Notes under the pieces: model-generated
Seen by the model: only the letters and a program-made list of their open reading frames with translations
Databases searched by the model: none
What the model was told of the DNA's origin: nothing
Assembly: GCA_964599225.1 (NCBI GenBank)
Contig: CAZRDO010000001.1
Location: forward strand, 15,153-79,152
DNA: 64,000 bases
Direction: 5' to 3'
Source of the DNA: an uncultured Candidatus Saccharibacteria bacterium
GTDB lineage: Bacteria > Patescibacteriota > Minisyncoccia > Phycocordibacterales > UBA9973
Position numbers and translations under genes: made by a program
Part shown: positions 1-64,000 of the stretch, piece after piece
Numbering within the stretch: position 1 is the stretch's first letter
How the letters are laid out: the number at the start of each line of letters is the position of its first letter

Positions 1-1
1 T

Positions 2-88
2 GACAGGACCTGGGAGTCGTATAAGAAGACTGTTGAGGGTCAAGCTGATCAATTGGCTGAAAAATTAGGAAGTGTGGGTGTGCTCTAA
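2..88 (+). CDS. 3' end of an upstream CDS of unknown product, partial at window start
   Basis: Frame 2 is open from the window edge to TAA at 86-88 (…DRTWESYKKTVEGQADQLAEKLGSVGVL*), immediately before the rsmH ATG. Confidence 0.3.
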   Translation, partial: DRTWESYKKTVEGQADQLAEKLGSVGVL

Positions 89-991
89 ATGAACAACACT
101 ACCCCTGCTACGCATATTAGTGTTCTTTTACACGAATCAATAGATGGACTCGCACTTCGTCCAGGCATGACGATTGTCGACGCGACATTTGGAAATGGCG
201 GTCATAGTAGAGAAATACTTAGACGACTTAATGGAGAAATAAGAATCATTGCACTTGATCTTGATCCGACAATGCTTGCTCGGGGCAAGGAAAATTTCAA
301 AGATGTCAAAGATAAAATTGTCTTTGCAGAAGCATCATTTCGCGATATTGATACAGTGCTCGCCAAATATAACGTGAGCGAAGTACAAGGTGTGCTCTAT
401 GACCTCGGACTGAATTCACTTCTCTTAGAAGAGAGCAATAAAGGTTTTAGTTTCCAAAAGGATGAGCCACTTATTATGACCTTTTCAGATAATGCGCCCT
501 TTACCGCCGAAGACATTGTAAATGACTGGTCTGAAGAGACGATCGCAAATATTCTCTATGGGTATGCTGATGAACGCTACGCTAGACGTATTGCCAAAGC
601 GATCTGCGACGCTCGTACACGCATGCGTATTAAGATGACAAGCGAACTTCGTGAAATCATATTTGCGTCAGTACCAGCAGGGTATCGCCACGGACGAATC
701 CATCCAGCCACTAAAACATTTCAAGCACTGCGCATTGCAGTTAATGATGAGCTTACTGCACTTACCGAGAGTTTAAAGAAAAGTTTTGCGGTTTTATCTC
801 GAGGGGACCGAATTGCTGCCATTTCGTTCCACAGCCTCGAGGATAAAATCGTAAAACATTTCTTTAAAGATCTCAAGGAAGAAGGAAAGGCCATCATTAT
901 TACAAAAAAGCCAATAACGCCAAGCAAGGAAGAACTCATTACTAACCCACGATCTCGAAGCGCTAAACTTCGCATAGTTCAAAAAATATGA
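89..991 (+). CDS. rsmH: 16S rRNA (cytosine1402-N4)-methyltransferase RsmH/MraW
   Basis: 300 aa with the MraW hallmark N-terminus (HISVLLHESIDGL, DATFGNGGHS). Sits first in a dcw-type cluster ahead of ftsL/ftsI. Confidence 0.9.
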   Translation: MNNTTPATHISVLLHESIDGLALRPGMTIVDATFGNGGHSREILRRLNGEIRIIALDLDPTMLARGKENFKDVKDKIVFAEASFRDIDTVLAKYNVSEVQGVLYDLGLNSLLLEESNKGFSFQKDEPLIMTFSDNAPFTAEDIVNDWSEETIANILYGYADERYARRIAKAICDARTRMRIKMTSELREIIFASVPAGYRHGRIHPATKTFQALRIAVNDELTALTESLKKSFAVLSRGDRIAAISFHSLEDKIVKHFFKDLKEEGKAIIITKKPITPSKEELITNPRSRSAKLRIVQKI

Positions 992-1314
992 CAAAAAAAT
1001 ACAAAAATATTAAATACTACCTTAGAGAAAACGGAAAATTCCTAGTTAGAATTGCCGGTACTCTTGCTATCTTCTCATTCATCTTCTATACGTATTTTCT
1101 TGGCCATACCATTTATAGTGTTGTAGACCGTAAGGCAGTTGAGCATTCAAATGACGTACTCGCCAGTGAAGTGAGTGCAATGGAGTTAGAGTATCTCACT
1201 AGTGTAGGGTCAATCGATCGTGAGTTTGCGCTTAGTCATGGTTTCGGCGAGCCTTTGCATACGTACTATTCAAACCAAAACATTCTCCTAAGTTTCAGAG
1301 ATGATGTCCGCTAA
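988..1314 (+). CDS. ftsL: FtsL-like bitopic cell-division protein
   Basis: 108 aa with a short N-terminal cytoplasmic tail, one TM helix (IAGTLAIFSFIFYTYFL) and a short ectodomain. Sits in the canonical slot between rsmH and ftsI with overlapping stop/start. Confidence 0.5.
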   Translation: MTKKYKNIKYYLRENGKFLVRIAGTLAIFSFIFYTYFLGHTIYSVVDRKAVEHSNDVLASEVSAMELEYLTSVGSIDREFALSHGFGEPLHTYYSNQNILLSFRDDVR

Positions 1315-3016
1315 ATCATTTCATGTTCGTATAGTCATCCTCTCAATAGTAGTTTGTGTTTCTGCCGCGCTACTCGTTGGCAAGCTTTTCTATGTTCAAG
1401 TGGTCCATGCAGGGAACTATAAAGACCGAGCAGACCACCAATATGTGCAAGCGCCTGGAAGTGCCACTGCTCGAGGGACAATTTACTTGACTGAGAAGGA
1501 TGGTCTTCTGATTGGTGGAGCAGTGGATGAAGCTGGGTATAAGCTTGCTATTAATCCATCCCTCATCAAAGACAGTGAGGTAACCTATCAGGCTCTTAAT
1601 GAGATTGTTCCGATTGAGCACTCAGACTTTACAGCGAAAACAAAAAAAACCACTGACCCCTACGAAGAAATCGCATTTAAATTAAATAAAGTAGAGGCTG
1701 ATAAAATTACGGCATTGAAACTTCCTGGTGTAAGTGTATTTAAATCAAAATGGCGTTTCTATCCAGGCAACACACTTGCCGCTCAAACTCTTGGATTCGT
1801 AGCCTATAAAGATGATGCAATCACTGGACGCTATGGGCTTGAGTACATGTACAATGACGTATTGGCGCAAGAATCGCCAGAGCTGTATGTGAATTTCTTT
1901 GCACAAATCTTCTCCAGTATTTCTAAAAGTCTTTTTAGTACTGGCCAAGCAGATGGTAATCTTGTGACCACTATTGAACCAAACGTACAAGGATACTTTG
2001 ATGACGCCCTCAAAGATCTCGAGGCGAACTGGAATGCTGACCAAGTTGGTGGAATTATTATAGATCCAAAAACTGGAGAAATTATCGCTATGGCAAGCAG
2101 TCCTGGTTTTGATCTCAATAGTTTCCAGAATGTAGAAAATGCTTCAGTCTATTCAAATCCAAATGTAGAGAGCGTGTTTGAATTTGGTTCGGTGATTAAG
2201 CCTCTGGTTATGGCAGCAGCAATTAACGAGAAAGTCGTGACGCCAGAAACTACCTACACTGACCTTGGCTCAGTGACTGTTGATAAAAAAATAATTTATA
2301 ATTTTGATAAAAAAGCTCGTGGACTTACTACGATGCAAGGTGTGCTTAACGAATCGCTCAACACAGGTATGGTCTTTGTGGAAGGTAAGCTTGGTAAGAA
2401 CAACGAGCGCGATTACTTATATAAATATGGTCTTGGCGCAAAAACTGGCATCGATTTACCAAATGAGACGCGTGGGCTGACTGATAACTTAAAGAGTCCA
2501 CGAGAACTTGAGTATGCGACTGCAGCATTCGGTCAAGGCATTGCTCTTACGCCTGTACAAGCTGTGCGTGCGTTCTCGGTGCTTGCTAATGCTGGTGTGA
2601 GAGAAATCCCACATGTGGTGCGAGCAATTAAATATGATTCAGGCAGTGAGAAGGAGCTTGAGTTTAAAGACGGGGAAGAGGTTATCAGTGCTGAGAGTGC
2701 ACGTACAATTACCGATATGCTTGTCCGCGTGGTAGATGAAGGTTATGCACAGTACAAACTCGCACTTCCACATTATTCTGTAGCCGCCAAAACGGGTACT
2801 GCCCAGATTCCAGACCATAAGAATGGGGGATATATTGAGGGACAAAACTTGCATTCGATGTTTGGTTATTTCCCAGCGCAAGATCCGAAATTTCTTGTGT
2901 TAATTTATACTAAAAACCCAAAAGGTGTGAAGTATGCTGTGCAATCAACCTCACCAACATTTTTTGATGTCGTGAAATTTCTTCTCTCGTACTATAACGT
3001 AGCACCAGATCGCTAA
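1301..3016 (+). CDS. ftsI: peptidoglycan D,D-transpeptidase FtsI/PBP2-family class B PBP
   Basis: 571 aa with an N-terminal TM anchor and the transpeptidase motifs SVIKP (SxxK), SLNTG (SxN) and KTGTA (KTG). Confidence 0.88.
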   Translation: MMSAKSFHVRIVILSIVVCVSAALLVGKLFYVQVVHAGNYKDRADHQYVQAPGSATARGTIYLTEKDGLLIGGAVDEAGYKLAINPSLIKDSEVTYQALNEIVPIEHSDFTAKTKKTTDPYEEIAFKLNKVEADKITALKLPGVSVFKSKWRFYPGNTLAAQTLGFVAYKDDAITGRYGLEYMYNDVLAQESPELYVNFFAQIFSSISKSLFSTGQADGNLVTTIEPNVQGYFDDALKDLEANWNADQVGGIIIDPKTGEIIAMASSPGFDLNSFQNVENASVYSNPNVESVFEFGSVIKPLVMAAAINEKVVTPETTYTDLGSVTVDKKIIYNFDKKARGLTTMQGVLNESLNTGMVFVEGKLGKNNERDYLYKYGLGAKTGIDLPNETRGLTDNLKSPRELEYATAAFGQGIALTPVQAVRAFSVLANAGVREIPHVVRAIKYDSGSEKELEFKDGEEVISAESARTITDMLVRVVDEGYAQYKLALPHYSVAAKTGTAQIPDHKNGGYIEGQNLHSMFGYFPAQDPKFLVLIYTKNPKGVKYAVQSTSPTFFDVVKFLLSYYNVAPDR

Positions 3017-3265
3017 CTAAATTTGGAATTAAACCAAGTCACTATCGGAAATAAGGCAACCAGAAAAGACAAGCAATAAAGATCATAATAATCCCTATAA
3101 AGAAGGCGAATATCAATAGATTTTTGTCTATCTGTTTTGGTGTACTAAGCCATACATGATTTCTAATATATCGTTTTTTTTCCGTAGTTTAAGGAAATTT
3201 CGTAAGCTCATAAATATAGTATGAGTTGAAATTTTGCTAATGTAAAGACTGTTAAAATAGACACT

Positions 3266-3277
3266 GAACGAACGTTC
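3266..3277 (+). promoter_or_regulatory. Cheo-type LexA/SOS box (GAAC-N4-GTTC) abutting the lexA start codon
   Basis: Sequence GAACGAACGTTC lies directly before the ATG at 3278 and matches the Gram-positive-type LexA operator core GAAC-N4-GTTC. Possible -35 TTGCTA / -10 TAAAAT just upstream. Confidence 0.55.
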
Positions 3278-3856
3278 ATGTATACTTACCGCATGGAATA
3301 TACTCTTGATCGAATCAGATATTTTTATGAAAAAGAGAATCGCATGCCCTCATATGAGGAAGCGACGAAGCTCTTTGGTTATCAGTCTAAAAACGCTGCT
3401 TATGGCCGTATACGGAAGTTTATCGAAGAAGGCTATCTCGCTAAGAGCGCACGGGGCAAAGTCATTCCTGGGCCTCGATTTCACCAAATTAAGCTTCTCG
3501 GTCTGGTTGAGGCAGGCTTTCCAACCCCAGCTGAAGAGAACCTCCTCGATACGGTGACACTCGATGAGTATTTGGTGAAGAATAAAGAAGCGACGTTCAT
3601 GCTTCAGGTCAAGGGGGATTCGATGTATGACGCAGGTATTCGCGAGGGTGACATGGTGCTTGTCGAGCGTACTCGAGAAGCCAAGAATGGCCAGATTGTG
3701 ATTGCTGAAGTCGATGGGGCATGGACAATGAAATATTTTCGTCGTGAAGGCAAGCATACCTACCTCGAACCTGCTAACAAAAAATATAAACCTATTATTC
3801 CGAAAGAGAGTCTCACCATTACGGCAGTCGTGAAAGCAGTGATTAGGAAATATTAA
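3278..3856 (+). CDS. lexA: LexA repressor (S24 peptidase)
   Basis: N-terminal wHTH followed by the S24 autoprotease module (GDSMYDAGIREGDMVLVER…NGQIVIAEVDGAWTMKYF). Confidence 0.88.
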   Translation: MYTYRMEYTLDRIRYFYEKENRMPSYEEATKLFGYQSKNAAYGRIRKFIEEGYLAKSARGKVIPGPRFHQIKLLGLVEAGFPTPAEENLLDTVTLDEYLVKNKEATFMLQVKGDSMYDAGIREGDMVLVERTREAKNGQIVIAEVDGAWTMKYFRREGKHTYLEPANKKYKPIIPKESLTITAVVKAVIRKY

Positions 3857-3877
3857 CCCGCCAATAATTTTTAAAAT

Positions 3878-4141
3878 ATGCATTATGTCTATGTTTTGAA
3901 AAGTAAAAAGGATGGTGCATTGTATACTGGGTGTACAAAAGATTTAAAGACTAGATTAGACTTACGTAATGCAGGGGAGATTACATCCACAAGACTTCGC
4001 AGGCCATTTATACTCATTTATTACGAAGCTTTGCTCGACAAAAGTGATGCATTCGCGCGAGAGCAGTGGTTAAAGACTGGCTGGGGCAGAAACCACTTAC
4101 ATAAAATTCTTTCTAACTATTTTAAAAATTATGGCGGGTAA
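3878..4141 (+). CDS. GIY-YIG domain small nuclease (UPF0213/YhbQ-like), copy 1
   Basis: 87 aa containing YVYVLKS…LYTGCTKDLKTRL…RRPFILIYYEA (GIY-YIG core). Embedded between lexA and dinB with a 10-nt overlap into dinB. Confidence 0.7.
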   Translation: MHYVYVLKSKKDGALYTGCTKDLKTRLDLRNAGEITSTRLRRPFILIYYEALLDKSDAFAREQWLKTGWGRNHLHKILSNYFKNYGG

Positions 4142-5369
4142 AATGATTCTTCACGTTGATGGCGACGGATTCTTTGCTTACTGCGAAATGGCAGCCTACC
4201 CGGCGCTTCGTGGGAAGCCTGTGGCAGTGGGTGCTGAGCGTGGTATTGTCACTGCTTCAAGCTACCCGGCTAAGCGTATGGGAGTGACGCGAGGGTTACC
4301 TATGTTTAAACTACGTAAAGAATTTCCTAGTGTAACCGTGCTCCCGTCACACTTCGAACTCTACGAAGCCTACTCAGCAAAGCTCTATGGAGTCCTCACG
4401 CGTCACAGTGATAGAGTTGAACGCTACAGTATCGACGAGTGCTTTGCAGTACTTGAAGATAATGGTGAGGATTGGGATATGAGGCTCCGTGCAATCAAGA
4501 CAGAGGTGCAGGAGGATTTAGGAATCACCTTTTCATTTGGCTTAGCAGAGACAAAGTCACTGGCGAAACTCGCCTCGAAATGGCAGAAGCCTGATGGTGC
4601 GACAGTTATCCGTTCTGGAGAAGAAAGGTTATACCTTGAAGGTACACCAATTGGGAAAATTTGGGGTATTGGTAGGCGAACTGCACAAGTGTGTCTCGAG
4701 CGAGGCATTCGTACCGCACTTGATTTGCGGAGTCTCACACTCCAGGATGTCATGCAGTATTTCTCTCTACCTATTGTCGAAATTTGGCATGAACTTGGTG
4801 GGATACCTATGCATGATGTAGGTAATAATGATGAATCTCGTAAATCGCTTCAAGCCACCCGTACGTTTCCTAAAATACGTGGCGATGCATCAGCGGTTTT
4901 TTCAGAACTCTCATACAACACTGAAGTAGTGACAGCGCGGGCAAGAGAAGAAGGGCTTTTTGCACGAGCGGGCAATATATTTTTAAAAACTAATGATTTC
5001 CGCTACTATACACGGGAGTTTGTGCTACCCGAATACAGTGCTGATCCCAAAGAACTCCTTGCGGTAATTGAGCCAATATTCCAGGAGCTTTATAAACCAG
5101 ATGTCTATTATCGAGCTACTGGCATTACACTCAGTGGTTTACGCGAAGAAGATGAGATAGCACGAGATTTATTTGGCGCACGGGAAGCTAAGCTCAAATC
5201 TGATACATCGTTTCTCACGGCGCTTGATAGCGTACATGAGCGCTTTGGTACTCATGCGCTTTTCCTTGGTTCAAGTTTGGGGGCAGTGGCGAGAAGGGAA
5301 GATACTGTCAGTGTGACTGATAGGTATATTCCAGGATTACCGTATCCGTATTTAGGGGAGGTGGTGTAA
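4131..5369 (+). CDS. dinB: DNA polymerase IV (Y-family, DinB)
   Basis: ILHVDGDGFFAYCEM…YSIDECFAVLED catalytic motifs of Y-family polymerases, 412 aa. Confidence 0.88.
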   Translation: MAGKMILHVDGDGFFAYCEMAAYPALRGKPVAVGAERGIVTASSYPAKRMGVTRGLPMFKLRKEFPSVTVLPSHFELYEAYSAKLYGVLTRHSDRVERYSIDECFAVLEDNGEDWDMRLRAIKTEVQEDLGITFSFGLAETKSLAKLASKWQKPDGATVIRSGEERLYLEGTPIGKIWGIGRRTAQVCLERGIRTALDLRSLTLQDVMQYFSLPIVEIWHELGGIPMHDVGNNDESRKSLQATRTFPKIRGDASAVFSELSYNTEVVTARAREEGLFARAGNIFLKTNDFRYYTREFVLPEYSADPKELLAVIEPIFQELYKPDVYYRATGITLSGLREEDEIARDLFGAREAKLKSDTSFLTALDSVHERFGTHALFLGSSLGAVARREDTVSVTDRYIPGLPYPYLGEVV

Positions 5370-5389
5370 ATATAGCTTTTAAACAGAAT

Positions 5390-5764
5390 TTATATATGAC
5401 CTACGTCAAAGGAGATTAATTTTTTAAGATTTTCGCTGGTTACATTATTATGCAAAAGATGTCTAGGAAGTAAGCTATCTTCTATAATATTATCACTCAA
5501 AAAAGGCAGAATATACACATCATTATTTCTCCCTAAAACAACCTTTATTCCTTCATTTTTACACCTTTCGATTATTATATCTATAGGGGTAACATTGCCA
5601 GGATACTCTTTATCATCAGCACTGATTCTCTCGTACACGTCAGATTTAATCCCAGGAAATGGGAATTTCTCTCCACTCTCACTGAGTTCTCTTGCTAACT
5701 CAAGCTCTTCTTTTTTTCTACTCAATTTGCTGTCACCATTTTCAACTTTATTTAGTTCTTCCAT
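5390..5764 (-). CDS. hypothetical protein (acidic, 124 aa)
   Basis: Intact ORF with no recognisable motif. Lies in the accessory stretch between dinB and tRNA-Glu. Confidence 0.4.
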   Translation of the reverse strand: MEELNKVENGDSKLSRKKEELELARELSESGEKFPFPGIKSDVYERISADDKEYPGNVTPIDIIIERCKNEGIKVVLGRNNDVYILPFLSDNIIEDSLLPRHLLHNNVTSENLKKLISFDVGHI

Positions 5765-6187
5765 ATGAAGGAGTATAGCATGGGCAAGGTATGCTTCACA
5801 TTCATATTTAATGTGGTCACAAGTTACTAAGTCTACTCATCATACAAATGATTGTGCGTGGACTAAGTACTTGCGACCCTGTCTGCCGACAGGCAGGCCC
5901 GCCTCGGCGACAAGTATTTTGTCAGCACAAAATCTTGTATACCGCCTGTGGCTTCACAACGCCAGAAAAATCCCAAGCAGTTGGGATTATCTCTAGGCGC
6001 TGTGAGCCACTGTACAGGATGTTCGAACTATACTACACAGTATCGACGATCCTGACTTTGATATACCAGTACATGTACCAAACACCTATCAAAAAGGCAA
6101 AGTTAATATTGCTGCGGTGAATACGATAGGTACATGGTTTATAAATAATAAAAGGCGAGATAGCTCGCCTTAGTAGTTTTGGAATGA

Positions 6188-6382
6188 TTGCCCAAATGGT
6201 TGATGCGTTGGTGGGTGGTTTCCACTGACAATTTCATTTATGTATTGACATATCGAGCCAGACATGCTATTATAATATCAGTACTCTTATATATACTAGT
6301 TATTCGGTTGTGCTTGTTGGGTTTTCCTTGGCTCTTCGAAGGGATAAGGAAAACTCAACAAATTTTTAAACACAACAAATAA
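6188..6382 (+). CDS. hypothetical small membrane protein
   Basis: 64 aa with a hydrophobic core. Weak call. Confidence 0.25.
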   Translation: MPKWLMRWWVVSTDNFIYVLTYRARHAIIISVLLYILVIRLCLLGFPWLFEGIRKTQQIFKHNK

Positions 6383-6388
6383 CTCCAT

Positions 6389-6730
6389 ATGTCAGTACAA
6401 AAAATTAGTTTTAATTGTCACACAATCCCTGAATTAAAGGATTGGAAAAATTCTCTCTTTACACCCATCAATAAACAGGAGAATAAAATTATCCTTGTTG
6501 TTGATGATAAAGAGGCGACAAAAGTGACTATCCAGCGGCTGCTAAATGTAAAGGAAATACCACTGAAGAAAGAGGTAAAGATTGCTTTCCACGGCCTTCT
6601 TGGTGAAGTACAATCCTCAAAAGTTTATGACTCTGAAACAGTTTACTTTGACGGGGAAATAAATTTTACGAGAAAAACCTGTAAATTGAAAATGCAGGTC
6701 AATCTCAAGAAACATTTTTTTGCGGATTGA
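6389..6730 (+). CDS. hypothetical protein (113 aa, basic)
   Basis: Intact ORF immediately after the previous small ORF. No recognisable domain. Confidence 0.4.
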   Translation: MSVQKISFNCHTIPELKDWKNSLFTPINKQENKIILVVDDKEATKVTIQRLLNVKEIPLKKEVKIAFHGLLGEVQSSKVYDSETVYFDGEINFTRKTCKLKMQVNLKKHFFAD

Positions 6731-6859
6731 AATTCACTCAACTTATCTACGGAACTCATTATTGCAATGAGTTCCTTTTCATTTTTATTCGATATGGAAT
6801 AGCTTTGCCACAAACATCAATTTACCCCGCCTATCCTACCTCCTCTCTCCTCGCTAGAC

Positions 6860-7135
6860 TTGGTGTATATGGCAATACCAAATAACTTAAAACAAGTTAG
6901 AAAAGCCTGTGGACTGACACAAGTGACAGTCGCAAAGAAGCTAGGCTTCAAAAACTCGGACAGAATATCTAAGTGGGAGTATGGGCAGATGTATCCTCAC
7001 ATGGTGAATCTGCTGAAGTTGAGTCTTATTTATGAGACGAGGGTGGAAGATTTGTATCCGGAGTTGTTGTGGAAGCTTGGAGAGGAGATGAGGCCGAAGC
7101 CGGTGTATTCGTCTGTTCCTTCCGTATTATCCTAA
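6860..7135 (+). CDS. XRE-family helix-turn-helix transcriptional regulator
   Basis: LKQVRKACGLTQVTVAKKLGFKNSDRISKWEYGQ is a classic Cro/C1-type HTH. Confidence 0.75.
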   Translation: MVYMAIPNNLKQVRKACGLTQVTVAKKLGFKNSDRISKWEYGQMYPHMVNLLKLSLIYETRVEDLYPELLWKLGEEMRPKPVYSSVPSVLS

Positions 7136-7148
7136 AATTTATGAACCC

Positions 7149-8153
7149 TTATTTGGAGGACCGGGGACCAGGCGATGGAGGTATAGGTCTTTCAATCGGA
7201 CCACGATTATTAGGAAATTGACCTGGTCTTGCTGGTAACTGAACTATAGGCTGTTGTTGAACTACTTTATACATTCCCTTACCTTGATAATTTTCAAAAA
7301 TCTTAAAGGCTGGAGTTATAAGAAAAGTTAATGTAACTGTATAATTTATATCTTGTATTATTGATTCAAGTGATGGGTTACATTCACTTCCTTTCCTTAC
7401 CTCAACTAATCTTTTTTTAAGCTCATCAATATCAATTAGGCGTCCATGGGATAGATGTCTATCTCCTGCAAGAAATTTACTAGCTACACTAGCCTTGTTT
7501 TTTGCTCTAGGCTTTCCTTTTAACATATAGTCAGCTAACCATTGCTTAACTAGCGTTTCTGTGAGAGCGAGTGCATTCTTACATTCTGTTAAAAGAGAAG
7601 GTCCGTACTGTTGTAAAATTGGCAACCAAGCTGTAATGAAATCCTTATTTCTTTTGAGTTCTTCTTTGGCAGTTTGAAATTGTTTCAATATTGCATGGGC
7701 AGGACTCAATTGTTTTCCATTGATAATCATCTGTGGATCTGTAGGACCAAGTTCGGCATATTCACCAACAATAATTTCATCTCCTGACATAGCAAGCATA
7801 GTTGCAGCACTTTTAGCTATACTTGGAATAATAAACCTAATATTTTTAAATCTAGATCTTAGAAGCTTAACAATAGACTCAGTTGCTTCAGGTGATCCGC
7901 CAGGACTATGAAGTATTACATCAAGATTATCTCCACTGATATCCCTTAACACCTCAAAAAATCCATCCCTATCTCCAAGATTTATAGAAGTATCACCACC
8001 AGCAAGTTGCGCTTTTTTGGCGTTAAACATTTCAACTGCATACAAAATGCATGGCCTACCAGTCATCTGTGAAAGCTCCGCAAGCTTTCCTCTTCTTACA
8101 AGATCAATGTTACCAGAAGCTACCTGAGCATTTAGTTGTTCCCATGTTGCCAT
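7149..8153 (-). CDS. ClpP/crotonase-fold serine protease, SDH (serine dehydrogenase proteinase)/S49-like, with Pro-rich C-terminal tail
   Basis: ILYAVEMFN…DVILHSPGGSPEATESIV…FIIPSIAKSAATMLAMSGDEIIVGE resembles the SDH_sah / SppA-ClpP clan. The C-terminal 35 aa are P/G/Q-rich low complexity. Confidence 0.5.
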   Translation of the reverse strand: MATWEQLNAQVASGNIDLVRRGKLAELSQMTGRPCILYAVEMFNAKKAQLAGGDTSINLGDRDGFFEVLRDISGDNLDVILHSPGGSPEATESIVKLLRSRFKNIRFIIPSIAKSAATMLAMSGDEIIVGEYAELGPTDPQMIINGKQLSPAHAILKQFQTAKEELKRNKDFITAWLPILQQYGPSLLTECKNALALTETLVKQWLADYMLKGKPRAKNKASVASKFLAGDRHLSHGRLIDIDELKKRLVEVRKGSECNPSLESIIQDINYTVTLTFLITPAFKIFENYQGKGMYKVVQQQPIVQLPARPGQFPNNRGPIERPIPPSPGPRSSK

Positions 8154-8335
8154 TGTGTATTTTTGAAACTTATAACAGTCGCCTCACCTGAAGATGCATT
8201 TACAGCTTCATTATATTTTCTTTCACTTATACCAAAAATTTTGAGACTCCTTTCAATTTCAGGATTGCATCTTAGGAATGTTTTGATTTCTTTTGTCAGA
8301 TTGAGTTCCTTCTTGAAACTAGTTTTTCTGGTCAT
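8132..8335 (-). CDS. small hypothetical protein co-transcribed with the protease (overlaps its start by 22 nt)
   Basis: 67 aa, basic. Its stop overlaps the protease start codon, suggesting translational coupling. Confidence 0.4.
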   Translation of the reverse strand: MTRKTSFKKELNLTKEIKTFLRCNPEIERSLKIFGISERKYNEAVNASSGEATVISFKNTQWQHGNN

Positions 8336-8351
8336 AGTTTAAACATAACAT

Positions 8352-8420
8352 ACCATCATACCTTAGACCATTAGTTAGAAATCGGTCTACATAGGAAAGT
8401 TCGATTCCCACTAGGGTACT
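8352..8420 (+). pseudogene. tRNA 3'-half-like fragment (T-arm/acceptor-like), opposite orientation to tRNA-Glu
   Basis: …GTTCGATTCCCACTAGGGTACT resembles a T-loop (GTTCGATTC) plus an acceptor 3' strand and echoes TTCGATTCCCGGTAGGGTCACC of the adjacent tRNA-Glu. The T-stem cannot pair, so it is not an intact tRNA. A TAGACC…GGTCTA hairpin lies upstream. Confidence 0.25.
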
Positions 8421-8487
8421 AGGTATTTTGGTGAATATGAAGACCTAATAAATCCTTATTTTATAAAGCTTTGGTGATAGTAACAAA

Positions 8488-8561
8488 GGTGACCCTACCG
8501 GGAATCGAACCCGGATTAACGGCTTGAGAAGCCGGCGTCCTAACCGTTAGACGATAGGGCC
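8488..8561 (-). tRNA. tRNA-Glu (anticodon CUC)
   Basis: The reverse complement folds as a canonical cloverleaf: acceptor GGCCCTA/TAGGGTC, D-arm GTCT/GGAC, anticodon loop TTCTCAA (CUC), T-arm CCGGG-TTCGATT-CCCGG and discriminator A. CC but not the full CCA is encoded. Confidence 0.85.
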
Positions 8562-8650
8562 ATGTTGCTAGTTGGTAGGTTGTAGTGAGTAGGAGATAGA
8601 ATATACTACCAGCTACCATTTAGCTCTTGAAATATAACATATAGAATAGG

Positions 8651-8677
8651 AAAAGAAAAAACCTGCTTTAGGCAGGT
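8651..8677 (-). terminator. intrinsic terminator hairpin overlapping the stop of the upstream minus-strand gene
   Basis: Stem ACCTGCC/GGCAGGT flanked by an A-run on the plus strand (T-run on minus) and T7 on the plus strand. Potentially bidirectional. Confidence 0.45.
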
Positions 8678-9222
8678 AGCTTTTTTTGGAGAAATATTTT
8701 CATGAATTCTTCAAAACTCGATTTAGTACTCAATCCTGTTTTATGGAGTCCGAGCTTATCGACTAAGAAGGGCTTATGCTGAACTCCCTTTTCATTTGAG
8801 TATTTAATTTCCACCTCTTCCAGCATTCTAAAGAAATCATATGCTCTACCCCTCCATAGTTTTTCAAATAACTTTGGAACAAGCTTAACGCCCAAGATAT
8901 TTGTTTTTAGATGGAGGGTTTGGGCTTCTGAATGGAGTACAGTAATAATGTGTATAGCTCTGATGTCAAAGCCTGTGTTTAAAGGGTATAGCTGGAATTC
9001 AGCTTCCTTTATTGGTTTTGGGGCTCCTGGATTTGCACCAGATGCAGAGATAAGAGTGGTATCTTTTTCATAAACCGCATCATTTATACGGTCAGGATTA
9101 TACACTTCCCAGGGTTTTGCGAAACCTTTGACATAAGGAAGCACAATAGCAGGGAATTCGCTAATGCTTTGCAGGGCTACTAAATCTATTTTGTAAAACA
9201 TATTTTGACTTTTTCTAGTCAA
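8668..9222 (-). CDS. hypothetical protein (184 aa)
   Basis: Intact ORF with no recognisable motif. Confidence 0.4.
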   Translation of the reverse strand: MTRKSQNMFYKIDLVALQSISEFPAIVLPYVKGFAKPWEVYNPDRINDAVYEKDTTLISASGANPGAPKPIKEAEFQLYPLNTGFDIRAIHIITVLHSEAQTLHLKTNILGVKLVPKLFEKLWRGRAYDFFRMLEEVEIKYSNEKGVQHKPFLVDKLGLHKTGLSTKSSFEEFMKIFLQKKLPA

Positions 9223-9252
9223 AATATACAGGAACTATTTAATTTGTAAAGC

Positions 9253-10173
9253 CTACGAATTTTTATGAAGCCAGAGGTAGATATCTTCGAGGGCTTTGAC
9301 CGCATCACCCGCGGCGATATTGTTCTGATGATAGCGGCCGTCAGTGACGTCGCCTGCTGCCCAAATGCCTGAAACAACAGTCATTTGAGATCTTGGATCA
9401 ACTGGAATCCTATTTAATTCATCGAGTGTTAGCACACCTCTGGCAAAATCACTATTTGGAATCTGGCCAATTTCAACGAAAATTCCCTGCACTGGAAGCA
9501 TGGTTTCATTTCCGGATGAGTCGCGGTAGGTGAGAGAGGAGACCATGCCAGAGCCTTCGATTTTTACAAGTTCAACATTTGTAATAGCTTTGATCTTGGG
9601 ATTAGCAAGAACTTTCTCAACTGTCACTTCATCAGCACGGAACGTATCGCGTCGATGTATGATAGTGACACTTTTACAATAGGCCACAAGTTGTGCCGCG
9701 CTTTCAAACGCTGCATTGCCACCTCCAATAACTGCTACATCCATGTCTGCAAAGAGTGGCCCATCACAAGAGGCGCAATAGGTGATACCTTTGTTTTCAA
9801 ACTCTGCCGCACCAGGAATTTCAAGCTTTCGTCGAGAGCTACCTGAAGTTATGAGAATCGCGCGTGCTTGGTAGCTACCAGTTTCAGTTAGAACGGTGAA
9901 TATTGAGTCAGATTTCGAAATATTTTTGACCTTCTCACCTTCTTTTATGACAAAGCTCTCACTCTCATACTTTTTGGTGTGGGTTTTTAAGTTCTTAGCC
10001 AACTCTTCTCCGGAGATGACTGGTGTACCAATCCAGTTTTCAATGCCTTCTGAGACAGTCGATTGACCGCCAAATTCGGTAGCAATAAGAAGCGTCGAGA
10101 GACGCTTACGTGCGGCATACACTGCTCCAGCCACTCCAGCTGGCCCACCTCCGATAATTATTAGGTCATGCAT
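9253..10173 (-). CDS. trxB: thioredoxin-disulfide reductase
   Basis: IIGGGPAGVAGAVYAAR FAD site, the redox-active CASCDG motif and a GGGNAA NADPH site. Confidence 0.9.
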   Translation of the reverse strand: MHDLIIIGGGPAGVAGAVYAARKRLSTLLIATEFGGQSTVSEGIENWIGTPVISGEELAKNLKTHTKKYESESFVIKEGEKVKNISKSDSIFTVLTETGSYQARAILITSGSSRRKLEIPGAAEFENKGITYCASCDGPLFADMDVAVIGGGNAAFESAAQLVAYCKSVTIIHRRDTFRADEVTVEKVLANPKIKAITNVELVKIEGSGMVSSLTYRDSSGNETMLPVQGIFVEIGQIPNSDFARGVLTLDELNRIPVDPRSQMTVVSGIWAAGDVTDGRYHQNNIAAGDAVKALEDIYLWLHKNS

Positions 10174-10236
10174 AAGTAAATAGTAAGTAGTAAATGGTAA
10201 ATAGGAGGACAGTATACAGGACTAGTCAGTCTGAGG

Positions 10237-10262
10237 CAAAATAAAAACTCTACAATGTAGAG
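10237..10262 (-). terminator. rho-independent terminator of the secreted-protein gene
   Basis: On the minus strand: CTCTACA-t-TGTAGAG hairpin followed by TTTTTATTTTG. Confidence 0.6.
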
Positions 10263-10673
10263 TTAGTTGAGCTTACCTTCAAGGTCTATTATTTGTATTT
10301 CGACAAGTCGATATTCAATTACAATTTTATATAGATGTTTATCATCAGTAGTAGAAACGTTTACTGTTTCTTTACTATAAACCGAATCTTTTTTGATGAT
10401 ATCTTTCGAAATATACCACTCTGGTTTAATAGCATTTTCTACTCCATCAAGTGTAACGGTGACCTTTTGGATCACCACTTTGTCACCAGCTTTAAATAGC
10501 CACAATGGAGCTTCTTCACAATTACGTATAACTACAGATTGCCCGTTACTAAGGACCTTAGCCTTTGCTCTCTGTTTTGTCTGGTCTTGGGCCAGTGCGC
10601 AATTAGTCCCAACACTTAGAATTAAAAGAAAAGTGATAATTTTTTTCATGACTACGATTTTTTCTAAGTCCAC
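10263..10673 (-). CDS. secreted hypothetical protein with signal peptide
   Basis: An internal start at 10649 gives MKKIITFLLILSVGTNCALA (Sec signal) followed by a ~110 aa beta-rich domain. Confidence 0.5.
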   Translation of the reverse strand: MDLEKIVVMKKIITFLLILSVGTNCALAQDQTKQRAKAKVLSNGQSVVIRNCEEAPLWLFKAGDKVVIQKVTVTLDGVENAIKPEWYISKDIIKKDSVYSKETVNVSTTDDKHLYKIVIEYRLVEIQIIDLEGKLN

Positions 10674-10699
10674 CTTACTATGCTTTATATAAATGTCAA

Positions 10700-10721
10700 A
10701 GTCGCGCCGTAAGGCGCGACT
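10700..10721 (-). terminator. GC hairpin terminator downstream of ftsZ
   Basis: Perfect AGTCGCGCC-GTAA-GGCGCGACT hairpin (9 bp stem, GNRA-like loop) between the ftsZ stop and the next gene, with T-rich flanks. Confidence 0.55.
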
Positions 10722-10761
10722 TATTACTATTTACTACTAACTATTTTCTATTTACTGATTT

Positions 10762-11934
10762 CTATCGTTTCGTTCTTCGCAAAAACGCAGGGACATTCCA
10801 TTCTTCATCGTCATCACCTTCAAAGACGCTCTCATCAACTTTCTTTGGCGCTGTTGCACTCTCGGAACGTTTTACATAATCGGAAGGCAAGGTGTTGTGG
10901 ATCTCCTTTTTTGGCGCATCGAGAGGAGTGTCATTCTTGGACCCTGCTGCTTGAGTGAAAAGAGATTTTTTTGGTCCATCAGTAGGGAAGCCGGTTGCGA
11001 TGACAGTAACTTTGATTTCACCTTTTTTCAAGCGCTCATCCTTAATCGTACCGAAGATAACCTTGGCATCTTTATCGATACTCTCAGTGATAATTCGAGC
11101 TGCTTCTTGGATTTCAAGTATACCGAGATCGTCGCCACCAGAGATTGCAAAGAGTACACCGTGAGCGCCATTGATTGAGATATCGAGAAGTGGAGAGTTG
11201 ATCGCTTCAAGCGCAGCGTGTTCTGCACGCTTGTCGCCACTTGCTGTTCCAATACCCATGAGGGCTGAACCAGCGTCTTGCATGACTGCGCGAATATCTG
11301 CGAAGTCGACGTTGATCACGCCTGGAGTAGTGATGAGATCAGTGATACCTTCAACTGCTTGGCGAAGAATATCATCACAGAGTGCAAAGGCTTGTTTGAA
11401 TGACATTTCCTTACTTGCAATCATGAGGAGTCGATCATTTGGAATGACGATGATTGCATCAACTTCGTTTGAGAGTTCTGCGAAAGCCGCTTCAGCAATG
11501 CGTCCACGTTGGGCACCTTCGAAGGCAAATGGTCGTGTGACTACGCCGACTGTGAGAATACCTTGCTCCTTGGCAGCGCGAGCAACAATAGGGGACGCTC
11601 CGGATCCTGTACCACCACCGAGTCCGGTTGCGATAAATACCATGTCAGCACCTTTGATGACATCTTGGATTTCAGCTTTGGTTTCTTCTGCAGCTTTTCT
11701 TCCCACATCTGGACTCATGCCAGCGCCAAGACCCTTGGTAAGGTTCTTACCAATGTGAATTTTCTTATCAGCAAGTGATTTGTGTAAGTCCTGCGTATCG
11801 GTATTCATGGCGATGAATTCGACACCCTTGACTTTGGAATTAATCATGTGATTAATTGCATTTCCACCCGATCCGCCTACGCCGATTACCTTAATTCGGG
11901 CAAAAGATTCTATGTCTGGATTAACTTTTGGCAT
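10762..11934 (-). CDS. ftsZ: cell division GTPase FtsZ
   Basis: GGGTGSG tubulin signature within VIGVGGSGGNAINHM…FIATGLGGGTGSGASPIVA, 390 aa with an acidic C-terminal tail. Confidence 0.95.
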   Translation of the reverse strand: MPKVNPDIESFARIKVIGVGGSGGNAINHMINSKVKGVEFIAMNTDTQDLHKSLADKKIHIGKNLTKGLGAGMSPDVGRKAAEETKAEIQDVIKGADMVFIATGLGGGTGSGASPIVARAAKEQGILTVGVVTRPFAFEGAQRGRIAEAAFAELSNEVDAIIVIPNDRLLMIASKEMSFKQAFALCDDILRQAVEGITDLITTPGVINVDFADIRAVMQDAGSALMGIGTASGDKRAEHAALEAINSPLLDISINGAHGVLFAISGGDDLGILEIQEAARIITESIDKDAKVIFGTIKDERLKKGEIKVTVIATGFPTDGPKKSLFTQAAGSKNDTPLDAPKKEIHNTLPSDYVKRSESATAPKKVDESVFEGDDDEEWNVPAFLRRTKR

Positions 11935-12028
11935 GGTATTTGTTTCTCCCCCGTGAAATTATAAATATATTCATATACTAGCAGACCCTTCAAAAAAGGG
12001 AAGTCCCACTCTTGAGCTGCTATGGTAC

Positions 12029-13189
12029 TTAGGGAAGGAGTTGTTTGAAAAAGTTTTTGATCGTGTCTTTGAATGTTCCTTCATCGACATCATAATGTCG
12101 CTCTGTTTGGGCACCAAGAAGTGTACTGTAAACAGGAAGACCTGCTGCAGTGAGCCAAACTGCATCTTTGGGAATAAATTTGTTTCCTTTCAATTCAAAT
12201 TCTCCGATGCGGGCAGGAAGTCCGAGCACATCACGTGCGATCTCAGCTATATGTGCAATACGTGCGCCACCACCAGTGAGAATGACACCAGCCGGGAGGA
12301 GGCCACTGCGTTTAATTTTACGAAGCTGTGCATCGATGTGTTCAAATATATCAATGAGTCGCGCAGAAATGATTTCTTGAATTTTTTTCTGTGAATGTTC
12401 CTGAAAAATATTTCCAATTTTTATACTCTCAGCTTCTTCAAGCGAGACCTTTAATCCAAGAGCAATATCATTAGTGATATCGTTTGAACCGATTGGGATG
12501 ACGAAGAGAAGCGTGACAAAGTCATCTTCAAATACTGAGACTGACACTGTATCTGAGCCAATATTAATCACTGCGCACCCAGCTGTGCGCTGTTTTTCAT
12601 TGGTCGAAATAATACTTCCCGCTAGTGGCCCAGCAATGACATCAACAACATCAAGTCCAACAGAGCTCGCGACCGAAACGAAATCATCAACGTGTTGAGC
12701 GAGAATACTAATGAAGAGTGCTTTGGTATCAAGCTTAATGCCTTGCATACCCTCAGGTCTACCAATGACAGGCTTCGAATCAATTGAAAATGAAAGGGGA
12801 ATAGTGTGGAGGATTTTTCTATTGGTGAGTTTTAAACTATGTTCAGCATCACGAAGCGATTTTTCTACATCAAGTGAGGTCACTTCACCATCTGCTTTAG
12901 ACATGATCGCAGAACCTACTGCAATCGAGGAGAGAAGTCCGACCCCATTTGCAGCGAGTATGGCATGTCTTGGTGAGACACCCGCGACGCGTACTGCATC
13001 ACCGAGCGCACGCTTGACTGACTCAAGGGCTTTATGTGGATGGATGATATAACCTTCGCGCATACCAAGAGCATCAGCACTACCAGTGCCAATAATTTTT
13101 GGGAATTTTTCTCCCTTTTCAAATTGTGCGATTGCAATTCTTGTGGTGCTTGATCCAATATCAATACACGCAACAGTATTTCTGGCCAT
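12029..13189 (-). CDS. ftsA: cell division protein FtsA
   Basis: Actin-fold ATPase (ACIDIGSSTTRIAIA…) directly upstream of ftsZ in the conserved ftsA-ftsZ order. Confidence 0.9.
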   Translation of the reverse strand: MARNTVACIDIGSSTTRIAIAQFEKGEKFPKIIGTGSADALGMREGYIIHPHKALESVKRALGDAVRVAGVSPRHAILAANGVGLLSSIAVGSAIMSKADGEVTSLDVEKSLRDAEHSLKLTNRKILHTIPLSFSIDSKPVIGRPEGMQGIKLDTKALFISILAQHVDDFVSVASSVGLDVVDVIAGPLAGSIISTNEKQRTAGCAVINIGSDTVSVSVFEDDFVTLLFVIPIGSNDITNDIALGLKVSLEEAESIKIGNIFQEHSQKKIQEIISARLIDIFEHIDAQLRKIKRSGLLPAGVILTGGGARIAHIAEIARDVLGLPARIGEFELKGNKFIPKDAVWLTAAGLPVYSTLLGAQTERHYDVDEGTFKDTIKNFFKQLLP

Positions 13190-13227
13190 GTGAAATTGAG
13201 TAAGTTACGCGAGAGAAAGTGTGAGCA

Positions 13228-13635
13228 CTATTCGTGATCGGGGTATGCAATATTAAAATATGCGCACCACTTTCTTTCAGCTTGCTTCATTGTACTACCA
13301 TGCTCATACTCCGCCAAATGAAGTAGGCCGTGGATAAACAAAAAAAGTAGGAATTTTGATTCTTGCATAGCAAATTCTTTTGCTTGGGCACGTATAGTCT
13401 TTGGTTCAAGTATGATCTCTCCACTTGATTTGGAAAGCGGGAAACTAAGGATAGTAGTGGGATAGTTTTTGTTTCTAAATTCCTTATTAAGTTTCGCCGA
13501 AGTGCGAGCACTTACACATGAGACTGAGAGCTCATAGCGCTTACCGAGGATTTTTTCTTTAGCCATAACGAAAGATATTCGCGGTATGCGAATATTCTTT
13601 ACTTCTTTTATGATCTGGAAATTCTCTTGGCTCAT
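13228..13635 (-). CDS. ybeY: rRNA maturation endoribonuclease YbeY
   Basis: HGLLHLAEYEHG matches the YbeY metal-binding HGxLHLxGYDH motif, 135 aa. Confidence 0.75.
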   Translation of the reverse strand: MSQENFQIIKEVKNIRIPRISFVMAKEKILGKRYELSVSCVSARTSAKLNKEFRNKNYPTTILSFPLSKSSGEIILEPKTIRAQAKEFAMQESKFLLFLFIHGLLHLAEYEHGSTMKQAERKWCAYFNIAYPDHE

Positions 13636-13647
13636 TGAGCTTCGGTA

Positions 13648-13875
13648 TTAAGCAATTTTACCAAGCTTGCGGAGACGATCGTTGGCTTTACGACGAACAA
13701 TACGCTTAAGCATACTTGTTTTTTGAGAAAGCTTAGATGGTTTGCGAACCTCGTGGCGGCGGGCTTTGACAAGTTGTACAAGTCGAGATTCCTGTGCACT
13801 TCGAGAAAAGCGTCGGAGAAGACTCGAGTTCGATTCGCTTCCTGATTTTTTTACTTCAATTACAGTCATTGACAT
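13648..13875 (-). CDS. rpsU: 30S ribosomal protein S21
   Basis: 75 aa, very basic, LLRRFSRSAQESRLVQLVKARRHEVRKPSK matches the S21 core pattern. Confidence 0.65.
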   Translation of the reverse strand: MSMTVIEVKKSGSESNSSLLRRFSRSAQESRLVQLVKARRHEVRKPSKLSQKTSMLKRIVRRKANDRLRKLGKIA

Positions 13876-13911
13876 GACTAAAGAATAGCACAGATATACC
13901 CCTACTGCAAG

Positions 13912-15879
13912 CTACTGTATGAGCCCTTCTGGGTTAATAGTAGTCGAAAGTGCTTCTTGGGCCATCTCAATGAGCATCTCTCTACAGCGCATAGACTCGG
14001 GTGATGGTGGAAGAGTCATTAATGCTTCCCAGTAGGGAGTAGGAATCCGCACCATCACACAAGTACCAGAAATATATTTCCCACGTATTACCTCGTTGAA
14101 TGCAAATGTATTGAGTTCAACGACATATGGGTGTTGTATGAGCTCGTCAGTAAGTGGTGCATTATTTTTGAAAATAAAACGTACGGTCGTCACAAATGGG
14201 CTATAGTGAAGTTCTTTTCGCTCTTCGAGATCATCACGAATAATTTTTGGATAGGCAGACCGTTCAATATCGGTGAGGACTTTATTGTCAGGTGCCCGAG
14301 TCTGGACGATACAGGCATCTATCGCAAGTGCACGAAGTAGCAAAATGAGTCGTAATGCTTTTTCGACTACGACATAAATTGGAAGTGAGAACATTGAATC
14401 GATCGACACGACTACGACTGTAGCAATATCTTTGAGATACGGAATTGCTTGTTCGGTGCCCACAAGAATACCTCCTTCAGTTTCGTAAAATTTCTTTATG
14501 AAAAGTTCTCGAGCACGGATGGTCTTGATAGTACTCTGATCAAAGGGGAATACTCGCTCATCACCAAAGTCTTTCTTTAATTCATCAATAATACGTTCAT
14601 TACCCAGACCGTATTCCTTGAGATTCCAGCTTTTACAATACGGACATGCAAAGTTTGCACGCTCGACGATGCGACAGCGATTACACATGAAATAACGCTC
14701 CTCAACTTTTTTAATAGTTGCTGATTGATTTTTCTGTTTAGTAATTATTTTGTCCGTATAAAGTACGAGTGGACTTCCACAGCGTCCACAGGCACAGATA
14801 TGTCCACAGTCCTGACAGAGTGTTGTTGTTGCCAAGCCTTTGCGATGAGTGAGTACAAAGACATGTTTCCTTTGGCGAAGTGAATCTGCTATCTGCTTTC
14901 CAGTCTTACTCGAGAAAACCTTGAATTTATTTTTATCCTTTATTGTCGCTTCATCGTCCAACATATTTACAATCGAAAAGGTTTTCTGCTCTCTAGGGGC
15001 AATCGTGAGTGGTCTCAGTTCTACAAATTCTTTAAGCTGGTGTCGATAGAGTGTTTCAAATCGCAAAAGCGTATCTGCCAGAATAAATCGTACATGGAGT
15101 TCTTCCGCAAGTATCTCAAGCAATACTCTCCAATCAATCTGATTACGATCAAACGTACGGTAATCACTTGAAGACTCACGTTCCAAAATTATAGTTCTGA
15201 GATCACGTCGGGGTATTGTCGAAAATGAGGGAGTAGCAATAATAAGTACCGGATGGGTTTTACTAAGAATTTCTCCGATCATTTTCTTTATGACTGGATT
15301 GGCTAGTTGACTATGTAGTGTATACACATATTCTCCTATGCCACGTGCTACTTCTTGTTCGATACGGATACATTCAATTATCGTCGGGGCAATAATCATG
15401 CAGGATTCGTTGCGGGCAAAAGCTTCTCGCACGAGTGTTCGATACAGTGACCTGCGCTCATCAGTAGGAAGCTCTAAGACACATTTTTCTGACTGTGGAA
15501 GTTCATGTGTCGATCGAGCTACAGTTGGTGACTTGGCAGAGAGTGTCTCATCAATAAGGGTGAGCGGTAAGAGAAGTCCGAGCATACTACTCGTACTCGT
15601 CAGAAAATGGAGTGCAGAGCGCTTTGCTGTAGTAAATAATGCAGACGAAAATGGAGAAGGCCCAAGTGCGCGGATTACTTTTTTCATTTTAAACCGTTCT
15701 TTTTTCAGCGAGAGTTTTGTGGTTTCAATTGGTCGTACTTCTACTACTAATGCAGTAACCTCTCGACTGCCGATCATAACGACAACCAAATCTCCCTCAC
15801 GGATATCAAATGAGGAAAAGTAGGATAGGGTGTCTTTGGGCAGTCCACGCACTATAGGAATTACGGAAACGGAGATCAT
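13912..15879 (-). CDS. priA: primosomal protein N' (PriA) homolog with degenerate Walker A/B motifs
   Basis: N-terminal 3'-DNA-binding-like domain and the PriA Cys-rich zinc-binding region (CQDCGHICACGRCGSP…CNRCRIVERANFACPYCKS). The helicase core aligns to PriA but has LPTDERRSLY in place of GxTGSGKT and ILERE in place of DEEH. Confidence 0.6.
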   Translation of the reverse strand: MISVSVIPIVRGLPKDTLSYFSSFDIREGDLVVVMIGSREVTALVVEVRPIETTKLSLKKERFKMKKVIRALGPSPFSSALFTTAKRSALHFLTSTSSMLGLLLPLTLIDETLSAKSPTVARSTHELPQSEKCVLELPTDERRSLYRTLVREAFARNESCMIIAPTIIECIRIEQEVARGIGEYVYTLHSQLANPVIKKMIGEILSKTHPVLIIATPSFSTIPRRDLRTIILERESSSDYRTFDRNQIDWRVLLEILAEELHVRFILADTLLRFETLYRHQLKEFVELRPLTIAPREQKTFSIVNMLDDEATIKDKNKFKVFSSKTGKQIADSLRQRKHVFVLTHRKGLATTTLCQDCGHICACGRCGSPLVLYTDKIITKQKNQSATIKKVEERYFMCNRCRIVERANFACPYCKSWNLKEYGLGNERIIDELKKDFGDERVFPFDQSTIKTIRARELFIKKFYETEGGILVGTEQAIPYLKDIATVVVVSIDSMFSLPIYVVVEKALRLILLLRALAIDACIVQTRAPDNKVLTDIERSAYPKIIRDDLEERKELHYSPFVTTVRFIFKNNAPLTDELIQHPYVVELNTFAFNEVIRGKYISGTCVMVRIPTPYWEALMTLPPSPESMRCREMLIEMAQEALSTTINPEGLIQ

Positions 15880-15993
15880 ATGAGAAGAATACCATGAGAC
15901 TACTATCAGAAACCAAGATCGTCGTGATATACTCGAATAATCTCTGAATTTATTTACTATTCCCTATAACCTTATCACTACACGCTAATTTAT

Positions 15994-17007
15994 ATGGCCT
16001 TATTTTCAAATCGTTTAGGAATAGATTTAGGCACCGCCAATACGCTTGTATTCGTACCAGGTAAGGGAATTGTATTAAATGAACCTTCAGTGGTGGCGAT
16101 TTCCGAGGTAAATAATCGCGTACTTGCTATCGGAAATGAAGCGAAAGAAATGATTGGCAAAACCCCGGAGAGTATTATTGCCTACCGTCCGATGAAGGAT
16201 GGTGTTATTGCTGACTACCGTGTGACTGAAGCCATGCTACGATACTTTATTGATAAGGCACTTGGTAAATTTCATTTCTTCAAACCTGATGTCATGATTT
16301 CTGTGCCAGCCGGCGTCACCTCAACTGAACGACGCGCAGTCATCGAAGCGGCACTCCGCGCTGGTGCGAAAAACGCCTATGTGGTCAAAGAGCCTATACT
16401 TGCCGCGATTGGTGCTGGGATTCCTATTCACGAATCCTGTGGACATATGGTTGTCGACATTGGTGGTGGCACAACAGATGTCGCCGTTATTTCTCTTGGG
16501 GGTATCGTGGCATCAACCTCAGTGAAATGTGCGGGTAATAAAATTGATCAGGCAATCACAGACTATATAAAGCGGGCATACAATTTAGGAATTGGTGATA
16601 AGACGGCCGAAGATATCAAGATAAAAATTGGAGCGGCGGTACCGCTTGAGGAGAATCTCACAATGACAGTCAAAGGGCGTGATTTTATTCAAGGGCTTCC
16701 ACGTACGACAGAAATTTCGACCAATGAAATCGTCAAAGCAATTGATAGTGAGCTTCGTCAGATACTCAAGGCAATCAAAGATGTGCTCTCAGAGACACCA
16801 CCAGAACTTGCCTCCGACATTATTGATAAGGGTATTATCATGACTGGTGGTACATCACAACTTCGTAATTTCCCAGAACTTGTTTTTCGAGCGACTGGAG
16901 TTAAAGCCAGACTTGCTGACGATGCACTCTATTGTGTTGCCAAGGGTACCGGCATTGCGCTTGCCCATCTTGATTCATATAAACGTACTATTATAAGTAA
17001 ACGTTAG
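15994..17007 (+). CDS. mreB: rod-shape determining actin homolog MreB
   Basis: LGIDLGTANTLVF…MVVDIGGGTTDVAVISLGG, the typical MreB phosphate-1/2 motifs. Confidence 0.92.
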   Translation: MALFSNRLGIDLGTANTLVFVPGKGIVLNEPSVVAISEVNNRVLAIGNEAKEMIGKTPESIIAYRPMKDGVIADYRVTEAMLRYFIDKALGKFHFFKPDVMISVPAGVTSTERRAVIEAALRAGAKNAYVVKEPILAAIGAGIPIHESCGHMVVDIGGGTTDVAVISLGGIVASTSVKCAGNKIDQAITDYIKRAYNLGIGDKTAEDIKIKIGAAVPLEENLTMTVKGRDFIQGLPRTTEISTNEIVKAIDSELRQILKAIKDVLSETPPELASDIIDKGIIMTGGTSQLRNFPELVFRATGVKARLADDALYCVAKGTGIALAHLDSYKRTIISKR

Positions 17008-17010
17008 TAT

Positions 17011-17688
17011 ATGTTTGGGGTTCCACTCTCAAAATTGCAGCATACATATATTGTTGGCGGGGAATTAGAGGAAGCTGAAGAAATTCTGGCCTATCTAAAA
17101 ACGGAGGGCATCGAGACTCTCGGTAATCCTGGAGTGATAGTCGAACATCATGAGCAGTTTGGTATTCTGGAGTCGAGAATATTTAAGGAGAAGTGTATTC
17201 TCTCATCTATAACTGATCATACCTTCTACATACTATGCGCAAGATCACTAACTCGTGAAGCAGAACAATCGCTTTTGAAACTTCTTGAGGAACCAATCAA
17301 AGGACTTCATTTTTTCTTAGTTACACCATACCCAGATCAATTACTTGATACACTTCGCTCCCGTGCTCAGGTAATAACACGTATTAAAAATAAGGAAACG
17401 CAAAATGCATTCCTTAAAAAAACTATTGCTTCACGATTAGGTGAAATTCGCACACTACTTAAAACAACTGATGGAGATAATGAGACAGAGTCACTCACGT
17501 CAGCGAAAGCGCTCAAGTTTGTGGAAAGTATAGAGCGTGAGCTTGCAAGCGAAATGCATACAAAAAAGAACTACCACCTTGTGCCCTACCTTGCTCAGTT
17601 ACTTTCGTTCAAACGCCATCTCCATGCTCGTGGCTCGTCAGTGAAAATGATTCTGGAACACCTAGCACTCACATTGCCTCAATTATAA
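17011..17688 (+). CDS. holB: DNA polymerase III delta'-like clamp-loader subunit (HolB-like), short form
   Basis: SLLKLLEEP and TLRSRAQ motifs (sensor-1/SRC-like) aligned with delta', with no Walker A at the N-terminus. Confidence 0.55.
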   Translation: MFGVPLSKLQHTYIVGGELEEAEEILAYLKTEGIETLGNPGVIVEHHEQFGILESRIFKEKCILSSITDHTFYILCARSLTREAEQSLLKLLEEPIKGLHFFLVTPYPDQLLDTLRSRAQVITRIKNKETQNAFLKKTIASRLGEIRTLLKTTDGDNETESLTSAKALKFVESIERELASEMHTKKNYHLVPYLAQLLSFKRHLHARGSSVKMILEHLALTLPQL

Positions 17689-17713
17689 AATCAAATTATA
17701 CTTACTCACATAT

Positions 17714-18253
17714 ATGTCTACATACGTAAAAGAGTTAAAGGATTCACTCATAAAGGTTGGTGAATGGTTATCCAAAGAATATGGATCTGTTCATACGGGT
17801 AGAGCGAGTCCTTCTATACTTGATAATGTCAGAGTGGATTCATACGGATCACTTCAACCGATTGGAAATATTGCTTCAGTCAATGTTGAAGATCCGAAGA
17901 CACTTCGAATTGTTCCTTGGGATAAAGGCACAATTAAAGCTATTGAGAAAGCAATTGGCGCAGCCAATACTGGACTCTCGGTTGCTTCTGATGATCAAGG
18001 ATTGAGAGTTATTTTCCCAATGTTAACAACAGAGAATCGTGAACGTACAGTAAAAGTACTGAAAGAAAAGCTTGAAGACGCACGCATTAGTGTTCGCAAA
18101 GAACGTGAGACTGCTATGAAAATGCTCAAAGACCAAGCAGGTAGTGAAGACGAAGCGGAGCGTGAGAAAGTTGAAATTCAAAAGTGCGTTGACGAAGCCA
18201 ATCAAAACCTTGAGCTTATTTTCCAGAGAAAAGAAAAGGAGGTGCTTAACTAA
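17714..18253 (+). CDS. frr: ribosome recycling factor
   Basis: 179 aa, full-length similarity to RRF (…SILDNVRVDSYGSLQPIGNIASV…). Confidence 0.92.
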   Translation: MSTYVKELKDSLIKVGEWLSKEYGSVHTGRASPSILDNVRVDSYGSLQPIGNIASVNVEDPKTLRIVPWDKGTIKAIEKAIGAANTGLSVASDDQGLRVIFPMLTTENRERTVKVLKEKLEDARISVRKERETAMKMLKDQAGSEDEAEREKVEIQKCVDEANQNLELIFQRKEKEVLN

Positions 18254-18335
18254 TACTTACTTTCAATGCAGATGTTTGACCCGAACGTTTACGGGTTATC
18301 TTTCAACTTAGCCTCTTTTACTTTATACTGAGCTG

Positions 18336-19430
18336 ATGTCCATCATTATATTTATACTCATTCTACTTGTACTTATTCTTGTCCATGAATATGGGCATTT
18401 TATTGTTGCCAAAAAGTCCGGCATTCGAGTAGATGAATTCGGTATTGGCTTCCCACCAAGAGCGCTGAAACTCTTTACTCGGAAGGGCACACTGTTCTCA
18501 CTCAACTGGATTCCATTTGGTGGATTCGTAAAAATTTTTGGTGAAAATCCTGATGATGAATCAGAGAGTGGTCCCGATGCAGCACGTGCACTCGTGAACA
18601 AACCACGAGGAATTCAAGCACTCGTACTTATTGCTGGTATTGTATTTAATATTTTACTTGCTTGGCTCCTCCTCTCAGTTGCATTTATGTTCGGACTACA
18701 GGCATCAAGTTCTTCATTTGATAAAACGTTGGTACAAAACTCAATGCTAACGATCACGCAGGTTTCAGAGGAGACTCCAGCTCATGCGGCTGGTCTTGAA
18801 GCTGGTGATAAGGTTGAAAGTATTTCCTATCTAGAAGAAAAAATCTCAGATCCGTCACCAGAAGTATTTCAAGAATTTGTGCATACTCATGGTGACCTAC
18901 CTATTATGCTTAGTGTTGTTCGTGACAGTGAAGCTATGGATATTATGGTCACGCCAACTATAAGTGAAGGAGGTACTGTTCCCATGATTGGTGTCTCACT
19001 TGATGAAGTAGGAACACTCAAACTGCCATTTTTTAAATCTTTCATTTACGGTGCCAAAACCACAATCAATGAGACGAGTAATATTGTCAAAGCATTTGGG
19101 GGACTCCTTGGAGGTGCTGCAACTGGTAATGCTGATCTCTCTGATGTCGCAGGTCCAATTGGAATCGTAGGACTTGTAAAACAAGCACTTAATCTCGGAT
19201 TCGCTTATGTACTCTATTTCACTGCGCTAATCTCAATTAACCTTGCGGTTATTAATCTATTCCCATTTCCAGCACTCGATGGCGGACGTCTACTTTTTCT
19301 CCTCATCGAAGCAATTCGTGGTAAACGCCTCAACCAAAAATTCGCAAATTACGCCAACAGTATCGGTTTTATAATTCTCATCGGACTAATGATTGTAATT
19401 ACCGTGCATGATGTCATTAAATTGTTTTAA
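18336..19430 (+). CDS. rseP: RIP metalloprotease RseP (site-2 protease, M50) with PDZ domain
   Basis: HEYGHFIVAKK (HExxH in TM1), a central PDZ-like region and the C-terminal LDGG motif (PALDGGRLLFL). Confidence 0.9.
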   Translation: MSIIIFILILLVLILVHEYGHFIVAKKSGIRVDEFGIGFPPRALKLFTRKGTLFSLNWIPFGGFVKIFGENPDDESESGPDAARALVNKPRGIQALVLIAGIVFNILLAWLLLSVAFMFGLQASSSSFDKTLVQNSMLTITQVSEETPAHAAGLEAGDKVESISYLEEKISDPSPEVFQEFVHTHGDLPIMLSVVRDSEAMDIMVTPTISEGGTVPMIGVSLDEVGTLKLPFFKSFIYGAKTTINETSNIVKAFGGLLGGAATGNADLSDVAGPIGIVGLVKQALNLGFAYVLYFTALISINLAVINLFPFPALDGGRLLFLLIEAIRGKRLNQKFANYANSIGFIILIGLMIVITVHDVIKLF

Positions 19431-19474
19431 TTAGCGATTAGGGTATAGCGGATAGGGGATAGTAAAAAATAAAA

Positions 19475-19500
19475 ACCTGCTTTGATAGTATCAAGCAGGT
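19475..19500. terminator. bidirectional terminator hairpin between convergent rseP and the 19528..20070 gene
   Basis: ACCTGCTTTGATA-g-TATCAAGCAGGT imperfect 12-bp stem, flanked by A-runs upstream and ATAAAATAT downstream. Confidence 0.45.
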
Positions 19501-19527
19501 CATAAAATATAGTAGGAATATGTAGCG

Positions 19528-20070
19528 TCATGAAAGTATTGCGTAGATTGTCCTTAATTCACTTGTTGGCGTATTTAATGGTCTAAAGACCAGTTTAATA
19601 TCGTAGCCATCCGCAATTTTCAAACTTTTGATGCAAGGTACAAATTTAACACCGTTTTTATATATCACAGTTCCCCGGAATACAACTTCTGTGTTTTCTA
19701 ACCAGGTCGCAGGTATATATTGTGAGTATTGGGATAGAGCAATTGCCTCCTGCAACCCAAGGTTTTTATTTGGGTACCTGTTACTTTCTGTTTGAGTAAC
19801 TTTCTGGAGATCTAAATACCAGAAATCGTTCTCATTTTTGATTGTAATTATATCTGTGTCTGAAGTTTGCAGAAACTCTTTGATGATTTTGTTCCTGCAA
19901 GTTTGGTCACATTTAAGCATTTGTTGTGAAACCAGTAATGATTTTGCAGAGGACTCAGATTGGGTTTCCCTGCGTACCTTTTCGTGGCCGAATTGGATAC
20001 CAATAATTAATTCGGTACAAAGGAATCCTATGATTCCTAATACTAAAATTGCATTGGCTATTCTTTTCAT
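19528..20070 (-). CDS. hypothetical membrane-anchored protein (180 aa)
   Basis: N-terminal TM helix then a soluble domain with several Cys. No recognisable family. Confidence 0.45.
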   Translation of the reverse strand: MKRIANAILVLGIIGFLCTELIIGIQFGHEKVRRETQSESSAKSLLVSQQMLKCDQTCRNKIIKEFLQTSDTDIITIKNENDFWYLDLQKVTQTESNRYPNKNLGLQEAIALSQYSQYIPATWLENTEVVFRGTVIYKNGVKFVPCIKSLKIADGYDIKLVFRPLNTPTSELRTIYAILS

Positions 20071-20220
20071 TTTTTCAATTGCGGAGCAAATTGCTCCCAG
20101 GTGCTTATATTCCGATCCTCACCGGTCTAGAGGTATGATACCATACATTAGTCACAAAGTCAATGAAATGATTGGAGGATCAAGAAGGTCTGTCAGCTTT
20201 AGTATTATCCATTTGAGGGA

Positions 20221-20270
20221 GTAAGCCTTTTATAGCCCGCTGTTCCTACATAGGGCTATAAAAGGCTTAC
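20221..20270. repeat. perfect 18-bp inverted repeat with 14-nt spacer in a divergent promoter region
   Basis: GTAAGCCTTTTATAGCCC-gctgttcctacata-GGGCTATAAAAGGCTTAC, plus flanking CCCGCT/AGCGGG complementarity. Confidence 0.6.
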
Positions 20271-20352
20271 GAGCGGGTACTTGACGGAACTTTTCCACAG
20301 TGATAGTATAAAACTCAACATAATAAGTATTAGTTATTTAACTGTCAAACAA

Positions 20353-21381
20353 ATGCCAAAACTATCATTTAAGCCAAAACAGGTCACCAAAAAGATCCTC
20401 TCACCACTCTCACCCCGAGCGCATGAGGTTATTTTTTATCGTTATGGTCTTGGTGATGATGCTGAACGTCGTACGCTTGAATCAATTGGGCAGAAATACA
20501 ATATTACTCGTGAACGCGTTCGACAAATCGAAAATGCTGCTCTCGCGACACTCCGTAAATCTGATGTCTACAAAGAACACGAGTATGTTTTTACTGAACT
20601 CCATGATTACATGAAGGAACTCGGTTCAGTCATTGCTGAAGAAGATCTTCTCAACCACGCCTCACCTGACGAGAACACTCAAAACCATATTAATTTCTAT
20701 CTTGTTCTCGGTGATGCATTTACGAAGCACAAAGAAGATGAACATTTTCGTGCGCGCTGGTCAGTGGATAGTGATATTGCCGATGAAGTTCATGATGCAC
20801 TAAAGCGTATGTATACCAAACTCACTGATGATGAACTTGTGCCAGAGGGGAAGTTTATTGAAGATTTCTTGGGTGAACTTAAAAATGTTAATGGTGAACT
20901 TCTCAATGAAGAAATTGCACGTCGCTGGCTCAATATCTCCAAGCGCATGGGTAAGAACCCATTTAATGAATGGGGCCAGTCAGATTCATCTAATGTCAAA
21001 GTTCGTGGCGTACGCGACTATGCTTACCTCGTCATGCGTAAACATGGTTCACCACTTCACTTCCGTGAAATTGCTGATTCTATTACCAAACTTTTCAATC
21101 GCAAAACTCACGTAGCAACAACTCACAATGAAGTGATTAAAGATAAGCGCTTTGTACTTGTTGGCCGTGGTACATACGGCCTTGCTGACTGGGGTTACCG
21201 AAAAGGTGTGGTGCGAGATGTTATCAAATCAATCCTCAAAGAATCAGGACCACTTTCCAAAGACGATATTGTTGACCGTGTCTTGAAAGAGCGTTTTCTC
21301 AAACGAAATACCATTCTCGTGAACCTCCAGAATCCAAAATATTTCAAGAAAATGAAGAACGGACTTTACACAATCGCATAA
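20353..21381 (+). CDS. sigma-70 region-4-like HTH protein fused to a C-terminal HARE-HTH-like winged helix
   Basis: N-terminus LSPRAHEVIFYRYGLGDDAERRTLESIGQKYNITRERVRQIENAALATLR is sigma-70 region 4.2. C-terminus LHFREIADSI…DKRFVLVGRGTYGLADWGY resembles the HARE-HTH of RpoE-delta. No sigma region 2 is present. The ORF could alternatively start at 20281. Confidence 0.55.
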   Translation: MPKLSFKPKQVTKKILSPLSPRAHEVIFYRYGLGDDAERRTLESIGQKYNITRERVRQIENAALATLRKSDVYKEHEYVFTELHDYMKELGSVIAEEDLLNHASPDENTQNHINFYLVLGDAFTKHKEDEHFRARWSVDSDIADEVHDALKRMYTKLTDDELVPEGKFIEDFLGELKNVNGELLNEEIARRWLNISKRMGKNPFNEWGQSDSSNVKVRGVRDYAYLVMRKHGSPLHFREIADSITKLFNRKTHVATTHNEVIKDKRFVLVGRGTYGLADWGYRKGVVRDVIKSILKESGPLSKDDIVDRVLKERFLKRNTILVNLQNPKYFKKMKNGLYTIA

Positions 21382-21458
21382 TGTACATGTAAAAGTCGCC
21401 CTCTGGCGATTTTTACATTTCTCGGCGTTCTGAAATTCGAACATGGTATACTAGACTC

Positions 21459-21932
21459 GTGCATAAGATTGGATTTTGGGACATCGTACTTATAATAGCT
21501 GGCTTTATCTTTATAGTATTTCTCCTTGGCTATGGAGTCTTTTCGAAGAGTGTAGAAGAAACAAAGGCAACTCTTCCGGAGAACCCACTGCCTGCGGTCA
21601 TCCAAAAAATCGGCAAGGCTGGCTCTCCATGCATTGCACTTACAAGTCCAGATATAGAAAAATCAATCCATTTTCCTGTCACAGTAGTAGGTACAGTAAA
21701 TGGCTGTGGTTGGAAAGAAGGGAATGGAAGTATCGGTACTATGGTAATTCTTGATGCCAATGGCCAGGCTATCTCAAACATATACACCATGGATGTACTT
21801 ACGAAAGAAGCGACTACCTATACTTTTTCCAAGAAAATCTATCTCAATCATACGCCCACGACGCATGAGGGCTCTATTCTTTTTCGGACACTCGATAAAA
21901 AAAGCGCCTACACAATGGCCATTACTTTCTAA
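21459..21932 (+). CDS. hypothetical membrane-anchored extracytoplasmic protein
   Basis: N-terminal TM helix (IVLIIAGFIFIVFLLGYGVF) followed by a ~125 aa beta-rich domain. Confidence 0.45.
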   Translation: MHKIGFWDIVLIIAGFIFIVFLLGYGVFSKSVEETKATLPENPLPAVIQKIGKAGSPCIALTSPDIEKSIHFPVTVVGTVNGCGWKEGNGSIGTMVILDANGQAISNIYTMDVLTKEATTYTFSKKIYLNHTPTTHEGSILFRTLDKKSAYTMAITF

Positions 21933-21973
21933 ATTTATCGACGAATTGGACTAATCACGTTATACTTTAAATT

Positions 21974-23281
21974 ATGATTTTTGGAGATCTCCTCACTATT
22001 GGTTCACGCGAAGCACTCTACTATGTGTGGCATTATATTCCGTATGCGATTGTACCTATTCTTGGATTAGTTTCTTGGCATATGTGGCTTAATTACATTC
22101 GCCATGCCTATCTTGCCTCGCTTAATTTTAAGCTTCTTGAAGTCAGAATTCCCCAAGAAATTTGGAAATCACCGCAAGCGATGGAATTTATTCTGATGAA
22201 CGCCCTCTATCAAACAGGTGGTGTCTCAACTTGGAAGGCAAAGTATTGGGATGGCAAAGTCTTACTCTGGTTTTCGCTTGAGATTACTTCGATCGAGGGT
22301 GATATCCATTTTTATATTCGTTGTCCCGCACAGTATAAATCTCTTGTAGAATCACAAGTATATTCTCAGTATCCTGATGTCGAAATTGCCGAAGTGCCAG
22401 ATTACACAGAAGCCGTTCCACCTTTTACGAAAGATAATGGTTGGGAGATGTTTGGTTGGCAGTACAAACTTGCAAAGCCCGATCCATTTCCAATCAAAAC
22501 CTATATCGACTACGGTATGGACAAGCAATTCTCACTAGAAGAAGAACAGAAAATTGATCCACTGACTCCGCTGTTAGAATATTTTGGTTCAATTGGTAAA
22601 GGTGAACAGCTTTGGATGCAGATTATTACTCGTGGAGTGCCTGCGAAAGGTACCTCAGCGTTTTCATTTGGTCGCTACCCATCAAAAGATCATTACTTCC
22701 AAAAGGATTCACTTCAGGAACTTGGTGCCCAACAGAGAGCTGAATATATAAAAAAGGAAATTAAGGCACTTGTTGATTCAGGTCTTGTGACGGCCGATAA
22801 AGCCAAAGATAACCCAATTGCGCTTCTCACTGATGAGAAAAAGGATGTACTTAAATCAATGGAGCGAAATATGCAGAAGTTTTCATTTGACTGTGGTATG
22901 AGAATTCTCTACATAGCACACAAGGATAAATACTCTGGTATGCAGGTACCAAACCTCTCGGTACTCTTTAGACCATTTAGTTCGCCATTTTCAAATACTA
23001 TTGTTCCATCAGGTGCCAAAAGTGCTGTGGCGTTTGACCATCCCTGGCAAGATTTTTCAGGTAACCGCTTTTTACGTAAGAAAATTGACTTCTTTAAAGC
23101 CTACAAGCTTCGCCAATACTACTATCCACCTTTTTTTGATACGACACATCAAGATCCTTTCGTACTCTCAACTGAAGAACTCGCGACACTCTACCACTTC
23201 CCAGGACGTGTTTCAGAAACTCCGTCATTTAAGCGCATTGATTCCAAAAAAGCTGAGGCTCCGACAGACCTTCCGATTTAA
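21974..23281 (+). CDS. hypothetical protein, 435 aa, N-terminal membrane helix
   Basis: Long intact ORF, aromatic-rich, with no catalytic motifs recognised. Confidence 0.45.
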   Translation: MIFGDLLTIGSREALYYVWHYIPYAIVPILGLVSWHMWLNYIRHAYLASLNFKLLEVRIPQEIWKSPQAMEFILMNALYQTGGVSTWKAKYWDGKVLLWFSLEITSIEGDIHFYIRCPAQYKSLVESQVYSQYPDVEIAEVPDYTEAVPPFTKDNGWEMFGWQYKLAKPDPFPIKTYIDYGMDKQFSLEEEQKIDPLTPLLEYFGSIGKGEQLWMQIITRGVPAKGTSAFSFGRYPSKDHYFQKDSLQELGAQQRAEYIKKEIKALVDSGLVTADKAKDNPIALLTDEKKDVLKSMERNMQKFSFDCGMRILYIAHKDKYSGMQVPNLSVLFRPFSSPFSNTIVPSGAKSAVAFDHPWQDFSGNRFLRKKIDFFKAYKLRQYYYPPFFDTTHQDPFVLSTEELATLYHFPGRVSETPSFKRIDSKKAEAPTDLPI

Positions 23282-23284
23282 TTC

Positions 23285-24277
23285 ATGGATACTTATTACA
23301 ACGAACCTATAAGTGAATACAAAGTGGCTCACACGAAAAAAGTGAGGAAAACTGCGGTGCTCCTTGTAAGCATTGTGATATTTCTTTTGCTTATTGCGAC
23401 TGTTGCACCAGGGGCTTCTCTTGCCTCACCAATCTATATAACCATTAATAAAGGTGAGACTCTCAAGGAGCTTGCACAAGATTTACATGAAGCTCACCTT
23501 ATTCGTTCAAAATTACTTTTCACGTCACTGGTAGTACTTCTGGGAAAAGAGAAGACTATCATTCCAGGGGATTACTATTTTAAAACTACTGGAGGGACAT
23601 TGGATGTAGCCGAGAGGATTAGTAGTGGGGATTTTGGTATTGAACAAGTAAAAGTGACATTTCCAGAGGGGATTACTCGGCTTGAAATGACAAGAGTTTT
23701 GGAAGATAAATATCCAAATTTTGATTCAGTGCAGTTTATGGACGACACTAAAGGATTAGAAGGATACTTGTTCCCAAGCACGTACTTCTTTAGCCCCATT
23801 GCAAGTGAGGCTGATATTAGAGATCGTATGCACCAAGAATTTGAACATCAAACAGAGTCTCTCAAAGTAAAAAGTATAGAGACTACACATAGTTGGGCTG
23901 ACTATGTGACGATGGCTTCAATTGTTGAAGCTGAGGCAGGTGAGAGTGATGATCGGGCAATTATTGCGGGGATCTTGTGGAAGCGAATCAAGCAAGGGAT
24001 GCATTTGCAAGTTGATGCGCCGTTTGGGTACATCCTACACAAGACGAGTGCCGAACTCACCATTAAAGATCTTGAAACTGACACCCCATACAATACGTAT
24101 ACAAACGCAGGTTTACCACCAACTCCCATCGGTAATCCCGGCCTTGCTTCACTAGAAGCTGTCCTCTCGCCAAAAGATTCGCCTTATTACTTTTATCTGC
24201 ATGACAAGACTGGCATAATTCACTATGCCAAGACATTTACTGAGCATAAGGCTAATATCGACAAATACTTACGCTAG
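23285..24277 (+). CDS. mltG: endolytic murein transglycosylase MltG (YceG-like)
   Basis: N-terminal TM, then the YceG domain with ASIVEAEAGESDDRAIIAGILWKR…YNTYTNAGLPPTPIGNPG. Confidence 0.85.
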   Translation: MDTYYNEPISEYKVAHTKKVRKTAVLLVSIVIFLLLIATVAPGASLASPIYITINKGETLKELAQDLHEAHLIRSKLLFTSLVVLLGKEKTIIPGDYYFKTTGGTLDVAERISSGDFGIEQVKVTFPEGITRLEMTRVLEDKYPNFDSVQFMDDTKGLEGYLFPSTYFFSPIASEADIRDRMHQEFEHQTESLKVKSIETTHSWADYVTMASIVEAEAGESDDRAIIAGILWKRIKQGMHLQVDAPFGYILHKTSAELTIKDLETDTPYNTYTNAGLPPTPIGNPGLASLEAVLSPKDSPYYFYLHDKTGIIHYAKTFTEHKANIDKYLR

Positions 24278-24333
24278 TCTTATAGTATAAAACGTCTATT
24301 AACTATTTTCTACTTATCTATTTACTAATTCGT

Positions 24334-24885
24334 ATGTTTAAACAAAACCTAGCATTCATAGACATCGAAACAACTGGTCTCAATTTACTTGTGCATGAGA
24401 TTATTCAAATTGGTGTAGTAGTAGTTGGGCAAAGTGTTGATCCGGTCAAGGGTCAGCTCTTTGAAGTGATTGAAGAATTTGAACTAAAAATTAAACCCGA
24501 ACGAATTGAGCAAGCAGAACGCGGTGCACTTCGGGTGAATGGCTACTCGGCAGAAGATTGGGCACTCGCGTACTCACTCCCAGAAGCTCTGAAAATATTT
24601 AGTAAAAAAACTGAAGGGGCAGTTATGGTTGCACACAACATAAGCTTCGACTGGTCATTTATTGCTAAAGCCTTTGCTGAGACCGGCGTCGAGAATAAAA
24701 TGCATTTCCATAAACTCGATACTATCTCAATTGCGTATGCCAAAGCCAAGAAGCGCGAAGATATTGAAAAATTTTCACTCTATTCACTCTGCCAACTCTT
24801 TGGTGTTGAGAACAAAAATGCCCATACCGCACTATCTGACTCCCGTGCCACATTTGAGCTCTATAAAAAACTTATTGCCTTGTAA
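24334..24885 (+). CDS. DEDDh 3'-5' exonuclease (DnaQ/epsilon-like)
   Basis: Exo I FIDIETTGL, Exo II VAHNISFDWSF and Exo III HTALSDSRATFELY motifs. Confidence 0.8.
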   Translation: MFKQNLAFIDIETTGLNLLVHEIIQIGVVVVGQSVDPVKGQLFEVIEEFELKIKPERIEQAERGALRVNGYSAEDWALAYSLPEALKIFSKKTEGAVMVAHNISFDWSFIAKAFAETGVENKMHFHKLDTISIAYAKAKKREDIEKFSLYSLCQLFGVENKNAHTALSDSRATFELYKKLIAL

Positions 24886-24963
24886 GATCGGCTAGTACTA
24901 GCATAGGGTTTATTGAGGATACTTGCTGTAAGAGGAATTTTCTAGTAGTTTCAGTGTACCTCT

Positions 24964-26061
24964 ATGATAAAGATGAAAGGAAAAAAAGTATTCGTTGGAG
25001 TATCTGGCGGAGTTGATTCAGCAGTCACACTTGCGCTTCTTCGAGATGAGGGTTATGAAGTAGTAGGGGTGTATATGAAAACATGGCAGCCTGATTTTAT
25101 TGTCTGCACATGGCCCGAAGAGCGACGTGATGCAATTCGGGTTTGTGCACACCTCGGGATTCCATTTATGGATTTTGATGCGGAAACTATCTACAAAGAG
25201 AAGGTTGCAGACTATATGATTAAAGAGTATCAAAAAGGTAGAACTCCAAATCCTGATGTAATGTGTAATCGGGAAATAAAATTCGGTGTCTTTTGGGATT
25301 TCGCCAAAGCACATGGTGCAGACTATATTGCGACAGGACACTACGCACAAAATCAATTAAAAAATGGTAATTATCAATTATATAAAGGTAAAGATCCAGC
25401 CAAAGATCAATCCTATTTCCTTTGGACACTAACACAGAGTGATTTGGTACACGTGCTTTTTCCGGTAGCGAAAATGGAGAAAGCCGATGTGAGGAAACTC
25501 GCAAAGAAGTATGATCTTCCGAACGCAGAGAAGAAAGATAGTCAGGGAATTTGTTTCTTAGGTGAGGTAGATATGAAAGAGTTTCTCTCGCACTACATAC
25601 AAACAGAGCAAGGGAAAGTACTAAATGAAGATGGGGAGGAAATTGGCTACCACGATGGTGCACTCTTTTATACGCTTGGCGAGCGTCATGGATTTACTAT
25701 AACTAAAAAATCCGCTACTGATTCTAAGCTTTTTGTTATTGCAAAAGATATAGAAAAAAATACTATCACGGTAGCCGAGAAGAAAAGTAATATTCAAATG
25801 GATCATTCCAACATTCTGACGGATGCTAGAATGATTACACAAGTAAATTGGATTTCAATTAAACCAATAGAAAATAAAAGATATACCGCTCAAGTTCGTT
25901 ATCATGGTGAGGAACTTGCATGTCGTATTGAATATGAAAATACAAGTAGAATTGAGGACGAAGTTAAAATTATTTTTGAAAAACCAGTCTTAGTTTCAGC
26001 TGGTCAATCGATAGTCCTTTATGACGGAGGAATGTGTCTCGGTGGTGGCGTTTGTGAGTAA
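24964..26061 (+). CDS. mnmA: tRNA-specific 2-thiouridylase MnmA
   Basis: PP-loop SGGVDSAV and conserved Cys pattern (…DVMCNREIKFG…), 365 aa. Confidence 0.9.
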   Translation: MIKMKGKKVFVGVSGGVDSAVTLALLRDEGYEVVGVYMKTWQPDFIVCTWPEERRDAIRVCAHLGIPFMDFDAETIYKEKVADYMIKEYQKGRTPNPDVMCNREIKFGVFWDFAKAHGADYIATGHYAQNQLKNGNYQLYKGKDPAKDQSYFLWTLTQSDLVHVLFPVAKMEKADVRKLAKKYDLPNAEKKDSQGICFLGEVDMKEFLSHYIQTEQGKVLNEDGEEIGYHDGALFYTLGERHGFTITKKSATDSKLFVIAKDIEKNTITVAEKKSNIQMDHSNILTDARMITQVNWISIKPIENKRYTAQVRYHGEELACRIEYENTSRIEDEVKIIFEKPVLVSAGQSIVLYDGGMCLGGGVCE

Positions 26062-26101
26062 TGATTTTCCAAATAGCTCTGACTTGCTATACTCTATACA
26101 T

Positions 26102-26590
26102 ATGGAACAACAATTTTTCTCGCTCTACGGAGATATAATTATTAAACTTTTTCTCGCGATGGGACTTGGTATGGTGATTGGTATTGAGCGTGTATTTGCA
26201 CACAAGACTGTTGGGATGCGTACCTACGCACTTGTCTCAATGGGTTCAGCACTCTTTATAATCATTTCAGAACTCGTTGGTGAACAATATGCAGGACTTG
26301 CTGGATTTAATCCTACATTTATCGCTGGACAAATTATTACCGGTATTGGATTTCTCGGCACTGGCTTAATTATTCTTCGCCATACACATTTAACCGGAAT
26401 TACGACTGCGACAAGTATTTGGGTCGCAGCTGGTATTGGTATGGCGGTAGGGTTTGGCTTCTATCCGCTTGCACTTATCGTAACAATACTTACGCTCTTT
26501 ATTTTCTTAGTCCTTTGGCTCGTTGAGCATAGGCTTCGAGAATTTACAGATACTAATGAGGAAGATAAAAATGAAGAAACAAACGGATAG
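26102..26590 (+). CDS. MgtC/SapB family membrane protein
   Basis: [36 protein letters not shown] is the MgtC signature. The start was chosen downstream of the mnmA stop. Confidence 0.7.
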
Positions 26591-28397
26591 TCCAGAAACA
26601 TTTCTAATACATCTAAACAAAACGAATGTAGAACTTCACAAAAGATATGAAGATCTTTTCTGGCTCTCATACATGGGAGATCACAGTGTAGATGAAAATA
26701 TGCAGACCGCACTCAAAGCACGGGACAAATTCCGTTCAGATAAGGCGCTTGCAGAGGAAGTTGATAGGTTTTTGAAACTGAAAAACATAAACCAATCTCA
26801 CAAGGAGCGACTTAGTTACTGGAAGCTTTTCTTTAGCCGTTTTCAAATACCAGATGAGGCGAAGAAATTGAAAGAAAGAATAGATTTACTTGAAGCTAAA
26901 ATTCATAAAATCCGTGCAACAAGAAAAGAAGGCTACCGTGATCATGAGTCTGGTAAATTTGTCGCAGCTTCTGAGAATAAAATGCGGATGATAACTGTTA
27001 CTCACAAAGATGAGGAGGTCCGGAAGGCATCATTTATGGCGCGCGAAGGACTCGCTGTAACGCATATTAAAGAGTATCTAGAACTTATTAAACTACGCAA
27101 TACATTCGCTCGAACACTTGGGTTTTCTGATTTCTATAGTTATAAACTCAAAACTGAAGAGGGAATGACCAAGAGAGAACTCTTCTCCATTTTTGACAAA
27201 ATTTATGCAAAAACAAAGTTTGCATTTCTAAATATTAAGAAACTTGAGAAAACCATGCCTGGACTTCTTAAACCATGGAATTTTTGGTACATGATGAGCG
27301 GTGATTTTACCAAAGAAGAAGATCCATATTTCCAATTTGGTGACGCGCTCATTCGCTGGGGTAGATCGTTTGATGCGCTTGGAGTAGATTTCAAAGGTTC
27401 TCGTATTACACTCGATCTTTTGGATCGCAAAGGTAAATATAGCAACGGATTCTGCCACTGGCCGGATATTATTTACAAAGTAGATAATAAGCGGTTTACA
27501 GGTTCCTCTAATTTCACTTGCAACGTTGTTTATGGACAAGTTGGCTCAGGGTATCAAGGAATGCATACGCTCTTCCATGAGGGAGGGCATGCTGCACACC
27601 TACTTAATTCAGAGATTTCAGAATCTTGCATTAATACAGAATACCCACCTGCTTCTACTTCCTGGGCTGAGTCGCAAAGTATGTTTATGGATTCAATGTT
27701 TGGAAGCAATGAATGGAGAGATCGTTATGCAAAAAATAAAGAAGGTAAATCATATCCTTTTGAACTTTTTGAGCGAAAACTTGAGAAAATTTACCCACTC
27801 ATGCCACTGTCTCTTATGAGTATCATGGCAGTTGCGTATTTTGAGAGAGCACTTTACAGCTCAAAAAATCTCACAGTTGAAAAAATTAAAACTCTGGCAA
27901 AGAAAGTAAATCATATCTATGCACCACGCGATGAGGATTCACTCTCGCTGTTGAACGTACCTCATATATATACTTGGGAAAATGCTTGCTCATACCATGC
28001 CTATGGTTTGGCAGAACTCGCGGTGGCTCAGCGAAGAGAATACTTTTATAAAAAATATGGCTATATAGTTGATAATCCAAAAGTTGGCAAAGAACTTCAA
28101 AAAGCCTGGGAACTTGGCTCAGCGAGAACCTTTCCTGAATTTGTACAAATGACTACAGGTAAACCGCTTAGTGCTAATGCATTTATAAGTAGTGTCACTC
28201 GCTCGAAAACGAAGATATTTGAAATAGCGAAAAAGAGGATCCTTCGTCAGAGGAAAGTTCCCTTAAGCAAGAAAAACATTGAGATCAATGCTAGTATCCG
28301 GCTTGTACATGGCAAAGAGTTAATTGCTGACAATCAAAAAGGATTTGAGTCTATGGCGAAGATATATAAAAAGTGGCTTGAAACCCAAAAATCTTGA
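26571..28397 (+). CDS. pepF: M3-family oligoendopeptidase (PepF-like)
   Basis: HEGGHAAH zinc-binding HExxH and M3B-like overall length. Start ambiguous (26523, 26556 or 26571). Confidence 0.75.
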
Positions 28398-28490
28398 GAA
28401 GTTTGTAAAAAACTTGTGAGAACAGTACAGGCCGTTTCTATTTGACAAATATTTACTTCTTTGCATAATTGTAGTTAGAAAACTAACTCT

Positions 28491-28721
28491 ATGAAACCCC
28501 TACATTTCTTAGTCTCTTTCTGCTATATTTTTTTGTTGGCGATAATTATAATTTTGTTCGTGCATCTTATAAAAAGTGTTAAAAGGGAGACAATACTAAG
28601 TGAACAAGTTAAAAGGTATCAGGATAGGATCGAAATGCAGACCATGAACTCTGACACTATTACAACAAGGAAGAGTATAAAAATTATAGGACCAGACCTC
28701 AATTCTGGAAGACACTTCTGA
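28491..28721 (+). CDS. small hypothetical membrane protein
   Basis: 76 aa, one TM helix, followed by a clear terminator. Confidence 0.35.
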   Translation: MKPLHFLVSFCYIFLLAIIIILFVHLIKSVKRETILSEQVKRYQDRIEMQTMNSDTITTRKSIKIIGPDLNSGRHF

Positions 28722-28734
28722 AATATACAATTCA

Positions 28735-28768
28735 CGGATACTAAATAATTTGTATCCGTTTTTTATTT
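28735..28768 (+). terminator. rho-independent terminator
   Basis: CGGATAC-taaataattt-GTATCCG hairpin followed by TTTTTTATTT. Confidence 0.65.
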
Positions 28769-28793
28769 GCCCGATATATGGTAGTTTACATAT

Positions 28794-30557
28794 ATGCAAT
28801 CTGAAGAAATCCGAAAGCGATTCCTCACATTTTTCGAGAAACGTGGCCATGCAATCTTGCCTTCGGCCTCACTTGTACCTGAGAATGATCCATCAGTACT
28901 TTTTAATACTGCTGGGATGCAGCCACTCGTACCATATCTGCTTGGTCAGAAGCATCCGTCAGGAAATCGACTGGTGAATATCCAAAAATGTGTTCGCACA
29001 GGTGACCTTGATGATATCGGCGACAATCGCCACTTCTCATTCTTTGAAATGATGGGCAATTGGTCGTTAGGTGCATATTTTAAAGAAGAGGCTATTGAGT
29101 ATAGTTTTAAATTTTTAACTATTGGAGATAATGAAGATGAAGGCAACAAGGGTCTTGGACTTAATCTATCCCAACTTTATGTTACGGTATTTGAAGGTGA
29201 CGAGAATGCTCCGTTTGATGAAGAGTCAAAGAAGGTTTGGATGAAGTTCGGAATTCCTGAAAATCGCATTTATGCGTTACCTGCTGATGACAACTGGTGG
29301 AGCCCAGGAGACAACGGCCCATGTGGTCCATGTACCGAAATGTTTTACGATGTGACTGGTAGGATTGGAGATCTGTCGCATGAGCAATTTATTGAAGCGG
29401 TCAAAAAAGAAGATGTAATCGAAATATGGAATGACGTTTTCATGGAATATGAAAAAAAAGATGGAAAGGTTATCGGTAAACTTTCACAACGCAATGTTGA
29501 TACCGGTGCTGGTCTTGAGCGAATCACAGCTGTCATGCAGGGCAAGAAGACTGCATATGATACAGATTTGTTCGGGGGGATAATCACAAATCTTAGAAGT
29601 GCTGCAATAAATAAAGATGAGAGAGCAATTAGAGTAGTAGCAGATCACATAAGAACAGCTATTTTCATTATTAATGATGGAGTTCTGCCCTCCAACAACG
29701 GTAAAGGCTACGTATTACGAAGATTAATTCGTCGTGCAGTTAGATTTGTGGATTATCTTGGTCTTAAATATGGAACCATTGATTTCTTGGTTGATGATTT
29801 TATTCAAAAATATAAAGATGCATATCCTGACTTAGTAGTTAATCTCGAACACATCAAAAGAGAACTAGATAAAGAAGAAATCAAATTTCATCAAACACTG
29901 GAAACTGGCCTAAAAGAATTCGAGAAAGGCACTGATCCATTTGTCCTGTTTACCACCTATGGTTTCCCAATTGAACTGACGCTCGAGCTTGCCACAGAAA
30001 AGGGACAGATAATTGATCTCGATGATTTCAATATAAAAATGGTAGAGCATCAAAAGCTTTCCCAAACTGCTTCAGCTGGTATGTTCAAAGGTGGACTCGC
30101 CAATCATAATGAGCAAACAATTAAGCTCCACACTGCCCACCATTTATTACTTGCTGCACTACAACAAGTCTTGGGCAAAGAAGTTAAGCAGCGGGGAAGT
30201 AATATTACCGAAGAGCGATTGCGAATAGATTTTGTATTTGATCGGAAGATGACTGATGAAGAGAAGATCAAAGTTGAAAATAGTGTAAATGAGTGGATTA
30301 CACAAGACCTTGAAGTAGTACGTAAGGAAATGCCACGCGAGGAAGCTAAAAAGATCGGAGCAGAAATGGAATTTGGTGCCAAGTATCCTGATATGGTTTC
30401 TGTATATATGATTGTCGATAAAGATGGTAATCCGATATCCAAAGAATTTTGTGGTGGCCCACATGTCTCACGTACGAGTGAACTTGGAATTTTTAAAATC
30501 CAGAAAGAAGAAGCTTCATCACAAGGTGTACGAAGAATCAAAGCAATTCTTTCTTAG
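28794..30557 (+). CDS. alaS: alanine--tRNA ligase, short form lacking the C-Ala domain
   Basis: Class II catalytic core (FFEKRGHAILPSASLVP…), tRNA-recognition region and editing domain (HTAHHLL…CGGPHV), ending right after the editing domain at 587 aa. Confidence 0.9.
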   Translation: MQSEEIRKRFLTFFEKRGHAILPSASLVPENDPSVLFNTAGMQPLVPYLLGQKHPSGNRLVNIQKCVRTGDLDDIGDNRHFSFFEMMGNWSLGAYFKEEAIEYSFKFLTIGDNEDEGNKGLGLNLSQLYVTVFEGDENAPFDEESKKVWMKFGIPENRIYALPADDNWWSPGDNGPCGPCTEMFYDVTGRIGDLSHEQFIEAVKKEDVIEIWNDVFMEYEKKDGKVIGKLSQRNVDTGAGLERITAVMQGKKTAYDTDLFGGIITNLRSAAINKDERAIRVVADHIRTAIFIINDGVLPSNNGKGYVLRRLIRRAVRFVDYLGLKYGTIDFLVDDFIQKYKDAYPDLVVNLEHIKRELDKEEIKFHQTLETGLKEFEKGTDPFVLFTTYGFPIELTLELATEKGQIIDLDDFNIKMVEHQKLSQTASAGMFKGGLANHNEQTIKLHTAHHLLLAALQQVLGKEVKQRGSNITEERLRIDFVFDRKMTDEEKIKVENSVNEWITQDLEVVRKEMPREEAKKIGAEMEFGAKYPDMVSVYMIVDKDGNPISKEFCGGPHVSRTSELGIFKIQKEEASSQGVRRIKAILS

Positions 30558-30585
30558 AATCATTTGCTTGGTATATAATAAGACC

Positions 30586-31767
30586 ATGTTTTTTGGAAGT
30601 AAAAAGAAAAATGGAAATTCAGATCTTAGACTTTCTATTGACTTAGGCTCTGGTTCAGTTGGAGCCGCGCTAAGTCACACCATAGTAAAAGATGGTAAGA
30701 CGAAAACTGAAATCCTTGCTAGCGTACGCAAGCCTGTTTTTTTCAAAGATGATTTAAATTTCCAGATTTTTCTCACGGGCATGATGAGCGCGCTCAAGCA
30801 GGCACTCACTGAAATCCATGACGTACATATTGGTACTCCATCGAGTATCTCAGTATTTCTTCGTGCTCCGTGGTATAGCGCACAAGTAAGGCGCGTTGTC
30901 TCTTCACGGGACATAGAGTTTTCTGTGACCCATAAACTATTAAATGAAATGCTTCGTCGCGAATCGGACATCTTTGAATCAGCTGCGAATGCGAAATATC
31001 AGGAACTGCATAATGCGCTCGAAACGATTGAAGAAAAGACGCTCAATGTCGAGCTCAATGGCTACCCTGTGAATCACCCAATTGGGGCACGTGCTAAATC
31101 ACTTGCCCTCACTTTTTATATTAGCGCTAGTCCCAAAATCGTTCTTGATACGATAACTGATACTGTGCGTGGAATTTTCCCACACAAAAAAATTGTATTC
31201 CATTCGTATCTACTCTCACTCTATGTACTCATTAGGGATTTCGTAGGTGCCCAGGAAGATTTCATATTCTTAGATATAGGTGCAGAAATCTCAGAAATTT
31301 CAATAATTAAAAGTGGAGTTCTGACCCAATCAGCGACATTTCCAATCGGTATACACAATATCGTACGAGCACTTATGGATGGGTATACGATTGGTTTTGA
31401 GTCGGCCTATTCGAAAATTAGAATGTATTCAGAAAAAGCACTTAGTCTTGATGAGCAAAACAAAATTTCTGGTATACTAAAGAGCGTAAATGAAAATTGG
31501 GTAAAGGAATTTAGTAACGGGCTGACGAGTCTCATGAAAAATGGAACAGTGCCAAGCATACTCTATCTTAGTGCAGACGAAGCAATACTTACTTGGAGTA
31601 AGGAGGTGATTGAAAATGAGGCATTCCATCGCTATACTGCTACTGACCGAGCTTTTGAGGTTATTCCGATCGCGACGAAACTATTTGCAGACCATATTCG
31701 ACTCAGTACTAATGTTGCCCGTGATCCATTTCTTGCCGCTGAAGTACTCTATCAAGCTACTAACTAA
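30586..31767 (+). CDS. actin-like ATPase of the FtsA/PilM superfamily
   Basis: N-terminal phosphate-1 motif LSIDLGSGSVGAALS and actin-fold length (~394 aa). The upstream part of the ORF (30412..) overlaps alaS, so the start was set at MFFGS. Confidence 0.5.
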   Translation: MFFGSKKKNGNSDLRLSIDLGSGSVGAALSHTIVKDGKTKTEILASVRKPVFFKDDLNFQIFLTGMMSALKQALTEIHDVHIGTPSSISVFLRAPWYSAQVRRVVSSRDIEFSVTHKLLNEMLRRESDIFESAANAKYQELHNALETIEEKTLNVELNGYPVNHPIGARAKSLALTFYISASPKIVLDTITDTVRGIFPHKKIVFHSYLLSLYVLIRDFVGAQEDFIFLDIGAEISEISIIKSGVLTQSATFPIGIHNIVRALMDGYTIGFESAYSKIRMYSEKALSLDEQNKISGILKSVNENWVKEFSNGLTSLMKNGTVPSILYLSADEAILTWSKEVIENEAFHRYTATDRAFEVIPIATKLFADHIRLSTNVARDPFLAAEVLYQATN

Positions 31768-31775
31768 TTATTTAT

Positions 31776-33224
31776 ATGCCAAAAAATATTGAAGATATTA
31801 AACCACCGAAAAAAGAGCCATCAGCTTTCTTTCTAGAACTATCAAAAGCCAAAGCAGAGGCTGTAGGTAAGAAAACAACAAAAGCAACTGCTCGAGTTGA
31901 GGTAGAAAACGAAACTTCATTTGAGAGAAGTGAACCTAGACCAATGGCTGTTACTGCTCCGCAAGAAATTGATACAAGGGAATCACGCGTTTACTCACGT
32001 GAACCCGAGCCAGTTGTTACACGTTCATATAGAACACCAACGTCACGCCGATTTTTGTTCAGGAAACGTGTATGGGTCAGTGCAATAATCTCAGTGTGCG
32101 CTCTAGTCGCTGTACTCTCGATTGTTTTTTCGGGGACAAAGATTACGGTGACTCCAAAAGTTGCTGATTTCACTGTCAGTTCTTCGTACACGGCTTCAAA
32201 AGATAGTGTCACTAACTTATCATTTCAAGTTATGTCTCTAAAAGATACTAATACTGTTTCAGTGGCCAAAAGTGGCACTGCTACGGCTCCAACTAAATCG
32301 ACTGGCACAGTGGTACTTTATAATGCCTATAGTACAAGTCCACAAAACCTTTTAATAAATACTCGTCTCACACGGCCCGATGGCAAGATTTACTTTACTG
32401 ACAAGGCGCTTACTATTCCTGGATTCACAACAAAGGATACTGTTGTGACACCTGGATCTATTGAAGTAACGGTTACTGCTGAAAATTCAGGTGAAGCCTA
32501 TGATAGTGAAGCAACTGATTTCAAGATTCTCGGTTTCAAAGGTTCAGCAAAATACGACAAAATCTATGGTAGATCTAAAACTGCACTTACAGGTGGCACA
32601 AACGAGCTGCAAAATACTATTACGCTAGCAGAAGCAACTACCGCTTTTGAGCAAGCAAAAGGCGGGTTAAGAGACAAGCTTCTGGAAAAAGCGCGAGCAC
32701 AAATTCCTGCTGACTTCATACTCTACGATGATGGTGTCTTTATTACCACCGATACTTTGGCACCAAAGGTTTCCTCAAAAGAAGAGCAGATTCCGGTGGT
32801 TGCTAGTGGTACTCTCACGGCTATCTTCTTCTCAAAAGCTACCCTTACCAAAACAATCATGGAAGAACATTTGAAGGCTCCAGTTAATGCAACAGACATT
32901 CTTATAACAAATCTTGAATCACTTGAGTTTAAGATCCAGAACAAGCAATTAATTGATCCACTTACCGCTAAGAATATTACATTTAGTGCTTCAGGAGCTC
33001 CTCATGCACTCTGGCAGATTGATGAGACCAAAGTTAAAGAAGCACTCAGTGGCAAGCCCAAAAGTGAAGTGGGCACAATTTTGGAATCGTTCCCTGGTAT
33101 ACTTCATGCAAGAGTGACCATGCGACCGTTCTGGGCGACTAAATTACCTACTGATCCAAATGAAATTACATTAATTATTGAAAGTGACGGTATAGTACCC
33201 GATAAATCTGTTGACTCAGAGTAA
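31776..33224 (+). CDS. bitopic membrane protein with a large extracytoplasmic beta-rich domain (FtsQ/DivIB- or PilN/O-like by topology only)
   Basis: ~95 aa charged cytoplasmic N-terminus, one TM helix (VWVSAIISVCALVAVLSIVF), then a ~370 aa Thr/Ser-rich outside domain. Follows the actin-like gene with a 9-nt gap. Confidence 0.45.
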   Translation: MPKNIEDIKPPKKEPSAFFLELSKAKAEAVGKKTTKATARVEVENETSFERSEPRPMAVTAPQEIDTRESRVYSREPEPVVTRSYRTPTSRRFLFRKRVWVSAIISVCALVAVLSIVFSGTKITVTPKVADFTVSSSYTASKDSVTNLSFQVMSLKDTNTVSVAKSGTATAPTKSTGTVVLYNAYSTSPQNLLINTRLTRPDGKIYFTDKALTIPGFTTKDTVVTPGSIEVTVTAENSGEAYDSEATDFKILGFKGSAKYDKIYGRSKTALTGGTNELQNTITLAEATTAFEQAKGGLRDKLLEKARAQIPADFILYDDGVFITTDTLAPKVSSKEEQIPVVASGTLTAIFFSKATLTKTIMEEHLKAPVNATDILITNLESLEFKIQNKQLIDPLTAKNITFSASGAPHALWQIDETKVKEALSGKPKSEVGTILESFPGILHARVTMRPFWATKLPTDPNEITLIIESDGIVPDKSVDSE

Positions 33225-33253
33225 GATACCTGTTATATTTACTACGTCAATTC

Positions 33254-33475
33254 ATGCAAAACAATAATGAGAAAGAAGAAACAATCGTCGATGGACGAGT
33301 AGTGGAAGCACTTCCTAATACAATGTTTAGGGTAGAGCTTGCAGACGGTACTATCATTCTTACCTATTTAGCGGGACGCATGAGATTGCATAGAATCAAA
33401 GTATTAATAGGCGATAAGGTCCAAATTCTGCTTGATCCATATGGGGGCAAAGGTAGGGTTGTCAAACGTTTATAA
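33254..33475 (+). CDS. infA: translation initiation factor IF-1
   Basis: S1-like fold, GRVVEALPNTMFRVELADGTIILTYLAGRMR, 73 aa. Confidence 0.9.
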   Translation: MQNNNEKEETIVDGRVVEALPNTMFRVELADGTIILTYLAGRMRLHRIKVLIGDKVQILLDPYGGKGRVVKRL

Positions 33476-33558
33476 ATACGTTATACTCTCTAGAAGTTTA
33501 GAGAGTACTAAGAAAGAGGTCATTCCTCTTCTTTGCGTGCGCTCTAAATACGACACTA

Positions 33559-33669
33559 ATGAAAATACGCTCAAGGATCAAAAAAATATGTGACAATTGC
33601 AAAATTGTGAAGCGCAAGCGTCATTTTCATGTCATTTGCTCAAATCCAAAACATAAACAAAAACAATAA
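33559..33669 (+). CDS. rpmJ: 50S ribosomal protein L36 (zinc-ribbon type)
   Basis: Hand-translated [39 protein letters not shown] (36 aa, C-x2-C…C-x4-H). Below the ORF-track size cutoff. In the conserved infA-rpmJ-rpsM position. Confidence 0.85.
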
Positions 33670-33674
33670 TTTTC

Positions 33675-34055
33675 ATGAGACTTTTAGGTATCACAATTCC
33701 AGAAGGCAAGCGACTTGAGTACGGACTCACGGAGCTCTATGGTATTGGGCTCTCAACTTCAAGAAAGATTTTGGCAGATGCAAAGGTTGACTTTGCTTCA
33801 TTACCAAAAGATGTCTCAACTGAAGCGGAGAACAAGATCCGCAAAACAATTGAGACTATGAAGCTCGAAGGTACACTTAAACGTGAAGTCTCAGCTCATA
33901 TTAAACGTCTCAAGGATATCAAGAGCTACCGAGGCGTGCGTCATATGAAGAGACTTCCAGTCAGAGGCCAACGTACCAAAACAAACTCACGCACTATCCG
34001 AGGTAATGTCCGCAAAACAATGGCGAGCGGACGTCGTAAGCTTGAGAAAACATAA
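33675..34055 (+). CDS. rpsM: 30S ribosomal protein S13
   Basis: …YGIGLSTSRKIL…YRGVRHMKRLPVRGQRTKTNSRT. Confidence 0.92.
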   Translation: MRLLGITIPEGKRLEYGLTELYGIGLSTSRKILADAKVDFASLPKDVSTEAENKIRKTIETMKLEGTLKREVSAHIKRLKDIKSYRGVRHMKRLPVRGQRTKTNSRTIRGNVRKTMASGRRKLEKT

Positions 34056-34081
34056 CATATAGATTTGTAATAATTATTCCA

Positions 34082-34519
34082 ATGGGTAAGAAAAAAATTA
34101 TAACTAAAGAAGAAGCAGGTGCTACTAGCGATGCAAAGAAAGATCCAGTAGTGTCTAAAAGCTCGAAGAAAAAAGTTACTTCGGGTACTTTGCATGTGGA
34201 AGCAACATTTAATAACACAAAGGTAGTACTTTCAGACCAAAAAGGTAATACCCTCGCTTGGTCCTCAGCTGGCTCACTGGGCTTTCGTGGAGCAAAGAAG
34301 GGTACTCCATTTGCAGCGTCAAAAGTTGCAGAAATCCTTGCAGAAAAAGCAGCCAATTTTGGAATTAAAGATGTCAATGTTGTCGTCAGAGGCGTTGGTT
34401 CAGGTCGCGAATCAACTATCCGCTCATTTATGGGACATGGGTTTGATGTCACAGGAATCGAAGATATTACCCCTGTGCCCCACAATGGTGTTAAGGCCAA
34501 AAAGCCACGTCGCGTCTAA
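34082..34519 (+). CDS. rpsK: 30S ribosomal protein S11
   Basis: …LAWSSAGSLGFRGAKKGTPFAA…VRGVGSGRESTIRSF. Confidence 0.92.
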   Translation: MGKKKIITKEEAGATSDAKKDPVVSKSSKKKVTSGTLHVEATFNNTKVVLSDQKGNTLAWSSAGSLGFRGAKKGTPFAASKVAEILAEKAANFGIKDVNVVVRGVGSGRESTIRSFMGHGFDVTGIEDITPVPHNGVKAKKPRRV

Positions 34520-34542
34520 TTTCAATTTTTTACATACATACT

Positions 34543-35145
34543 ATGAAACGATCACCACAATATAAAATCTGTAGACGTCTTGGACCGGGAGTGTTTGATA
34601 AATGTCAGACAACTAAGTTTGCCACGTCGACGACGGGTAAAAATAAAAAGTCCGGCTCACGACCTAAAGCTCTCTCTGACTACGCAGTACAGTTTCTTGA
34701 GAAACAGCGTGTCCGACTCACGTATGGTGTCACTGAGAGACAATTTTCAAATTATGTGAAGAAGGCTCAAACTGATGGAGGAAGTGCCGCAGAATCTCTC
34801 TACAAAGCACTTGAAACTCGCCTAGACAATGTCGTGTACAGACTTGGACTTGCTGCTTCACGTGCCCAAGCTCGCCAAATGGTTTCTCATGGACATTTCA
34901 CCGTTAATGGCACAAAAGTACGAGTTCCTTCCTATACCGTTAAGACTAATGATGTCATAGCAGTTCGACAGGGAAGTACAGGGAGTGCGCTATTTTCAGA
35001 ACTTGATAAGAAATTAAAGAACACTACAACTTCAGATTGGCTCGCGTTTGATATTGCAAAACTGGCTGCCACGCTCAAAGGCTATCCGAAGAATCCAGAA
35101 AGTAGTGCTGGTTTTAGTACTGTGCTTGAATTTTATAGTCGATAA
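34543..35145 (+). CDS. rpsD: 30S ribosomal protein S4
   Basis: N-terminal KICRRLG… and an S4 RNA-binding domain (RLDNVVYRLGLAASRAQARQMVSHGHFTVNG). Confidence 0.92.
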   Translation: MKRSPQYKICRRLGPGVFDKCQTTKFATSTTGKNKKSGSRPKALSDYAVQFLEKQRVRLTYGVTERQFSNYVKKAQTDGGSAAESLYKALETRLDNVVYRLGLAASRAQARQMVSHGHFTVNGTKVRVPSYTVKTNDVIAVRQGSTGSALFSELDKKLKNTTTSDWLAFDIAKLAATLKGYPKNPESSAGFSTVLEFYSR

Positions 35146-35180
35146 TTTTAATAATTAAGTGAACAGATAGTGTTATATCT

Positions 35181-36167
35181 ATGAGCGATCAAAACATCAT
35201 TCTCCCATCAAAGCCACGCGTTATCTCAGAAGAGGACATGCGAGGCGTGTACGAAATCGATAGTCTCTATCCAGGATACGGATATACGATCGGTAATTCG
35301 TTGCGAAGAATTATTCTCTCATCTCTTCCGGGAGCGGCAATTACTATTGTTAAAATAGACAATGTTGCGCATGAATTTAGTACGATCGAAGGCGTGAAGG
35401 AGGACGTCGTATTACTTCTCCTTAACCTCAAAAAAGTTCGCTTTAAGCTCAACACAGAAGAACCACAGGAAGTCATGCTTACTGTGAAGGGAGCAAAGAC
35501 CGTGACTGCGGCTGATATTAAGACCACAGGCCAAGTTGAAGTACTCAATCCAGACCAATATATCTGTGAACTTACATCAAAGAGCGCTGAAATTTCAATC
35601 TCACTCCGTATTGAAAAAGGCCTTGGATTTGTACCAAAAGATCAACATCAGAAAGCTAAAGTTGAGATTGGTACTATTGCGCTCGATGCAATTTTCTCAC
35701 CAATTCGTCGCGTAAATTACGAAGTTGAAGATATGCGTGTCGGCGATAAAACTAACTTTAATCGACTCAGAATCCTCATTGAAACTGACGGTACACTTTC
35801 TCCACGATTCGCACTTGAAAGTGCAATTAAGATTATGGTAGAACAACTCCAGGCCATGCTTGATTTTCGTGTTGAGACCCCAGGATTCGGCGGACAAATT
35901 GATGCGAGTGATGCGCTTGATGAAGAATCAGCAAGTACAGATTCACCTGAACGCAAAGAAGAGCTCGCAGAGATTATGAAAACTCGACTCGATACACTTG
36001 AGCTCTCAACCCGAGTTATGAATGCACTCACGAATGCAAATATTAGAACACTCGGTGGCCTTGTTCGAAAGCGCAAGGAAGACTTGCTTGATATCGAAGG
36101 CATGGGTGAGAAAGGAGTTCAGGAACTCAAGCGTCTCTTATCAAATTACGGAATTACGTTAAAATAA
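35181..36167 (+). CDS. rpoA: DNA-directed RNA polymerase subunit alpha
   Basis: NTD motif GYGYTIGNSLRRILLSS and CTD with helix-hairpin-helix (LELSTRVMNALTNANIRTLGGL). Confidence 0.92.
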   Translation: MSDQNIILPSKPRVISEEDMRGVYEIDSLYPGYGYTIGNSLRRIILSSLPGAAITIVKIDNVAHEFSTIEGVKEDVVLLLLNLKKVRFKLNTEEPQEVMLTVKGAKTVTAADIKTTGQVEVLNPDQYICELTSKSAEISISLRIEKGLGFVPKDQHQKAKVEIGTIALDAIFSPIRRVNYEVEDMRVGDKTNFNRLRILIETDGTLSPRFALESAIKIMVEQLQAMLDFRVETPGFGGQIDASDALDEESASTDSPERKEELAEIMKTRLDTLELSTRVMNALTNANIRTLGGLVRKRKEDLLDIEGMGEKGVQELKRLLSNYGITLK

Positions 36168-36203
36168 CTCGTAATTTGAAATTCATAATTCGTAACTAAT
36201 TAT

Positions 36204-36557
36204 ATGCGTCACAGTAATGTAAACAGAAAATTCGGCCGACCAGCAAATCAGCGACGTGCACTTCTTCGTGCGCTAGCCCTTTCACTTTTTGAACGTGGCA
36301 AAATTACTACAACACTTGCTAAAGCTAAAGAGCTTCGTCCATATGCAGAGAAGCTTTTGACACTTGGCAAACGAGGTACACCTGCAGCGCGCAAACTACT
36401 TGCATCACGCCTTTATAATAATCGCGAGATCGTGAAGAAACTCTGTGATGATATTGCACCAAAGTATGCCGATCGTGCTGGTGGATACACACGAGTTACG
36501 AAGCTTACTCGACGCCTTTCTGACGGATCAGCGATGGCTGTTATTGAATTTGTATAG
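36204..36557 (+). CDS. rplQ: 50S ribosomal protein L17
   Basis: MRHSNVNRKFGRPANQRRALLRALA… typical L17. Confidence 0.9.
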   Translation: MRHSNVNRKFGRPANQRRALLRALALSLFERGKITTTLAKAKELRPYAEKLLTLGKRGTPAARKLLASRLYNNREIVKKLCDDIAPKYADRAGGYTRVTKLTRRLSDGSAMAVIEFV

Positions 36558-36574
36558 ACACTAATTACACTACT

Positions 36575-36925
36575 ATGACTACTACTTACACAATTGATGC
36601 AACAGGAAAAGCGCTTGGCCGTGTCGCGAGCGAGGCTGCTAAAATGCTTATGGGCAAAACACTACCTTCGTACCGAACTAACACTGTCCCAACAACTACA
36701 GTGACGGTAACTAACGTTAAGCTTCTTAAGCTGACGGAGAAGAAGCTGCAAGACACTTCACATGCAAGGTATTCAGGTTATCCAGGAGGACTCAAATATA
36801 CTACCTATGCTAAGACTATTGAGAAAGCTGGACACCAAGCGCTCCTCCTCAAAGCTATTAGTGGCATGATCCCGAAGAATAAACTTCATAAAGAAATTCT
36901 TAGTCATCTTAAAATTAGCGAATAA
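36575..36925 (+). CDS. rplM: 50S ribosomal protein L13
   Basis: …[21 protein letters not shown]…GMIPKNKL. Confidence 0.88.
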
Positions 36926-36927
36926 GT

Positions 36928-37329
36928 ATGTCAGCAACTACAAAATACATCGAAACAATCGGACGACGCAAAACTGCCACAGCTCGTGTACGTCTTGAGA
37001 AAGCCAAAGATTTTAAAATTACAATAAACGGTAAGTCACTCAACGAATATTTCAAAACTGAAACAGAGCGAAACTCAATCAAGGAACCTTTTGACAAAGC
37101 TGGTATTGATTCTCACTATACTATTTCTGTTGTAGTGCAAGGTGGGGGACTCATGTCACAGTCGGGAGCGGTTCGCCATGGTATCTCACGCGCGCTTATC
37201 ACGCTTGATGAAGAACTCCGTGGAGCACTCAAGAAATCAGGACTTCTCAAACGTGACCCTCGTGTGAAAGAGCGCCGCAAGTTCGGTCTCAAAAAAGCTC
37301 GCAAGGCTCCACAGTGGTCAAAACGTTAA
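36928..37329 (+). CDS. rpsI: 30S ribosomal protein S9
   Basis: [12 protein letters not shown]…[19 protein letters not shown]…[12 protein letters not shown]. Confidence 0.92.
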
Positions 37330-37345
37330 CACGCCACACAAAATC

Positions 37346-37367
37346 CCGCTCCAAGCGGTTTTTTGTT
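37346..37367 (+). terminator. intrinsic terminator after rpsI
   Basis: CCGCT-cca-AGCGG short hairpin followed by TTTTTTGTTG. Confidence 0.5.
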
Positions 37368-37384
37368 GTATTGAAGAGAGATAT

Positions 37385-37981
37385 TTGTATAATAGACATA
37401 CAATGAAAGATGAAGATACAAAAAATGAATTAAATCCTGAGGAAGATGACGATGTGGTTGAATTAGTCTTTAATGACGACGGGGAGGAAGATCTCAAAGC
37501 GACACTGAAGAAATTCAGAGCTGATCTAAAGGCTTGTCGTAAAGAGAAGGAAGAATATCTGGCTCAACTTCAGCGTGAACGGGCAGATTTCATAAACTAT
37601 AAAAAGGAAGAGGACTCACGATTTAAGCGAAGCATTGAATACAATCAAGAGCGCTTTATCAGTGATCTTCTTCCTGTGCTTGATTCATATGATATGGCTT
37701 TCTCGAACAAAGAAGCCTGGGAGAAAGTAGATAAGAATTGGCGCATGGGCGTGGAGTATATTCACCAGCAAATTTTGAAAGTACTCGCTGAGTATGGCGT
37801 CACACCAATTGAAGTAAAAATAGGGGACGCTTTTGACCATAATATTCACGAACCGATTGAAAATACTGAAACTGCTGATGTCTCACAGAGTAATACAATA
37901 TCAGAAATTACACAGTCAGGTTATAAAGTAGGAGAACGGGTACTTCGTCCTGCCAGAGTAAAAGTTTACAAGAGTACTTAG
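37385..37981 (+). CDS. grpE: nucleotide exchange factor GrpE
   Basis: Coiled-coil N-terminus and the GrpE core (…ERADFINYKKEEDSRFKRSIEYNQERFISDLLPVLDSYDMA…). Confidence 0.88.
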   Translation: MYNRHTMKDEDTKNELNPEEDDDVVELVFNDDGEEDLKATLKKFRADLKACRKEKEEYLAQLQRERADFINYKKEEDSRFKRSIEYNQERFISDLLPVLDSYDMAFSNKEAWEKVDKNWRMGVEYIHQQILKVLAEYGVTPIEVKIGDAFDHNIHEPIENTETADVSQSNTISEITQSGYKVGERVLRPARVKVYKST

Positions 37982-38505
37982 CTGAAGAAGGTCTTTGAGA
38001 GCCCAGTTAGGGTCTCAGAATCAACAGTGCTTGATAGGATAATTATCATTTCCGATGATAACCCCAGATCTCTTTTTATGTTTTCAAACAAATGTTCATA
38101 AGGGTATGGAGAAATCCAGACAGAATTTTTAAGCATCACAAAACCAGCCTTTTTAAGTAAATAGCGAAGGCTTTCACGTTCATCTTTTCGACTCTCAGGT
38201 AGATCTAAGAGTATAATCCGCCATTTACCATCCCATTCATTCAAAAGTGAATTCTTAGTCGTAAGTTTAAGGCTATTGGCTTTAACTCGGCCAGTTTTAG
38301 AAAGTCTGGCATATTCATTTTGACCTGATGATATCGACTCAATTAAGCCGGAGTCAGTAAGATTTGAAAGTGAGCGATTTATAGCATAAACCTGCTTCTG
38401 CGTTGGCTTTTGTACTACTTTTTTGACCAAGGTAGGCAAAGAAACAGCCCTGCTTTCGGAGAGGATTTTTATGATTTCCTTTGAAATTTCAGGCTTTTTC
38501 TTCAT
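37978..38505 (-). CDS. winged-helix transcriptional regulator with PaaX-C/Cas2-like C-terminal domain
   Basis: N-terminal wHTH (…VSLPTLVKKVVQKPTQKQVYAINRSLSNLTDSGLI). C-terminal WDGKWRIILLDLPE…LRYLLKKAGFVMLKNSVWISP pattern. Convergent with grpE (4-nt overlap) and divergent from the dnaK unit. Confidence 0.45.
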   Translation of the reverse strand: MKKKPEISKEIIKILSESRAVSLPTLVKKVVQKPTQKQVYAINRSLSNLTDSGLIESISSGQNEYARLSKTGRVKANSLKLTTKNSLLNEWDGKWRIILLDLPESRKDERESLRYLLKKAGFVMLKNSVWISPYPYEHLFENIKRDLGLSSEMIIILSSTVDSETLTGLSKTFFS

Positions 38506-38509
38506 ATAT

Positions 38510-38537
38510 TTGACAGTTTATCACACATGACTATAAT
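38510..38537 (+). promoter_or_regulatory. consensus sigma-70 promoter (TTGACA-16-TATAAT) for the DUF3467-dnaK unit
   Basis: TTGACA at 38510-38515 and TATAAT at 38532-38537, with a 16-nt spacer. Confidence 0.6.
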
Positions 38538-38543
38538 ATCAAC

Positions 38544-38569
38544 ATCTATTTAGCGGTCGCGAAATAGAT
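38544..38569. promoter_or_regulatory. 8-N10-8 palindromic operator-like site at the predicted transcription start
   Basis: ATCTATTT-agcggtcgcg-AAATAGAT begins ~7 nt after the -10 hexamer. It is not a CIRCE sequence. Confidence 0.45.
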
Positions 38570-38609
38570 GTATAATACCTTATAAAATTACTAATTAAGA
38601 ACAAATACT

Positions 38610-38885
38610 ATGGTAGATCCAAAAAAAGTAGATTTTAATCAATTACCTAAGAAATTCTGTGATGGAGCACTTGGGGCATTTAGTAAGGAAGCGATAATGT
38701 TTTGTATGACATCAGGTAATAACCTAGACCCATACGCTACGACGCCACAAGTTGCTAAAAGTATCGCATTATTTTTCACACGACAGATAGAAAATTACGA
38801 GAAGCAGTTTGGAGTAATCGATACAACGCCAGCATCTATACCAAGTCCACTCCAATCATCAGATTTTGAAGATAAAAATAAATAA
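38610..38885 (+). CDS. small protein, DUF3467-like (recognised from memory of the family pattern)
   Basis: 91 aa with …TTPQVAKSIALFFTRQIENYEKQFGVI…. Directly upstream of dnaK. Confidence 0.4.
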   Translation: MVDPKKVDFNQLPKKFCDGALGAFSKEAIMFCMTSGNNLDPYATTPQVAKSIALFFTRQIENYEKQFGVIDTTPASIPSPLQSSDFEDKNK

Positions 38886-38908
38886 TTATTAATTAAAATA
38901 TAATATAT

Positions 38909-40807
38909 ATGTCAAAAATAATTGGAATCGATTTAGGAACCACCAACTCAGCATTCGCAATTGTTGAAGGTGGACAGCCAAAAATAATTGAAAACATCGA
39001 GGGTAACCGTACGACACCTTCAGTACTAGCTATTACTAAAACTGGCGATCGCCTCGTTGGACTTCTGGCCAAGCGACAAGCGGTTACCAACCCACTTAAT
39101 ACAATTTACGAGATTAAGCGCTTCATGGGTCATCGCTTTTCTGATCCAGATGTTCAGAAGGATATCAAAAACCTGCCATACAAGGTTCGCGAAGGCTCTG
39201 ATGGAGGTGTTGAAGTTGAGATCATGGAGAAGTGGTATAGGCCAGAGGAAATTTCAGCTATGATTCTTCAGAAAATAAAGGCTGACGCTGAAGCAAAGCT
39301 CGGTGAGAAAGTGACTGAAGCAGTCATTACAGTGCCTGCGTATTTCAATGATGCCCAGCGCAAAGCTACCAAAGATGCCGGCGCCATTGCCGGTCTTGAT
39401 GTCAAACGTATCATTAACGAACCGACTGCAGCCGCATTGGCTTATGGGCTCAACTCAAGAAAGAATGACAAAATTGTTGTCTATGACTTGGGTGGCGGAA
39501 CCTTTGATGTCTCAGTGCTTGAAGTTGGTGATGATGTCATTGAAGTCAAATCTACCGATGGTGACGTACATCTCGGTGGAAGTGATTTTGATCGTGTCAT
39601 CATGAACTGGATTGCTGATGAATTCAAGAAAGAATCAGGTATTGATGTGACCAAGGATACACTTGCGCTTCAGCGCTTAAAAGAAGCTGCTGAGAAAGCC
39701 AAGCATGAGCTCTCAACTGTTCCAGAAACTGAAATCAATATTCCGTTTATCACGAGTGATGCTTCTGGCCCTCGCCACTTACTCTTGAAACTAAGTCGCG
39801 CAACACTTGAGTCTCTCACAAAGGAATTTATTGATCGCTCAATTGAAATTCTCGGCCGCGCCATTAACGCCTCAGGATTTACCAAAACTGATATAAACGA
39901 CATTATTCTTGTTGGAGGTCAGACACGAATGCCAGCAGTGTTTGAAGCAGTGAAATCATTCTTTGGCAAAGAGCCAAACCGCACGATTAATCCTGACGAA
40001 GTCGTCGCTCTTGGAGCAGCAACGCAAGGAGGTGTGCTGAAGGGTGAAGTGCGCGATATCTTGCTCCTTGATGTCATTCCACTCTCACTCGGTATTGAAA
40101 CCCTTGGCTCAGTGGCAACCAAACTTATCGAACGTAATACCACAATCCCTACAGCACGCTCCCAAACATTCTCAACTGCTGCTGATAACCAGACAAGTGT
40201 CGATATTCATATTGTGCAAGGGGAGCGTCCGATGGCTTCTGACAACAAATCACTTGGACGATTTATCCTTGATGGTATCCCGCCATCCCCACGAGGCATT
40301 CCACAAATTGAGGTTACGTTCGATGTTGATGCCAATGGTATCCTCTCTGTGACTGCTAAGGATAAAGCCTCGGGCAAGAGCCAATCTATTCGTATTGAAG
40401 CAACCTCTGGTTTAACAGACGCTGACATTAAGCGTATGCAAGACGAAGCGGCAACACATGCGTCTGAAGATGCTAAAAAGAAAGAAGTTGCAGAAGTCAA
40501 AAACACTGCTGAGATGACCCTCTATACTGCAGAGAAGGCACTCAAAGATAACGAATCAAAACTGCCAGAGGATCTCAAAACTTCTGTAAATGAGAAAATG
40601 ACTGCGCTTAGAGGAGTGAAAGATGGTCAGGATATGGAGGCAATTAAAACTGCCACAATGAACCTTTCAACTGAGATGTCAAAAATGGGTGAAGCTATGG
40701 CAAAAACTGGAGGTACTAATGAGACACCAGCAGGAGATGCTCAAGCCCCTGAGGAACAGGGGCCAGAGATCAAAGACGCTGAAACAGGGGAAGCGCCAAA
40801 AAGCTAG
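38909..40807 (+). CDS. dnaK: molecular chaperone DnaK (Hsp70)
   Basis: [18 protein letters not shown] and the full substrate-binding and lid domains, 632 aa. Confidence 0.97.
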
Positions 40808-40825
40808 TTATCTGTATTGAAAAAT

Positions 40826-40860
40826 AAAAGACGCGGGCTATGTAGCCTGCGTTTTTTGTT
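40826..40860. terminator. bidirectional terminator after dnaK
   Basis: ACGCGGGCTA-tg-TAGCCTGCGT hairpin followed by TTTTTTGTTG and preceded by AAAAATAAAAG. Overlaps the stop of the convergent minus-strand ORF. Confidence 0.6.
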
Positions 40861-41320
40861 GTATGGAGAGATTTTTTTGCTGAGAATTGATTTTATCAAT
40901 CTTATCTCTCAGCTCCTCAGTCTCTTTCGAAGGTCCTTTCTTTTTTATCAGGCAAGAACGCTGAAAATGATATGCCTGTTTCTGTTTATATAATATTTCT
41001 TGTTGAGAAATATATTCATCAATTAGAAAAAATATTTCAACAATTGCCCTAATTTTTCCCTTATTTAAGTCAAGGACTTTGCTAAGATGACTATGTGCAT
41101 CAAGCTTATTTTTTTGACCAACAATGCAAGCAGTCAACTGATTTACCAAATCCTCTGATATTGCATTTGAACCAATGGTTGTGATTAATTCGCTATTGAT
41201 AAAATTAGCAATTTCAACCGCCCTCCGTTGGGGCTTTATATGCCGTATCGTATCAAGTACTTGATGACAAAAAGGGTTGGGGAAATAATTTCTTAATAAT
41301 TTAATTACACTCAGGATCAT
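40838..41320 (-). CDS. hypothetical protein (160 aa)
   Basis: Intact ORF, convergent with dnaK. No recognisable motif. Confidence 0.4.
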   Translation of the reverse strand: MILSVIKLLRNYFPNPFCHQVLDTIRHIKPQRRAVEIANFINSELITTIGSNAISEDLVNQLTACIVGQKNKLDAHSHLSKVLDLNKGKIRAIVEIFFLIDEYISQQEILYKQKQAYHFQRSCLIKKKGPSKETEELRDKIDKINSQQKNLSIQQKTQAT

Positions 41321-41395
41321 AATATGCTTATTTTCTCCTTATATAATAAGGCTAAATTGAGTTTTTGTCAAACCTGAGCTTTTGTATCCTAACTT

Positions 41396-42859
41396 GTGGG
41401 AGCGAGATTAATTCACTATACTGAAAGCATGAACGCCTATTACCCAACAATCGGCCTCGAAATCCACGCCGAACTCAAAACAAATTCAAAAATGTTCTGT
41501 GGCTGTAAGAATGATCCTGATGAAGAGAGTCCTAACACAAATATCTGTCCTGTCTGTACAGCAGAGCCCGGTGCACTTCCCGTGCCAAACAAGAAGGCGA
41601 TTGAACACGTCATTCGTACAGGTCTCGCAGTTGGTGGGACGATTGCTGATTTCACAGAATTCGATCGTAAGAATTATTTCTATCCTGATATTCCCAAAGG
41701 ATATCAGATCTCTCAGTATAAATACCCGATCGTCTCAGGTGGTATGCTTGCCGACTTCTCACTCACTCGCATCCATCTCGAGGAAGATACTGCGAACAAC
41801 AAGCACGATCGTGGGGACTATTCTCTGATTGATTTTAATCGCTCTGGGGTACCACTGATGGAACTTGTTACTGAACCGCATACATTCGAGAGTGCTGAAA
41901 ACGCGGCCAAAGCGGCAGGGAAGTTTGCGAGAGAGTTTCAGTTACTTCTCCTCTATCTCGGAGTGTCAGAAGCTAATATGGAGAAAGGTGAGCTTCGAGT
42001 TGAGGCAAATATTTCATTATCAAACAGTAAAGAGAAGCTCAATGATAATAGAGTCGAAGTCAAAAATTTGAACTCATTCCGATCAGCTGAGAGAGCAATC
42101 ATATTTGAACTCAACCGGATGCAGAAATTATTTGAAGAAGGAAAGGAAAGCGAAATTGTCCAGGAAACTCGTGGTTGGAACGAAGCGAAGCAGGAGACAT
42201 TTTCGCAGCGAACAAAGGAAAATGCACAGGATTACCGCTATTTCCCAGAACCAGACATCCCTAAGTTTAAACTGCACACCCTCTTTGATATTGAGAAATT
42301 AAAAACTGAACTTCCAGAATTACCAGAGGCTAAACGAGCTCGCTATCGAAGTGAATATGGAATCAAGGATGAAGATATTGAAAGCTATGTCACTGATGTG
42401 GCACTCGGAGCCTGGTTTGAAGAAGTTTCAAGCATACTTCAAGATAAAGAAAAAGTTAAAGTTGCTTCCAACTATGTCACCTCTGATCTTATAGGAATTC
42501 TAAAGAAAGATAGTCCTTCAAAAATGCCCAAGGCTCTGCACTTTGCAGAATTGATTTCTATGGTTAGCGATGGATTGCTTACTTCACGAAGCGCAAAAGA
42601 TATATTACTTGTACTTACAACGACAGAGATTTCGCCAAACCTCTATGCCAAGGAAAAAGGATTACTACAGAGCACGGACAAGGATGCATTCAAAAAAATG
42701 GTACAAAATGTCATAGCTTCAAATCCGAAAGTGGTGGCTGATTACAAATCTGGCAAGGGAGCATCTCTCCAGTTTTTGGTAGGACAAATTATGAAAGAAT
42801 CCAAGGGCTCTGCAAACCCGAAAGTCATTACAGAACTTCTCACTGAGCTTTTACAATAA
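41396..42859 (+). CDS. gatB: Asp-tRNA(Asn)/Glu-tRNA(Gln) amidotransferase subunit B
   Basis: IGLEIHAELKT…CGCKND…NICPVCTAEPGALP and a C-terminal GatB/YqeY domain. Probable start at 41429 (MNAYYP). Confidence 0.9.
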   Translation: MGARLIHYTESMNAYYPTIGLEIHAELKTNSKMFCGCKNDPDEESPNTNICPVCTAEPGALPVPNKKAIEHVIRTGLAVGGTIADFTEFDRKNYFYPDIPKGYQISQYKYPIVSGGMLADFSLTRIHLEEDTANNKHDRGDYSLIDFNRSGVPLMELVTEPHTFESAENAAKAAGKFAREFQLLLLYLGVSEANMEKGELRVEANISLSNSKEKLNDNRVEVKNLNSFRSAERAIIFELNRMQKLFEEGKESEIVQETRGWNEAKQETFSQRTKENAQDYRYFPEPDIPKFKLHTLFDIEKLKTELPELPEAKRARYRSEYGIKDEDIESYVTDVALGAWFEEVSSILQDKEKVKVASNYVTSDLIGILKKDSPSKMPKALHFAELISMVSDGLLTSRSAKDILLVLTTTEISPNLYAKEKGLLQSTDKDAFKKMVQNVIASNPKVVADYKSGKGASLQFLVGQIMKESKGSANPKVITELLTELLQ

Positions 42860-42886
42860 GTGTACTTAATGATATAGATATACTAT

Positions 42887-43384
42887 ATGAAAAATTCAAT
42901 TATATTTGTCGCTATTACGGTCTTAGTTCTTGGTGGAATTTACTTTATTCACAAAAGTAGTGGCGAGATTGAGAAAGCCACAACTGTCGCTGGCACCTCT
43001 TCAAGTCGTGATGTTGCACTTCTCTGTACTACTGACATGGCCACTCAATATCACATTCACCCAATACTAGAAATTATTATAAATGGTGAAAAACAGGTTA
43101 TTCCAAAAGATATTGGCATCACGCCGACATGCATGCGCTCACTCCACACGCATGATGAGACAGGCACGCTCCATGTAGAGTCACCAGTACAGAAGGATTT
43201 CACACTGGGCGATTTCTTCGCAGTCTGGGACAAACCATTTGATAGCATGCATATTCTTAACATGACAGCAACGGAACCAGGTCTTATTACAATGACCGTC
43301 AATGGTACAGAAGTTGATACATTTGAGAACACAATCCTCCATGATAAAGACCAGATTGTAATTACGGTAACTTCATTGAATTGA
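42887..43384 (+). CDS. hypothetical membrane-anchored extracytoplasmic protein
   Basis: N-terminal TM helix then a ~140 aa domain with His/Cys residues. Confidence 0.45.
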   Translation: MKNSIIFVAITVLVLGGIYFIHKSSGEIEKATTVAGTSSSRDVALLCTTDMATQYHIHPILEIIINGEKQVIPKDIGITPTCMRSLHTHDETGTLHVESPVQKDFTLGDFFAVWDKPFDSMHILNMTATEPGLITMTVNGTEVDTFENTILHDKDQIVITVTSLN

Positions 43385-43416
43385 GATTTTAGAGGCGCTT
43401 TGTTACACTAAAGCCT

Positions 43417-44448
43417 ATGAATACAAAGAAAATACGAGTTGCGATTAATGGCTTCGGACGCATTGGCCGAGCATTTCTTAAGCTCGCCTGGGAAAGATCA
43501 GAAATTGAGATTGTTGCGGTTAATGACCTTGGTTCAATTGAGAGCCTCGCATACTTACTTAAACACGACACAGTCTACCGAACATGGGGGCATGAAGTTA
43601 CAGTTCTCGGAACTGATTTAGTCATTGATGGGAAAACAGTTAAATTTATTTCTGAGAAAGACACGACAAAACTCCCATGGCGCGATCTCTCGATCGATGT
43701 AGTCGTTGAATCGACTGGTCTCTTTACTGCTTTTGATAAGGCACAATTCCATATCGACAATGGCGCGAAGAAAGTTGTCATTTCAGCACCAGCAAAGGAA
43801 GGGGATAACGCTGGAGTAAAAGGTGAGACAATATTACTCGGGGTAAATGAAGACAAATTCGGTACCTGCGATATTACTTCAAACGCTTCATGTACGACGA
43901 ATGCCGCGAGTCCTCTTATTGCGATTCTCCATGAAGCTATTGGTATCGAGAAAGCAATTCTCAATACAGTACATGGTTATACCGCGAGCCAATCGCTTGT
44001 TGATGGGCCAAGTAAGAAAGACCTTCGTGAGGGCCGTGCAGCTGCCCAGAATATCGTACCGAGCTCAACTGGGGCTGCCATTGCAGTCACCAAAGCTTTC
44101 CCTGAGCTCACAGGCCTCTTCGATGGTATCTCTATCCGTGTGCCTGTACCTGCTGGTTCAATCGTCGATGTGACATTTATTGCTAAGCGTCCTACAACTG
44201 CAGAAGAAGTGAATGGAATTCTTACTAAGGCTTCAAATGACCCGCGCTGGAAGAATATATTTGCAGTTACTAATGAACCACTTGTCTCCTCTGACATTCT
44301 TGGTAATCCTCACGCTTCAATCGCTGACCTCGCCATGACACGAGTGGTGGATGGTAATCTTGTGAAAGTCATGGGTTGGTATGATAATGAAATGGGGTAT
44401 ACAGCTACTCTCGTCGATCATGTCATCAAGACAGGGAAGACTATCTAG
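43417..44448 (+). CDS. gap: glyceraldehyde-3-phosphate dehydrogenase
   Basis: INGFGRIGR NAD site and ASCTTNA catalytic Cys motif, 343 aa. Confidence 0.95.
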   Translation: MNTKKIRVAINGFGRIGRAFLKLAWERSEIEIVAVNDLGSIESLAYLLKHDTVYRTWGHEVTVLGTDLVIDGKTVKFISEKDTTKLPWRDLSIDVVVESTGLFTAFDKAQFHIDNGAKKVVISAPAKEGDNAGVKGETILLGVNEDKFGTCDITSNASCTTNAASPLIAILHEAIGIEKAILNTVHGYTASQSLVDGPSKKDLREGRAAAQNIVPSSTGAAIAVTKAFPELTGLFDGISIRVPVPAGSIVDVTFIAKRPTTAEEVNGILTKASNDPRWKNIFAVTNEPLVSSDILGNPHASIADLAMTRVVDGNLVKVMGWYDNEMGYTATLVDHVIKTGKTI

Positions 44449-44449
44449 T

Positions 44450-44665
44450 ATGGAAACAATCTACGTAAAACTCTTAGATGAAGGAACTGAAGTATTTAGA
44501 CCAGTACCTTCAGTCGAAGTAGAAACCAATGTATATAAACTAGGTAGTTTAGAATCAACTGAAGGTGATGAAAAATGGGAATTTGAGCCAGGAAGTATAG
44601 TAACTGTAGAGAATCGAATTTTAGGTGATGAATCAGTTCCTGTTGCGATTAAGTTGGTATCGTAA
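44450..44665 (+). CDS. small hypothetical protein (72 aa) inserted immediately after gap
   Basis: METIYVKLLDEGTEVFRPVP… begins 2 nt after the gap stop and ends inside the duplicated gap-3' fragment. Confidence 0.4.
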   Translation: METIYVKLLDEGTEVFRPVPSVEVETNVYKLGSLESTEGDEKWEFEPGSIVTVENRILGDESVPVAIKLVS

Positions 44666-44730
44666 TGAATTAGCATATACAGCTACCCTTATAGAGCATG
44701 TTATTAAGACAGGTAACCAAATAAAATAAT
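44652..44730 (+). pseudogene. diverged duplicate of the gap 3' end (C-terminal ~20 codons only)
   Basis: Translates as …NELAYTATLIEHVIKTGNQIK*, versus the authentic gap end …NEMGYTATLVDHVIKTGKTI*. About 70 % nucleotide identity to 44381-44448. Confidence 0.6.
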
Positions 44731-45222
44731 ATGGAAGATATAACAAAAAACCCAGGACAAATTATAGAGGAAAAATTTAAAAAACTTTTTAACTCTAAAT
44801 ACACTATTAAAGATGGTGACTCAGTTTGTGAAGTAGAGAAAAACCTTGTACAAACCTTCGAAAAAAATAATTTTATTGCCTGTATTTTTACTGAAAGATT
44901 TAATATTAAAGCACTTAAAGATGATGGTACCTGGAATTATATTGTTGTAGTAAATGTAGAGAATAATAAATATGGAGAAACTGAACATGATGACGACGCT
45001 AAAGAAATAATCGAACAATCTGAGGAGACCCACGGAAAATTAGAAACTAGGCCTTCAATAACATACTCTGAAATTATAGACTTAAAAAGCGATACGAGAA
45101 ACTCGAACAAAGTTCACGTAACGATTAAAATGGTGGATGGTTCAGTAAAGACAGAGACCATTAAAATTGATCCTGATAGTGATTTTAATAGCAAGACGGA
45201 AGATTCTGATCAAAAATGGTAA
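44731..45222 (+). CDS. hypothetical acidic protein (163 aa) in low-GC islet
   Basis: Intact ORF, very AT-rich codon usage compared with neighbouring housekeeping genes. Confidence 0.4.
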   Translation: MEDITKNPGQIIEEKFKKLFNSKYTIKDGDSVCEVEKNLVQTFEKNNFIACIFTERFNIKALKDDGTWNYIVVVNVENNKYGETEHDDDAKEIIEQSEETHGKLETRPSITYSEIIDLKSDTRNSNKVHVTIKMVDGSVKTETIKIDPDSDFNSKTEDSDQKW

Positions 45223-45413
45223 AATATTATTGAGACTGTCAAGAAATAATAATTTTACTGAATCTCAAATCGAAAGTTTGATAACTAAGCTTCGGAGCCT
45301 AATTCCAGACGAAAACCACATTCCGTAAGGATAGAGAGATAAAGAATTTAATTGATGAGTATGAGAAAAATATTTAATTATCATTTTAACCATCTTTAAT
45401 AAAATTTGAATAT

Positions 45414-45647
45414 ATGTCAAAAAGATTAAAGATATTGCTAATAACTGCCGCACTTATTGTAGTAGCGTCTCTGCCTATAATCCCAAAACAGATAGCCACA
45501 GGAGATGTGATTCCATGCTCAAATGAAGAGTCGGACAGACAGTCATGGAATGGCGGACTACCATACATCCCTATCTGTTATAGGGAGTCTAAAATTTTTG
45601 TGAGTGCCTTCGATTATTTTATTAAATGGAATAATATTTCGTTATAA
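45414..45647 (+). CDS. small secreted/membrane-anchored Cys-containing peptide A
   Basis: 77 aa with an N-terminal hydrophobic segment (ILLITAALIVVASLPII) and a short Cys-containing ectodomain. Confidence 0.4.
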   Translation: MSKRLKILLITAALIVVASLPIIPKQIATGDVIPCSNEESDRQSWNGGLPYIPICYRESKIFVSAFDYFIKWNNISL

Positions 45648-45654
45648 AAATACT

Positions 45655-45939
45655 ATGTTAATTTTTGCTATTTTAATAATCGTAATACTAATTTTAGTAT
45701 TGCCATTCAAAAAGTCACGGAGCTTTAAGTTCTCTCTCCTGGCTATAAGTATCCTTTTAGCTATCTTTTTTGTTAGATGCATACCAGTAGCCCAGGATTT
45801 AAGCTTTTGTGAAGGAGATTGCCCAAAAACACAAAAAACTACTATAATGGGATACATCGTGAAATTGGTAGACAAGGGCTATCCTGAACCTTATGTCTAT
45901 ATGCCTGGTGAGTCAGATGGCAAAAGATTGCCTATATAA
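45655..45939 (+). CDS. small membrane-anchored Cys-containing peptide B
   Basis: About 94 aa from MLIFAILIIVILILVLPF, with two hydrophobic segments and an FCEGDCP motif. Confidence 0.4.
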   Translation: MLIFAILIIVILILVLPFKKSRSFKFSLLAISILLAIFFVRCIPVAQDLSFCEGDCPKTQKTTIMGYIVKLVDKGYPEPYVYMPGESDGKRLPI

Positions 45940-45957
45940 TAATTAATTTACATTCAA

Positions 45958-46191
45958 ATGATCAAAACAGTCATCATTATTGCAATAGTCGCACTTGGTT
46001 GGTACTCATGGACTCATCCGATCATCCCATACAAAGGTGAGAAGATAACTCTGGCTTCAATTATTAAGCCGCTCATCGAAAACCATACCGTTGAAGTTGG
46101 TTGTACGATGGAAGCTAAGATTTGTCCTGATGGCTCAGCAGTCGGTCGCAGTGGCCCATTGTGCGAATTTGAAAAGTGTCCAGGAGAATAG
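45958..46191 (+). CDS. small membrane-anchored Cys-motif peptide C
   Basis: 77 aa, N-terminal TM helix, then …GCTMEAKICPDGSAVGRSGPLCEFEKCPGE. Confidence 0.45.
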   Translation: MIKTVIIIAIVALGWYSWTHPIIPYKGEKITLASIIKPLIENHTVEVGCTMEAKICPDGSAVGRSGPLCEFEKCPGE

Positions 46192-46247
46192 AGGCTCAGA
46201 GATAGACACTTATCCTAGTCATTAAATTAATAATTAGACCTACTAAA

Positions 46248-46430
46248 ATGTCGGAAAGAACGAAAATAATTCTCTTTGGGATTGCAATTCTACTGCTTAT
46301 CTATTTTTTCGTTCCAATTGTATCGGTCTCTAATAACTGTCAGGACTTTGCTGGACCAGGATCATCTTCTTGTGAAATAGAAACCACTTGGGTACCATTG
46401 TATAAATGCCACGCTATTACTACTTGTTAG
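46248..46430 (+). CDS. small membrane-anchored Cys-motif peptide D
   Basis: 60 aa, N-terminal TM helix, then NNCQDFAGPGSSSCEIETTWVPLYKCHAITTC. Shares a C-x-D-x-x-G-x-x-S-x-C spacing with peptide C. Confidence 0.45.
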   Translation: MSERTKIILFGIAILLLIYFFVPIVSVSNNCQDFAGPGSSSCEIETTWVPLYKCHAITTC

Positions 46431-46448
46431 GTTAAATTTAAGTAATTT

Positions 46449-46931
46449 ATGAAAATTTACATTGGAGCAGATCATGCAGGGTATACACTCAAGGGCCTTC
46501 TCAAAGCCTATTTGAGCGAATTAGGGTATGAAGTAGAAGATAAAGGGGCATTTGAATTCGTTGAGCATGATGACTACCCTGATTATGTGAGCGCTGTTAC
46601 AGAATCAGTTCTAGGTACGCCTGGAAGTTTTGGTATTGTGCTCTGTGGCACAGGAGAAGGCGAGATTATGGCAGCCAATAGAGTTCCTGGTATTAGAGCT
46701 GCACTTTTCTATGGCCCAATGCTACCAAAAAGTCCCGTGGAAATTAACGGCCGAGAGAGTACTGATCCGTATGAAATTGTGAAGCTCGCCCGACTCCACA
46801 ATGATGCAAATATTCTTGCACTCTCAGCTCGCTTTATTAGTGAGGATGAAGCGCGAGAGGCAATTCGGGTATTCCTCGAAACTAAATTCTTGAACGAAGA
46901 GCGTCATGTTCGAAGGCTTTCAAAATTCTAA
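46449..46931 (+). CDS. rpiB: ribose-5-phosphate isomerase B
   Basis: MKIYIGADHAGYTLK…VLCGTGEGEIMAANRVPGIRAAL. Confidence 0.88.
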   Translation: MKIYIGADHAGYTLKGLLKAYLSELGYEVEDKGAFEFVEHDDYPDYVSAVTESVLGTPGSFGIVLCGTGEGEIMAANRVPGIRAALFYGPMLPKSPVEINGRESTDPYEIVKLARLHNDANILALSARFISEDEAREAIRVFLETKFLNEERHVRRLSKF

Positions 46932-46942
46932 TCCAAATAATT

Positions 46943-47647
46943 ATGGCCAAAATTATACCCTCAATTCTCACTGATGATTTCGAAGAAATTCGTAATAAAA
47001 TCCAACAATCTACTGCGCTTGGAGCTACTGAAGTCCAACTTGATATCTGCGACGGTGTATTTGTGCCAAGCCAGACGTGGCCGTATGCGAATAATGATGC
47101 TGGTGGAGAACTCGCGAGAATTTTAAGCGAAGAAGAAGGATTACCGCTATGGTCTCAAATTGATTATGAATTGGATCTTATGGTCTCCAGAGCGCATGAG
47201 CAGTTTGCGCTCTATTTGAAACTTGGTGCTAAGCGCATTATATTTCATATCGAAGCAGAGGGAAATCTTGATGAGTTTAAGGAATTCCTTGAGGGAATTG
47301 ACCTGGTCACACGTGACTTTACTAAAATCGGAGTCTCGATTGATATTGAAACTCCCATCGAGAAATTATTTTCTCTTCTCCCATATATAGATTTCGTTCA
47401 ATGTATGGGCATAGATCACATTGGTGCACAAGGAGAAGAGTTTAATCCAAAAGTCATAGAGAAAATTAAGGCACTGAATACTTATGAAAGCGACATGGAA
47501 ATCTCAATCGATGGAGGGGTAAATCTAGAGAATGCTCCCACTCTGATTGAAGCAGGTGCGAGTCGTCTGATGGTGGGCTCGGCACTATGGAAGAGCTCTA
47601 ACCCAGCCGATACTTTCCGAAAACTCCAAGAAATAGCAGAGGATTGA
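46943..47647 (+). CDS. rpe: ribulose-phosphate 3-epimerase-like TIM-barrel protein (divergent)
   Basis: IPSILTDDFEEI…QLDICDGVFVP…VSIDGGVNLENAPTLIEAGASRLMVGSAL follow the Rpe layout, but the first metal-binding His is replaced by Gln and there is an insertion. Confidence 0.6.
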   Translation: MAKIIPSILTDDFEEIRNKIQQSTALGATEVQLDICDGVFVPSQTWPYANNDAGGELARILSEEEGLPLWSQIDYELDLMVSRAHEQFALYLKLGAKRIIFHIEAEGNLDEFKEFLEGIDLVTRDFTKIGVSIDIETPIEKLFSLLPYIDFVQCMGIDHIGAQGEEFNPKVIEKIKALNTYESDMEISIDGGVNLENAPTLIEAGASRLMVGSALWKSSNPADTFRKLQEIAED

Positions 47648-47671
47648 GAAATGATATACTAGTGCCTCAAG

Positions 47672-49441
47672 ATGACCCAAAGTGAAGCACTCACTATTTT
47701 AAAAACTGGTGCCAATGTCTTTCTGACTGGAGAGCCAGGCTCGGGCAAAACACATACTATTAATGAGTACGTGAAGTATTTACATGCACACGCCATCACA
47801 CCTGCGATTACTGCTTCAACAGGTATTGCTGCCACACATATTGGTGGGATGACGATACACTCATGGAGTGGACTCGGGATTCGAACGGAGCTTGATCGCT
47901 ACGCACTTGATAAAATCGCAACGACTGAATATGTTGCCAAGCGTATTCATCAAACCAAAGTACTCATCATTGATGAAATTTCAATGCTCCACTCAAACAT
48001 GCTCACAATGATTGATCGAGTGATTCGAGAAGTGAAAGGTACTGATGAACCATTTGGAGGGATGCAAGTGATTTTAGTTGGAGATTTTTTTCAACTACCA
48101 CCTATTTCCAAGGAAAACGGCAGTCGAGGTATTTCGAAAACTAGAAAATCAATATTTGATGAGACTGAATTCACGTATGATTTTTCTGAGAATACGAAAC
48201 CAGCTCTTCCAGAACTTGATTCAGATTTTGCGTTTAAATCATCATCTTGGGCAAGCTTAAAGCCGGTTGTCTGTTATCTAACTGAACAACATCGCCAAGA
48301 CGATGATGTGTACCTGAGTGTACTTAGTGCAATTCGTAGCAATAAATTTGATAGCACACATCAATCCTACCTTGAGGAGAGAATTGTGACTGATAGTAAT
48401 CTGCCTGAGGCCATGACACGACTCTTCTCACACAATGCCAACGTTGATGAACTCAATAACACGATGCTAAAGGGGTTAGCAAGTGTGGCCCATACGTACA
48501 CAATGTCAAGTCAGGGCAAGGAAGCTCTTGTCGCATCACTTAAAAAAGGCTGCCTCTCACCAGAAGAGCTAACCTTAAGAGTAGGGGCAAAAGTAATGTG
48601 TACCAAAAATAATCAGAATGCTGGTTTTGTAAACGGCACTCTCGGTGTGATTATTGATTTTGAGAAAGGCTCTCTTAGTCCAATTATTAAAACAACGAGT
48701 GGTAAACAAATTACGATCGAGCCGCAGACATGGAGTATTGAGGAGAACGGTAAGATTCGGGCAAGTATTTCTCAAATCCCACTTCGCCTCGCTTGGGCAA
48801 TCACGGTGCACAAAAGCCAGGGTATGAGTCTCGATGAAGCACTCATGGATCTGCGCGATATATTTGAATATGGACAAGGCTACGTCGCACTTTCACGCGT
48901 ACGAAGACTCTCTGGGCTCCACATCATTGGCTGGAATGAAAAAACATTTAAGGTACACCCTGAAATACTCAAAGTTGATGAAATGCTTCGGACTCAGTCT
49001 GAAAATGCAAGAATTGCATTTTCAGCGCTATCCGATAACGAACTAACAACAATGTACTCTAATTTTATTACTGCATCAGGCGGGAGACTTATGTCGAATA
49101 TTACGACAGATACACTCCATATAAAAAATAAAGAGCTTTCAACTCGTCACATAACTTTGGGATTACTGCGTGAAGGTCACTCTCTCGAAGAAATTATAGA
49201 CACACGAAATCTCAAAGCTGAAACCATACTCTCACATATTGAAGACCTCATTCGAGAGAGAGTGATTGCACCTCATGAAATTACTCGATTACTAAAACCA
49301 GAGGTAACAGATTCTCTTTCCTATATTCACAATATATTTAGAGAACTTGATACTGACAAATTGACCCCAGTTTACGAAGCACTCGACGGTAAATACTCAT
49401 ATACTGAGCTTCGCATTGCTCGGATTCTCCTAAACGCATGA
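47672..49441 (+). CDS. Pif1/RecD-family 5'-3' DNA helicase
   Basis: Walker A GEPGSGKTH, motif II LIIDEISM and the family-specific TVHKSQGMSLD near the C-terminal end of the core, plus a ~150 aa C-terminal extension. Confidence 0.75.
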   Translation: MTQSEALTILKTGANVFLTGEPGSGKTHTINEYVKYLHAHAITPAITASTGIAATHIGGMTIHSWSGLGIRTELDRYALDKIATTEYVAKRIHQTKVLIIDEISMLHSNMLTMIDRVIREVKGTDEPFGGMQVILVGDFFQLPPISKENGSRGISKTRKSIFDETEFTYDFSENTKPALPELDSDFAFKSSSWASLKPVVCYLTEQHRQDDDVYLSVLSAIRSNKFDSTHQSYLEERIVTDSNLPEAMTRLFSHNANVDELNNTMLKGLASVAHTYTMSSQGKEALVASLKKGCLSPEELTLRVGAKVMCTKNNQNAGFVNGTLGVIIDFEKGSLSPIIKTTSGKQITIEPQTWSIEENGKIRASISQIPLRLAWAITVHKSQGMSLDEALMDLRDIFEYGQGYVALSRVRRLSGLHIIGWNEKTFKVHPEILKVDEMLRTQSENARIAFSALSDNELTTMYSNFITASGGRLMSNITTDTLHIKNKELSTRHITLGLLREGHSLEEIIDTRNLKAETILSHIEDLIRERVIAPHEITRLLKPEVTDSLSYIHNIFRELDTDKLTPVYEALDGKYSYTELRIARILLNA

Positions 49442-49471
49442 TATACCCGCACACTTATTTTTTGCTTAAAT

Positions 49472-49735
49472 ATGTTTTACGTATACATACTCAAAAGTGA
49501 AATAGATAATGAACTATATATTGGCTCAACAAATGATCTAAGACGTAGGATTAAAGAGCACAATGAAGGCAAGAGTTTTTCTACACAATATAGAAGACCA
49601 TTTATTTTAATCTATTACGAAGCATATAGGGATGAGAGTGACGCAAGGAAAAAAGAAGCCTCATTAAAACTTCGTGGCAGTTCTCGTTTCCATTTGAAAC
49701 AGAGGATTATTAATTCACTTATAGCTAAAAAATAA
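49472..49735 (+). CDS. GIY-YIG domain small nuclease, copy 2
   Basis: MFYVYILKSE…LYIGSTNDLRRRI…RRPFILIYYEA. Paralog of the 3878..4141 gene with an identical RRPFILIYYEA block. Confidence 0.7.
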   Translation: MFYVYILKSEIDNELYIGSTNDLRRRIKEHNEGKSFSTQYRRPFILIYYEAYRDESDARKKEASLKLRGSSRFHLKQRIINSLIAKK

Positions 49736-50623
49736 GTGTGCGGGTATAATTACAAAATGTATTTGTCCGACTCCAAAATTAAAGAACTTGAGCTCACAGC
49801 AAATTCCATTCGCGAATCGATAATCAAAATGCTACTGGAAGCGGGAAGTGGTCATACTGCTGGACCCCTTGGCATGACTGATATCTTCACCCTCCTTTTC
49901 TTTCATGTACTCAAACATGATGCAAAGAATCCTTCGTGGGATGAGCGCGATCGCGTAGTGCTCTCAAATGGTCATATTTGTCCGGTCTATTATGCGACCA
50001 TGGCCCATGCTGCATATTTCCCTATAGAGGAGCTTCAGACACTGCGTAAATTTGGCTCACGACTCCAAGGTCACCCGCACAGAGAATTTATGCCATGGCT
50101 TGAGACAAGTTCTGGACCACTCGGAAGCGGACTCTCTCAAGCAGTCGGCATGGCACTTGCAATTAGAATTGATGAAGGCAATAGTTCTGACAAATTTGTG
50201 TACTGTCTCACCTCTGATGGCGAACACGATGAGGGTAATACCTGGGAGGGGATTTTATTGGCGGCTAAGGAAAAACTTCGAAATTTAATTGTCATCGTTG
50301 ATCGCAATAATATCCAGATTGACGGCTTTACTGAAGATATTATGCCGCTAGATGACATGGCCAAAAAATATGAGAGCTTTAATTGGCATGTGCAGGAAGT
50401 TGATGGGCATAATTTTGAAGCGCTCAACGATGCCATCTTGAAAGCTAAAGCAGTGTACGAGAAACCTTCAGTCATAATTGCCCGCACAATCCCAGGCAAA
50501 GGCGTGAAAGAATTCGAACGAGATTTTCATTGGCATGGTAAAGCACCGAATAAAGATGAAGCGATGATGGCATTGAAAGAATTGCGGACCTTAGGTGGTA
50601 AAATTAAAAGCGAACATCAATAA
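49736..50623 (+). CDS. tkt: transketolase, N-terminal (TPP-binding) subunit
   Basis: …GSGHTAGPLGMTDIFTLLF…GHPH…LETSSGPLGSG…TSDGEHDEGNTWE. Start probably at 49757. Confidence 0.88.
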   Translation: MCGYNYKMYLSDSKIKELELTANSIRESIIKMLLEAGSGHTAGPLGMTDIFTLLFFHVLKHDAKNPSWDERDRVVLSNGHICPVYYATMAHAAYFPIEELQTLRKFGSRLQGHPHREFMPWLETSSGPLGSGLSQAVGMALAIRIDEGNSSDKFVYCLTSDGEHDEGNTWEGILLAAKEKLRNLIVIVDRNNIQIDGFTEDIMPLDDMAKKYESFNWHVQEVDGHNFEALNDAILKAKAVYEKPSVIIARTIPGKGVKEFERDFHWHGKAPNKDEAMMALKELRTLGGKIKSEHQ

Positions 50624-50624
50624 T

Positions 50625-50801
50625 ATGAAAGATAAAATTCCTAAAATACTAATTATTATCGGGTTTGTACTTTTAGCTTTTCAAATATTCTTGTTATTTT
50701 CAGATAGTTGGTCAATAAAAGGCGGATATTCACTTAAAATGATACCTCTTGGACTCCTAGCACTTTTGATCGGATTTACAAACCTGAAAGCTAGAAAATA
50801 A
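50625..50801 (+). CDS. small hypothetical membrane protein
   Basis: Two hydrophobic helices in ~58 aa, lying between the tkt halves. Confidence 0.3.
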   Translation: MKDKIPKILIIIGFVLLAFQIFLLFSDSWSIKGGYSLKMIPLGLLALLIGFTNLKARK

Positions 50802-50893
50802 ATGCTAAATCAAAATCTAAAACTAAATTATAAACTCACGGAATGAAGTATTATGAGAAATTTCGACTACGCCGTTAAAACTAATTTAAAAAT

Positions 50894-51118
50894 ATGAGAG
50901 ATCTAGTTCTTATAATTGTTATTGGAGGATTGATATCTGTCGGCTATTATTTTTGGCAAGATCATCAAAATTCTCTCACCCTCACTCAATCACACGAGAG
51001 CCAATGTGAAGACAATATGAAAACTATGAAATTTGATTCCCAGCAAGCAAGTGACGATTACTTTATCAACTGTCTTTCTGGCCAAATTGATTTACAGCAA
51101 CCCGGACTTCATGATTAA
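50894..51118 (+). CDS. small hypothetical membrane-anchored protein
   Basis: 74 aa with an N-terminal TM helix and two Cys in the ectodomain. Confidence 0.3.
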   Translation: MRDLVLIIVIGGLISVGYYFWQDHQNSLTLTQSHESQCEDNMKTMKFDSQQASDDYFINCLSGQIDLQQPGLHD

Positions 51119-51146
51119 ATTATGAATAATATTATAGATAGTTAAA

Positions 51147-52139
51147 ATGCTTAATCCTGAACAAAAACTAAATCAGAAACTTTTCCTTGATGATGTCGAG
51201 CAGGTTCCTATTCGTAAAGGATTTGGCGAAGGCTTAGCTGAAGCCGGTGTGGATAATAAAAACATCGTTGCACTTTGTGCCGACCTTACTGAGAGTACCC
51301 AAATGCATCTTTTCAAAGATAAATTCCCAGAGCGATTTATTGAAGTCGGCGTGGCGGAGCAGAATCTTGTCACAGTTGCTTCAGGTATGGCAGCAATGGG
51401 GAAGCGAGCATTTGTCTCTTCATATGCCATGTTTAGTCCTGGACGCAACTGGGAGCAAATTAGAACGACTATTACCTATAACGATCGCGGAGTTGTGATC
51501 GTGGGCTCCCATGCTGGTATCTCAGTGGGACCAGACGGTGGTACGCACCAAGCAATTGAAGACATGGCGCTTATGAGAATACTTCCAAATATGATTGTCC
51601 TCTCACCCTCTGATGCAATTGAAGCCAAGAAAGCCACAATTGCCCTGGCAAAGATCAATACACCAACCTATTTGCGACTCGCTCGTGAAAAAACCCCAGT
51701 CATGACCACCACCGAGACACCATTTGAGATTGGTAAAGCACAGATTTTCTACCGCCCTGACGGTATTGCACATGTCGGTATTATTGCCACAGGAGCGCTT
51801 GTCCACAAGGCACTACTCGCCGCACGTGATCTTGAGAAAAAGGGAATTAAGGCACTTGTGGTGAATCTTGCGACAATAAAGCCACTTGATCACGAGACAA
51901 TACTTACTGTTGCCAAAGAAACTCGTAAAATTGTCACCGTCGAAGAGCATCAAATCGCTGGCGGAATGGGAAGTGCTGTAGCTGAATACTTAGCAAGCAT
52001 CTTTCCAGTACCAATTGAGTTTGTTGGAGTACACGACAAATATGGCCAGTCAGGCACACCAGCTGAACTTATTGAGCACTATGGTATGGGAAAGAATAAT
52101 ATTATTGAAGCCGTACAGAAAGTTATTGACCGAAATTAG
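51147..52139 (+). CDS. tkt: transketolase, C-terminal (pyrimidine-binding + C-terminal domain) subunit
   Basis: …FIEVGVAEQNLVTVASGMA…SHAGISVGPDGGTHQAIEDMALMR…. Confidence 0.88.
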   Translation: MLNPEQKLNQKLFLDDVEQVPIRKGFGEGLAEAGVDNKNIVALCADLTESTQMHLFKDKFPERFIEVGVAEQNLVTVASGMAAMGKRAFVSSYAMFSPGRNWEQIRTTITYNDRGVVIVGSHAGISVGPDGGTHQAIEDMALMRILPNMIVLSPSDAIEAKKATIALAKINTPTYLRLAREKTPVMTTTETPFEIGKAQIFYRPDGIAHVGIIATGALVHKALLAARDLEKKGIKALVVNLATIKPLDHETILTVAKETRKIVTVEEHQIAGGMGSAVAEYLASIFPVPIEFVGVHDKYGQSGTPAELIEHYGMGKNNIIEAVQKVIDRN

Positions 52140-52408
52140 TTCTCCTGATTATTTCCTGAAATCTGACTTTTACTAATCTTCTGAATTACTTCAGCCATAC
52201 CAATTTCACCTTTTATTCGTTCAATACGACCACTTAGTTTAAGTCTCTGATCAGGATCTTCAGTATGTAAAAATTCTTGATTAAGCCTTTGGAGTTCAAG
52301 AGTTTTGGTATCAGCAATCTGCTCCTTTGCTTTAATTTCATTTTGCCAAAACTCTGGTCTAAAATCTTTAGGTGATCCTTTATTAAATGATTCAGGAGTA
52401 TTTTTCAT
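52136..52408 (-). CDS. hypothetical protein (90 aa)
   Basis: Intact ORF between tkt and the kinase. No recognisable motif. Confidence 0.35.
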   Translation of the reverse strand: MKNTPESFNKGSPKDFRPEFWQNEIKAKEQIADTKTLELQRLNQEFLHTEDPDQRLKLSGRIERIKGEIGMAEVIQKISKSQISGNNQEN

Positions 52409-52424
52409 TTAAATTTTCTTTAGG

Positions 52425-53435
52425 TTAGATTTGTTGCGGCTTATAGTCCTCTGGTGCTCGATCAAGGAATTCTTGGAGTTTTTCTGCACTAAGGAGACCC
52501 TCTTGAGCTCCTATACCCTGAGTAACTGACATAGCATTAATTGGCGCCCAGAGTAGTGCTTCTTCTAGCGTTTTTCCCATTGAGAGACACGAAGTAAGGG
52601 TTGAGCTAAACGCATCACCTGCACCAGTCCGTTCAATCGGTGTGTGAGGGTAGACTGGCATAAACCAGTACGTTCCATCTTTATCTCTCGCATAAGCGCC
52701 ATCAATCCCGTCAGTCATGATAATTATTTTTGGTCCGAGTTTGGAAAGTCTATCCATCAATTTTTTCTTGCCCTCTATTGATTTTGCTGGCTCACCATCG
52801 GTGATGCCAAGAATTCGCTCGGCTTCTTCAACATTACAGAAAAATATTTCTGACATTTCATAAACGTCTTTTATTTTTTCAAGACCTAGTTTGATTTGGA
52901 ATGTCCCCGGCTGGAAGGCAAGCTTTGTTTCAGGGTGTGCTCGAAGCCACTCGGCAATCTCATGATGAAATGCTTCTGTGTTCTCTCCAAGAGAGGAAAG
53001 ATAGATCCACTTCGGTGAATTTTCTAGGACTGGCATATGACGGATAAACGGTGCGTGCTTAACCAAAATTGTCCGCTCAACACCATACCAGAGCACGTAG
53101 TGGTAATTTGTTGGCAAACTAGGATCAGTTTCAACGAGCTCAGTCATGACACCATTTCCTTCTAATGCTGAGATGCATCCTTTACCATTTTCATCATTTC
53201 CCACAACTACACTGAGTGCTGAATTGAGTCCAAGTCGTGATGCTGCGACAGCTGCATTTGGACTATTACCCACTGCGTAGATGACCTTCACGTCCTCGTA
53301 GGGAACTTTGTCACCAAAACGCAGACAGAGCTCTTCAGCCAGCTCATTTTTCATATGATGCGTATGTGCATCAGAGAGTTTAATAAACGCGTCAATCACA
53401 ATATCGCCAATCGCAAGAAAGTCTATAGTTTTCAT
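52425..53435 (-). CDS. PfkB-family carbohydrate (sugar-phosphate) kinase
   Basis: Ribokinase fold with N-terminal GG motif (IYAVGNSPNAAV) and the C-terminal TGAGDAFSS signature. Confidence 0.8.
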   Translation of the reverse strand: MKTIDFLAIGDIVIDAFIKLSDAHTHHMKNELAEELCLRFGDKVPYEDVKVIYAVGNSPNAAVAASRLGLNSALSVVVGNDENGKGCISALEGNGVMTELVETDPSLPTNYHYVLWYGVERTILVKHAPFIRHMPVLENSPKWIYLSSLGENTEAFHHEIAEWLRAHPETKLAFQPGTFQIKLGLEKIKDVYEMSEIFFCNVEEAERILGITDGEPAKSIEGKKKLMDRLSKLGPKIIIMTDGIDGAYARDKDGTYWFMPVYPHTPIERTGAGDAFSSTLTSCLSMGKTLEEALLWAPINAMSVTQGIGAQEGLLSAEKLQEFLDRAPEDYKPQQI

Positions 53436-53523
53436 AGGAGTAATTGTAGCAAATACAGTATAAATCTAGCCTGTTGACATTAATGTAGACACGTGCTAGT
53501 TTATACTCAGAAAATAAAAATCA

Positions 53524-53901
53524 ATGAGAAAAGGGAAAAATTATAATTTCGAAAAATTGCCTGAAAACTTCATTACACTCGAAAGAATTGAAGGAGGAAT
53601 AATAGACATGTTCAGGGATAATCCTCAGCATGAAAATTTTTTTAAACTCACACACATCGGGGAATTTACGGGACTAATTCTTACAGAAAACGTAGCATGT
53701 CTGATGCATTATTGTGTAAAAACGGATGTAGCCCAGCTTGCCCTGGCAGATCCGAAAAAAATTACTGAGTATAAAGAACCTCCGACCGTTTTGAAAATCG
53801 ACACCAATGGAATTCATCAGTTTTTCAACCCCGGTCAAGCGCATCCTGAAATAATTCAGGCCTGCAACTTCATTAAACAGCATCTTCAAATCACCGCCTA
53901 A
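53524..53901 (+). CDS. hypothetical protein (125 aa)
   Basis: Intact ORF with no recognisable domain. Confidence 0.4.
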   Translation: MRKGKNYNFEKLPENFITLERIEGGIIDMFRDNPQHENFFKLTHIGEFTGLILTENVACLMHYCVKTDVAQLALADPKKITEYKEPPTVLKIDTNGIHQFFNPGQAHPEIIQACNFIKQHLQITA

Positions 53902-53941
53902 CAGCGGTTTTTTCTTTTTTAAATGCTGGTATACTAGAGAA

Positions 53942-54928
53942 ATGCAGAAAGAAATCATAGAGCGACTTTTTAAAAAGCCCAAAGGAATCCTCGCAATTGA
54001 TGAGAGTATCGAGACCTGTAACAAAAGGTTTAAATCCTATGGAATTCCAGAGACAGAAGAAATGCGACGAGAGTATCGAGAACTTATTCTTACAACAGAA
54101 GGCATTGAGGAATATATTTCCGGAATGATTCTCTTTGATGAAACCATCCACCAAGCTACTAAAGACGGGGTGTCATTTACGACCCTTATGAAAGAAAAAG
54201 CTATCGAAATTGGTATTAAGGTTGACGAAGGCCTCACCAATTTTGGTACAGATGGAGAAAAAATAACAAAGGGTCTGGAAGGATTGCCAGAGAGACTTAC
54301 GCAATATAAATCTCTTGGCGCAACATTTACGAAATTTAGAAGTGTTTACACTATCAGCTCTAGTACTCCAACAGAAGCTCTCATGCACGAGACTGCCAAA
54401 ACATTTGCAGAGTACGCACGTGTAGTACTAGAAGCGGGTATGGTTCCGATAATTGAGCCAGAAGTGCTCATGGATGGTGCACACACGATTGAGCAATGCT
54501 TTGATGTTACGAGTAAAAATCTCGATATACTTTTCCAAACACTTACTGAACAGAATATTCCGATTGACCAGATTATTCTAAAAACAAATATGGTAATCGG
54601 TGGACACGATAATCCTAGCCGCGAGAGTGTGAAAGATGTTGCAGTATTTACACTTAAGTGTCTTCGAGAGCATGTGCCAGAGAGTGTCGGCGGCATCGTG
54701 TTCCTCTCTGGTGGGCAAGACGATACGGAATCAACACTACATCTTGAAGTTATTGAGGAAATGGGTCCACTTCCTTGGCCGCTCACATTTTCTTATGGCC
54801 GAGCAATCCAACATGATGCGCTCACACATTGGGCATCAAACCAAGATGACATTTCTGGTGCCCAAAAACTTCTGCTTGAACGAGCACGGGCAAACAGTCT
54901 AGCTAGTATAGGTAAATATGAAGGATGA
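53942..54928 (+). CDS. fba: fructose-bisphosphate aldolase, class I
   Basis: ILAIDESIETCNKRF…EYISGMILFDETIHQATKDG matches the class I (Schiff-base) aldolase N-terminal region. Confidence 0.75.
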   Translation: MQKEIIERLFKKPKGILAIDESIETCNKRFKSYGIPETEEMRREYRELILTTEGIEEYISGMILFDETIHQATKDGVSFTTLMKEKAIEIGIKVDEGLTNFGTDGEKITKGLEGLPERLTQYKSLGATFTKFRSVYTISSSTPTEALMHETAKTFAEYARVVLEAGMVPIIEPEVLMDGAHTIEQCFDVTSKNLDILFQTLTEQNIPIDQIILKTNMVIGGHDNPSRESVKDVAVFTLKCLREHVPESVGGIVFLSGGQDDTESTLHLEVIEEMGPLPWPLTFSYGRAIQHDALTHWASNQDDISGAQKLLLERARANSLASIGKYEG

Positions 54929-56624
54929 AATAAGAAATATAATTAAAGGTGATGTCGATGATTCATCGGAGACGCTACTCAAATACTCGCATGATGCGAG
55001 TCTCTTTGAGATTACGCCTGCACTCGTAGTCTATCCAAAGGACTCATCTGATATTCAAGCACTCGTCAAATGGGTGAAAGATCATAAGAAAGAATATCCC
55101 ACACTTTCAATCACACCCCGCGCTGCCGGCACTGATATGTCTGGCGGACCGCTTAATGACTCGATCATACTTGATACTTCCAAGTACATGAATATTATTG
55201 GTGAAGTAAGAAGAATCTCACCATATATGATGGTGCCTAAATTTCCTGGTTCACATGAAGTCACTATTACAGGTGAAGTATCTCTACTTCCAGGTGCGTT
55301 TTATCGAGACCTTGAATCAAAAACCCTTCCACTCAATTTACTCCTTCCTTGTTATACAGCTTCGAAGAGTATTAATGCACTTGGAGGCATGGTGGGGAAT
55401 AACTCAGGAGGGGAGCTGACACTCCGTTATGGCAAAACTGAAGATTATGTCAAAGCACTTAAAATAGTGCTCAATGATGGTAATGAGTACACACTACGAC
55501 CACTTACTCGTAAAGAGCTCTATGGGAAAATCGCCGGAGTCGGCTTTGAAGGAGAATTATATAAAAAACTCTACGGAATTCTTGAAGAAAATAGAGAGGT
55601 AATTGAAGCGGCAAAGCCTAATGTTTCCAAAAATTCTGCAGGATATAACCTCTGGAATGTTATGACAAAAGGCGTCACAAGTGATGAAGATATATTTGAT
55701 CCGTGCCAACTCATTGTGGGTTCGCAAGGTACATTCGGAATAGTTACAGAGATTACACTTCGTCTCGTTGATTTACCACAACACACCAAGCTTGCTGTCG
55801 TGTTTCTTCAAGATACAAACCGTTTGGGTGAAATTGTTGATGAAATTCTTCTCACAAAACCACTCTCAGTAGAGTCCTACGACGATAAAACATTTAAGCT
55901 TGGTGTAAAATTTTTTCGAGAATTTGTCCATGCAAAGGGTATTATGGGTTCGCTACGGTTTGGGCTCTCATTTGTACCTGAGTTCACAATGAGTCTCCTC
56001 GGCGGTATTCCAGCCATGATTTTACTTGTTGAATATGATGGTGAATCCGAAACTCTTGTGCACAAAAAGTGTGTTGACCTCATCAAGAGACTCACGAAAT
56101 TTAAACTCCATACTCATATCACTCGAGGCGCTCGTGAGAGTGAAAAGTATTGGGAATTTAGACGTGACAGCTTCTCACTTCTCCGGAAACACGCGGGTAG
56201 TATGCGTACCGCACCGTTTATTGATGACTTTATTGTTCGACCTGAATTTCTGCCTGAGTTTTTACCAAAACTTAACGCACTTTTGAGTAATTATCCTAGT
56301 CTTATCTATACAATTGCAGGACACGCCGCTAACGGCAACTTCCATATCATTCCACTCATGGATGTTCACGCCACACTCAGAGAAGAGATTATTCTCAAGC
56401 TCTCAGAAAGTGTCTATAACCTCGTACTTGAGTACAAGGGCTCGATTACCGCGGAGCATAACGATGGCATTATCCGTTCACCATTTCTCAAGCAAATGTA
56501 TGGAGACAAAATCTATAGCTTATTTCAGCAAGTAAAAAATCTTTTTGATCCAGAAACTATATTTAACCCGCATAAGAAGGTTGGGGTAGGGAAGGAGGAT
56601 ATTGTGAAATATTTACAACATTAA
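54918..56624 (+). CDS. FAD-binding oxidoreductase (GlcD/D-lactate dehydrogenase-like)
   Basis: FAD_binding_4-type N-terminal domain (LVVYPKDSSDIQALVKW…SITPRAAGTDMSGG) and a C-terminal FAD-oxidase domain. Confidence 0.7.
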   Translation: MKDEIRNIIKGDVDDSSETLLKYSHDASLFEITPALVVYPKDSSDIQALVKWVKDHKKEYPTLSITPRAAGTDMSGGPLNDSIILDTSKYMNIIGEVRRISPYMMVPKFPGSHEVTITGEVSLLPGAFYRDLESKTLPLNLLLPCYTASKSINALGGMVGNNSGGELTLRYGKTEDYVKALKIVLNDGNEYTLRPLTRKELYGKIAGVGFEGELYKKLYGILEENREVIEAAKPNVSKNSAGYNLWNVMTKGVTSDEDIFDPCQLIVGSQGTFGIVTEITLRLVDLPQHTKLAVVFLQDTNRLGEIVDEILLTKPLSVESYDDKTFKLGVKFFREFVHAKGIMGSLRFGLSFVPEFTMSLLGGIPAMILLVEYDGESETLVHKKCVDLIKRLTKFKLHTHITRGARESEKYWEFRRDSFSLLRKHAGSMRTAPFIDDFIVRPEFLPEFLPKLNALLSNYPSLIYTIAGHAANGNFHIIPLMDVHATLREEIILKLSESVYNLVLEYKGSITAEHNDGIIRSPFLKQMYGDKIYSLFQQVKNLFDPETIFNPHKKVGVGKEDIVKYLQH

Positions 56625-56662
56625 TCTAAGTTTACGCAAATAAAAAAGCTCATAATAGAGCT

Positions 56663-56866
56663 TCAAATTTTTTCTTCTGCAAGATTATTGGCTATTTCAA
56701 GAGACATCGGGCCAATTAAAAAATTCTGTGAACAGAACTCAAGAACTGCTGGAACAGAGGCCAATTTTAGTCCATTATCAATTATTTCTGTTTTCTTTGT
56801 AGAAGCTTCACTTTCTGTAAGAACTTTTTTTGTGCCATTACAGTAATATACATAGGAGTTATCCAT
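56663..56866 (-). CDS. small hypothetical protein (67 aa)
   Basis: Intact ORF. Weak call. Confidence 0.3.
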   Translation of the reverse strand: MDNSYVYYCNGTKKVLTESEASTKKTEIIDNGLKLASVPAVLEFCSQNFLIGPMSLEIANNLAEEKI

Positions 56867-56944
56867 TACTCAGTGTTATCTAGTTTTTAGATTAACATTA
56901 AACTACAATCTGTCAAATTATCCAGATAACATCAATTCTACCAC

Positions 56945-56972
56945 TTGATCTCCTTTAAAATTCATGTATACT
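56945..56972 (+). promoter_or_regulatory. putative promoter TTGATC-16-TATACT producing a leaderless rplY transcript
   Basis: The -10 hexamer ends 7 nt before the rplY ATG (56980), and there is no room for a Shine-Dalgarno sequence. Confidence 0.4.
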
Positions 56973-56979
56973 ATCACCT

Positions 56980-57636
56980 ATGACCGTTACCCTAAAAGCC
57001 GACGCACGTACCCTCGGCGAAAGTGTTGAAAATATCAGAAAAGCTGGCAAAATCCCGGCTGTTTTTTACGGTGCCAAAGCCTCTTCAACAGCAATTACCG
57101 TCAACGACAAAGAGTTTCTCAAAGTCCTCCACGAGGCTGGAGAATCAACCGCAATTAGTCTCAAAACTCCAACTGAGACCCTTGACGTCATGATTCATGA
57201 TATTCAGTTTGATCCAGTGAAAAATAAGCCTCTTCACGTTGATTTCCTCGTCATTGATATGAATAAGCCAATTACCGTTAAAGTTCCTATCGAATTTACT
57301 GGTATCGCACTTGCAGTCAAAAACAGTCTCGGTAATCTCGTTGAGGTCCTTCATGAAATAGAAATTGAAGCTCTTCCTAAGAATCTGCCACACTCACTTC
57401 CAATTGACGTATCAATACTCGCCGAAGTTGATCAGAAACTTCAAATATCAGACATTGCTGTCCCAGCTGGCGTTACAATTCTTGATAATCCAGAAGAAAT
57501 CGTTGCTCTCATTGCACCGTTTGTTGAGGAAAAGGAAGAAGTAGAACCTATTGACCTCTCAGTAATTGAAGTAGAGAAAAAGGGTAAAAAGGATGATGAC
57601 ACCCCTCTAGCGGAGGCAGAAACTCCTGTTGCATAG
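56980..57636 (+). CDS. rplY: 50S ribosomal protein L25 / general stress protein Ctc (long form)
   Basis: Two-domain L25/Ctc form (…RKAGKIPAVFYGAK…HVDFLVIDM…) with an acidic C-terminal tail. Confidence 0.88.
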   Translation: MTVTLKADARTLGESVENIRKAGKIPAVFYGAKASSTAITVNDKEFLKVLHEAGESTAISLKTPTETLDVMIHDIQFDPVKNKPLHVDFLVIDMNKPITVKVPIEFTGIALAVKNSLGNLVEVLHEIEIEALPKNLPHSLPIDVSILAEVDQKLQISDIAVPAGVTILDNPEEIVALIAPFVEEKEEVEPIDLSVIEVEKKGKKDDDTPLAEAETPVA

Positions 57637-57665
57637 CTCCAAGTAGACTGTGGTATAATATATCC

Positions 57666-59045
57666 ATGGTCCGCTCTATACGCAGTATCACCATAGCACT
57701 ACTTATTACACTTCTTTCCGGAAGTAGTGTTTTTGTGCTATTTGCTCCATCCCAAATTGCAAAAGCTGAAACTGTCCAGGATGTTGAGGCACAAGAAGCC
57801 AAACTTAAAGCTGAACTTGCTGCACTTGAGCTTGAAATTGCGGCAAAACAAAAGGAACTTGATTCACAGAAAGGCCAATCAGCTTCAATTTCTCGAGACA
57901 TTTCAATTCTGACCACTCAAATCAATAAAGCCAAACTTGATATCAAGTCACGCCAACTCACTATCACAAAACTGACTGGGGAAATTAACCAGAAAAGCTC
58001 TGCTATTGAGACACTTGAGGAGCAGATGGCTAATTCAAAAAATTCCTTGGGTCAGATCCTTAGAAAGACCAATGAAATTGATGATCTTTCAATCGTCAAT
58101 GTGGTACTTTCGAGTAATACACTTTCAAATTTCTATGGAGATGTGGACTCTTTTGCTTCACTGAAGCGTTCGATGAAAGTCTCACTTGACCTTATTAAAC
58201 AAAATAAAACTCAGACGGAAACAGAGAAGGATGAGCTGAAGAAAAAACAAGACGCCGAACTTGATGCGAAAGCAGAGATCGAAAACGCAAAGCATAAAGT
58301 TGAAGTTTCAGAGGGTCAAAAGAAGCAACTTCTAGCTGTTAGTAAGGATAAAGAAAAATCATACCAAACAATCCTTGCCGATCGACAAAAGAAGGCTGCA
58401 CAAATTCGAGCGACACTCTTTGCACTTCGTGACACGAGCTCAATCCCATTTGGTGATGCACTGGTCTTTGCAGAAGAAGCACAAAAGAAAACCGGTGTTC
58501 GTCCAGCATTCCTCCTGGCTATACTCACACAAGAGTCATCCCTCGGTAAAAATGTTGGTTCATGCTATCTTACCGATCCTATCACTGGTGCCGGAGTTGG
58601 AGCTAAGACTGGAACAAGTATCCCTAGTGTTATGAAGCCCTCCCGAGACGTGGCACCATTTCTAGAGATCACCAAGGCGCTCGGTCGTGATCCGTACAAA
58701 ACTCTTGTCTCATGCCCAATCGCTGGTTATGGCTACGGGGGCGCAATGGGACCGGCTCAATTTATCCCTTCAACGTGGAAGCTTTTTCAAGCGAAAATTG
58801 CCACGACCACAGGGCATAATCCACCGAATCCTTGGCTTCCAGAGGACGCCTTTATGGCCTCCGCACTCTATTTGGCTGATCTAGGAGCAGGTGCTGGTAC
58901 CTATACAGCCGAGAAAACTGCTGCCTGTCGCTATTACGGAGGAGGTACAGCCTGTACTGCAGTCACCTCTGTCTATGGTAATTCTGTAATGGTGAAAGCC
59001 ACAACTATCCAGCAAACCATGATTGACCCACTGAAGGATTTATGA
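57666..59045 (+). CDS. secreted coiled-coil protein with C-terminal SLT-like lytic transglycosylase domain
   Basis: Signal/TM, ~250 aa coiled coil (EAKLKAELAALELEIAAKQKELD…), then TQESSLG (catalytic Glu-Ser), GPAQFIPSTW and ASALYL, typical of SLT-family transglycosylases. Confidence 0.6.
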   Translation: MVRSIRSITIALLITLLSGSSVFVLFAPSQIAKAETVQDVEAQEAKLKAELAALELEIAAKQKELDSQKGQSASISRDISILTTQINKAKLDIKSRQLTITKLTGEINQKSSAIETLEEQMANSKNSLGQILRKTNEIDDLSIVNVVLSSNTLSNFYGDVDSFASLKRSMKVSLDLIKQNKTQTETEKDELKKKQDAELDAKAEIENAKHKVEVSEGQKKQLLAVSKDKEKSYQTILADRQKKAAQIRATLFALRDTSSIPFGDALVFAEEAQKKTGVRPAFLLAILTQESSLGKNVGSCYLTDPITGAGVGAKTGTSIPSVMKPSRDVAPFLEITKALGRDPYKTLVSCPIAGYGYGGAMGPAQFIPSTWKLFQAKIATTTGHNPPNPWLPEDAFMASALYLADLGAGAGTYTAEKTAACRYYGGGTACTAVTSVYGNSVMVKATTIQQTMIDPLKDL

Positions 59046-59060
59046 TAGAGTTGTCATACT

Positions 59061-59285
59061 ATGCAGAAAAAAATCCATCCAACATATTACGCAAAAGCAG
59101 CTGTCACATGCTCATGTGGCGCAACTTATACTGTCGGTTCTACGATTGAATCATTCAAGGTTGAGATTTGCCGTGCCTGCCATCCTTTCTTCTCTGGAAA
59201 TGAGAAACTCATCGATACTGCAGGACGTGTTGATAAATTCAAGAAGCGTCGTGAAAGTGCAAAGAAACCAGTAAATAGTAAGTAG
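59061..59285 (+). CDS. rpmE: 50S ribosomal protein L31 (zinc-binding type)
   Basis: MQKKIHPTYY…CSCG…CRACHPFFSG. Confidence 0.92.
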   Translation: MQKKIHPTYYAKAAVTCSCGATYTVGSTIESFKVEICRACHPFFSGNEKLIDTAGRVDKFKKRRESAKKPVNSK

Positions 59286-59346
59286 TAAATAATACGTAGA
59301 GAATCATAAGAGATATCCTCTATTATTTACTTTTAACTATCTACTA

Positions 59347-60315
59347 ATGAATCTAGAAGAAGTCAAAAAAAATTATAAAACAGCTTACCTCGGCGAAAGC
59401 TACGAGCATCTTCTGCGTGAAGAAGAAAAAGTACGAGAACTACTTCTTGCTGATCCAACCATGGAGGAACTCGTAACGGAGGAGCTAAAAAATATTCTGG
59501 ATCAGAAAGCTGAGATTGAACGACAAGTCCTAGAAATTGAGAAGCATGATGTCGAGGTAGAGGAGTCACCACGCGAAATCATACTTGAGGTCCGTGCTGG
59601 GGCCGGAGGGGATGAGGCAAGCCTTTTTGCCGCTGAACTAGCAGGGATGTATTCCGGCTACGCAACTGCAAGTGGCTGGTCATGGAAAAAGGAATCAGAA
59701 TCCATTACTGATGTTGGTGGCTACAAAGAAGCGACATTTGAAATTAAAGGTGAAGGAGTATATGATGATCTTCGTTACGAGACTGGTGTCCATAGAGTTC
59801 AACGTATTCCAGACACAGAGAAAAATGGTCGCATTCATACTTCGACTGCATCAGTTGCGGTGCTACCTATTCGCAAAAAAGTGACGTTTGAAATCAATCC
59901 TGCAGACCTCGAAATGGAATATTCTCGCTCAGGCGGCGCAGGAGGGCAGAATGTGAATAAAATTGAAACGGCCGTCCGTCTTGTGCATAAGCCTACTGGT
60001 ATCGATGTACGTGCGACGAGCGAGCGCACTCAACGTGGTAATCGCGAGCGTGCCATGGAAATCCTGACAGCTAAACTTCTCGCACTCAAGGAGGAGGAGG
60101 AAGCTAAGAAATACTCAGCTGATCGCAAGAACCAGATTGGGACAGGGGATAGAAGTGAGAAAATTCGTACGTATAACTTTCCACAAGATCGTGTTACTGA
60201 TCACCGCATCAAAGAATCATGGTCAAATATTCCTGTCATCATGAAAGGCGATATTGCTAAAATTATTGATTCACTTAAGAATTTTACTGGCGAGACTAGT
60301 ATGCTCGAAGAATAG
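59347..60315 (+). CDS. prfA: peptide chain release factor 1
   Basis: GGQ motif ([11 protein letters not shown]) and the RF1-type tripeptide region [14 protein letters not shown] (PxT class, not SPF). Confidence 0.88.
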
Positions 60316-60323
60316 ACTCTTTG

Positions 60324-61049
60324 CTAGAAAGTAATTCTTGAGAAGCGAACAACTCCAAATTGATCTGTGAAGAACTCTGTATGAGGAGCGAGTTTTATAA
60401 TTTCCTCTTGCTGTTCTGGTTCGTGTTCCAGGTACAATATACCTCCTTTGTTTAGGTGTTGAGATACTTCTTTCAATACTCTCTTAATAATCTCAGTTCC
60501 ATGCTCTCCTCCAAATAAGGCTTCATGTGGTTCATGCCTAATGACGTTCTTTTGTATGCGACGCTCGAGTAGGGGATCAATATAGGGAGGGTTACAGACT
60601 ACGACATCATATTTTGTATGAATATTTTCAAACAAATCTCCACCTAAGACTTGGGTTCTCGCTGGATTAATTCCATTTTCTATAATATTTTTTGTAATTG
60701 TGGCATGGTGTGAAGGGTTCATTTCAACAAAATCTGCATTTACGTGTTGAATTTCGTGCAATAGTGCAACACCAATACAGCCTGAGCCTGCACAGAGATC
60801 CAGGATATTTAGCTTAGAAATATTTTTCTCTTTTAATTCTTTACTTAACTCTCCCACCCCATATTCAGTCTCAGTTCGTGGAATAAGAGGCTTTGAATCA
60901 AGATATATTTTCGTGCCGAGGAACGGTACCCACCCAATTACATAAGCAAGCGGCTCACCCTCTTTGAGTCGCTCTATATCAGAATAAAATGCATCAGTTT
61001 TTTGACCTGCATATTTATCTCGTAGTAGCCAAGCTATTTCTTGTTCCAT
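60324..61049 (-). CDS. prmC: release factor glutamine N5-methyltransferase PrmC (HemK)
   Basis: SAM-binding LDLCAGSGCIG and the NPPY catalytic motif, with an N-terminal HemK-type domain (EPLAYVIGWVPFLG). Confidence 0.85.
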   Translation of the reverse strand: MEQEIAWLLRDKYAGQKTDAFYSDIERLKEGEPLAYVIGWVPFLGTKIYLDSKPLIPRTETEYGVGELSKELKEKNISKLNILDLCAGSGCIGVALLHEIQHVNADFVEMNPSHHATITKNIIENGINPARTQVLGGDLFENIHTKYDVVVCNPPYIDPLLERRIQKNVIRHEPHEALFGGEHGTEIIKRVLKEVSQHLNKGGILYLEHEPEQQEEIIKLAPHTEFFTDQFGVVRFSRITF

Positions 61050-61058
61050 TATTTATTC

Positions 61059-61132
61059 GGTGGGCGGCATAAGAATCGAACTTATGACCTCTGTCTTATC
61101 AGGACAGCGTTCTACCACTGAACTAGCCGCCC
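61059..61132 (-). tRNA. tRNA-Ile (anticodon GAU)
   Basis: The reverse complement folds canonically: acceptor GGGCGGC/GCCGCCC, D-arm GTTC-AGTGGTA-GAAC, anticodon loop CTGATAA (GAU), T-arm ATAAG-TTCGATT-CTTAT and discriminator A. Confidence 0.85.
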
Positions 61133-61372
61133 AATGCAAGCTGTTCAATTCATTTAATACTCTATCAAATGTTGTTGAACTATATCAAAAAAACACTAAA
61201 TTGACAATATCAGTAAAATAAAATCACCGGCTTAAAACCAGTGATAAAGTAATAAAGAAACACACGCGATAAGAAGGACTGTTATCCACATAAATCATTG
61301 CAGGTACTATTAGGGGAGCTATACTATCTCAGGTCGAATTAATTTGACCGGTAATGTATATACACTACTCGC

Positions 61373-61804
61373 ATGGTTAAAAAGCTTGCAATAGTGTTTG
61401 GAATTGTTTTCGTTGTTGTCGGCTTACTTGGATTTATTTCAAATCCAATCGTCGGTGATGCGGGAATCTTCCATACAAATGCACTGCACAATATTGTGCA
61501 TCTCTTGGTAGGTATCATCCTCCTCTGTGTTGCAAAAAATGAAAAGAATGCAGCGAAAGCGATGAAAATCTTTGGTATTGTCTATCTTTTGTTAGCAATC
61601 CTCGGTTTCATTTCTTTGGACATCCTTTCATTTATTTCAGCAAATGGGGCCGATAACATACTTCATTTGGTGTTAGGTATTGTGCTTCTCGTTGTTGGTA
61701 TGAAAGCCAGCAAGGGGGCACCTATGAAAATGAGTTCACCTATGACACCTCCAACATCTGGTAGCGCAGATGCTGGTATGTCTGGAGGATCTCCTCATAT
61801 GTAG
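61373..61804 (+). CDS. DUF4383-like membrane protein
   Basis: Four TM helices with the recurring LLGFIS…NI(V/L)HL(L/V)LGI repeat and a Ser/Pro/Gly-rich C-terminal tail. Confidence 0.45.
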   Translation: MVKKLAIVFGIVFVVVGLLGFISNPIVGDAGIFHTNALHNIVHLLVGIILLCVAKNEKNAAKAMKIFGIVYLLLAILGFISLDILSFISANGADNILHLVLGIVLLVVGMKASKGAPMKMSSPMTPPTSGSADAGMSGGSPHM

Positions 61805-61890
61805 TCGCATTGCAAAAATTCGCAAAACACACTCGAAATTCGAGTGTGTTTTGTTTTAGGATTTATGGCGTTTTTCTGTATACTTTCTAG

Positions 61891-62571
61891 ATGAGTACAC
61901 TCTACATAGTCGCTACACCAATTGGGAACCTTAAGGATATTACACTTCGAGCTATTGAAGTATTGGGAAATGTTGACTATATTTTGGCTGAAGACTCTAG
62001 GGTGTCTAAAGTATTACTCGACTCACTCACAATAGAAAAGCCGATCATTTCCTATAAAAGTAGGGCTACTAAAACAGTCCACGACAAAGTGATTCGTCTT
62101 TTGGAAGAAGGCAAGAATCTTGCACTCATTTCCGATGCAGGCACACCTGGGATTCAAGACCCTGGGACGTACCTTGTGGCACTTATTCGAAAGCATTTTG
62201 GAGATGAAGTTCCTATTGTGCCCATTCCTGGCGCTTCAGCATTGACTACCGCACTCTCTGTCGCCGGAATACCGGTAAATGAATTTACTTTTCTCGGCTT
62301 CTTGCCTCATAAGAAAGGGAGGGAGACTTTACTCAAACGCATCAGTAAAAATGATGCTACTTATGTCTTCTATGAATCGCCTCACCGTTTTCTTAAAATG
62401 CTTGACGGTTTAAAAAAGTTTGAATTTAGTGGCACACTTATCATTTTCCGGGAGCTTACTAAAAAATTTGAAGAAATTAAGGCTGGTACTGTGGAAGAAA
62501 TCAAATGCTACTACAATACCCATGCAGACAAGATGCGAGGTGAGTTTGTGATCATTGCACACAACGAATAG
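61891..62571 (+). CDS. rsmI: 16S rRNA 2'-O-ribose C1402 methyltransferase RsmI
   Basis: Tetrapyrrole-methylase fold (LYIVATPIGNLKDITLRAIEVL…ISDAGTPGIQDPG). Confidence 0.88.
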   Translation: MSTLYIVATPIGNLKDITLRAIEVLGNVDYILAEDSRVSKVLLDSLTIEKPIISYKSRATKTVHDKVIRLLEEGKNLALISDAGTPGIQDPGTYLVALIRKHFGDEVPIVPIPGASALTTALSVAGIPVNEFTFLGFLPHKKGRETLLKRISKNDATYVFYESPHRFLKMLDGLKKFEFSGTLIIFRELTKKFEEIKAGTVEEIKCYYNTHADKMRGEFVIIAHNE

Positions 62572-62623
62572 TATGAGCATCATCTGCTTTCCAAATTACA
62601 GGCTCCTTAGTATACTAATCTCT

Positions 62624-62824
62624 ATGACACCAAAATTAGAATACATTTTACTTGCTTTCGGGATTTGGATTATGGGACTTGCATATCTAGGCTTTCCAAG
62701 ACCATTTAAGAATTTACTATATGTTGTAACAGGATTGCTTCTCATTGTACTTGCGTATCTAGTTTATCAGAGGAAAAAAGATCGTATGAAAAGAAAAAAT
62801 TTAGTAGCAACTGAGATTCAATAA
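62624..62824 (+). CDS. small hypothetical membrane protein
   Basis: Two TM helices in ~66 aa. The longer ORF from 62555 overlaps rsmI. Confidence 0.3.
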   Translation: MTPKLEYILLAFGIWIMGLAYLGFPRPFKNLLYVVTGLLLIVLAYLVYQRKKDRMKRKNLVATEIQ

Positions 62825-62833
62825 AATTCACTA

Positions 62834-64000
62834 ATGAAATCTTCTAAAACTACACTTTGCATTATTTTCTGCATTATCGTTGTAGTAGGTATAGTGCTAT
62901 ATAAAGTACAGGACACTGTCTTCTCAATCTCCTATTCACAGCCTGCAGTTGCAAGTTCTGGACTTACGCTCGCAAAAGAACCTGCATTAGAAGTCCCATT
63001 ACCTCCTCCTATAACCCACATAGATACGCCGACAGAGGTTAGAGGGCTTTATATGAGTGCCTGTGTGGCTGGAACACCGAGCCTCCGCAATAAAATGGTA
63101 GGAGTGGTTGAAAGAACTGAAGCCAATACTCTTATTATTGATGTGAAGGATTATTCAGGTGGAATTTCTTTTGTTCCCAATGATGCAAGTCTTGTTCCAT
63201 ATATTTCAACCCGATGTAAAGTTAAAGATATGCAATTATTTATTAATGAATTGCATGAAAAGGATATTTATATTATCGGTCGTGTCACAGCATTCCAAGA
63301 CCCGCTTTTTACAAAGAAAAACCCTGAATCAGCAATCCGGAAGAAAAGCGATGGAGGGATGTGGCTCGATAAGAATGGACTTGCCTATATTGACCCAGCA
63401 TCAAAAGACGCCTGGGATCATTTAGTAAAAATTGCCGAAGATGCACACAATATTGGATTTGATGAAATAAATTTTGATTACATCCGTTATCCATCAGATG
63501 GTCCAATTACGGATATACGTATACCTTCTGGTGAGGGGAGTACGAAGCAGTTTGTACTAAATTCTTTTTTTACCTATCTCCATGAAAAAATGGTTGCGGC
63601 TGAGATAGTTCATTCGGCTGATCTCTTTGGTATGACCACAACGAACACTGATGACCTAGGAATCGGTCAGGTGCTTGAAGATGCGCTCAGAAATTTTGAT
63701 TTTGTCGCGCCTATGGTCTACCCATCTCACTACCCACCAGGCTGGAATAACTATTCATTGCCTGATAAATACCCATATGAAGTAATTAAAGTTGCAATGG
63801 GTAAGGCAGTTGAAAGAGCTACACTCTTAGGTGTTTCTCCAAAGAAACTACGTCCATGGCTTCAAGATTTTGAACTCCATCATGTTCCATACACTGCAGA
63901 TATGGTACGCAAGCAAATGCAAGCCTCATATGATGTTGGGCTCGATAGCTGGATGCTCTGGGATGCTGCTAATACCTACACTGAGTCTGCGCTTCTAGTA
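62834..64000 (+). CDS. membrane-anchored glycoside-hydrolase-like TIM-barrel protein (DUF4015/GHL10-like), partial at window end
   Basis: Hand-translated open frame of 389 codons running to the window edge. N-terminal TM, then motifs seen in YngK-like putative glycosidases (…IDVKDYSGG…NFDYIRYP…MVYPSHY…MLWDAAN). Not listed in the ORF track because it lacks a stop. Confidence 0.5.
   Translation, partial: MKSSKTTLCIIFCIIVVVGIVLYKVQDTVFSISYSQPAVASSGLTLAKEPALEVPLPPPITHIDTPTEVRGLYMSACVAGTPSLRNKMVGVVERTEANTLIIDVKDYSGGISFVPNDASLVPYISTRCKVKDMQLFINELHEKDIYIIGRVTAFQDPLFTKKNPESAIRKKSDGGMWLDKNGLAYIDPASKDAWDHLVKIAEDAHNIGFDEINFDYIRYPSDGPITDIRIPSGEGSTKQFVLNSFFTYLHEKMVAAEIVHSADLFGMTTTNTDDLGIGQVLEDALRNFDFVAPMVYPSHYPPGWNNYSLPDKYPYEVIKVAMGKAVERATLLGVSPKKLRPWLQDFELHHVPYTADMVRKQMQASYDVGLDSWMLWDAANTYTESALLV

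Follow-up and report, generated by a model that had tools for sequence, protein, structure and literature searches.

The ordinary LexA-repressed lexA–dinB SOS operon of an ultra-small Patescibacteria bacterium has probably been invaded by a selfish 0.3-kb GIY-YIG cassette, whose nuclease would be a passenger and add no repair function to the SOS response. The lexA–dinB part belongs to a type of SOS operon that is already known, its promoter-operator layout recurring in 30 of 84 orthologous Patescibacteria loci, and the element between the two genes is best read as a mobile cassette that resembles rRNA intervening sequences and rides on the SOS transcript. This reading is built on the identities of the genes, the conservation of the operator, the insertion with its repeats and patchy distribution, and one filled/empty pair of sites for a second copy of the cassette in the window, which is the whole 64-kb stretch of DNA analysed. 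The initial annotation had described lexA, the GIY-YIG gene and dinB as a single autoregulated SOS unit in which the nuclease is a novel member of the regulon. An autoregulated lexA-to-dinB transcript stands as the most economical prediction because there is one operator, no second operator and no convincing terminator, but the idea of a designed three-gene module with the nuclease as a regulon member is not supported, in view of the absence of its gene from the corresponding loci of L001, L172 and L173, of the repeats that bound the insertion and of homologues in unrelated operons. The three genes, the promoter hexamers and both cassettes lie on the forward strand; the palindromic operator is given without a strand.

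The lexA and dinB genes

The lexA gene (3293..3856) encodes a protein of 187 aa. Its longest ORF runs from ATG 3278, but the most likely start is 3293, which is favoured by the lengths of homologues, by alignment, in which most of the 36 LexA homologues begin at the equivalent position, and by a break in conservation against L001, the closest relative (LexA 96%, DinB 88%). The product contains Peptidase_S24 (PF00717, 4.8e-31) and scores 124.3 bits against the NCBIfam lexA model TIGR00498 (cutoff 110.95) over residues 5-186, indicating a full-length LexA equivalog that includes the N-terminal DNA-binding domain; the separate Pfam LexA_DNA_bind model gives no match to this product. Ala74-Gly75, Ser110 and Lys147 are invariant in the 36-sequence LexA alignment, and the protein combines the S24 domain with the Ser-Lys dyad and the Ala-Gly self-cleavage site of LexA.

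The downstream gene (4143..5369) encodes a dinB-like Y-family DNA polymerase of 408 aa. Its product contains IMS (PF00817, 5.4e-36), IMS_C (PF11799, 2.1e-16) and IMS_HHH (PF11798, 1e-5), and hence both the IMS core and the IMS_C little-finger domain of the Y family. Since all NCBIfam Pol IV models score below their equivalog cutoffs (best 193 bits versus 256-399), the product is filed as a DinB-like Y-family polymerase and not as a Pol IV equivalog. Homology with the dinB gene of L001 starts exactly at 4143, which is its native start; an alternative start at 4131 lies in the cassette arm. These domains, together with PF01541 in the intervening gene (1.4e-11, 44.9 bits versus a cutoff of 22.6), show that the three ORFs proposed initially are real.

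The lexA promoter and the LexA operator

A promoter scan places a -35-like hexamer TAGACA at 3258..3263 and a -10 hexamer TATACT at 3281..3286, with 10/12 hexamer matches and a 17-nt spacer, and orthologues carry TTGAC/TTGC at the position equivalent to the -35-like hexamer. The -10 hexamer ends 6 nt 5' of ATG 3293, which implies a putative leaderless or near-leaderless lexA mRNA. All 22 scored orthologous lexA promoters have TAnnnT 6-10 nt before the ATG, and a Shine-Dalgarno-like sequence is absent from all 22. The spacer contains the predicted LexA operator GAACGAACGTTC (3266..3277), around which the extended palindrome TGAAC-N4-GTTCA covers 3265-3278. The box had been described as flush with the lexA start; this is correct for the longest ORF from ATG 3278, but since the start is most likely 3293, the box is located within the lexA promoter.

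The exact motif GAAC-N4-GTTC occurs once in the 64-kb window, at the operator, in agreement with the initial statement that no other such operator could be found. The count alone is not significant because 0.95 matches are expected by chance and at least one match appears in 61 of 100 shuffles, and a single match per 64 kb is just what would be predicted if the palindrome had arisen at random and lexA lacked autoregulation. That explanation is very improbable, however, since the box lies exactly between the -35 and -10 hexamers of lexA, is fully identical (100%) in L001 although the DNA 5' of the box is unrelated, and is found in perfect form at the same offset, no more than 80 nt upstream of lexA, in 30 of the 84 orthologous Patescibacteria loci (25 of the 30 at -26 to -31 from the ATG), whereas a background of 0.0066 per 80 bp predicts about 0.56 in 84 loci. 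A weight matrix made from the perfect-box orthologous sites gives the window box 19.5 bits, above every shuffle maximum (at most 14.2 bits), and the runner-up in 64 kb 8.5 bits. The significance of the box therefore comes from its position and its conservation, and it is a palindrome upstream of SOS genes that is kept in orthologous promoters, as is characteristic of Cheo-type LexA boxes. We infer that LexA would bind at its own promoter and thereby be autoregulated.

No terminator or promoter above chance level and no second operator is found between lexA, the GIY-YIG gene and dinB; the initial annotation had likewise seen no intervening terminator or operator. A weak promoter-like site inside the GIY-YIG ORF (3986-4014) has 9/12 matches, which is at chance level, and may be a LexA-independent dinB promoter; a terminator-like hairpin at 4154-4167 is also at chance level. 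The sole near match to a second LexA box before the GIY-YIG gene or dinB, at 3587 within the lexA coding sequence, scores 5.2 bits and was rejected.

The GIY-YIG cassette between lexA and dinB

The GIY-YIG gene is carried by a 282-bp insertion, CCCGCC...GGCGGG (3857..4138), with TAA on either side. The left inverted-repeat arm TTAACCCGCCAATAATTTTTAAA (3853..3875) overlaps the lexA stop TAA (3854-3856), and the right arm TTTTAAAAATTATGGCGGGTAAA (4120..4142) holds the final GIY-YIG codons, the stop codon and ATG 4131 in the dinB frame. These inverted repeats bracketing the ORF were missed in the initial annotation. The ORF (3878..4141) begins 21 nt after lexA, as reported initially; the spacing to dinB, given then as an overlap of 10 nt, is an overlap of 11 nt from ATG 4131 or a gap of 1 nt from 4143. 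Since dinB starts either 1 nt after the GIY-YIG stop or in the right arm, its translation would be coupled to the cassette.

The 87-aa product consists of the catalytic domain only. It has the residues Y3, Y5, Y16, G18, R26 and E50, which together with PF01541 assign it by sequence to the GIY-YIG superfamily, and the family alignment shows Arg in place of the nearly invariant His30. A domain search finds no extra domain besides GIY-YIG in this protein, and the Pfam/NCBIfam models show no match to a transposase family in the cassette, the GIY-YIG domain being the only one.

Cassette 1 has no homology to the 114-nt lexA–dinB spacer of L001, and because that spacer is unrelated the ancestral spacer of this copy is not reconstructable. 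The empty site predicted for cassette 1 agrees with the junction tatTAAaaATG of L173. Flanking TAA is shared by copy 1 and the relatives found in L083 and L088, and is lacking around the one in L085. The sequences taken as the empty sites of the window cassettes are AAATATTAAAATG and GTGATATAATC.

A second cassette, its empty site and a possible role in RNA

A second GIY-YIG cassette lies at 49442..49748, with the copy itself placed at 49446-49744, between a PIF1-like helicase gene and a transketolase gene. It has perfect 22-nt inverted repeats (49442-49463 and 49727-49748) and an ORF of 87 aa (49472-49735) that is 52% identical to copy 1 and keeps His30. No other long-range inverted repeats in the 64 kb are as strong as the arms of these two copies, and there are no solo or ORF-less cassette arms elsewhere in the window. 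Cassette 2 is absent from a 98%-identical relative, L175, whose empty site GCGTGATATAATC compares with the filled site of the window, GCATGATATA[CCCGC...GCGGG]TATAATT, as a clean insertion with TATA duplicated; the apparent target duplication comes from this one clean filled/empty pair.

It is possible, if somewhat doubtful, that the cassette is an element of the intervening-sequence type that acts mainly on RNA, its 25-40 bp stem being cut by RNase III to separate the lexA and dinB mRNAs and set the level of DinB, with the GIY-YIG gene as dispensable cargo and not as a mobility enzyme. Minimum-free-energy folds pair the right arm with the left arm in both copies (z = -2.4 and -5.4), and the layout is like that of the Coxiella and Leptospira intervening sequences (PMC4990558). 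The lexA–dinB junction of L018 carries a 23S_rRNA_IVP ORF with 38-nt inverted repeats, and GIY-YIG ORFs occur in some rRNA insertions of the CPR that belong to neither the group I nor the group II class of introns (PMC11270868). There is also a strong bias toward co-orientation with host genes, the numbers of cassettes in the same and in the opposite orientation relative to the downstream gene being 32:4. However, RNA processing leaves the TATA duplication at the insertion site unexplained, an Rfam scan of 3100-5500 at E<=1 gives no matches, and the mismatches between repeat arms comprise 22 G.U, 16 C.A and 27 transversions, in which G.U is not in excess over C.A. Because the arm mismatches show no RNA-specific bias, roles at the DNA level and at the RNA level are not separable. 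An RNA-level role is still compatible with DNA-level mobility and is partly complementary to the insertion of a selfish cassette into an SOS operon.

Distribution of the lexA–dinB operon and of the cassette

The lexA and dinB genes are adjacent in 46 of 83 related Patescibacteria loci, mostly with gaps of 2-60 nt. In L083, from a separate lineage (LexA 69%), the same type of cassette occupies the lexA–dinB junction; the trio there is spaced alike and lies in a different neighbourhood. At the nucleotide level the window resembles L083 more closely in the cassette (76% identity) than in lexA (67%) and dinB (60%), as fits an inserted element. In L083 the sole canonical in-frame start codon of dinB is inside the cassette arm, so dinB expression there depends on the cassette. 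The lexA operon of L059 has a small, 50%-identical GIY-YIG gene immediately upstream of dinB. The recurrence of the trio and the dependence of dinB in L083, the L059 gene and the membership of larger GIY-YIG enzymes in the SOS response elsewhere favour a three-gene SOS module maintained by selection, whose small nuclease would be a genuine enzyme of the damage response and might, for instance, nick or process lesions for DinB, and the placement shared with L083 and L059 could reflect a functional link or site-specific homing. Nevertheless, such a module is unlikely. The GIY-YIG gene is missing from 43 of the 46 lexA–dinB loci, including that of the closest relative. Cassettes occupy 3 of 47 junctions, which is not above the 2 per ~60 genes in the window; among 87 cassettes at loci sampled independently of lexA, none abuts lexA or dinB, and the family is found in unrelated operons. 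The inverted repeats and the empty/filled polymorphism mark an insertion, and the window copy has Arg at the nearly invariant His30 position noted above. The initial view that GIY-YIG proteins are not normally part of the SOS regulon is itself inexact, given the Bacteroidetes exonuclease described in PMC8565304 and the RNase_T+GIY-YIG fusion genes that L048 and L059 carry between lexA and dinB.

Homologues of the GIY-YIG ORF number 387 and occur mainly in Patescibacteria. Flanking repeats scoring at least 20 are present around 66 of 90 homologous ORFs versus 7 of 90 internal controls (shuffle mean ~13), and the cassette subfamilies have at least 7 distinct repeat sequences. Homologues that are 66-74% identical lie at the junctions M50–rpsL, FtsX–ABC (twice), hyp–PrgI and L11..–L1, so that ribosomal-protein, ABC-transporter and conjugation operons all hold close relatives. 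Close homologues are found in at least 5 different junction types, invariably 0-1 nt before the start of the downstream gene, and the window and L083 both have a cassette at the lexA–dinB junction. No relatives turn up when IMG/VR viral contigs are scanned with the GIY-YIG alignment, and so there is no evidence for a phage-borne cassette. In the literature searched, with subscription journals mostly outside its scope, no description of such GIY-YIG cassettes was found.

We tentatively suggest that undescribed minimal (~0.3 kb) inverted-repeat elements may owe their mobility to the small (83-93 aa) GIY-YIG proteins of Patescibacteria. Such elements would duplicate a short target on insertion and land precisely where the stop codon of one operon gene is followed by the start codon of the next. 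They would be harmless through restored translational coupling, and read-through from host promoters would be their only source of expression. The coupling would be restored by the right arm, which would supply a stop codon and sometimes a start codon or a Shine-Dalgarno-like GGAGGG. To our knowledge, no GIY-YIG enzyme catalyses integration. If this suggestion is correct, the nuclease of the window element would be DNA-damage-inducible through LexA.

A plausible model of the invaded SOS operon

According to the preferred reading, that of an SOS operon invaded by a selfish cassette, the window belongs to a Nomurabacteria/Paceibacteria-like genome of the Patescibacteria, and transcription would start from a sigma-70-type promoter in which LexA bound to the operator in the -35/-10 spacer would block RNA polymerase. 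DNA damage would induce self-cleavage of LexA at Ala74-Gly75 through Ser110 and Lys147, allowing a leaderless transcript to run from at or next to the lexA ATG (3293) through dinB. The ~0.3-kb cassette, with terminal inverted repeats of ~23 nt, precisely fills the interval from the stop codon of lexA to the start of dinB. Since no promoter or terminator of its own is convincing, the GIY-YIG gene is probably co-transcribed with lexA and dinB and would be damage-inducible only by hitch-hiking. The cassette may move by DNA-level transposition or by nuclease-driven homing, and RNase III may process its long stem in the manner of rRNA intervening sequences.

These considerations call for caution in SOS biology, because gene order alone would have placed a passenger GIY-YIG nuclease in the Patescibacteria regulon. 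The operon illustrates well how compact, and apparently leaderless, an SOS core can be in organisms with tiny genomes. The cassette shows that protein-coding operons of the CPR are also colonised by elements with the architecture of rRNA intervening sequences, which carry a nuclease domain and land precisely at gene boundaries. In at least one lineage, L083, the polymerase gene that follows has come to rely on a start codon within the element. If the nuclease drives mobility, the cassette would represent a new type of minimal mobile element, here wired to the DNA-damage response.

Comparison with known systems

Geobacter has lexA–dinB operons. The window locus is like LexA-autoregulated lexA–dinB operons in having an operator of the GAAC-N4-GTTC type in the lexA promoter and a Y-family polymerase directly after lexA, but the pair is interrupted by a selfish cassette, and the -10 hexamer lies 6 nt from the ATG with no Shine-Dalgarno sequence, suggesting a leaderless mRNA. 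The pair lexA and dinB belongs to the minimal SOS core across phyla (PMC8565304), which for the SOS network of Patescibacteria cites Sanchez-Osuna, Barbe and Erill (2017, Environ Microbiol 19:3465).

SOS-associated GIY-YIG nucleases, namely Cho, which is SOS-induced in E. coli, and fusions of a DnaQ-like exonuclease with GIY-YIG, share with the window protein the GIY-YIG catalytic fold under predicted LexA control. Those are UvrC-like repair enzymes of 300-500 aa without flanking repeats, whereas the window protein is a stand-alone domain of 87 aa in an insertion bounded by repeats. In Bacteroidetes, a GIY-YIG-domain exonuclease is reported to be LexA-regulated (PMC8565304), and RNase_T+GIY-YIG genes are reported there as part of the SOS response.

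The cassette resembles free-standing GIY-YIG homing genes of the T4 Seg/I-TevI type in that a nuclease gene is wedged between conserved genes with a patchy distribution among close relatives, and in that one junction is filled in two lineages by a cassette more similar than its flanks. Unlike them, however, the 87-aa protein has no DNA-binding domain for site specificity, its close homologues are at many different sites, and the cassette ends in inverted repeats and has apparently duplicated its target, neither of which homing yields.

The Coxiella and Leptospira intervening sequences have a terminal stem of ~28 bp with an ORF in the loop and are excised by RNase III; that of Coxiella is 428 nt, and the sporadic distribution of these sequences suggests horizontal spread, their mobility being suspected but unproven (PMC4990558). 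Like the 23S rRNA intervening sequences with an S23p/23S_rRNA_IVP ORF in Coxiella, Leptospira and Salmonella, which are a few hundred nucleotides long with ends forming a 20-40 bp stem and a small ORF in the loop, both window copies have complementary termini and a long stem enclosing a small ORF. The cassette ORF, however, encodes a GIY-YIG nuclease domain and not a four-helix-bundle protein, both window copies lie between protein-coding genes and not in rRNA helix 45, and the TATA duplicated at one cassette site points to insertion at the DNA level.

The lexA–dinB Region and Its Predicted LexA Operator

The lexA–dinB region of the window contains three ORFs in the same orientation, namely lexA, which encodes a Peptidase_S24 protein (longest ORF 3278–3856, + strand), an 87-aa GIY-YIG ORF with a PF01541 domain (3878–4141, +) and a Y-family polymerase gene, dinB, with IMS, IMS_C and IMS_HHH domains (4131–5369, +). 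The initial annotation described the same genes, and its start codons are here corrected to 3293 for lexA and 4143 for dinB. Read from the second ATG (3293), LexA passes the NCBIfam LexA equivalog TIGR00498 with 124.3 bits (cutoff 110.95), and a 36-sequence LexA alignment places the start residue at the 3293 codon in most homologues and shows Ala74–Gly75, Ser110 and Lys147 to be invariant. LexA homologues in the databases, under names such as Nomurabacteria and Paceibacterota, are mostly 186–189 aa long and place the window in the Patescibacteria (CPR). The dinB product lies under every NCBIfam Pol IV equivalog cutoff. The closest relative is locus L001 (LexA 96% identical), in which nucleotide homology to the window opens at 3264, just upstream of the LexA box, and dinB homology opens exactly at ATG 4143, 1 nt past the GIY-YIG stop codon; ATG 4131 is an in-frame alternative dinB start.

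The box, GAACGAACGTTC at 3266–3277, is the sole exact GAAC-N4-GTTC in the 64-kb window, a number that agrees with the 0.95 expected by chance. A weight matrix built from orthologous sites assigns it 19.5 bits, the runner-up in the window reaching 8.5 and shuffle maxima 14.2 or less. The claim of a single LexA box holds for the window. The orthologous lexA set comprises 80 loci from GTDB species genomes and a few obtained by exact protein look-up. In 30 of 84 loci a perfect box occurs no more than 80 nt upstream of the lexA start codon, and in 25 of these it falls between −26 and −31; a background rate of 0.0066 per 80 bp would give about 0.56 loci. This conservation across orthologous loci indicates that the predicted window operator is genuine.

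A promoter scan identifies TAGACA, a 17-nt spacer and TATACT (3258–3286), the box lying within the spacer and the −10 hexamer ending 6 nt upstream of ATG 3293. L001 matches the window at every base of the box and of TATACT, and differs in the six bases from TATACT to the second ATG (taccgc vs. tctctc). The box had been described as flush with the lexA start; given the start at 3293 and the placement of the two hexamers, it therefore lies inside the promoter. The order TTGAC/TTGC, (T/A)(G/A)GAAC-N4-GTTC(A/T)(C/A), TAnnnT, 6–10 nt and ATG is shared among the lexA promoters, and none of the 22 scored has a Shine–Dalgarno-like sequence. This promoter geometry implies that LexA would repress by promoter occlusion and that the lexA mRNA would be leaderless.

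A one-mismatch box inside the lexA coding sequence (GAAGCGACGTTC, 3587–3598, KEATFML motif) probably reflects no more than the conserved peptide encoded there, given its low score of 5.2 bits against the matrix. Other palindromes occupy the box position at about −30 from the lexA ATG, GTAC-N4-GTAC in L007, L013 and L018 and GAGC-N4-GCTC in L071, suggesting that operator specificity may have drifted within Patescibacteria LexA. About half of the LexA loci have neither a palindromic box nor an adjacent dinB (L011, L014, L017, L020, L029, L044, L070, L072, L082 and others). Several box-less loci have a single GTTCTA/GTACTA-like half-site beside the −10 region. Box-less loci may use a different operator or lack autoregulation.

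lexA–dinB as the Conserved Unit

As had been claimed, no convincing terminator or second operator separates the three genes, none of the terminator-like or promoter-like sites between them exceeding shuffle expectation. In 46 of 83 loci a dinB gene in the same orientation comes next after lexA, in most cases 2–60 nt away, and both genes belong to the minimal SOS core across phyla (PMC8565304). The lexA–GIY-YIG–dinB trio is matched only in L083, in a different neighbourhood (LexA 69%, GIY-YIG 74% identical). No GIY-YIG gene is present in L001, which has a 114-nt spacer unrelated to that of the window, or in L172 and L173, whose lexA–dinB junctions read TAATG and TAAaaATG, respectively, so that the two genes are contiguous or nearly so. 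Of the proposed SOS unit, an autoregulated transcript from lexA through dinB is well supported by comparison of loci, but the GIY-YIG gene most likely belongs to a selfish cassette that hitch-hikes in the operon and is not a designed SOS component.

The lexA–dinB junction carries other inserts elsewhere: a PemK-like toxin (L041), a Peptidase_S51 (L025), a Bro-N protein (L052) and, in L018 (4566–5051), a 23S_rRNA_IVP (PF05635) ORF flanked by 38-nt inverted repeats with 92% complementarity. The latter encodes the classic rRNA intervening-sequence protein, here within an operon of protein-coding genes and at the junction that the cassette occupies in the window. RNase_T (DnaQ-like)+GIY-YIG fusions of 480–515 aa lie between lexA and dinB in L048 (2391–3839) and L059 (4768–6315), and L059 also has a small GIY-YIG gene, 50% identical, directly upstream of dinB. 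The L057 interval (4568–6522) contains a homologue of the PIF1-like helicase at window 47672–49441, a family that may belong to the SOS regulon of some Patescibacteria, and a 92-aa alkyltransferase-like protein with a PCHRV motif, recognised by eye. ORF-less spacers of 150–350 nt in L004, L068, L076 and L023 bear strong inverted repeats (scores 22–33 vs. about 14 shuffled) and may be decayed or miniature cassette derivatives. L075 has a second lexA paralogue (4390–4935, − strand), 53% identical, about 2 kb past its lexA–dinB pair. Downstream of the window dinB, 5390–8561 is not common to L001 except for a short match and a tRNA; it contains an ORF judged by eye to be XRE-type HTH (6860–7135), a 334-aa ORF (7149–8153, − strand) and tRNA-Glu(CTC) (8488–8561, − strand), and may be an integrated element beside a tRNA.

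Structure and Probable Mobility of the GIY-YIG Cassette

Cassette 1 (3857–4138) is bounded by inverted repeats, the left arm at 3853–3875 (TTAACCCGCCAATAATTTTTAAA) and the right arm at 4120–4142 (TTTTAAAAATTATGGCGGGTAAA). Cassette 2 (49442–49748), between the PIF1-like helicase gene (47672–49441) and that of a transketolase N-terminal subunit, has an 87-aa ORF (49472–49735) 52% identical to copy 1 and perfect 22-nt arms (TATACCCGCACACTTATTTTTT and its reverse complement). No other long-range inverted repeat in the 64-kb window is as strong as these two arm pairs. Among 90 homologous ORFs, comprising both window copies, copies in the other loci compared here and those from 80 metagenome loci, 66 have a flanking repeat score of at least 20, compared with 7 of 90 for an internal control and a shuffle mean of about 13. 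Arm sequences vary by subfamily (CCCGCCAATAATTTTT, CCCTCCCAACTTTTTAG, CCCCGTTAGAGA, GCCCGTGAAATA and others); conservation lies in their pairing rather than in their sequence. The GIY-YIG stop codon lies inside the right arm or immediately upstream of it. Because Arg replaces His30, which is His in at least 90% of relatives, the copy 1 protein may be impaired. One metagenome contig, L094, has two small GIY-YIG ORFs within 1.2 kb (1834–2088 and 3001–3252), on the downstream side of a distant homologue of the Y-family polymerase and with weak or absent flanking repeats.

Locus L175, whose transketolase is 98% identical to that of the window, has a 13-nt helicase–transketolase gap and no cassette. 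Alignment with the window gives GCGTGATATAATC as the empty site, and the filled site reads GCATGATATA, then the insert (CCCGCACAC...GTGTGCGGG), then TATAATT, showing a clean insertion. In this one filled/empty pair, the empty site has a single TATA, and the insert is flanked by TATA at either end. TAA flanks cassette 1 on both sides, as it does the related cassettes of L083 and L088, and the empty site predicted for copy 1 agrees with the L173 junction. Homologues 66–74% identical occur at M50|rpsL, FtsX|ABC (two lineages), hyp|PrgI and L11..|L1 junctions, all co-oriented with their neighbours, and end 0–1 nt from the called downstream start or, in L083 and L088, enter an in-frame right-arm ATG. 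Over all loci, cassettes run in the same direction as the downstream gene at a ratio of 32:4, and none of 87 cassettes at loci not chosen via lexA adjoins lexA or dinB.

When the window is compared with L083, nucleotide identity is higher for the cassette (76%) than for lexA (67%) or dinB (60%), and L083 resembles L172 and L173, both of which lack the cassette, more than it resembles the window, which favours independent gain of the cassette or several losses. The sole canonical in-frame dinB start in L083 (4254–4300) is an ATG within the cassette right arm (ATGGCGGGTAAATCACTC...), and this dinB now appears to be dependent on the inserted cassette.

Comparison with Known Systems

The GIY-YIG family had been described as normally lying outside the SOS regulon, which is inexact: the L048 and L059 fusions resemble a Bacteroidetes exonuclease with a GIY-YIG domain that is reported to be under SOS control (PMC8565304). 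The lexA–dinB operon is ordinary and GIY-YIG enzymes are already known in SOS regulons; the cassette family merits a survey of its own. The cassette could be a nuclease-driven DNA element, and the TATA duplication at the cassette 2 site points to insertion at the DNA level. It could also be an RNA-processed passenger; the arms pair in the predicted RNA folds of both window copies, but arm mismatches show no RNA-specific bias. In architecture the cassettes are like rRNA intervening sequences, which have complementary ends, a stem of about 28 bp and a small ORF in the loop, are excised by RNase III and are of unsettled mobility (PMC4990558). Insertions in CPR rRNA that are not introns of group I or group II have likewise been reported to carry GIY-YIG ORFs (PMC11270868).

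Follow-up and report, generated by a model that had tools for sequence, protein, structure and literature searches.

In E. coli PriA, replacement of the Walker lysine by arginine (K230R) abolishes both ATPase and helicase activity but does not impair the assembly of the primosome (PMC5778457, PMC4504706), and restart by the PriA-PriB pathway works without ATPase activity (PMC5778457, PMC10175261). A second, weak nucleotide site has also been suggested for the E. coli protein (PMC5778457). The PriA proteins of Deinococcus-Thermus carry the same lysine-to-arginine change, and that of D. radiodurans exhibits no ATPase or helicase activity, yet it binds forks and DnaB (Lopper et al., 2015; PMC4504706). 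The protein described here is therefore not without precedent, since a biochemically proven PriA pseudohelicase already exists (PMC4504706). Our search of the literature on PriA in Patescibacteria, the candidate phyla radiation (CPR) or Parcubacteria retrieved nothing relevant, and an ATPase-dead PriA in Paceibacteria is apparently undescribed so far. A priA located beside a novel family is mentioned in the literature, but in phylum UBP6.

Our analysis of a 64-kb stretch of DNA (hereafter the window) confirmed the presence of a PriA homologue with degenerate ATPase motifs. The gene is an uninterrupted ATG-to-stop ORF (Table 1); its length of 655 aa and its position agree with the earlier note, which did not give the strand, found here to be minus. 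The start codon is right, since the N-terminus MISVSVIPIVRG fits the family consensus MYIxTVIPxxKG. A promoter and terminator scan around the gene gave counts at background level.

Table 1. Coordinates of the priA-like gene, its predicted domains and motif sites, and its neighbours in the window.
Feature	Residues	Position in window	Strand	Remarks
priA-like gene	1-655	13912..15879	-	655 codons plus stop at 13912-13914; putative PriA-derived pseudohelicase
3'-end-binding domain (3'BD)	1-105	15565..15879	-	PF17764, AF2, alignment
Linker	106-130	15490..15564	-	short, variable; alignment gap
RecA-like lobe 1	131-335	14875..15489	-	no catalytic motifs; AF2, alignment
Pseudo-Walker A ELPTDERR	136-143	15451..15474	-	opposite E. 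coli GVTGSGKT
Pseudo-Walker B ILERESS	231-237	15169..15189	-	opposite E. coli VIDEEHD
Pseudo-motif III LADTLLR	267-273	15061..15081	-	opposite E. coli LGSATPA
Cysteine-rich region	352-420	14620..14826	-	four CxxC pairs, elongated beta-hairpin
RecA-like lobe 2	421-570 and 336-351	14170..14619 and 14827-14874	-	MAFFT, hhalign
Motif VI site ILLLRALAIDACIVQT	512-527	14299..14346	-	E. coli R584 and R587 equivalents absent
C-terminal domain	571-655	13915..14169	-	putative
Downstream same-strand genes		10762..13875	-	75-aa basic ORF, ybeY, ftsA, ftsZ
75-aa basic ORF		13648-13875	-	ribosomal protein S21-like by eye
ybeY		13228-13635	-	Pfam
ftsA		12029-13189	-	Pfam
ftsZ		10762-11934	-	Pfam
Divergent neighbours		15994..19430	+	mreB, holB-like gene, frr, M50 protease; Pfam

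Sequence, profile and predicted fold all agree with the assignment of the protein to PriA. PriA models were the sole matches in the NCBIfam scan, including TIGR00595 (1.3e-41, 142.8 bits, cut-off 230.35), NF004066 (146.1 bits, cut-off 813) and NF004069 (residues 12-577), although every one of these curated models gives a score beneath its own cut-off. Only PriA chains were retrieved by phmmer from the PDB (4e-13), and structure prediction (AF2) yielded a PriA-like fold. Identity to canonical PriA (E. coli and K. pneumoniae; PDB 4NL4, 6DGD, 8FAK) amounts to 15-18%. Despite the sub-cut-off NCBIfam scores, sequence comparison makes homology to PriA secure, because hhalign matched the family profile to E. 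coli PriA with a probability of 99.9 and an E value of 1.9e-32 over 511 columns.

The motif positions were confirmed by alignment to PriA sequences with phmmer, MAFFT and hhalign. All three methods place E136-LPTDER-R143 opposite E. coli G224-VTGSGK-T231, with R142 opposite K230, and the P-loop position is indeed degenerate, as had been read from the sequence. In the family, G224 is replaced by Q (99%), G229 by D or E and K230 by R (100%), while the T231 position is hydrophobic but R in this protein. The placement of EKCVLE opposite E. coli ERLRLNTEQ by hhalign was rejected in favor of the MAFFT placement opposite AWLLAG, because in the AF2 model residues 132-136 form strand beta1, which immediately precedes the P-loop helix; both placements give the same Walker A alignment. 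The reading of the DEEH box as ILERESS was likewise reproduced, E233-R-E-S236 standing opposite D320-E-E-H323 (phmmer, MAFFT), with D320 changed to E (98%), E321 to H, N or R, and H323 to S or N across the family, and E322 kept as E (100%).

The degeneration of the Walker motifs thus stands, but its extent is larger than the earlier note had recognized, as the absence of the winged helix and of the segment ahead of lobe 1 had been missed, together with the changes in motifs III and VI. At motif III, S356 is replaced by D (98%), T358 by L (90%) and A360 by R (99%). Motif V is half retained (LVGTEQ), its KGHHF part being replaced or deleted, and a 5-residue deletion takes out the GRAGK arginine-finger loop of motif VI in 100% of 119 homologues and 100% of cluster representatives. 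The motif IV-like RKGLA is retained, with R346, G348 and L349 invariant. Residues E131, R142, E235, D269 and R273 of the dead cleft are also invariant, indicating a continued constraint to which binding of a ligand or partner, and not structure alone, could contribute. A non-canonical NTPase or translocase site, formed for example by R142 with E233 and E235, would be in line with the (near) invariance of these residues and with the preserved lobes and motif IV and V backbones. We nevertheless consider it very unlikely: the glycine-rich loop is gone and acidic D140 and E141 lie where phosphates would sit, the arginine-finger loop is deleted in every sequence, and the pre-lobe-1 (Q-motif-like) segment is missing. 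Moreover, the lysine-to-arginine change by itself kills E. coli PriA (PMC5778457), and the D. radiodurans protein is inactive with milder changes (PMC4504706).

Two causes of the missing motifs had been raised, namely a frameshift hiding a canonical core and Walker motifs shifted by an indel. The former found no support, as no Walker A or DExH string occurs in the six frames of 13801-16000; the scan for GxxxxGK[ST], GK[ST] and DExH/DEAD in this interval matched only once, at a GKS that occurs by chance on the other strand. The latter is countered by homologues of the same length that show identical substitutions. The window also contains a PIF1-like helicase with intact GEPGSGKT and LIIDE motifs, and since this helicase is intact and no motif is present in other frames, the dead motifs are no artefact.

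Regarding selection, comparison of the gene with its closest relative gave a pN/pS of 0.155/0.73 and a dN/dS of about 0.06, and the gene is under purifying selection. Twenty-six columns are invariant, and conservation of lobe 1 equals that of the other domains. On the contig of the closest relative, two 1-nt insertions break the gene up into three called ORFs; they may stem from sequencing errors or from true decay in that strain, and they are the one observation in favor of a decaying pseudogene or of a sequencing or frameshift artefact. Such an explanation is hardly credible and for this window it is refuted by the intact 655-codon frame, the low dN/dS, the absence of concealed motifs in the six-frame scan and the homologues. 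The relative's own 90% cluster includes an intact 654-aa version, and at least 550 stretches of species-representative genomes encode a relative, those examined being of similar length with the same substitutions.

The dead version is in fact common to a large clade, and the idea that it might be peculiar to one genome was rejected. Relatives are encoded by hundreds of species representatives of Paceibacteria, the named ones being Paceibacterota/Nomurabacteria, and Paceibacteria species in nature probably number in the thousands. In an exhaustive profile search, at least 150 clusters (50% identity) exceed 650 bits on the family profile, a score surpassed by every cluster representative listed. 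The 8054 matches at E<=1e-30 are a mixture of family members and canonical PriAs, since E. coli PriA itself scores 163 bits on this profile. A P-loop (GxxxxGK[ST]) was found in 0 of 120 homologues, in 0/80 species-representative loci and in none of 148 cluster representatives, whereas arginine occupies the position of the Walker lysine in 119/119 homologues and 148/148 cluster representatives. The lone match to the pattern in 149 representatives, GEFARGKS in P0144, was discarded, as it lies in helix alpha1 (REAFAKKxS region), outside the P-loop. The same substitutions at similar length were observed in the 80 loci examined and in homologues elsewhere. Sequence data thus indicate that a PriA without the ATPase motifs is the standard form across Paceibacteria, a very large group with tiny genomes.

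Outside the catalytic motifs, the 3'BD, both RecA-like lobes of the SF2 helicase and the zinc region with its eight cysteines are kept, along with a putative C-terminal domain, while the winged helix (WH) is gone. The N-terminal 3'BD noticed earlier is present, based on a weak PF17764 match below the cut-off (residues 19-105, E 0.0016, 18.7 bits), the predicted fold and an invariant equivalent of Tyr18. PF17764 is precomputed in most homologues, and AF2 predicts a beta-barrel with helices (pLDDT 75-94) that forms part of the PriA superpositions. Y20 and F21, opposite E. coli Y18 and L19, are invariant in the family, and K66/K67 fall at the position of E. coli K61 when the alignment is read manually. 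The pocket of the domain is kept only in part, as E. coli D17 is replaced by Ser or Thr and most family members have Arg at the G37 position.

Between the 3'BD and the helicase core, a 25-residue linker takes the place of ~110 E. coli residues (109-218), which make up the WH domain, the WH-HD linker and the pre-lobe-1 helix, so that the 3'BD is joined to strand beta1 of lobe 1. Both MAFFT and hhalign open a gap opposite E. coli residues ~109-218. The linker has no column conserved at >=90% and the highest dN/dS of the gene (0.30). Lobe 1, which aligns with E. coli 219-420, is predicted by AF2 as an alpha/beta fold with pLDDT >90; 20% of its columns are >=90% conserved and its dN/dS is 0.09. 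In the aromatic-loop region D249 and R251 are invariant. The zinc-region cysteines are intact, as had been noted, with C355, C358, C364, C367, C399, C402, C412 and C415 invariant or >=90% conserved in the family, and two zinc sites are predicted from the sequence of this region. With 31 residues, the spacer between the second and third CxxC pairs is longer than in most family members (24 or 18) and in E. coli (14); AF2 places strands at 370-380 and 390-399.

Compared with the described systems, the protein shares with Deinococcus-Thermus PriA (Lopper et al., 2015; PMC4504706) the degenerate motifs I and II, the arginine in place of the Walker lysine and the preserved cysteine-rich region. The role proposed below would also be common to both, as each would bind forks and recruit DnaB with no need to hydrolyze ATP, in lineages without PriB and DnaT. 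However, our protein belongs to another, unrelated phylum (Patescibacteria, class Paceibacteria), and its degeneration extends further, to motif III and half of motif V, to a deleted motif VI loop and to the missing winged helix and pre-lobe-1 segment. Given the distance between the phyla, the two losses are assumed to be independent. In addition, the Deinococcus pseudohelicase has been proven biochemically, while the Paceibacteria form is known here from sequence and predicted structure. In the E. coli variants K230R (priA300) and K230A/D the Walker lysine site is hit as here, R142 corresponding to the K230R change. Those variants, however, were made in the laboratory by changing one residue of a helicase that is otherwise intact and has a WH domain and the partners PriB, DnaT and DnaC, whereas in the natural protein the whole active site has been rebuilt.

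Relative to the canonical structures, the ATPase motifs, the WH domain and the W186/R187/Y190 linker motif are absent, and the cysteine-rich region has a longer beta-hairpin. A direct junction of the 3'BD with the helicase core is also seen in 6DCR, the crystal structure of an E. coli PriA WH deletion and the second-best Foldseek match (TM 0.69-0.70). Furthermore, the protein aligns from residue 12 or 7 with two short NCBIfam PriA subfamilies, NF004069 (612 positions) and NF004072 (648), which, judged from model length alone, apparently have no WH domain. Unlike our protein, 6DCR and these subfamilies are presumed to be active helicases.

The gene occupies a conserved position in related loci. 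On the same strand downstream, ybeY was found in 46/80, ftsA in 44/80 and ftsZ in 41/80 of them, many loci ending early on that side, while upstream on the opposite strand mreB (74/80), the holB-like gene (68/80), frr (67/80) and the M50 protease (65/80) are retained. The 75-aa ORF gave no Pfam match at E<=1e-3. The gene is a single syntenic orthologue, with the mreB-holB-frr and ybeY-ftsA-ftsZ context conserved. This bears on the scenario of a paralogue, in which a canonical, active PriA would be encoded elsewhere in the genome and our protein would be an accessory or regulator derived from a duplicated priA. The genome data comprise 64 kb only, and the unreached NCBIfam equivalog cut-offs, as a result of which pipelines often label such proteins as 'hypothetical', would also be compatible with it. 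We regard this scenario as quite unlikely, though, given that the position is the same across species, that JGI annotation names such proteins the primosomal protein N' of their genomes, and that tblastn with E. coli PriA found no second copy within the 64-kb window. Paralogues of replication genes are seldom retained in the small genomes of CPR bacteria, which also counts against it.

The conserved gene order next to ftsA/ftsZ and mreB may instead point to a PriA scaffold repurposed as a zinc- and DNA-binding protein that serves some process distinct from the reloading of the replisome. One possibility, suggested by the operon of the S21-like ORF, ybeY, ftsA and ftsZ and by the divergent mreB, is a coupling of chromosome state to cell division. 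The invariant charged residues of the dead cleft, which could make a new binding site, and a cysteine-rich hairpin longer than in E. coli fit such a role as well. It nonetheless appears unlikely to us, as the fork-recognition modules (the 3'BD with its invariant Tyr, the aromatic-loop region with D249/R251, the cysteine-rich region and the putative C-terminal domain) are kept and the neighbors frr, holB and ybeY form a mixed housekeeping cluster rather than a functional module. In addition, there is precedent for a dead PriA that supports restart (PMC4504706, PMC5778457).

We thus believe, with a probability of roughly 70%, that the PriA orthologue of Paceibacteria (Patescibacteria/CPR) has evolved into a pseudohelicase that recognizes forks and reloads the helicase without ATP. 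The earlier reading, in which an ATPase-dead PriA still recognizes forks and recruits the replisome, is supported, the loss of activity being inferred from the motif changes and the model. It is supported because motifs I, II and III, the KGHHF part of motif V and motif VI are replaced or deleted, because an invariant arginine replaces the Walker lysine exactly as in helicase-dead K230R and, with respect to fork recognition, because purifying selection has preserved the zinc module and the modules for DNA recognition. The loss of the winged helix and of the WH-HD linker motif fits as well, since both take part in orienting and regulating unwinding.

According to this proposal, the protein would not bind or hydrolyze ATP productively and would therefore neither translocate nor unwind DNA, but abandoned forks and D-loops would still be bound in a structure-specific manner. 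[quoted passage not shown] Once the fork is bound, a surface for docking may become exposed, probably on the cysteine-rich region and its long hairpin, by which DnaB would be recruited directly or via the lineage's loader or SSB. The window itself contains none of these candidate partners (DnaB, a loader, SSB). Action would be limited to forks whose lagging-strand template is already single-stranded. E. coli PriA K230R acts in this same ATP-independent manner when it works with PriB (PMC5778457, PMC10175261), and D. radiodurans PriA has been proposed to do likewise (PMC4504706). Whether Paceibacteria in general rely solely on an ATP-independent, WH-less PriA scaffold, with no canonical PriA and no adaptors of the PriB, DnaT or DnaD type, is a tentative extension to which we give slightly less than even odds.

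If true, structure-specific fork recognition would be sufficient when combined with the docking of DnaB or its loader directly on PriA, for which the long hairpin in the cysteine-rich region may serve, and the two would represent the minimal core of bacterial replication restart. The rebuilt cleft (E131, R142, E235, D269, R273) could in that case either form a 'nucleotide-mimic' latch that is permanently in place or bind a new partner. Paceibacteria would be a second and far larger lineage in which PriA catalysis has been lost and the protein is yet under strong selection, strengthening the view that the indispensable job of PriA is fork recognition and primosome nucleation rather than unwinding. 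A naturally small PriA of 655 aa, with no WH and no predicted ATPase, could also be an object for structural work on ATP-independent helicase reloading. Curated PriA models miss such proteins, and surveys could therefore wrongly score Paceibacteria as PriA-less or as having an active helicase. These considerations bear on replication restart in ultra-small CPR genomes without known adaptor proteins. Finally, a LexA-like gene and dinB are also present in the window, and replication restart is thus relevant in this organism.

The priA-like protein is a PriA homologue, as the earlier note had proposed, and a member of the PriA family by fold as well. PriA models were its only family matches, all of them below their curated cut-offs; TIGR00595 scored 142.8 bits (E 1.3e-41) against a cut-off of 230, and Pfam recognized the 3'-end-binding domain (3'BD) alone, and weakly (E 0.0016). 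PriA chains were likewise the only phmmer matches among all PDB sequences (approximately 4e-13, residues 144-566), while a profile of 119 homologues aligned with E. coli PriA in hhalign over 511 columns (probability 99.9, E 1.9e-32). The AlphaFold2 model derived from the 119-homologue alignment, which is confident (mean pLDDT 89.1, pTM 0.88), retrieved PriA chains as its top nine Foldseek matches (8fak_H, E 2.4e-34, TM 0.72), the second being 6dcr, i.e., E. coli PriA with the winged-helix domain (WH) deleted. The catalytic features that define the family, however, are lacking.

The degenerate Walker A and B motifs and the intact zinc-region cysteines described previously were both confirmed. 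ELPTDERR and ERES, like the other motifs, were placed concordantly against E. coli PriA by phmmer, MAFFT and hhalign, all eight cysteines are present, and the losses extend beyond those originally claimed (see table). Also absent are the WH, the helix ahead of strand beta1 in the first RecA-like lobe (lobe 1) and the winged-helix-to-helicase (WH-HD) linker, which in PriA carries the conserved motif W186/R187/Y190 (PMC8323898); the 3'BD is joined directly to beta1 by 25 variable residues. Retained are the RKGLA element, which resembles motif IV, the aromatic-loop region, whose D249 and R251 are invariant, and Tyr20, opposite E. coli Tyr18, which stacks on the 3' end. It is very unlikely that the protein keeps some non-canonical NTPase activity, as it has no glycine loop, carries acidic residues in its phosphate site and has lost the arginine-finger loop by deletion. 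No other sampled member of the family has so long a spacer between its second and third cysteine pairs, and the tip of the predicted hairpin is of low confidence (pLDDT ~58).

Motifs of the priA-like protein and coordinates of features in the window
Feature	Window position (strand)	E. coli PriA	This locus	Family
Motif I (Walker A)		G224-VTGSGK-T231	E136-LPTDER-R143	G224 -> Q (99%), G229 -> D/E, K230 -> R (100%)
Motif II (Walker B)		D320-E-E-H323	E233-R-E-S236	E 98%, H/N/R, E 100%, S/N
Motif III		GSATP	ADTLL	S356 -> D (98%), T358 -> L (90%)
Motif V		LIGTQMLAKGHHF	LVGTEQ-AIPYLK	LIGTEM retained, KGHHF gone
Motif VI		QVAGRAGRAGK	LLRALA + 5-residue gap	gap 100%
Cysteine-rich region, with pair 2-3 spacer/hairpin	14620-14826 (-)	14 residues	31 residues (368-398)	24 or 18 residues in most
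priA-like gene	13912-15879 (-)		ATG start, 655 codons	
LexA-like S24 peptidase	3278-3856 (+)			
Y-family polymerase (DinB/IMS family)	4131-5369 (+)			
Conserved gene order	10762-19430			
Very basic ORF	13648-13875 (-)		75 aa	
holB-like gene (clamp-loader delta')	17011-17688 (+)		225 aa only	
ORF	21974-23281 (+)		435 aa	
Alanyl-tRNA synthetase	28794-30557 (+)		587 aa	
ORF	30412-31767 (+)		451 aa	
ORF	31776-33224 (+)		482 aa	
PIF1/RecD-like SF1 helicase	47672-49441 (+)		589 aa	
Transketolase, N-terminal gene	49736-50623 (+)			
Transketolase, C-terminal gene	51147-52139 (+)			

The gene model is sound, because the N-terminus agrees with that of homologues. A refutation named in the earlier note, a frameshift hiding a canonical motif, failed, since neither a Walker A nor a DExH string occurs in the six frames of the gene region. 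Compared with the closest relative (locus L082; 71% nucleotide identity), pN/pS was 0.155/0.73 and dN/dS ~0.06, the latter approximate since dS is saturated; dN/dS was 0.09 in the dead lobe 1 and highest in the linker (0.30). Within the family, lobe 1 is conserved on par with the other domains, 20% of its columns being at least 90% conserved. Together, the frames, this dN/dS and a PIF1-like helicase located 32 kb off, whose GEPGSGKT and LIIDE motifs are perfect, refute a pseudogene or an artefact of sequencing in the window. In the relative itself (L082:10001-11952, JGI contig Ga0558126_01902), the gene is broken up into three called ORFs (474, 108 and 96 aa) by two 1-nt insertions that the window gene lacks (gene nt 1416 and 1705). 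These are probably assembly errors, real decay in that strain being possible; P0122, a homologue from the same 90% cluster, is an unbroken 654-aa sequence.

The dead state is clade-wide. GxxxxGK[ST] was found in none of the 120 listed homologues, which all derive from Paceibacterota, Nomurabacteria or the 'Patescibacteria group'. Scanning the GTDB species, one genome each, yielded at least 600 matching stretches, among which at least 550 encode a relative, and a P-loop was absent from all 80 loci fetched, labeled Paceibacterota, Paceibacteria, Nomurabacteria, Taylorbacteria, Parcubacteria, Minisyncoccia or generically as uncultured bacterium. When the profile was searched exhaustively against 1.84 billion cluster representatives, at least 150 clusters matched, all those listed exceeding 650 bits, while E. 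coli PriA reached only 163 bits on the same profile; all representatives listed (100%) have Arg opposite K230 as well as the deletion in motif VI. The sole Walker-A-like match among them (P0144) sits in helix alpha1 and is due to chance. The protein studied here is a divergent member, with 30-36% identity to the listed homologues save one relative at 78%.

Upstream, on the opposite strand, mreB (74/80 loci), the adjacent holB-like gene (68/80), frr (67/80) and an M50 protease gene (65/80) are kept; ybeY (46/80), ftsA (44/80) and ftsZ (41/80) follow downstream, on the same strand as the priA-like gene, many loci ending early on that side. The order is strongly conserved, the priA-like gene, the small basic ORF, ybeY, ftsA, ftsZ and trxB diverging from the mreB side, and this conservation across the 80 loci argues for one orthologous gene. 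It is thus hardly probable that the protein is a paralogue beside a canonical PriA elsewhere in the genome, of which 64 kb are visible, given its single syntenic placement and the absence of a second PriA copy from the 64-kb window. Overall, the protein has the architecture of PriA with the ATP site missing, and this form is fixed and maintained by selection.

To our knowledge, PriA pseudohelicases, i.e., PriA-derived proteins with degenerate motifs I and II, have so far been known from Deinococcus-Thermus only. The pseudo-PriA concept itself is already established; judging from sequence, the Paceibacteria form would represent a second such lineage, much larger and more thoroughly degenerate. 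PriA of D. radiodurans, whose genome lacks priB and dnaT, shares the replacement of the Walker lysine by Arg, has no ATPase or helicase activity, and binds forks and DnaB (PMC4504706). By analogy, the priA-like protein probably belongs functionally with these pseudohelicases, which runs against the textbook generalization of PriA as a conserved active helicase everywhere but in Deinococcus. Precedents for the WH-less architecture are short curated PriA subfamilies and the engineered 6DCR protein. Literature searches found no papers describing PriA of Patescibacteria, CPR or Parcubacteria.

In E. coli, restart still proceeds both in vivo and in vitro with the K230R mutant (priA300), which has lost ATPase, helicase and translocase activities; the PriA-PriB pathway can dispense with ATPase activity (PMC5778457, PMC10175261). 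On the fork, the cysteine-rich region of E. coli PriA swings, enclosing lagging-strand ssDNA in a pore and uncovering a surface on which the next factor can dock, and helicase activity is required only if the lagging arm is double-stranded (PMC10175261, PMC13594977). We thus believe that the priA-like protein is most likely a fork- and D-loop-recognition scaffold and a minimal natural system. Its 3'BD would capture the leading-strand 3' end, the dead core, cysteine-rich region and C-terminal domain would grip the lagging-strand template, and DnaB, its loader or SSB would be recruited without ATP turnover. As the WH and linker motif of PriA orient and regulate unwinding (PMC8323898), their loss would be a logical consequence of lost unwinding. 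Repurposing, e.g., in cell division, is possible in light of the ftsA/ftsZ/mreB neighborhood, but is not favored since all fork-recognition modules are kept. Returning to the scaffold, the PIF1/RecD-like helicase might supply unwinding beyond the dead PriA; it carries a C-terminal HTH_40 domain and is the sole clear P-loop helicase within the window. A LexA-like repressor and DinB, both encoded in the window, show that the organism handles replication-blocking damage; the two adjoining genes resemble an SOS-type damage-response cassette, here within a reduced CPR genome.

The window (GC ~40%) is a typical piece of a small-genome Patescibacteria chromosome, also carrying mraW, PBP, rpoA, grpE-dnaK, gatB, ribosomal protein, pentose-phosphate and glycolysis genes. 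The holB-like product aligns only to positions 105-156 of DNA_pol3_delta2, a Pfam model of 161 positions, and is another much-reduced AAA+-derived replication protein. The basic ORF between the priA-like gene and ybeY resembles ribosomal protein bS21 by eye (…LLRRFSRS…KPS…), with no Pfam match at E<=1e-3, and the closest relative has a called ORF of 75 aa in the corresponding place (L082:12005-12232). The adjacent 451- and 482-aa ORFs and the 435-aa ORF had no Pfam matches in the same scan, the counterpart of the last in the relative giving only a weak DUF8128 match. If a TTG start is used, the 451-aa ORF overlaps the end of alaS, whose product has the catalytic and second additional domains and is too short to fit the usual C-terminal (C-Ala) region as well. 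Finally, transketolase is split into two genes separated by ~520 nt.

Follow-up and report, generated by a model that had tools for sequence, protein, structure and literature searches.

The two adjacent genes described here, ORF1 and ORF2, appear to make up a module of two parts that spans the membrane and is conserved in Paceibacteria-type Patescibacteria. We assign a probability of about one half to this reading, in which the docking of ORF1 on ORF2 and the role in the envelope are inferred. ORF1, a soluble protein, has an actin fold of the FtsA/PilM class, and ORF2 is a bitopic membrane protein whose outer domain resembles a phage baseplate wedge; the two probably make up a single housekeeping machine that spans the envelope. 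The lineage-specific envelope-spanning module suggested by the sequence-only reading is still the best interpretation. The combination of an FtsA/PilM-type actin-fold protein with a phage baseplate wedge fold outside the cell has not been described before. Our literature search found no publication on the pair, public sources hold no name for either protein, and neither has an above-threshold family in Pfam or NCBIfam.

In the window (the whole 64-kb stretch of DNA that was analysed) ORF1 occupies positions 30586..31767 (+; 393 aa) and ORF2 positions 31776..33224 (+; 482 aa). Both reading frames are intact, and 8 nt separate the ORF1 stop from ORF2. The ATG of ORF1 is nested in a longer TTG ORF that begins at 30412, and this start agrees with the N-termini of homologues and with P0001, a database protein of 393 aa that is 100% identical. 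Homologues, AF2 models and dN values established that both are real genes at these positions, as had been read from the sequence alone. Upstream of the pair lies its conserved neighbour alaS (short form, 587 aa; 28794..30557, +), and downstream infA (33254..33475, +), followed by rpsM-rpsK-rpsD-rpoA-rplQ, all of them conserved neighbours. The window also carries ftsZ (10762-11934, -) and the canonical ftsA (12029-13189, -), about 17-18 kb upstream of the pair. Because these genes lie in the same window, the remark that no ftsZ is nearby is correct for the immediate neighbourhood but not beyond it. The canonical ftsA is adjoined by a PriA-like ORF, and no FtsQ-like gene is found next to it in the window; a canonical mreB is located at 15994-17007. 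A promoter and terminator scan revealed nothing beyond shuffled expectation.

The class of ORF1 was assigned from the ORF itself, Pfam, Foldseek, the AF2 model (pLDDT 90.9) and dN. Foldseek-type searches against the PDB, which were used for both proteins, returned FtsA and PilM as about equal top matches of ORF1 (E 6e-20 to 1e-14, TM 0.53-0.73); for the FtsA structures 4a2a, 1e4g, 3wt0 and 7q6i the values were E 6e-20 to 2e-16 and TM 0.56-0.70. The fold is therefore of the FtsA/PilM type, in which a 1C-type subdomain takes the place of 1B. Ppx, ParM, EutJ and MreB formed the next tier, about 10 orders of magnitude weaker, with E 1e-8 at best and TM ~0.42 for MreB and ParM. In sequence the protein stands outside the established families. 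Pfam FtsA (PF14450) scored 23.4 bits (E 8.3e-5), below the gathering score of 31.8, and no SHS2_FTSA domain was matched, whereas the canonical FtsA of the window reached 85.7 bits in Pfam FtsA and matched SHS2_FTSA too. The NCBIfam matches were PilM (the best), FtsA and EutJ, all of them weak: TIGR01175 (PilM), whose cut-off is 133, gave 15.8 bits and TIGR01174 (FtsA), whose cut-off is 175.85, gave 14.3 bits, which places ORF1 in neither family, and Pfam PilM_2 found no match. Here and in 56 related loci ORF1 adjoins alaS and ORF2 and not the ftsZ/dcw cluster. As had been proposed, the window thus encodes two separate proteins of the FtsA/PilM class, ORF1 and the product of the canonical ftsA at 12029; the Foldseek and Pfam results and the presence of a separate canonical ftsA agree on this.

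The canonical FtsA of the window terminates in the amphipathic helix TFKDTIKNFFKQLLP. In ORF1 the terminus ...RDPFLAAEVLYQATN is the last helix of the fold, and neither the end of the sequence nor the AF2 model contains a C-terminal amphipathic membrane-targeting helix; ORF1 is a soluble protein without a membrane anchor of its own. Its phosphate-1 motif DLGSGSVG and phosphate-2 motif DIGAEISE are both present. In the adenosine loop, however, LYLSADEA stands where a glycine-rich GGG is expected, and the glycine-rich loop is missing from most members of the ORF1 family as well. Since this loop is lost and some family members have no phosphate-2 aspartate, ATP-driven dynamics of ORF1 are doubtful.

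The assignment of ORF2 relies on the ORF, its homologues, the AF2 model and synteny. Its residues 1-92 are charged (19 K+R, 15 D+E) and mostly disordered. They begin with a conserved cytoplasmic peptide, MPKNIEDIKPPKK (31776..31814, +), a putative docking site for ORF1. The N-termini of 61 homologues and position-specific counts from 166 sequences define its family consensus as M-x-K-[KN]-x-[LIFM]-[QE]-D-[IVM]-[VI]-P-P-x-[RK]-R; in the ORF2 alignment (A4) D7 is invariant and M1 nearly so, and the peptide is present in every locus class. The linker that follows (residues 14-92; 31815..32051, +) is basic and disordered (pLDDT 41-58), and its length and sequence differ between homologues although the preceding peptide is kept. 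In long-form homologues the peptide is internal, behind an additional domain of ~100 aa. The TM helix, FLFRKRVWVSAIISVCALVAVLSIV (residues 93-117; 32052..32126, +), is supported by the AF2 helix, composition and hydrophobicity, which peaks at residue 99. The N-terminus is inside the cell, as indicated by the basic residues that flank this helix on its N-terminal side. We also considered the peptide as a mimic of the FtsZ C-terminus and rejected this: FtsZ here ends in ...EEWNVPAFLRRTKR, to which the peptide bears only a loose [DN]-[IV]-P resemblance.

The extracytoplasmic domain of ORF2 (residues 118-482; 32127..33221, +) comprises 365 aa modelled at pLDDT >95 and contains 22% Ser+Thr, compared to 12.9% in the other proteins of the window. 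A charged tail, a single TM helix and a Ser/Thr-rich ectodomain had been anticipated, and this topology is upheld. In the fold search against the PDB the modelled ectodomain was collinear with the wedge proteins of phage and contractile-injection-system baseplates (the gpJ / Mu gp47 / T4 gp6 class). Its β-barrel (residues 174-267; 32295..32576, +) is of the GlxA / Baseplate-J type and is the most conserved stretch of the protein (NTRLxxPDGKIY, PGSIEV). Among the 61 homologues 29 matched the GlxA β-barrel family PF21110, 38 matched PHROG_6 (best E 3.6e-8) and three matched Baseplate_J PF04865 (best E 1.2e-4); ORF2 of the window did not reach the Pfam gathering score of PF21110 and had no above-threshold match to PF04865 or a PHROG. 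As modelled, the outer domain is built like a phage baseplate wedge with a GlxA-type barrel. The β-type ectodomain read from the sequence is thus, more specifically, a wedge fold with such a barrel, which had not been foreseen. Family and fold searches detected neither a POTRA domain with an FtsQ β-domain behind the TM helix nor a PilN, PilO or MreC match in the ectodomain, so a PilM/PilN, FtsQ/DivIB or MreC identity of ORF2 is ruled out. This agrees with the earlier view that the pair matches neither FtsA-FtsQ nor PilM-PilN. No conserved catalytic-looking residues were seen in the ectodomain.

The distribution of the pair was assessed with a degenerate DNA pattern over ORF2 residues 177-216, which located related loci in 120 species genomes, all of them (120/120) Patescibacteria. 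Homologues of both proteins reach E 1e-88 or better, and the ORF2 family amounts to 12,294 clusters at 50% identity. The flanks recognised in the 120 loci were alaS, infA and ribosomal genes, with infA directly following ORF2 in 90/99 loci. An FtsA/PilM-like gene stands immediately 5' of ORF2 in ~69 of the 88 loci with sufficient sequence upstream (~79%): an ORF1-family gene in 56, an intact FtsA-like gene in 5 and a more degenerate actin-like gene in ~8. Thus the two genes stay side by side in most of the relatives sampled. The pair had been described as inserted between alaS and infA, which does not hold, since this arrangement is common to most sampled relatives; alaS - pair - infA is an ancestral and widespread order in Paceibacteria-type Patescibacteria. 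In Moranbacteria-type loci the upstream partner exceeds the Pfam FtsA gathering score and carries DIGGGTTD, GGGS and a C-terminal amphipathic tail. In 12/88 loci alaS abuts ORF2 with no ORF1 within the 8-kb locus and the peptide is retained (e.g., KKIFDIIPPKK), so that the peptide may have another partner, for example canonical FtsA, or ORF1 may be encoded elsewhere in these genomes.

The spacer between ORF1 and ORF2 has a median of ~20 nt and is <=30 nt in 32/56 loci; in L126 the genes overlap by 17 nt. A natural ORF1::ORF2 fusion (P0216) occurs in one lineage, in two ENA contigs whose proteins are one residue apart, and in a JGI contig ORF1 is joined in frame to the ORF2 tail. An apparent alaS::ORF2 fusion in L109 proved to be an artefact of a masked N-run. 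Against a relative at 74-77% protein identity dN was 0.17 for ORF1 and 0.16 for ORF2, compared to 0.25 for alaS and 0.15 for mnmA, with dS saturated and with pepF left out of the dN/dS comparison owing to a misaligned row. Judged by these substitution rates, selection on ORF1 and ORF2 is purifying, at a level comparable to alaS and mnmA.

The two genes are co-oriented, closely spaced, syntenic over distant relatives and fused in one lineage, all of which speaks for a module. ORF1 may be recruited to the membrane through contact with the cytoplasmic peptide of ORF2, just as PilM docks on the N-terminus of PilN and FtsA on the N-terminal peptide of the bitopic FtsN. The wedge-like ectodomain of ORF2 could oligomerise into a scaffold on the external side of the membrane; members of the baseplate wedge fold family self-associate into rings and wedges. 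The state of ORF1 (oligomeric, perhaps nucleotide-dependent) would thereby be coupled to the outer scaffold. The housekeeping operon, the slowly evolving ectodomain and the grading of ORF1 into FtsA-like proteins of sister lineages make it likeliest that the pair serves constitutively in envelope growth or in division of the cell, and not in host-specific attachment.

A different partner for the peptide is conceivable, although we regard it as unlikely: ORF2 could be an FtsN/FtsQ-like divisome link whose peptide binds canonical FtsA or FtsZ-associated machinery, with ORF1 as an accessory paralogue of FtsA, assembling together with it and not acting as the peptide receptor. The retention of the peptide in the 12 loci without an adjacent ORF1 is consistent with this, as are the gradation of ORF1, across sister lineages, into proteins that are truly FtsA-like, the known binding of FtsA to the FtsN N-terminal peptide (7q6i is among the ORF1 fold matches) and the PriA-like ORF in place of an FtsQ-like gene beside ftsA in the window. 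However, no linkage of the pair to ftsA/ftsZ or dcw genes was found in the 120 loci except in L034, where ftsA-ftsZ lie ~2 kb away with opposite-strand genes between, which is weak evidence of linkage. Moreover, the ORF1::ORF2 fusion and the short spacers favour ORF1 itself as the protein acting on ORF2, and the DIxPP of the peptide does not match the NVPAFLRR of the organism's FtsZ C-terminal peptide.

We consider it distinctly improbable that the pair is a platform for a surface appendage or host contact, with the wedge-like ectodomain as the base of an extracellular attachment or uptake structure and ORF1 organising it from inside. Baseplate wedge proteins natively belong to host-contact devices, the ectodomain is Ser/Thr-rich, and cultivated Patescibacteria are epibionts (PMC10633639). 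Nevertheless, the ectodomain retains a median identity of ~28% (range 20-44%) across many candidate phyla and has a housekeeping-like dN, unlike fast-evolving host-recognition proteins; the pair resides within a translation/housekeeping operon, and no tube, sheath, spike, fibre, gp25/gpW, gpI or pilus genes occur in the window or related loci. It is somewhat harder still to credit that the two genes are operon neighbours only, ORF1 being an actin-fold protein that has degenerated and serves some other purpose, and ORF2 a protein of the envelope that acts independently of it. The 12/88 loci in which ORF2 has no adjacent ORF1, the eroding nucleotide motifs of ORF1 and the high variability of the upstream gene between lineages would fit such a view, but the fusion protein in three contigs, the ~79% adjacency that persists despite divergence to 20-30% identity, and the lack of an anchor in a protein of a class that works at membranes do not.

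The idea of a divergent type IV pilus alignment subcomplex, in which PilM and a PilN/PilO-like partner would have their other components elsewhere, has very little left in its favour. PilM equals FtsA as a fold match of ORF1 and is its best, very weak, NCBIfam match, the phosphate-2 motif DIGAE resembles PilM-type motifs, and ORF2, like PilN, carries a conserved peptide at its N-terminus. Still, the subcomplex is largely refuted by the family scores (15.8 against 133 bits in TIGR01175, no PilM_2), by a peptide that differs from INLLP and by the absence of pilO/P/Q/B/C/T from the annotated ORFs of the window and from the 120 loci, which bears out the earlier statement that no pilB/C/T is nearby. 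A prophage or contractile injection system remnant, to which the likeness of ORF2 to baseplate wedge subunits in sequence and fold might point, is ruled out by the fixed housekeeping-operon position in 120 species and by purifying selection, and is further contradicted by the TM anchor and cytoplasmic tail and by the lack of other tail genes and of a compositional anomaly. The sequence-only reading had named two outcomes that would overturn it, and neither occurred: the pair does not belong to PilM/PilN, nor is ORF1 a pseudogene.

A bolder version of the module reading, which as a whole we hold only tentatively and deem unlikely, is that a wedge protein of phage baseplates was domesticated by Patescibacteria and became a permanent, membrane-anchored part of their envelope. 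The anchored wedge protein might then build a baseplate-like ring or lattice outside the cell; a dedicated FtsA-derived and largely nucleotide-independent ORF1 might dock on the peptide and organise the wedge; and the whole might be an essential, lineage-defining division or envelope machine that replaces missing FtsQLB/FtsN-type links. Patescibacteria/CPR account for a large share of bacterial diversity and have almost no lineage-specific core genes with a function, while the pair is very widespread (~12,300 clusters; 120/120 sampled species genomes Patescibacteria), lies in a growth-coupled operon and is under purifying selection. Both proteins gain a defensible annotation from this analysis. 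If the docking model is right, the pair would provide a testable handle on how ultrasmall cells build or divide their envelope and a clear example of exaptation, from phage tail component to housekeeping structure of the cell.

Several known systems resemble the module in part. In MreB-RodZ an actin-fold protein interacts with the N-terminal cytoplasmic portion of a bitopic partner whose outer domain is β-rich; however, ORF1 is of the FtsA/PilM type with far weaker MreB matches, and ORF2 has no HTH. With GlxA, the membrane-anchored radical copper oxidase of Streptomyces lividans (PDB 4unm), ORF2 shares only the barrel (~100-160 residues) and lacks the kelch propeller and the copper site. The wedge-class relatives of ORF2 are gpJ (P2), gp47 (Mu), gp6 (T4), Pvc11, Afp11 and diffocin TRI-2; in contrast to these, ORF2 has a cytoplasmic tail and an N-terminal TM helix that anchors it in the cell membrane, lacks sheath, tube, gp25 and gpI partners, and is a chromosomal, syntenic housekeeping gene. 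GspL/EpsL of type II secretion joins an actin-like cytoplasmic domain, which in GspL has lost nucleotide binding, to a TM helix and a periplasmic domain. The fusion P0216 has a comparable layout, with a degenerate actin-like part, followed by the TM helix and an outer domain; the outer domains are not homologous, and secretion ATPase and pseudopilin genes are missing. FtsA (PDB 4a2a and 7q6i), which binds the FtsZ C-terminal peptide as well as that of FtsN, gives the best fold and sequence matches of ORF1. ORF1 differs from it in having no C-terminal amphipathic helix, SHS2_FTSA domain or ftsZ neighbour and in falling below the Pfam gathering score; however, its pattern ELNGYPVxxPxG parallels the vDGxxvxNPxG of FtsA, and the ORF2 partners of sister lineages pass the Pfam FtsA threshold. 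PilM-PilN, from the inner-membrane alignment subcomplex of type IV pili (PDB 2ych, 5eou), differs from the pair in several respects: PilN is a protein of ~200 aa with a ferredoxin-like periplasmic domain and the peptide INLLP, whereas ORF2 has 482 aa, a 365-aa baseplate-wedge ectodomain and the peptide M-x-K-N-x-φ-[QE]-D-[IV]-x-P-P, which, unlike that of PilN, is internal in long-form homologues. Moreover, PilM-PilN is followed by pilO/P/Q and the pair by infA and a housekeeping operon without pilus ATPase genes, and the adenosine-binding loop is lost in ORF1. At the same time, PilM resembles ORF1 in fold (TM 0.55-0.73), the conserved extreme N-terminal peptide of PilN is a docking site and ORF2 has a conserved N-terminal peptide as well, and in both cases the gene for an N-in bitopic protein is immediately preceded by one for an anchorless cytoplasmic FtsA-like protein.

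ORF1, which encodes an actin-fold protein of 393 aa (30586-31767, +), and ORF2, which encodes a bitopic membrane protein of 482 aa (31776-33224, +) and begins 8 nt past the ORF1 stop codon, lie co-oriented between alaS (28794-30557) and infA (33254-33475) in a window with a GC content of about 40% and no compositional break. The start of ORF1 was assigned to ATG rather than to TTG at 30412, in agreement with P0001 (a database protein identical to ORF1) and the N-termini of homologues. Homologues of both ORFs were found at E values of 1e-88 and better, and AlphaFold produced confident models of ORF1 (pLDDT 90.9, pTM 0.89) and of the ORF2 ectodomain (pLDDT >95). When L126, a related locus with 74-77% protein identity and the same synteny, was used as the dN/dS reference, dN was 0.17 for ORF1 and 0.16 for ORF2 with dS saturated; the values for alaS and mnmA were 0.25 and 0.15, respectively. 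The homologues, the models and the low dN with saturated dS thus rule out that ORF1 is a pseudogene, and both ORFs are genuine genes under purifying selection. In addition, a perfect TATAAT is located 6 nt before the ORF1 ATG (30574-30579), and a Shine-Dalgarno sequence is not evident in the region ahead of this codon (30565-30585). The hexamer could mark a promoter inside the operon, or ORF1 could be translated from a near-leaderless start; a generic promoter scan gave no matches above the shuffled expectation.

The sequence-only reading proposed a second FtsA/PilM-superfamily ATPase gene apart from ftsA at 12029, and a second, distinct actin-fold protein of this class was borne out. The organism's own FtsA is encoded by a separate canonical gene (12029-13189, -) that adjoins ftsZ (10762-11934), matches Pfam FtsA with 85.7 bits as well as SHS2_FTSA, and specifies the C-terminal amphipathic tail TFKDTIKNFFKQLLP; ORF1 is distinct from it. 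Against Pfam FtsA, ORF1 scored 23.4 bits (E 8e-5), under the cut-off of 31.8, and its NCBIfam matches were all sub-threshold (PilM 0.005, FtsA 0.016, EutJ 0.1), while the ORF1 family profile found T. maritima FtsA among PDB sequences (E 2.5e-4). The solved structures closest to the ORF1 model in Foldseek were FtsA (4a2a, 1e4g, 3wt0, 7q6i) and PilM (5eoy, 5eou, 2ych, 3jc8), which fitted about equally (E 6e-20 to 1e-14, TM 0.53-0.73). Since Ppx/GppA, ParM, EutJ and MreB were about ten orders of magnitude weaker, the predicted structure places ORF1 in the FtsA/PilM class of actin-fold proteins. The ORF1 chain has no membrane-targeting tail; the fold's final helix forms its C-terminus. Among about 65 family members surveyed, the phosphate-1 (D[IV]GSxSVG) and phosphate-2 ([LV]D[IV]GGExTD; DIGAEISE in the window) motifs were mostly retained, E149 was an invariant Glu, and ELNGYP and G255 were conserved; the glycine-rich adenosine loop was replaced in all but a minority (LYLSADEA in the window).

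Several features elsewhere in the window deserve mention. The phosphate-2 motif of the canonical FtsA is itself atypical (VINIGSDT in place of DxGGGT). About 720 nt upstream of ftsA, a position usually occupied by ftsQ, lies a 655-aa ORF on the same strand (13912-15879, -) without a Pfam match at E 1e-3, which on visual inspection resembles a divergent primosomal helicase of the PriA type and has CxxC...CxxC zinc motifs; mreB is found at 15994-17007. A 435-aa ORF upstream of a YceG/MltG-like gene (21974-23281, +) had no match in the Pfam search, and its L126 homologue matched DUF8128 weakly.

ORF2 has the architecture recognised in the sequence-only reading: a charged, mostly disordered tail (residues 1-92), one TM helix (93-117), and a confidently folded outer domain (118-482) rich in Ser/Thr (22% vs 12.9% background). 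The basic residues preceding the TM helix place the N-terminus inside the cell. POTRA, PilN, MreC or FtsQ domains had been named as ones to look for in the pair, but no POTRA/FtsQ, PilN/PilO or MreC structures were among the Foldseek matches of ORF2, which included phage baseplate wedge proteins (phi812, A-1(L), Mu, Pa193, XM1 and Milano; E 8e-7 to 4e-4). The alignments spanned 350-380 columns, that is, essentially the entire ectodomain against entire wedge proteins of 350-400 aa. The only Pfam match of the window protein was to the GlxA β-barrel PF21110 (E 5.8e-4, residues 174-267); among 61 homologues, 29 matched PF21110 (best E 5e-11), 38 matched PHROG_6 'baseplate wedge subunit' (best E 3.6e-8) and three matched Baseplate_J. 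The modelled ectodomain is predicted to be a membrane-anchored, full-length wedge fold of the gpJ/gp47/gp6 class. Conservation within it falls mostly on Gly, Pro and structural positions, among which no catalytic set is obvious, so that a scaffold is a likelier reading than an enzyme.

ORF2 begins with a strongly conserved peptide (MPKNIEDIKPPKK in the window), whereas the linker behind it is variable and disordered. The consensus of this peptide is M-x-K-[KN]-x-[LIFM]-[QE]-D-[IVM]-[VI]-P-P-x-[RK]-R, often with SIRNIPIP next. We detected the D-[IVM] core with its surrounding pattern in 166 of 174 ORF2-family cytoplasmic regions, in 132 of them no more than 12 residues from a Met. Longer homologues start with an additional domain of about 100 aa that lacks a Pfam match, and the core (K-x-QFSDIV...) follows it internally. 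Natural in-frame ORF1::ORF2 fusions of 855 aa also occur: P0216 and P0252, from two ENA contigs, differ by one residue, and a JGI contig in the same 90% cluster (P0251 being among the fusion proteins) carries ORF1 fused to the ORF2 tail, followed by a frameshift. In these fusions the actin-like domain comes first and the peptide-bearing linker, the TM helix and the outer domain follow, an order that makes topological sense and resembles that of GspL. A 944-aa alaS::ORF2 fusion (L109, 583-3414) was rejected as an artefact of a masked N run in the genome record.

When 1.84 billion representatives were searched with a profile, 12,294 ORF2 clusters reached E 1e-3, and 5,638 of them reached E 1e-30. 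A degenerate DNA pattern that covers residues 177-216 of ORF2 matched at least 120 species-representative genomes; the 120 among the matches listed were all MAGs, either of Patescibacteria or with no label beyond 'bacterium', and all contained a true ORF2 homologue (E 1e-39 or better). Named groups among them were Parcubacteria, Nomura-, Moran-, Campbell-, Ryan-, Lloyd-, Terry- and Taylorbacteria, Spechtbacterales, Minisyncoccia and Paceibacterota; many bear the TPA record label 'uncultured Ca. Saccharibacteria', and among the labelled MAGs, those nearest to the window were Nomurabacteria. Among the same matches, infA was the next gene after ORF2 at 90 of 99 loci. Upstream sequence of 1.3 kb or more was available for 88 loci, and in these ORF2 was directly preceded by an ORF1-family member in 56, by an intact FtsA-like protein that exceeds the Pfam FtsA threshold and has DIGGGTTD, GGGS and an amphipathic C-terminal tail in five, by a more degenerate actin-like protein (DGHKVVNPLGF kept, ending RRRxRWL) in about eight, by alaS with no actin-like gene in the locus in 12, and by other or no genes in about seven. 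Most sampled relatives thus keep the pair together, with a median ORF1-ORF2 spacer of about 20 nt, and the recurrence of this arrangement implies that the pair is ancestral to a large clade, not "inserted" in this genome between alaS and the infA-alpha operon as had been supposed.

The motif-intact FtsA-like proteins belong to Moranbacteria-type loci (L025, L058, L088, L098, L105). In a sister form of the module (L014, L030, L042, L065, L083, L034; P0063-P0068), the cytoplasmic part of ORF2 is extended at its N-terminus by a domain of about 100-130 aa (MKKIYV..D.ITSVI...LVIPR...LLKREA...) that belongs to no Pfam family, and the partner is a more degenerate actin-like protein in which DxGGG is lost and the C-terminus is the basic tail RRRxRWL. 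Also common to related loci are the short AlaS (587 aa, catalytic and SAD domains only) and the detachment of infA-rpsM-rpsK-rpsD-rpoA-rplQ (33254-36557) from secY-adk-map, its usual upstream genes.

We suggest that the ORF2 peptide recruits ORF1 to the membrane, by analogy with PilM, which binds PilN(1-12), and FtsA, which binds FtsN(1-29), both complexes being among the ORF1 fold matches. Outside the membrane, the wedge-like ectodomain may self-associate. The module may serve constitutive envelope growth or division, as judged from the operon in which it lies, from the slowly evolving ectodomain (median identity to the window protein about 28% across sampled loci) and from the grading of ORF1 into FtsA-like proteins; no link to the septum was found in the window and related loci. 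The internal position of the peptide in long ORF2 forms and the eroded adenosine loop of ORF1 are weak points of this model. The peptide is also kept at the 12 loci that lack a neighbouring ORF1, so that its receptor could be canonical FtsA, or ORF1 could be encoded elsewhere.

The full-text literature searched contained no description of this module, whose family is very large and uncharacterised; it is of moderate-to-high interest for CPR cell biology and bears on the evolution of phage-derived cellular structures. Structurally, the ORF2 outer domain belongs to the baseplate-wedge family, but unlike that family ORF2 is cellular, membrane-anchored and set in a housekeeping context, with no other tail genes in the window or related loci. 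Membership tests placed the module in none of FtsA, PilM/PilN and FtsQ. By analogy, it would work like PilM-PilN, FtsA-FtsN, MreB-RodZ or GspL, through an actin-fold protein together with the cytoplasmic part of a bitopic one.
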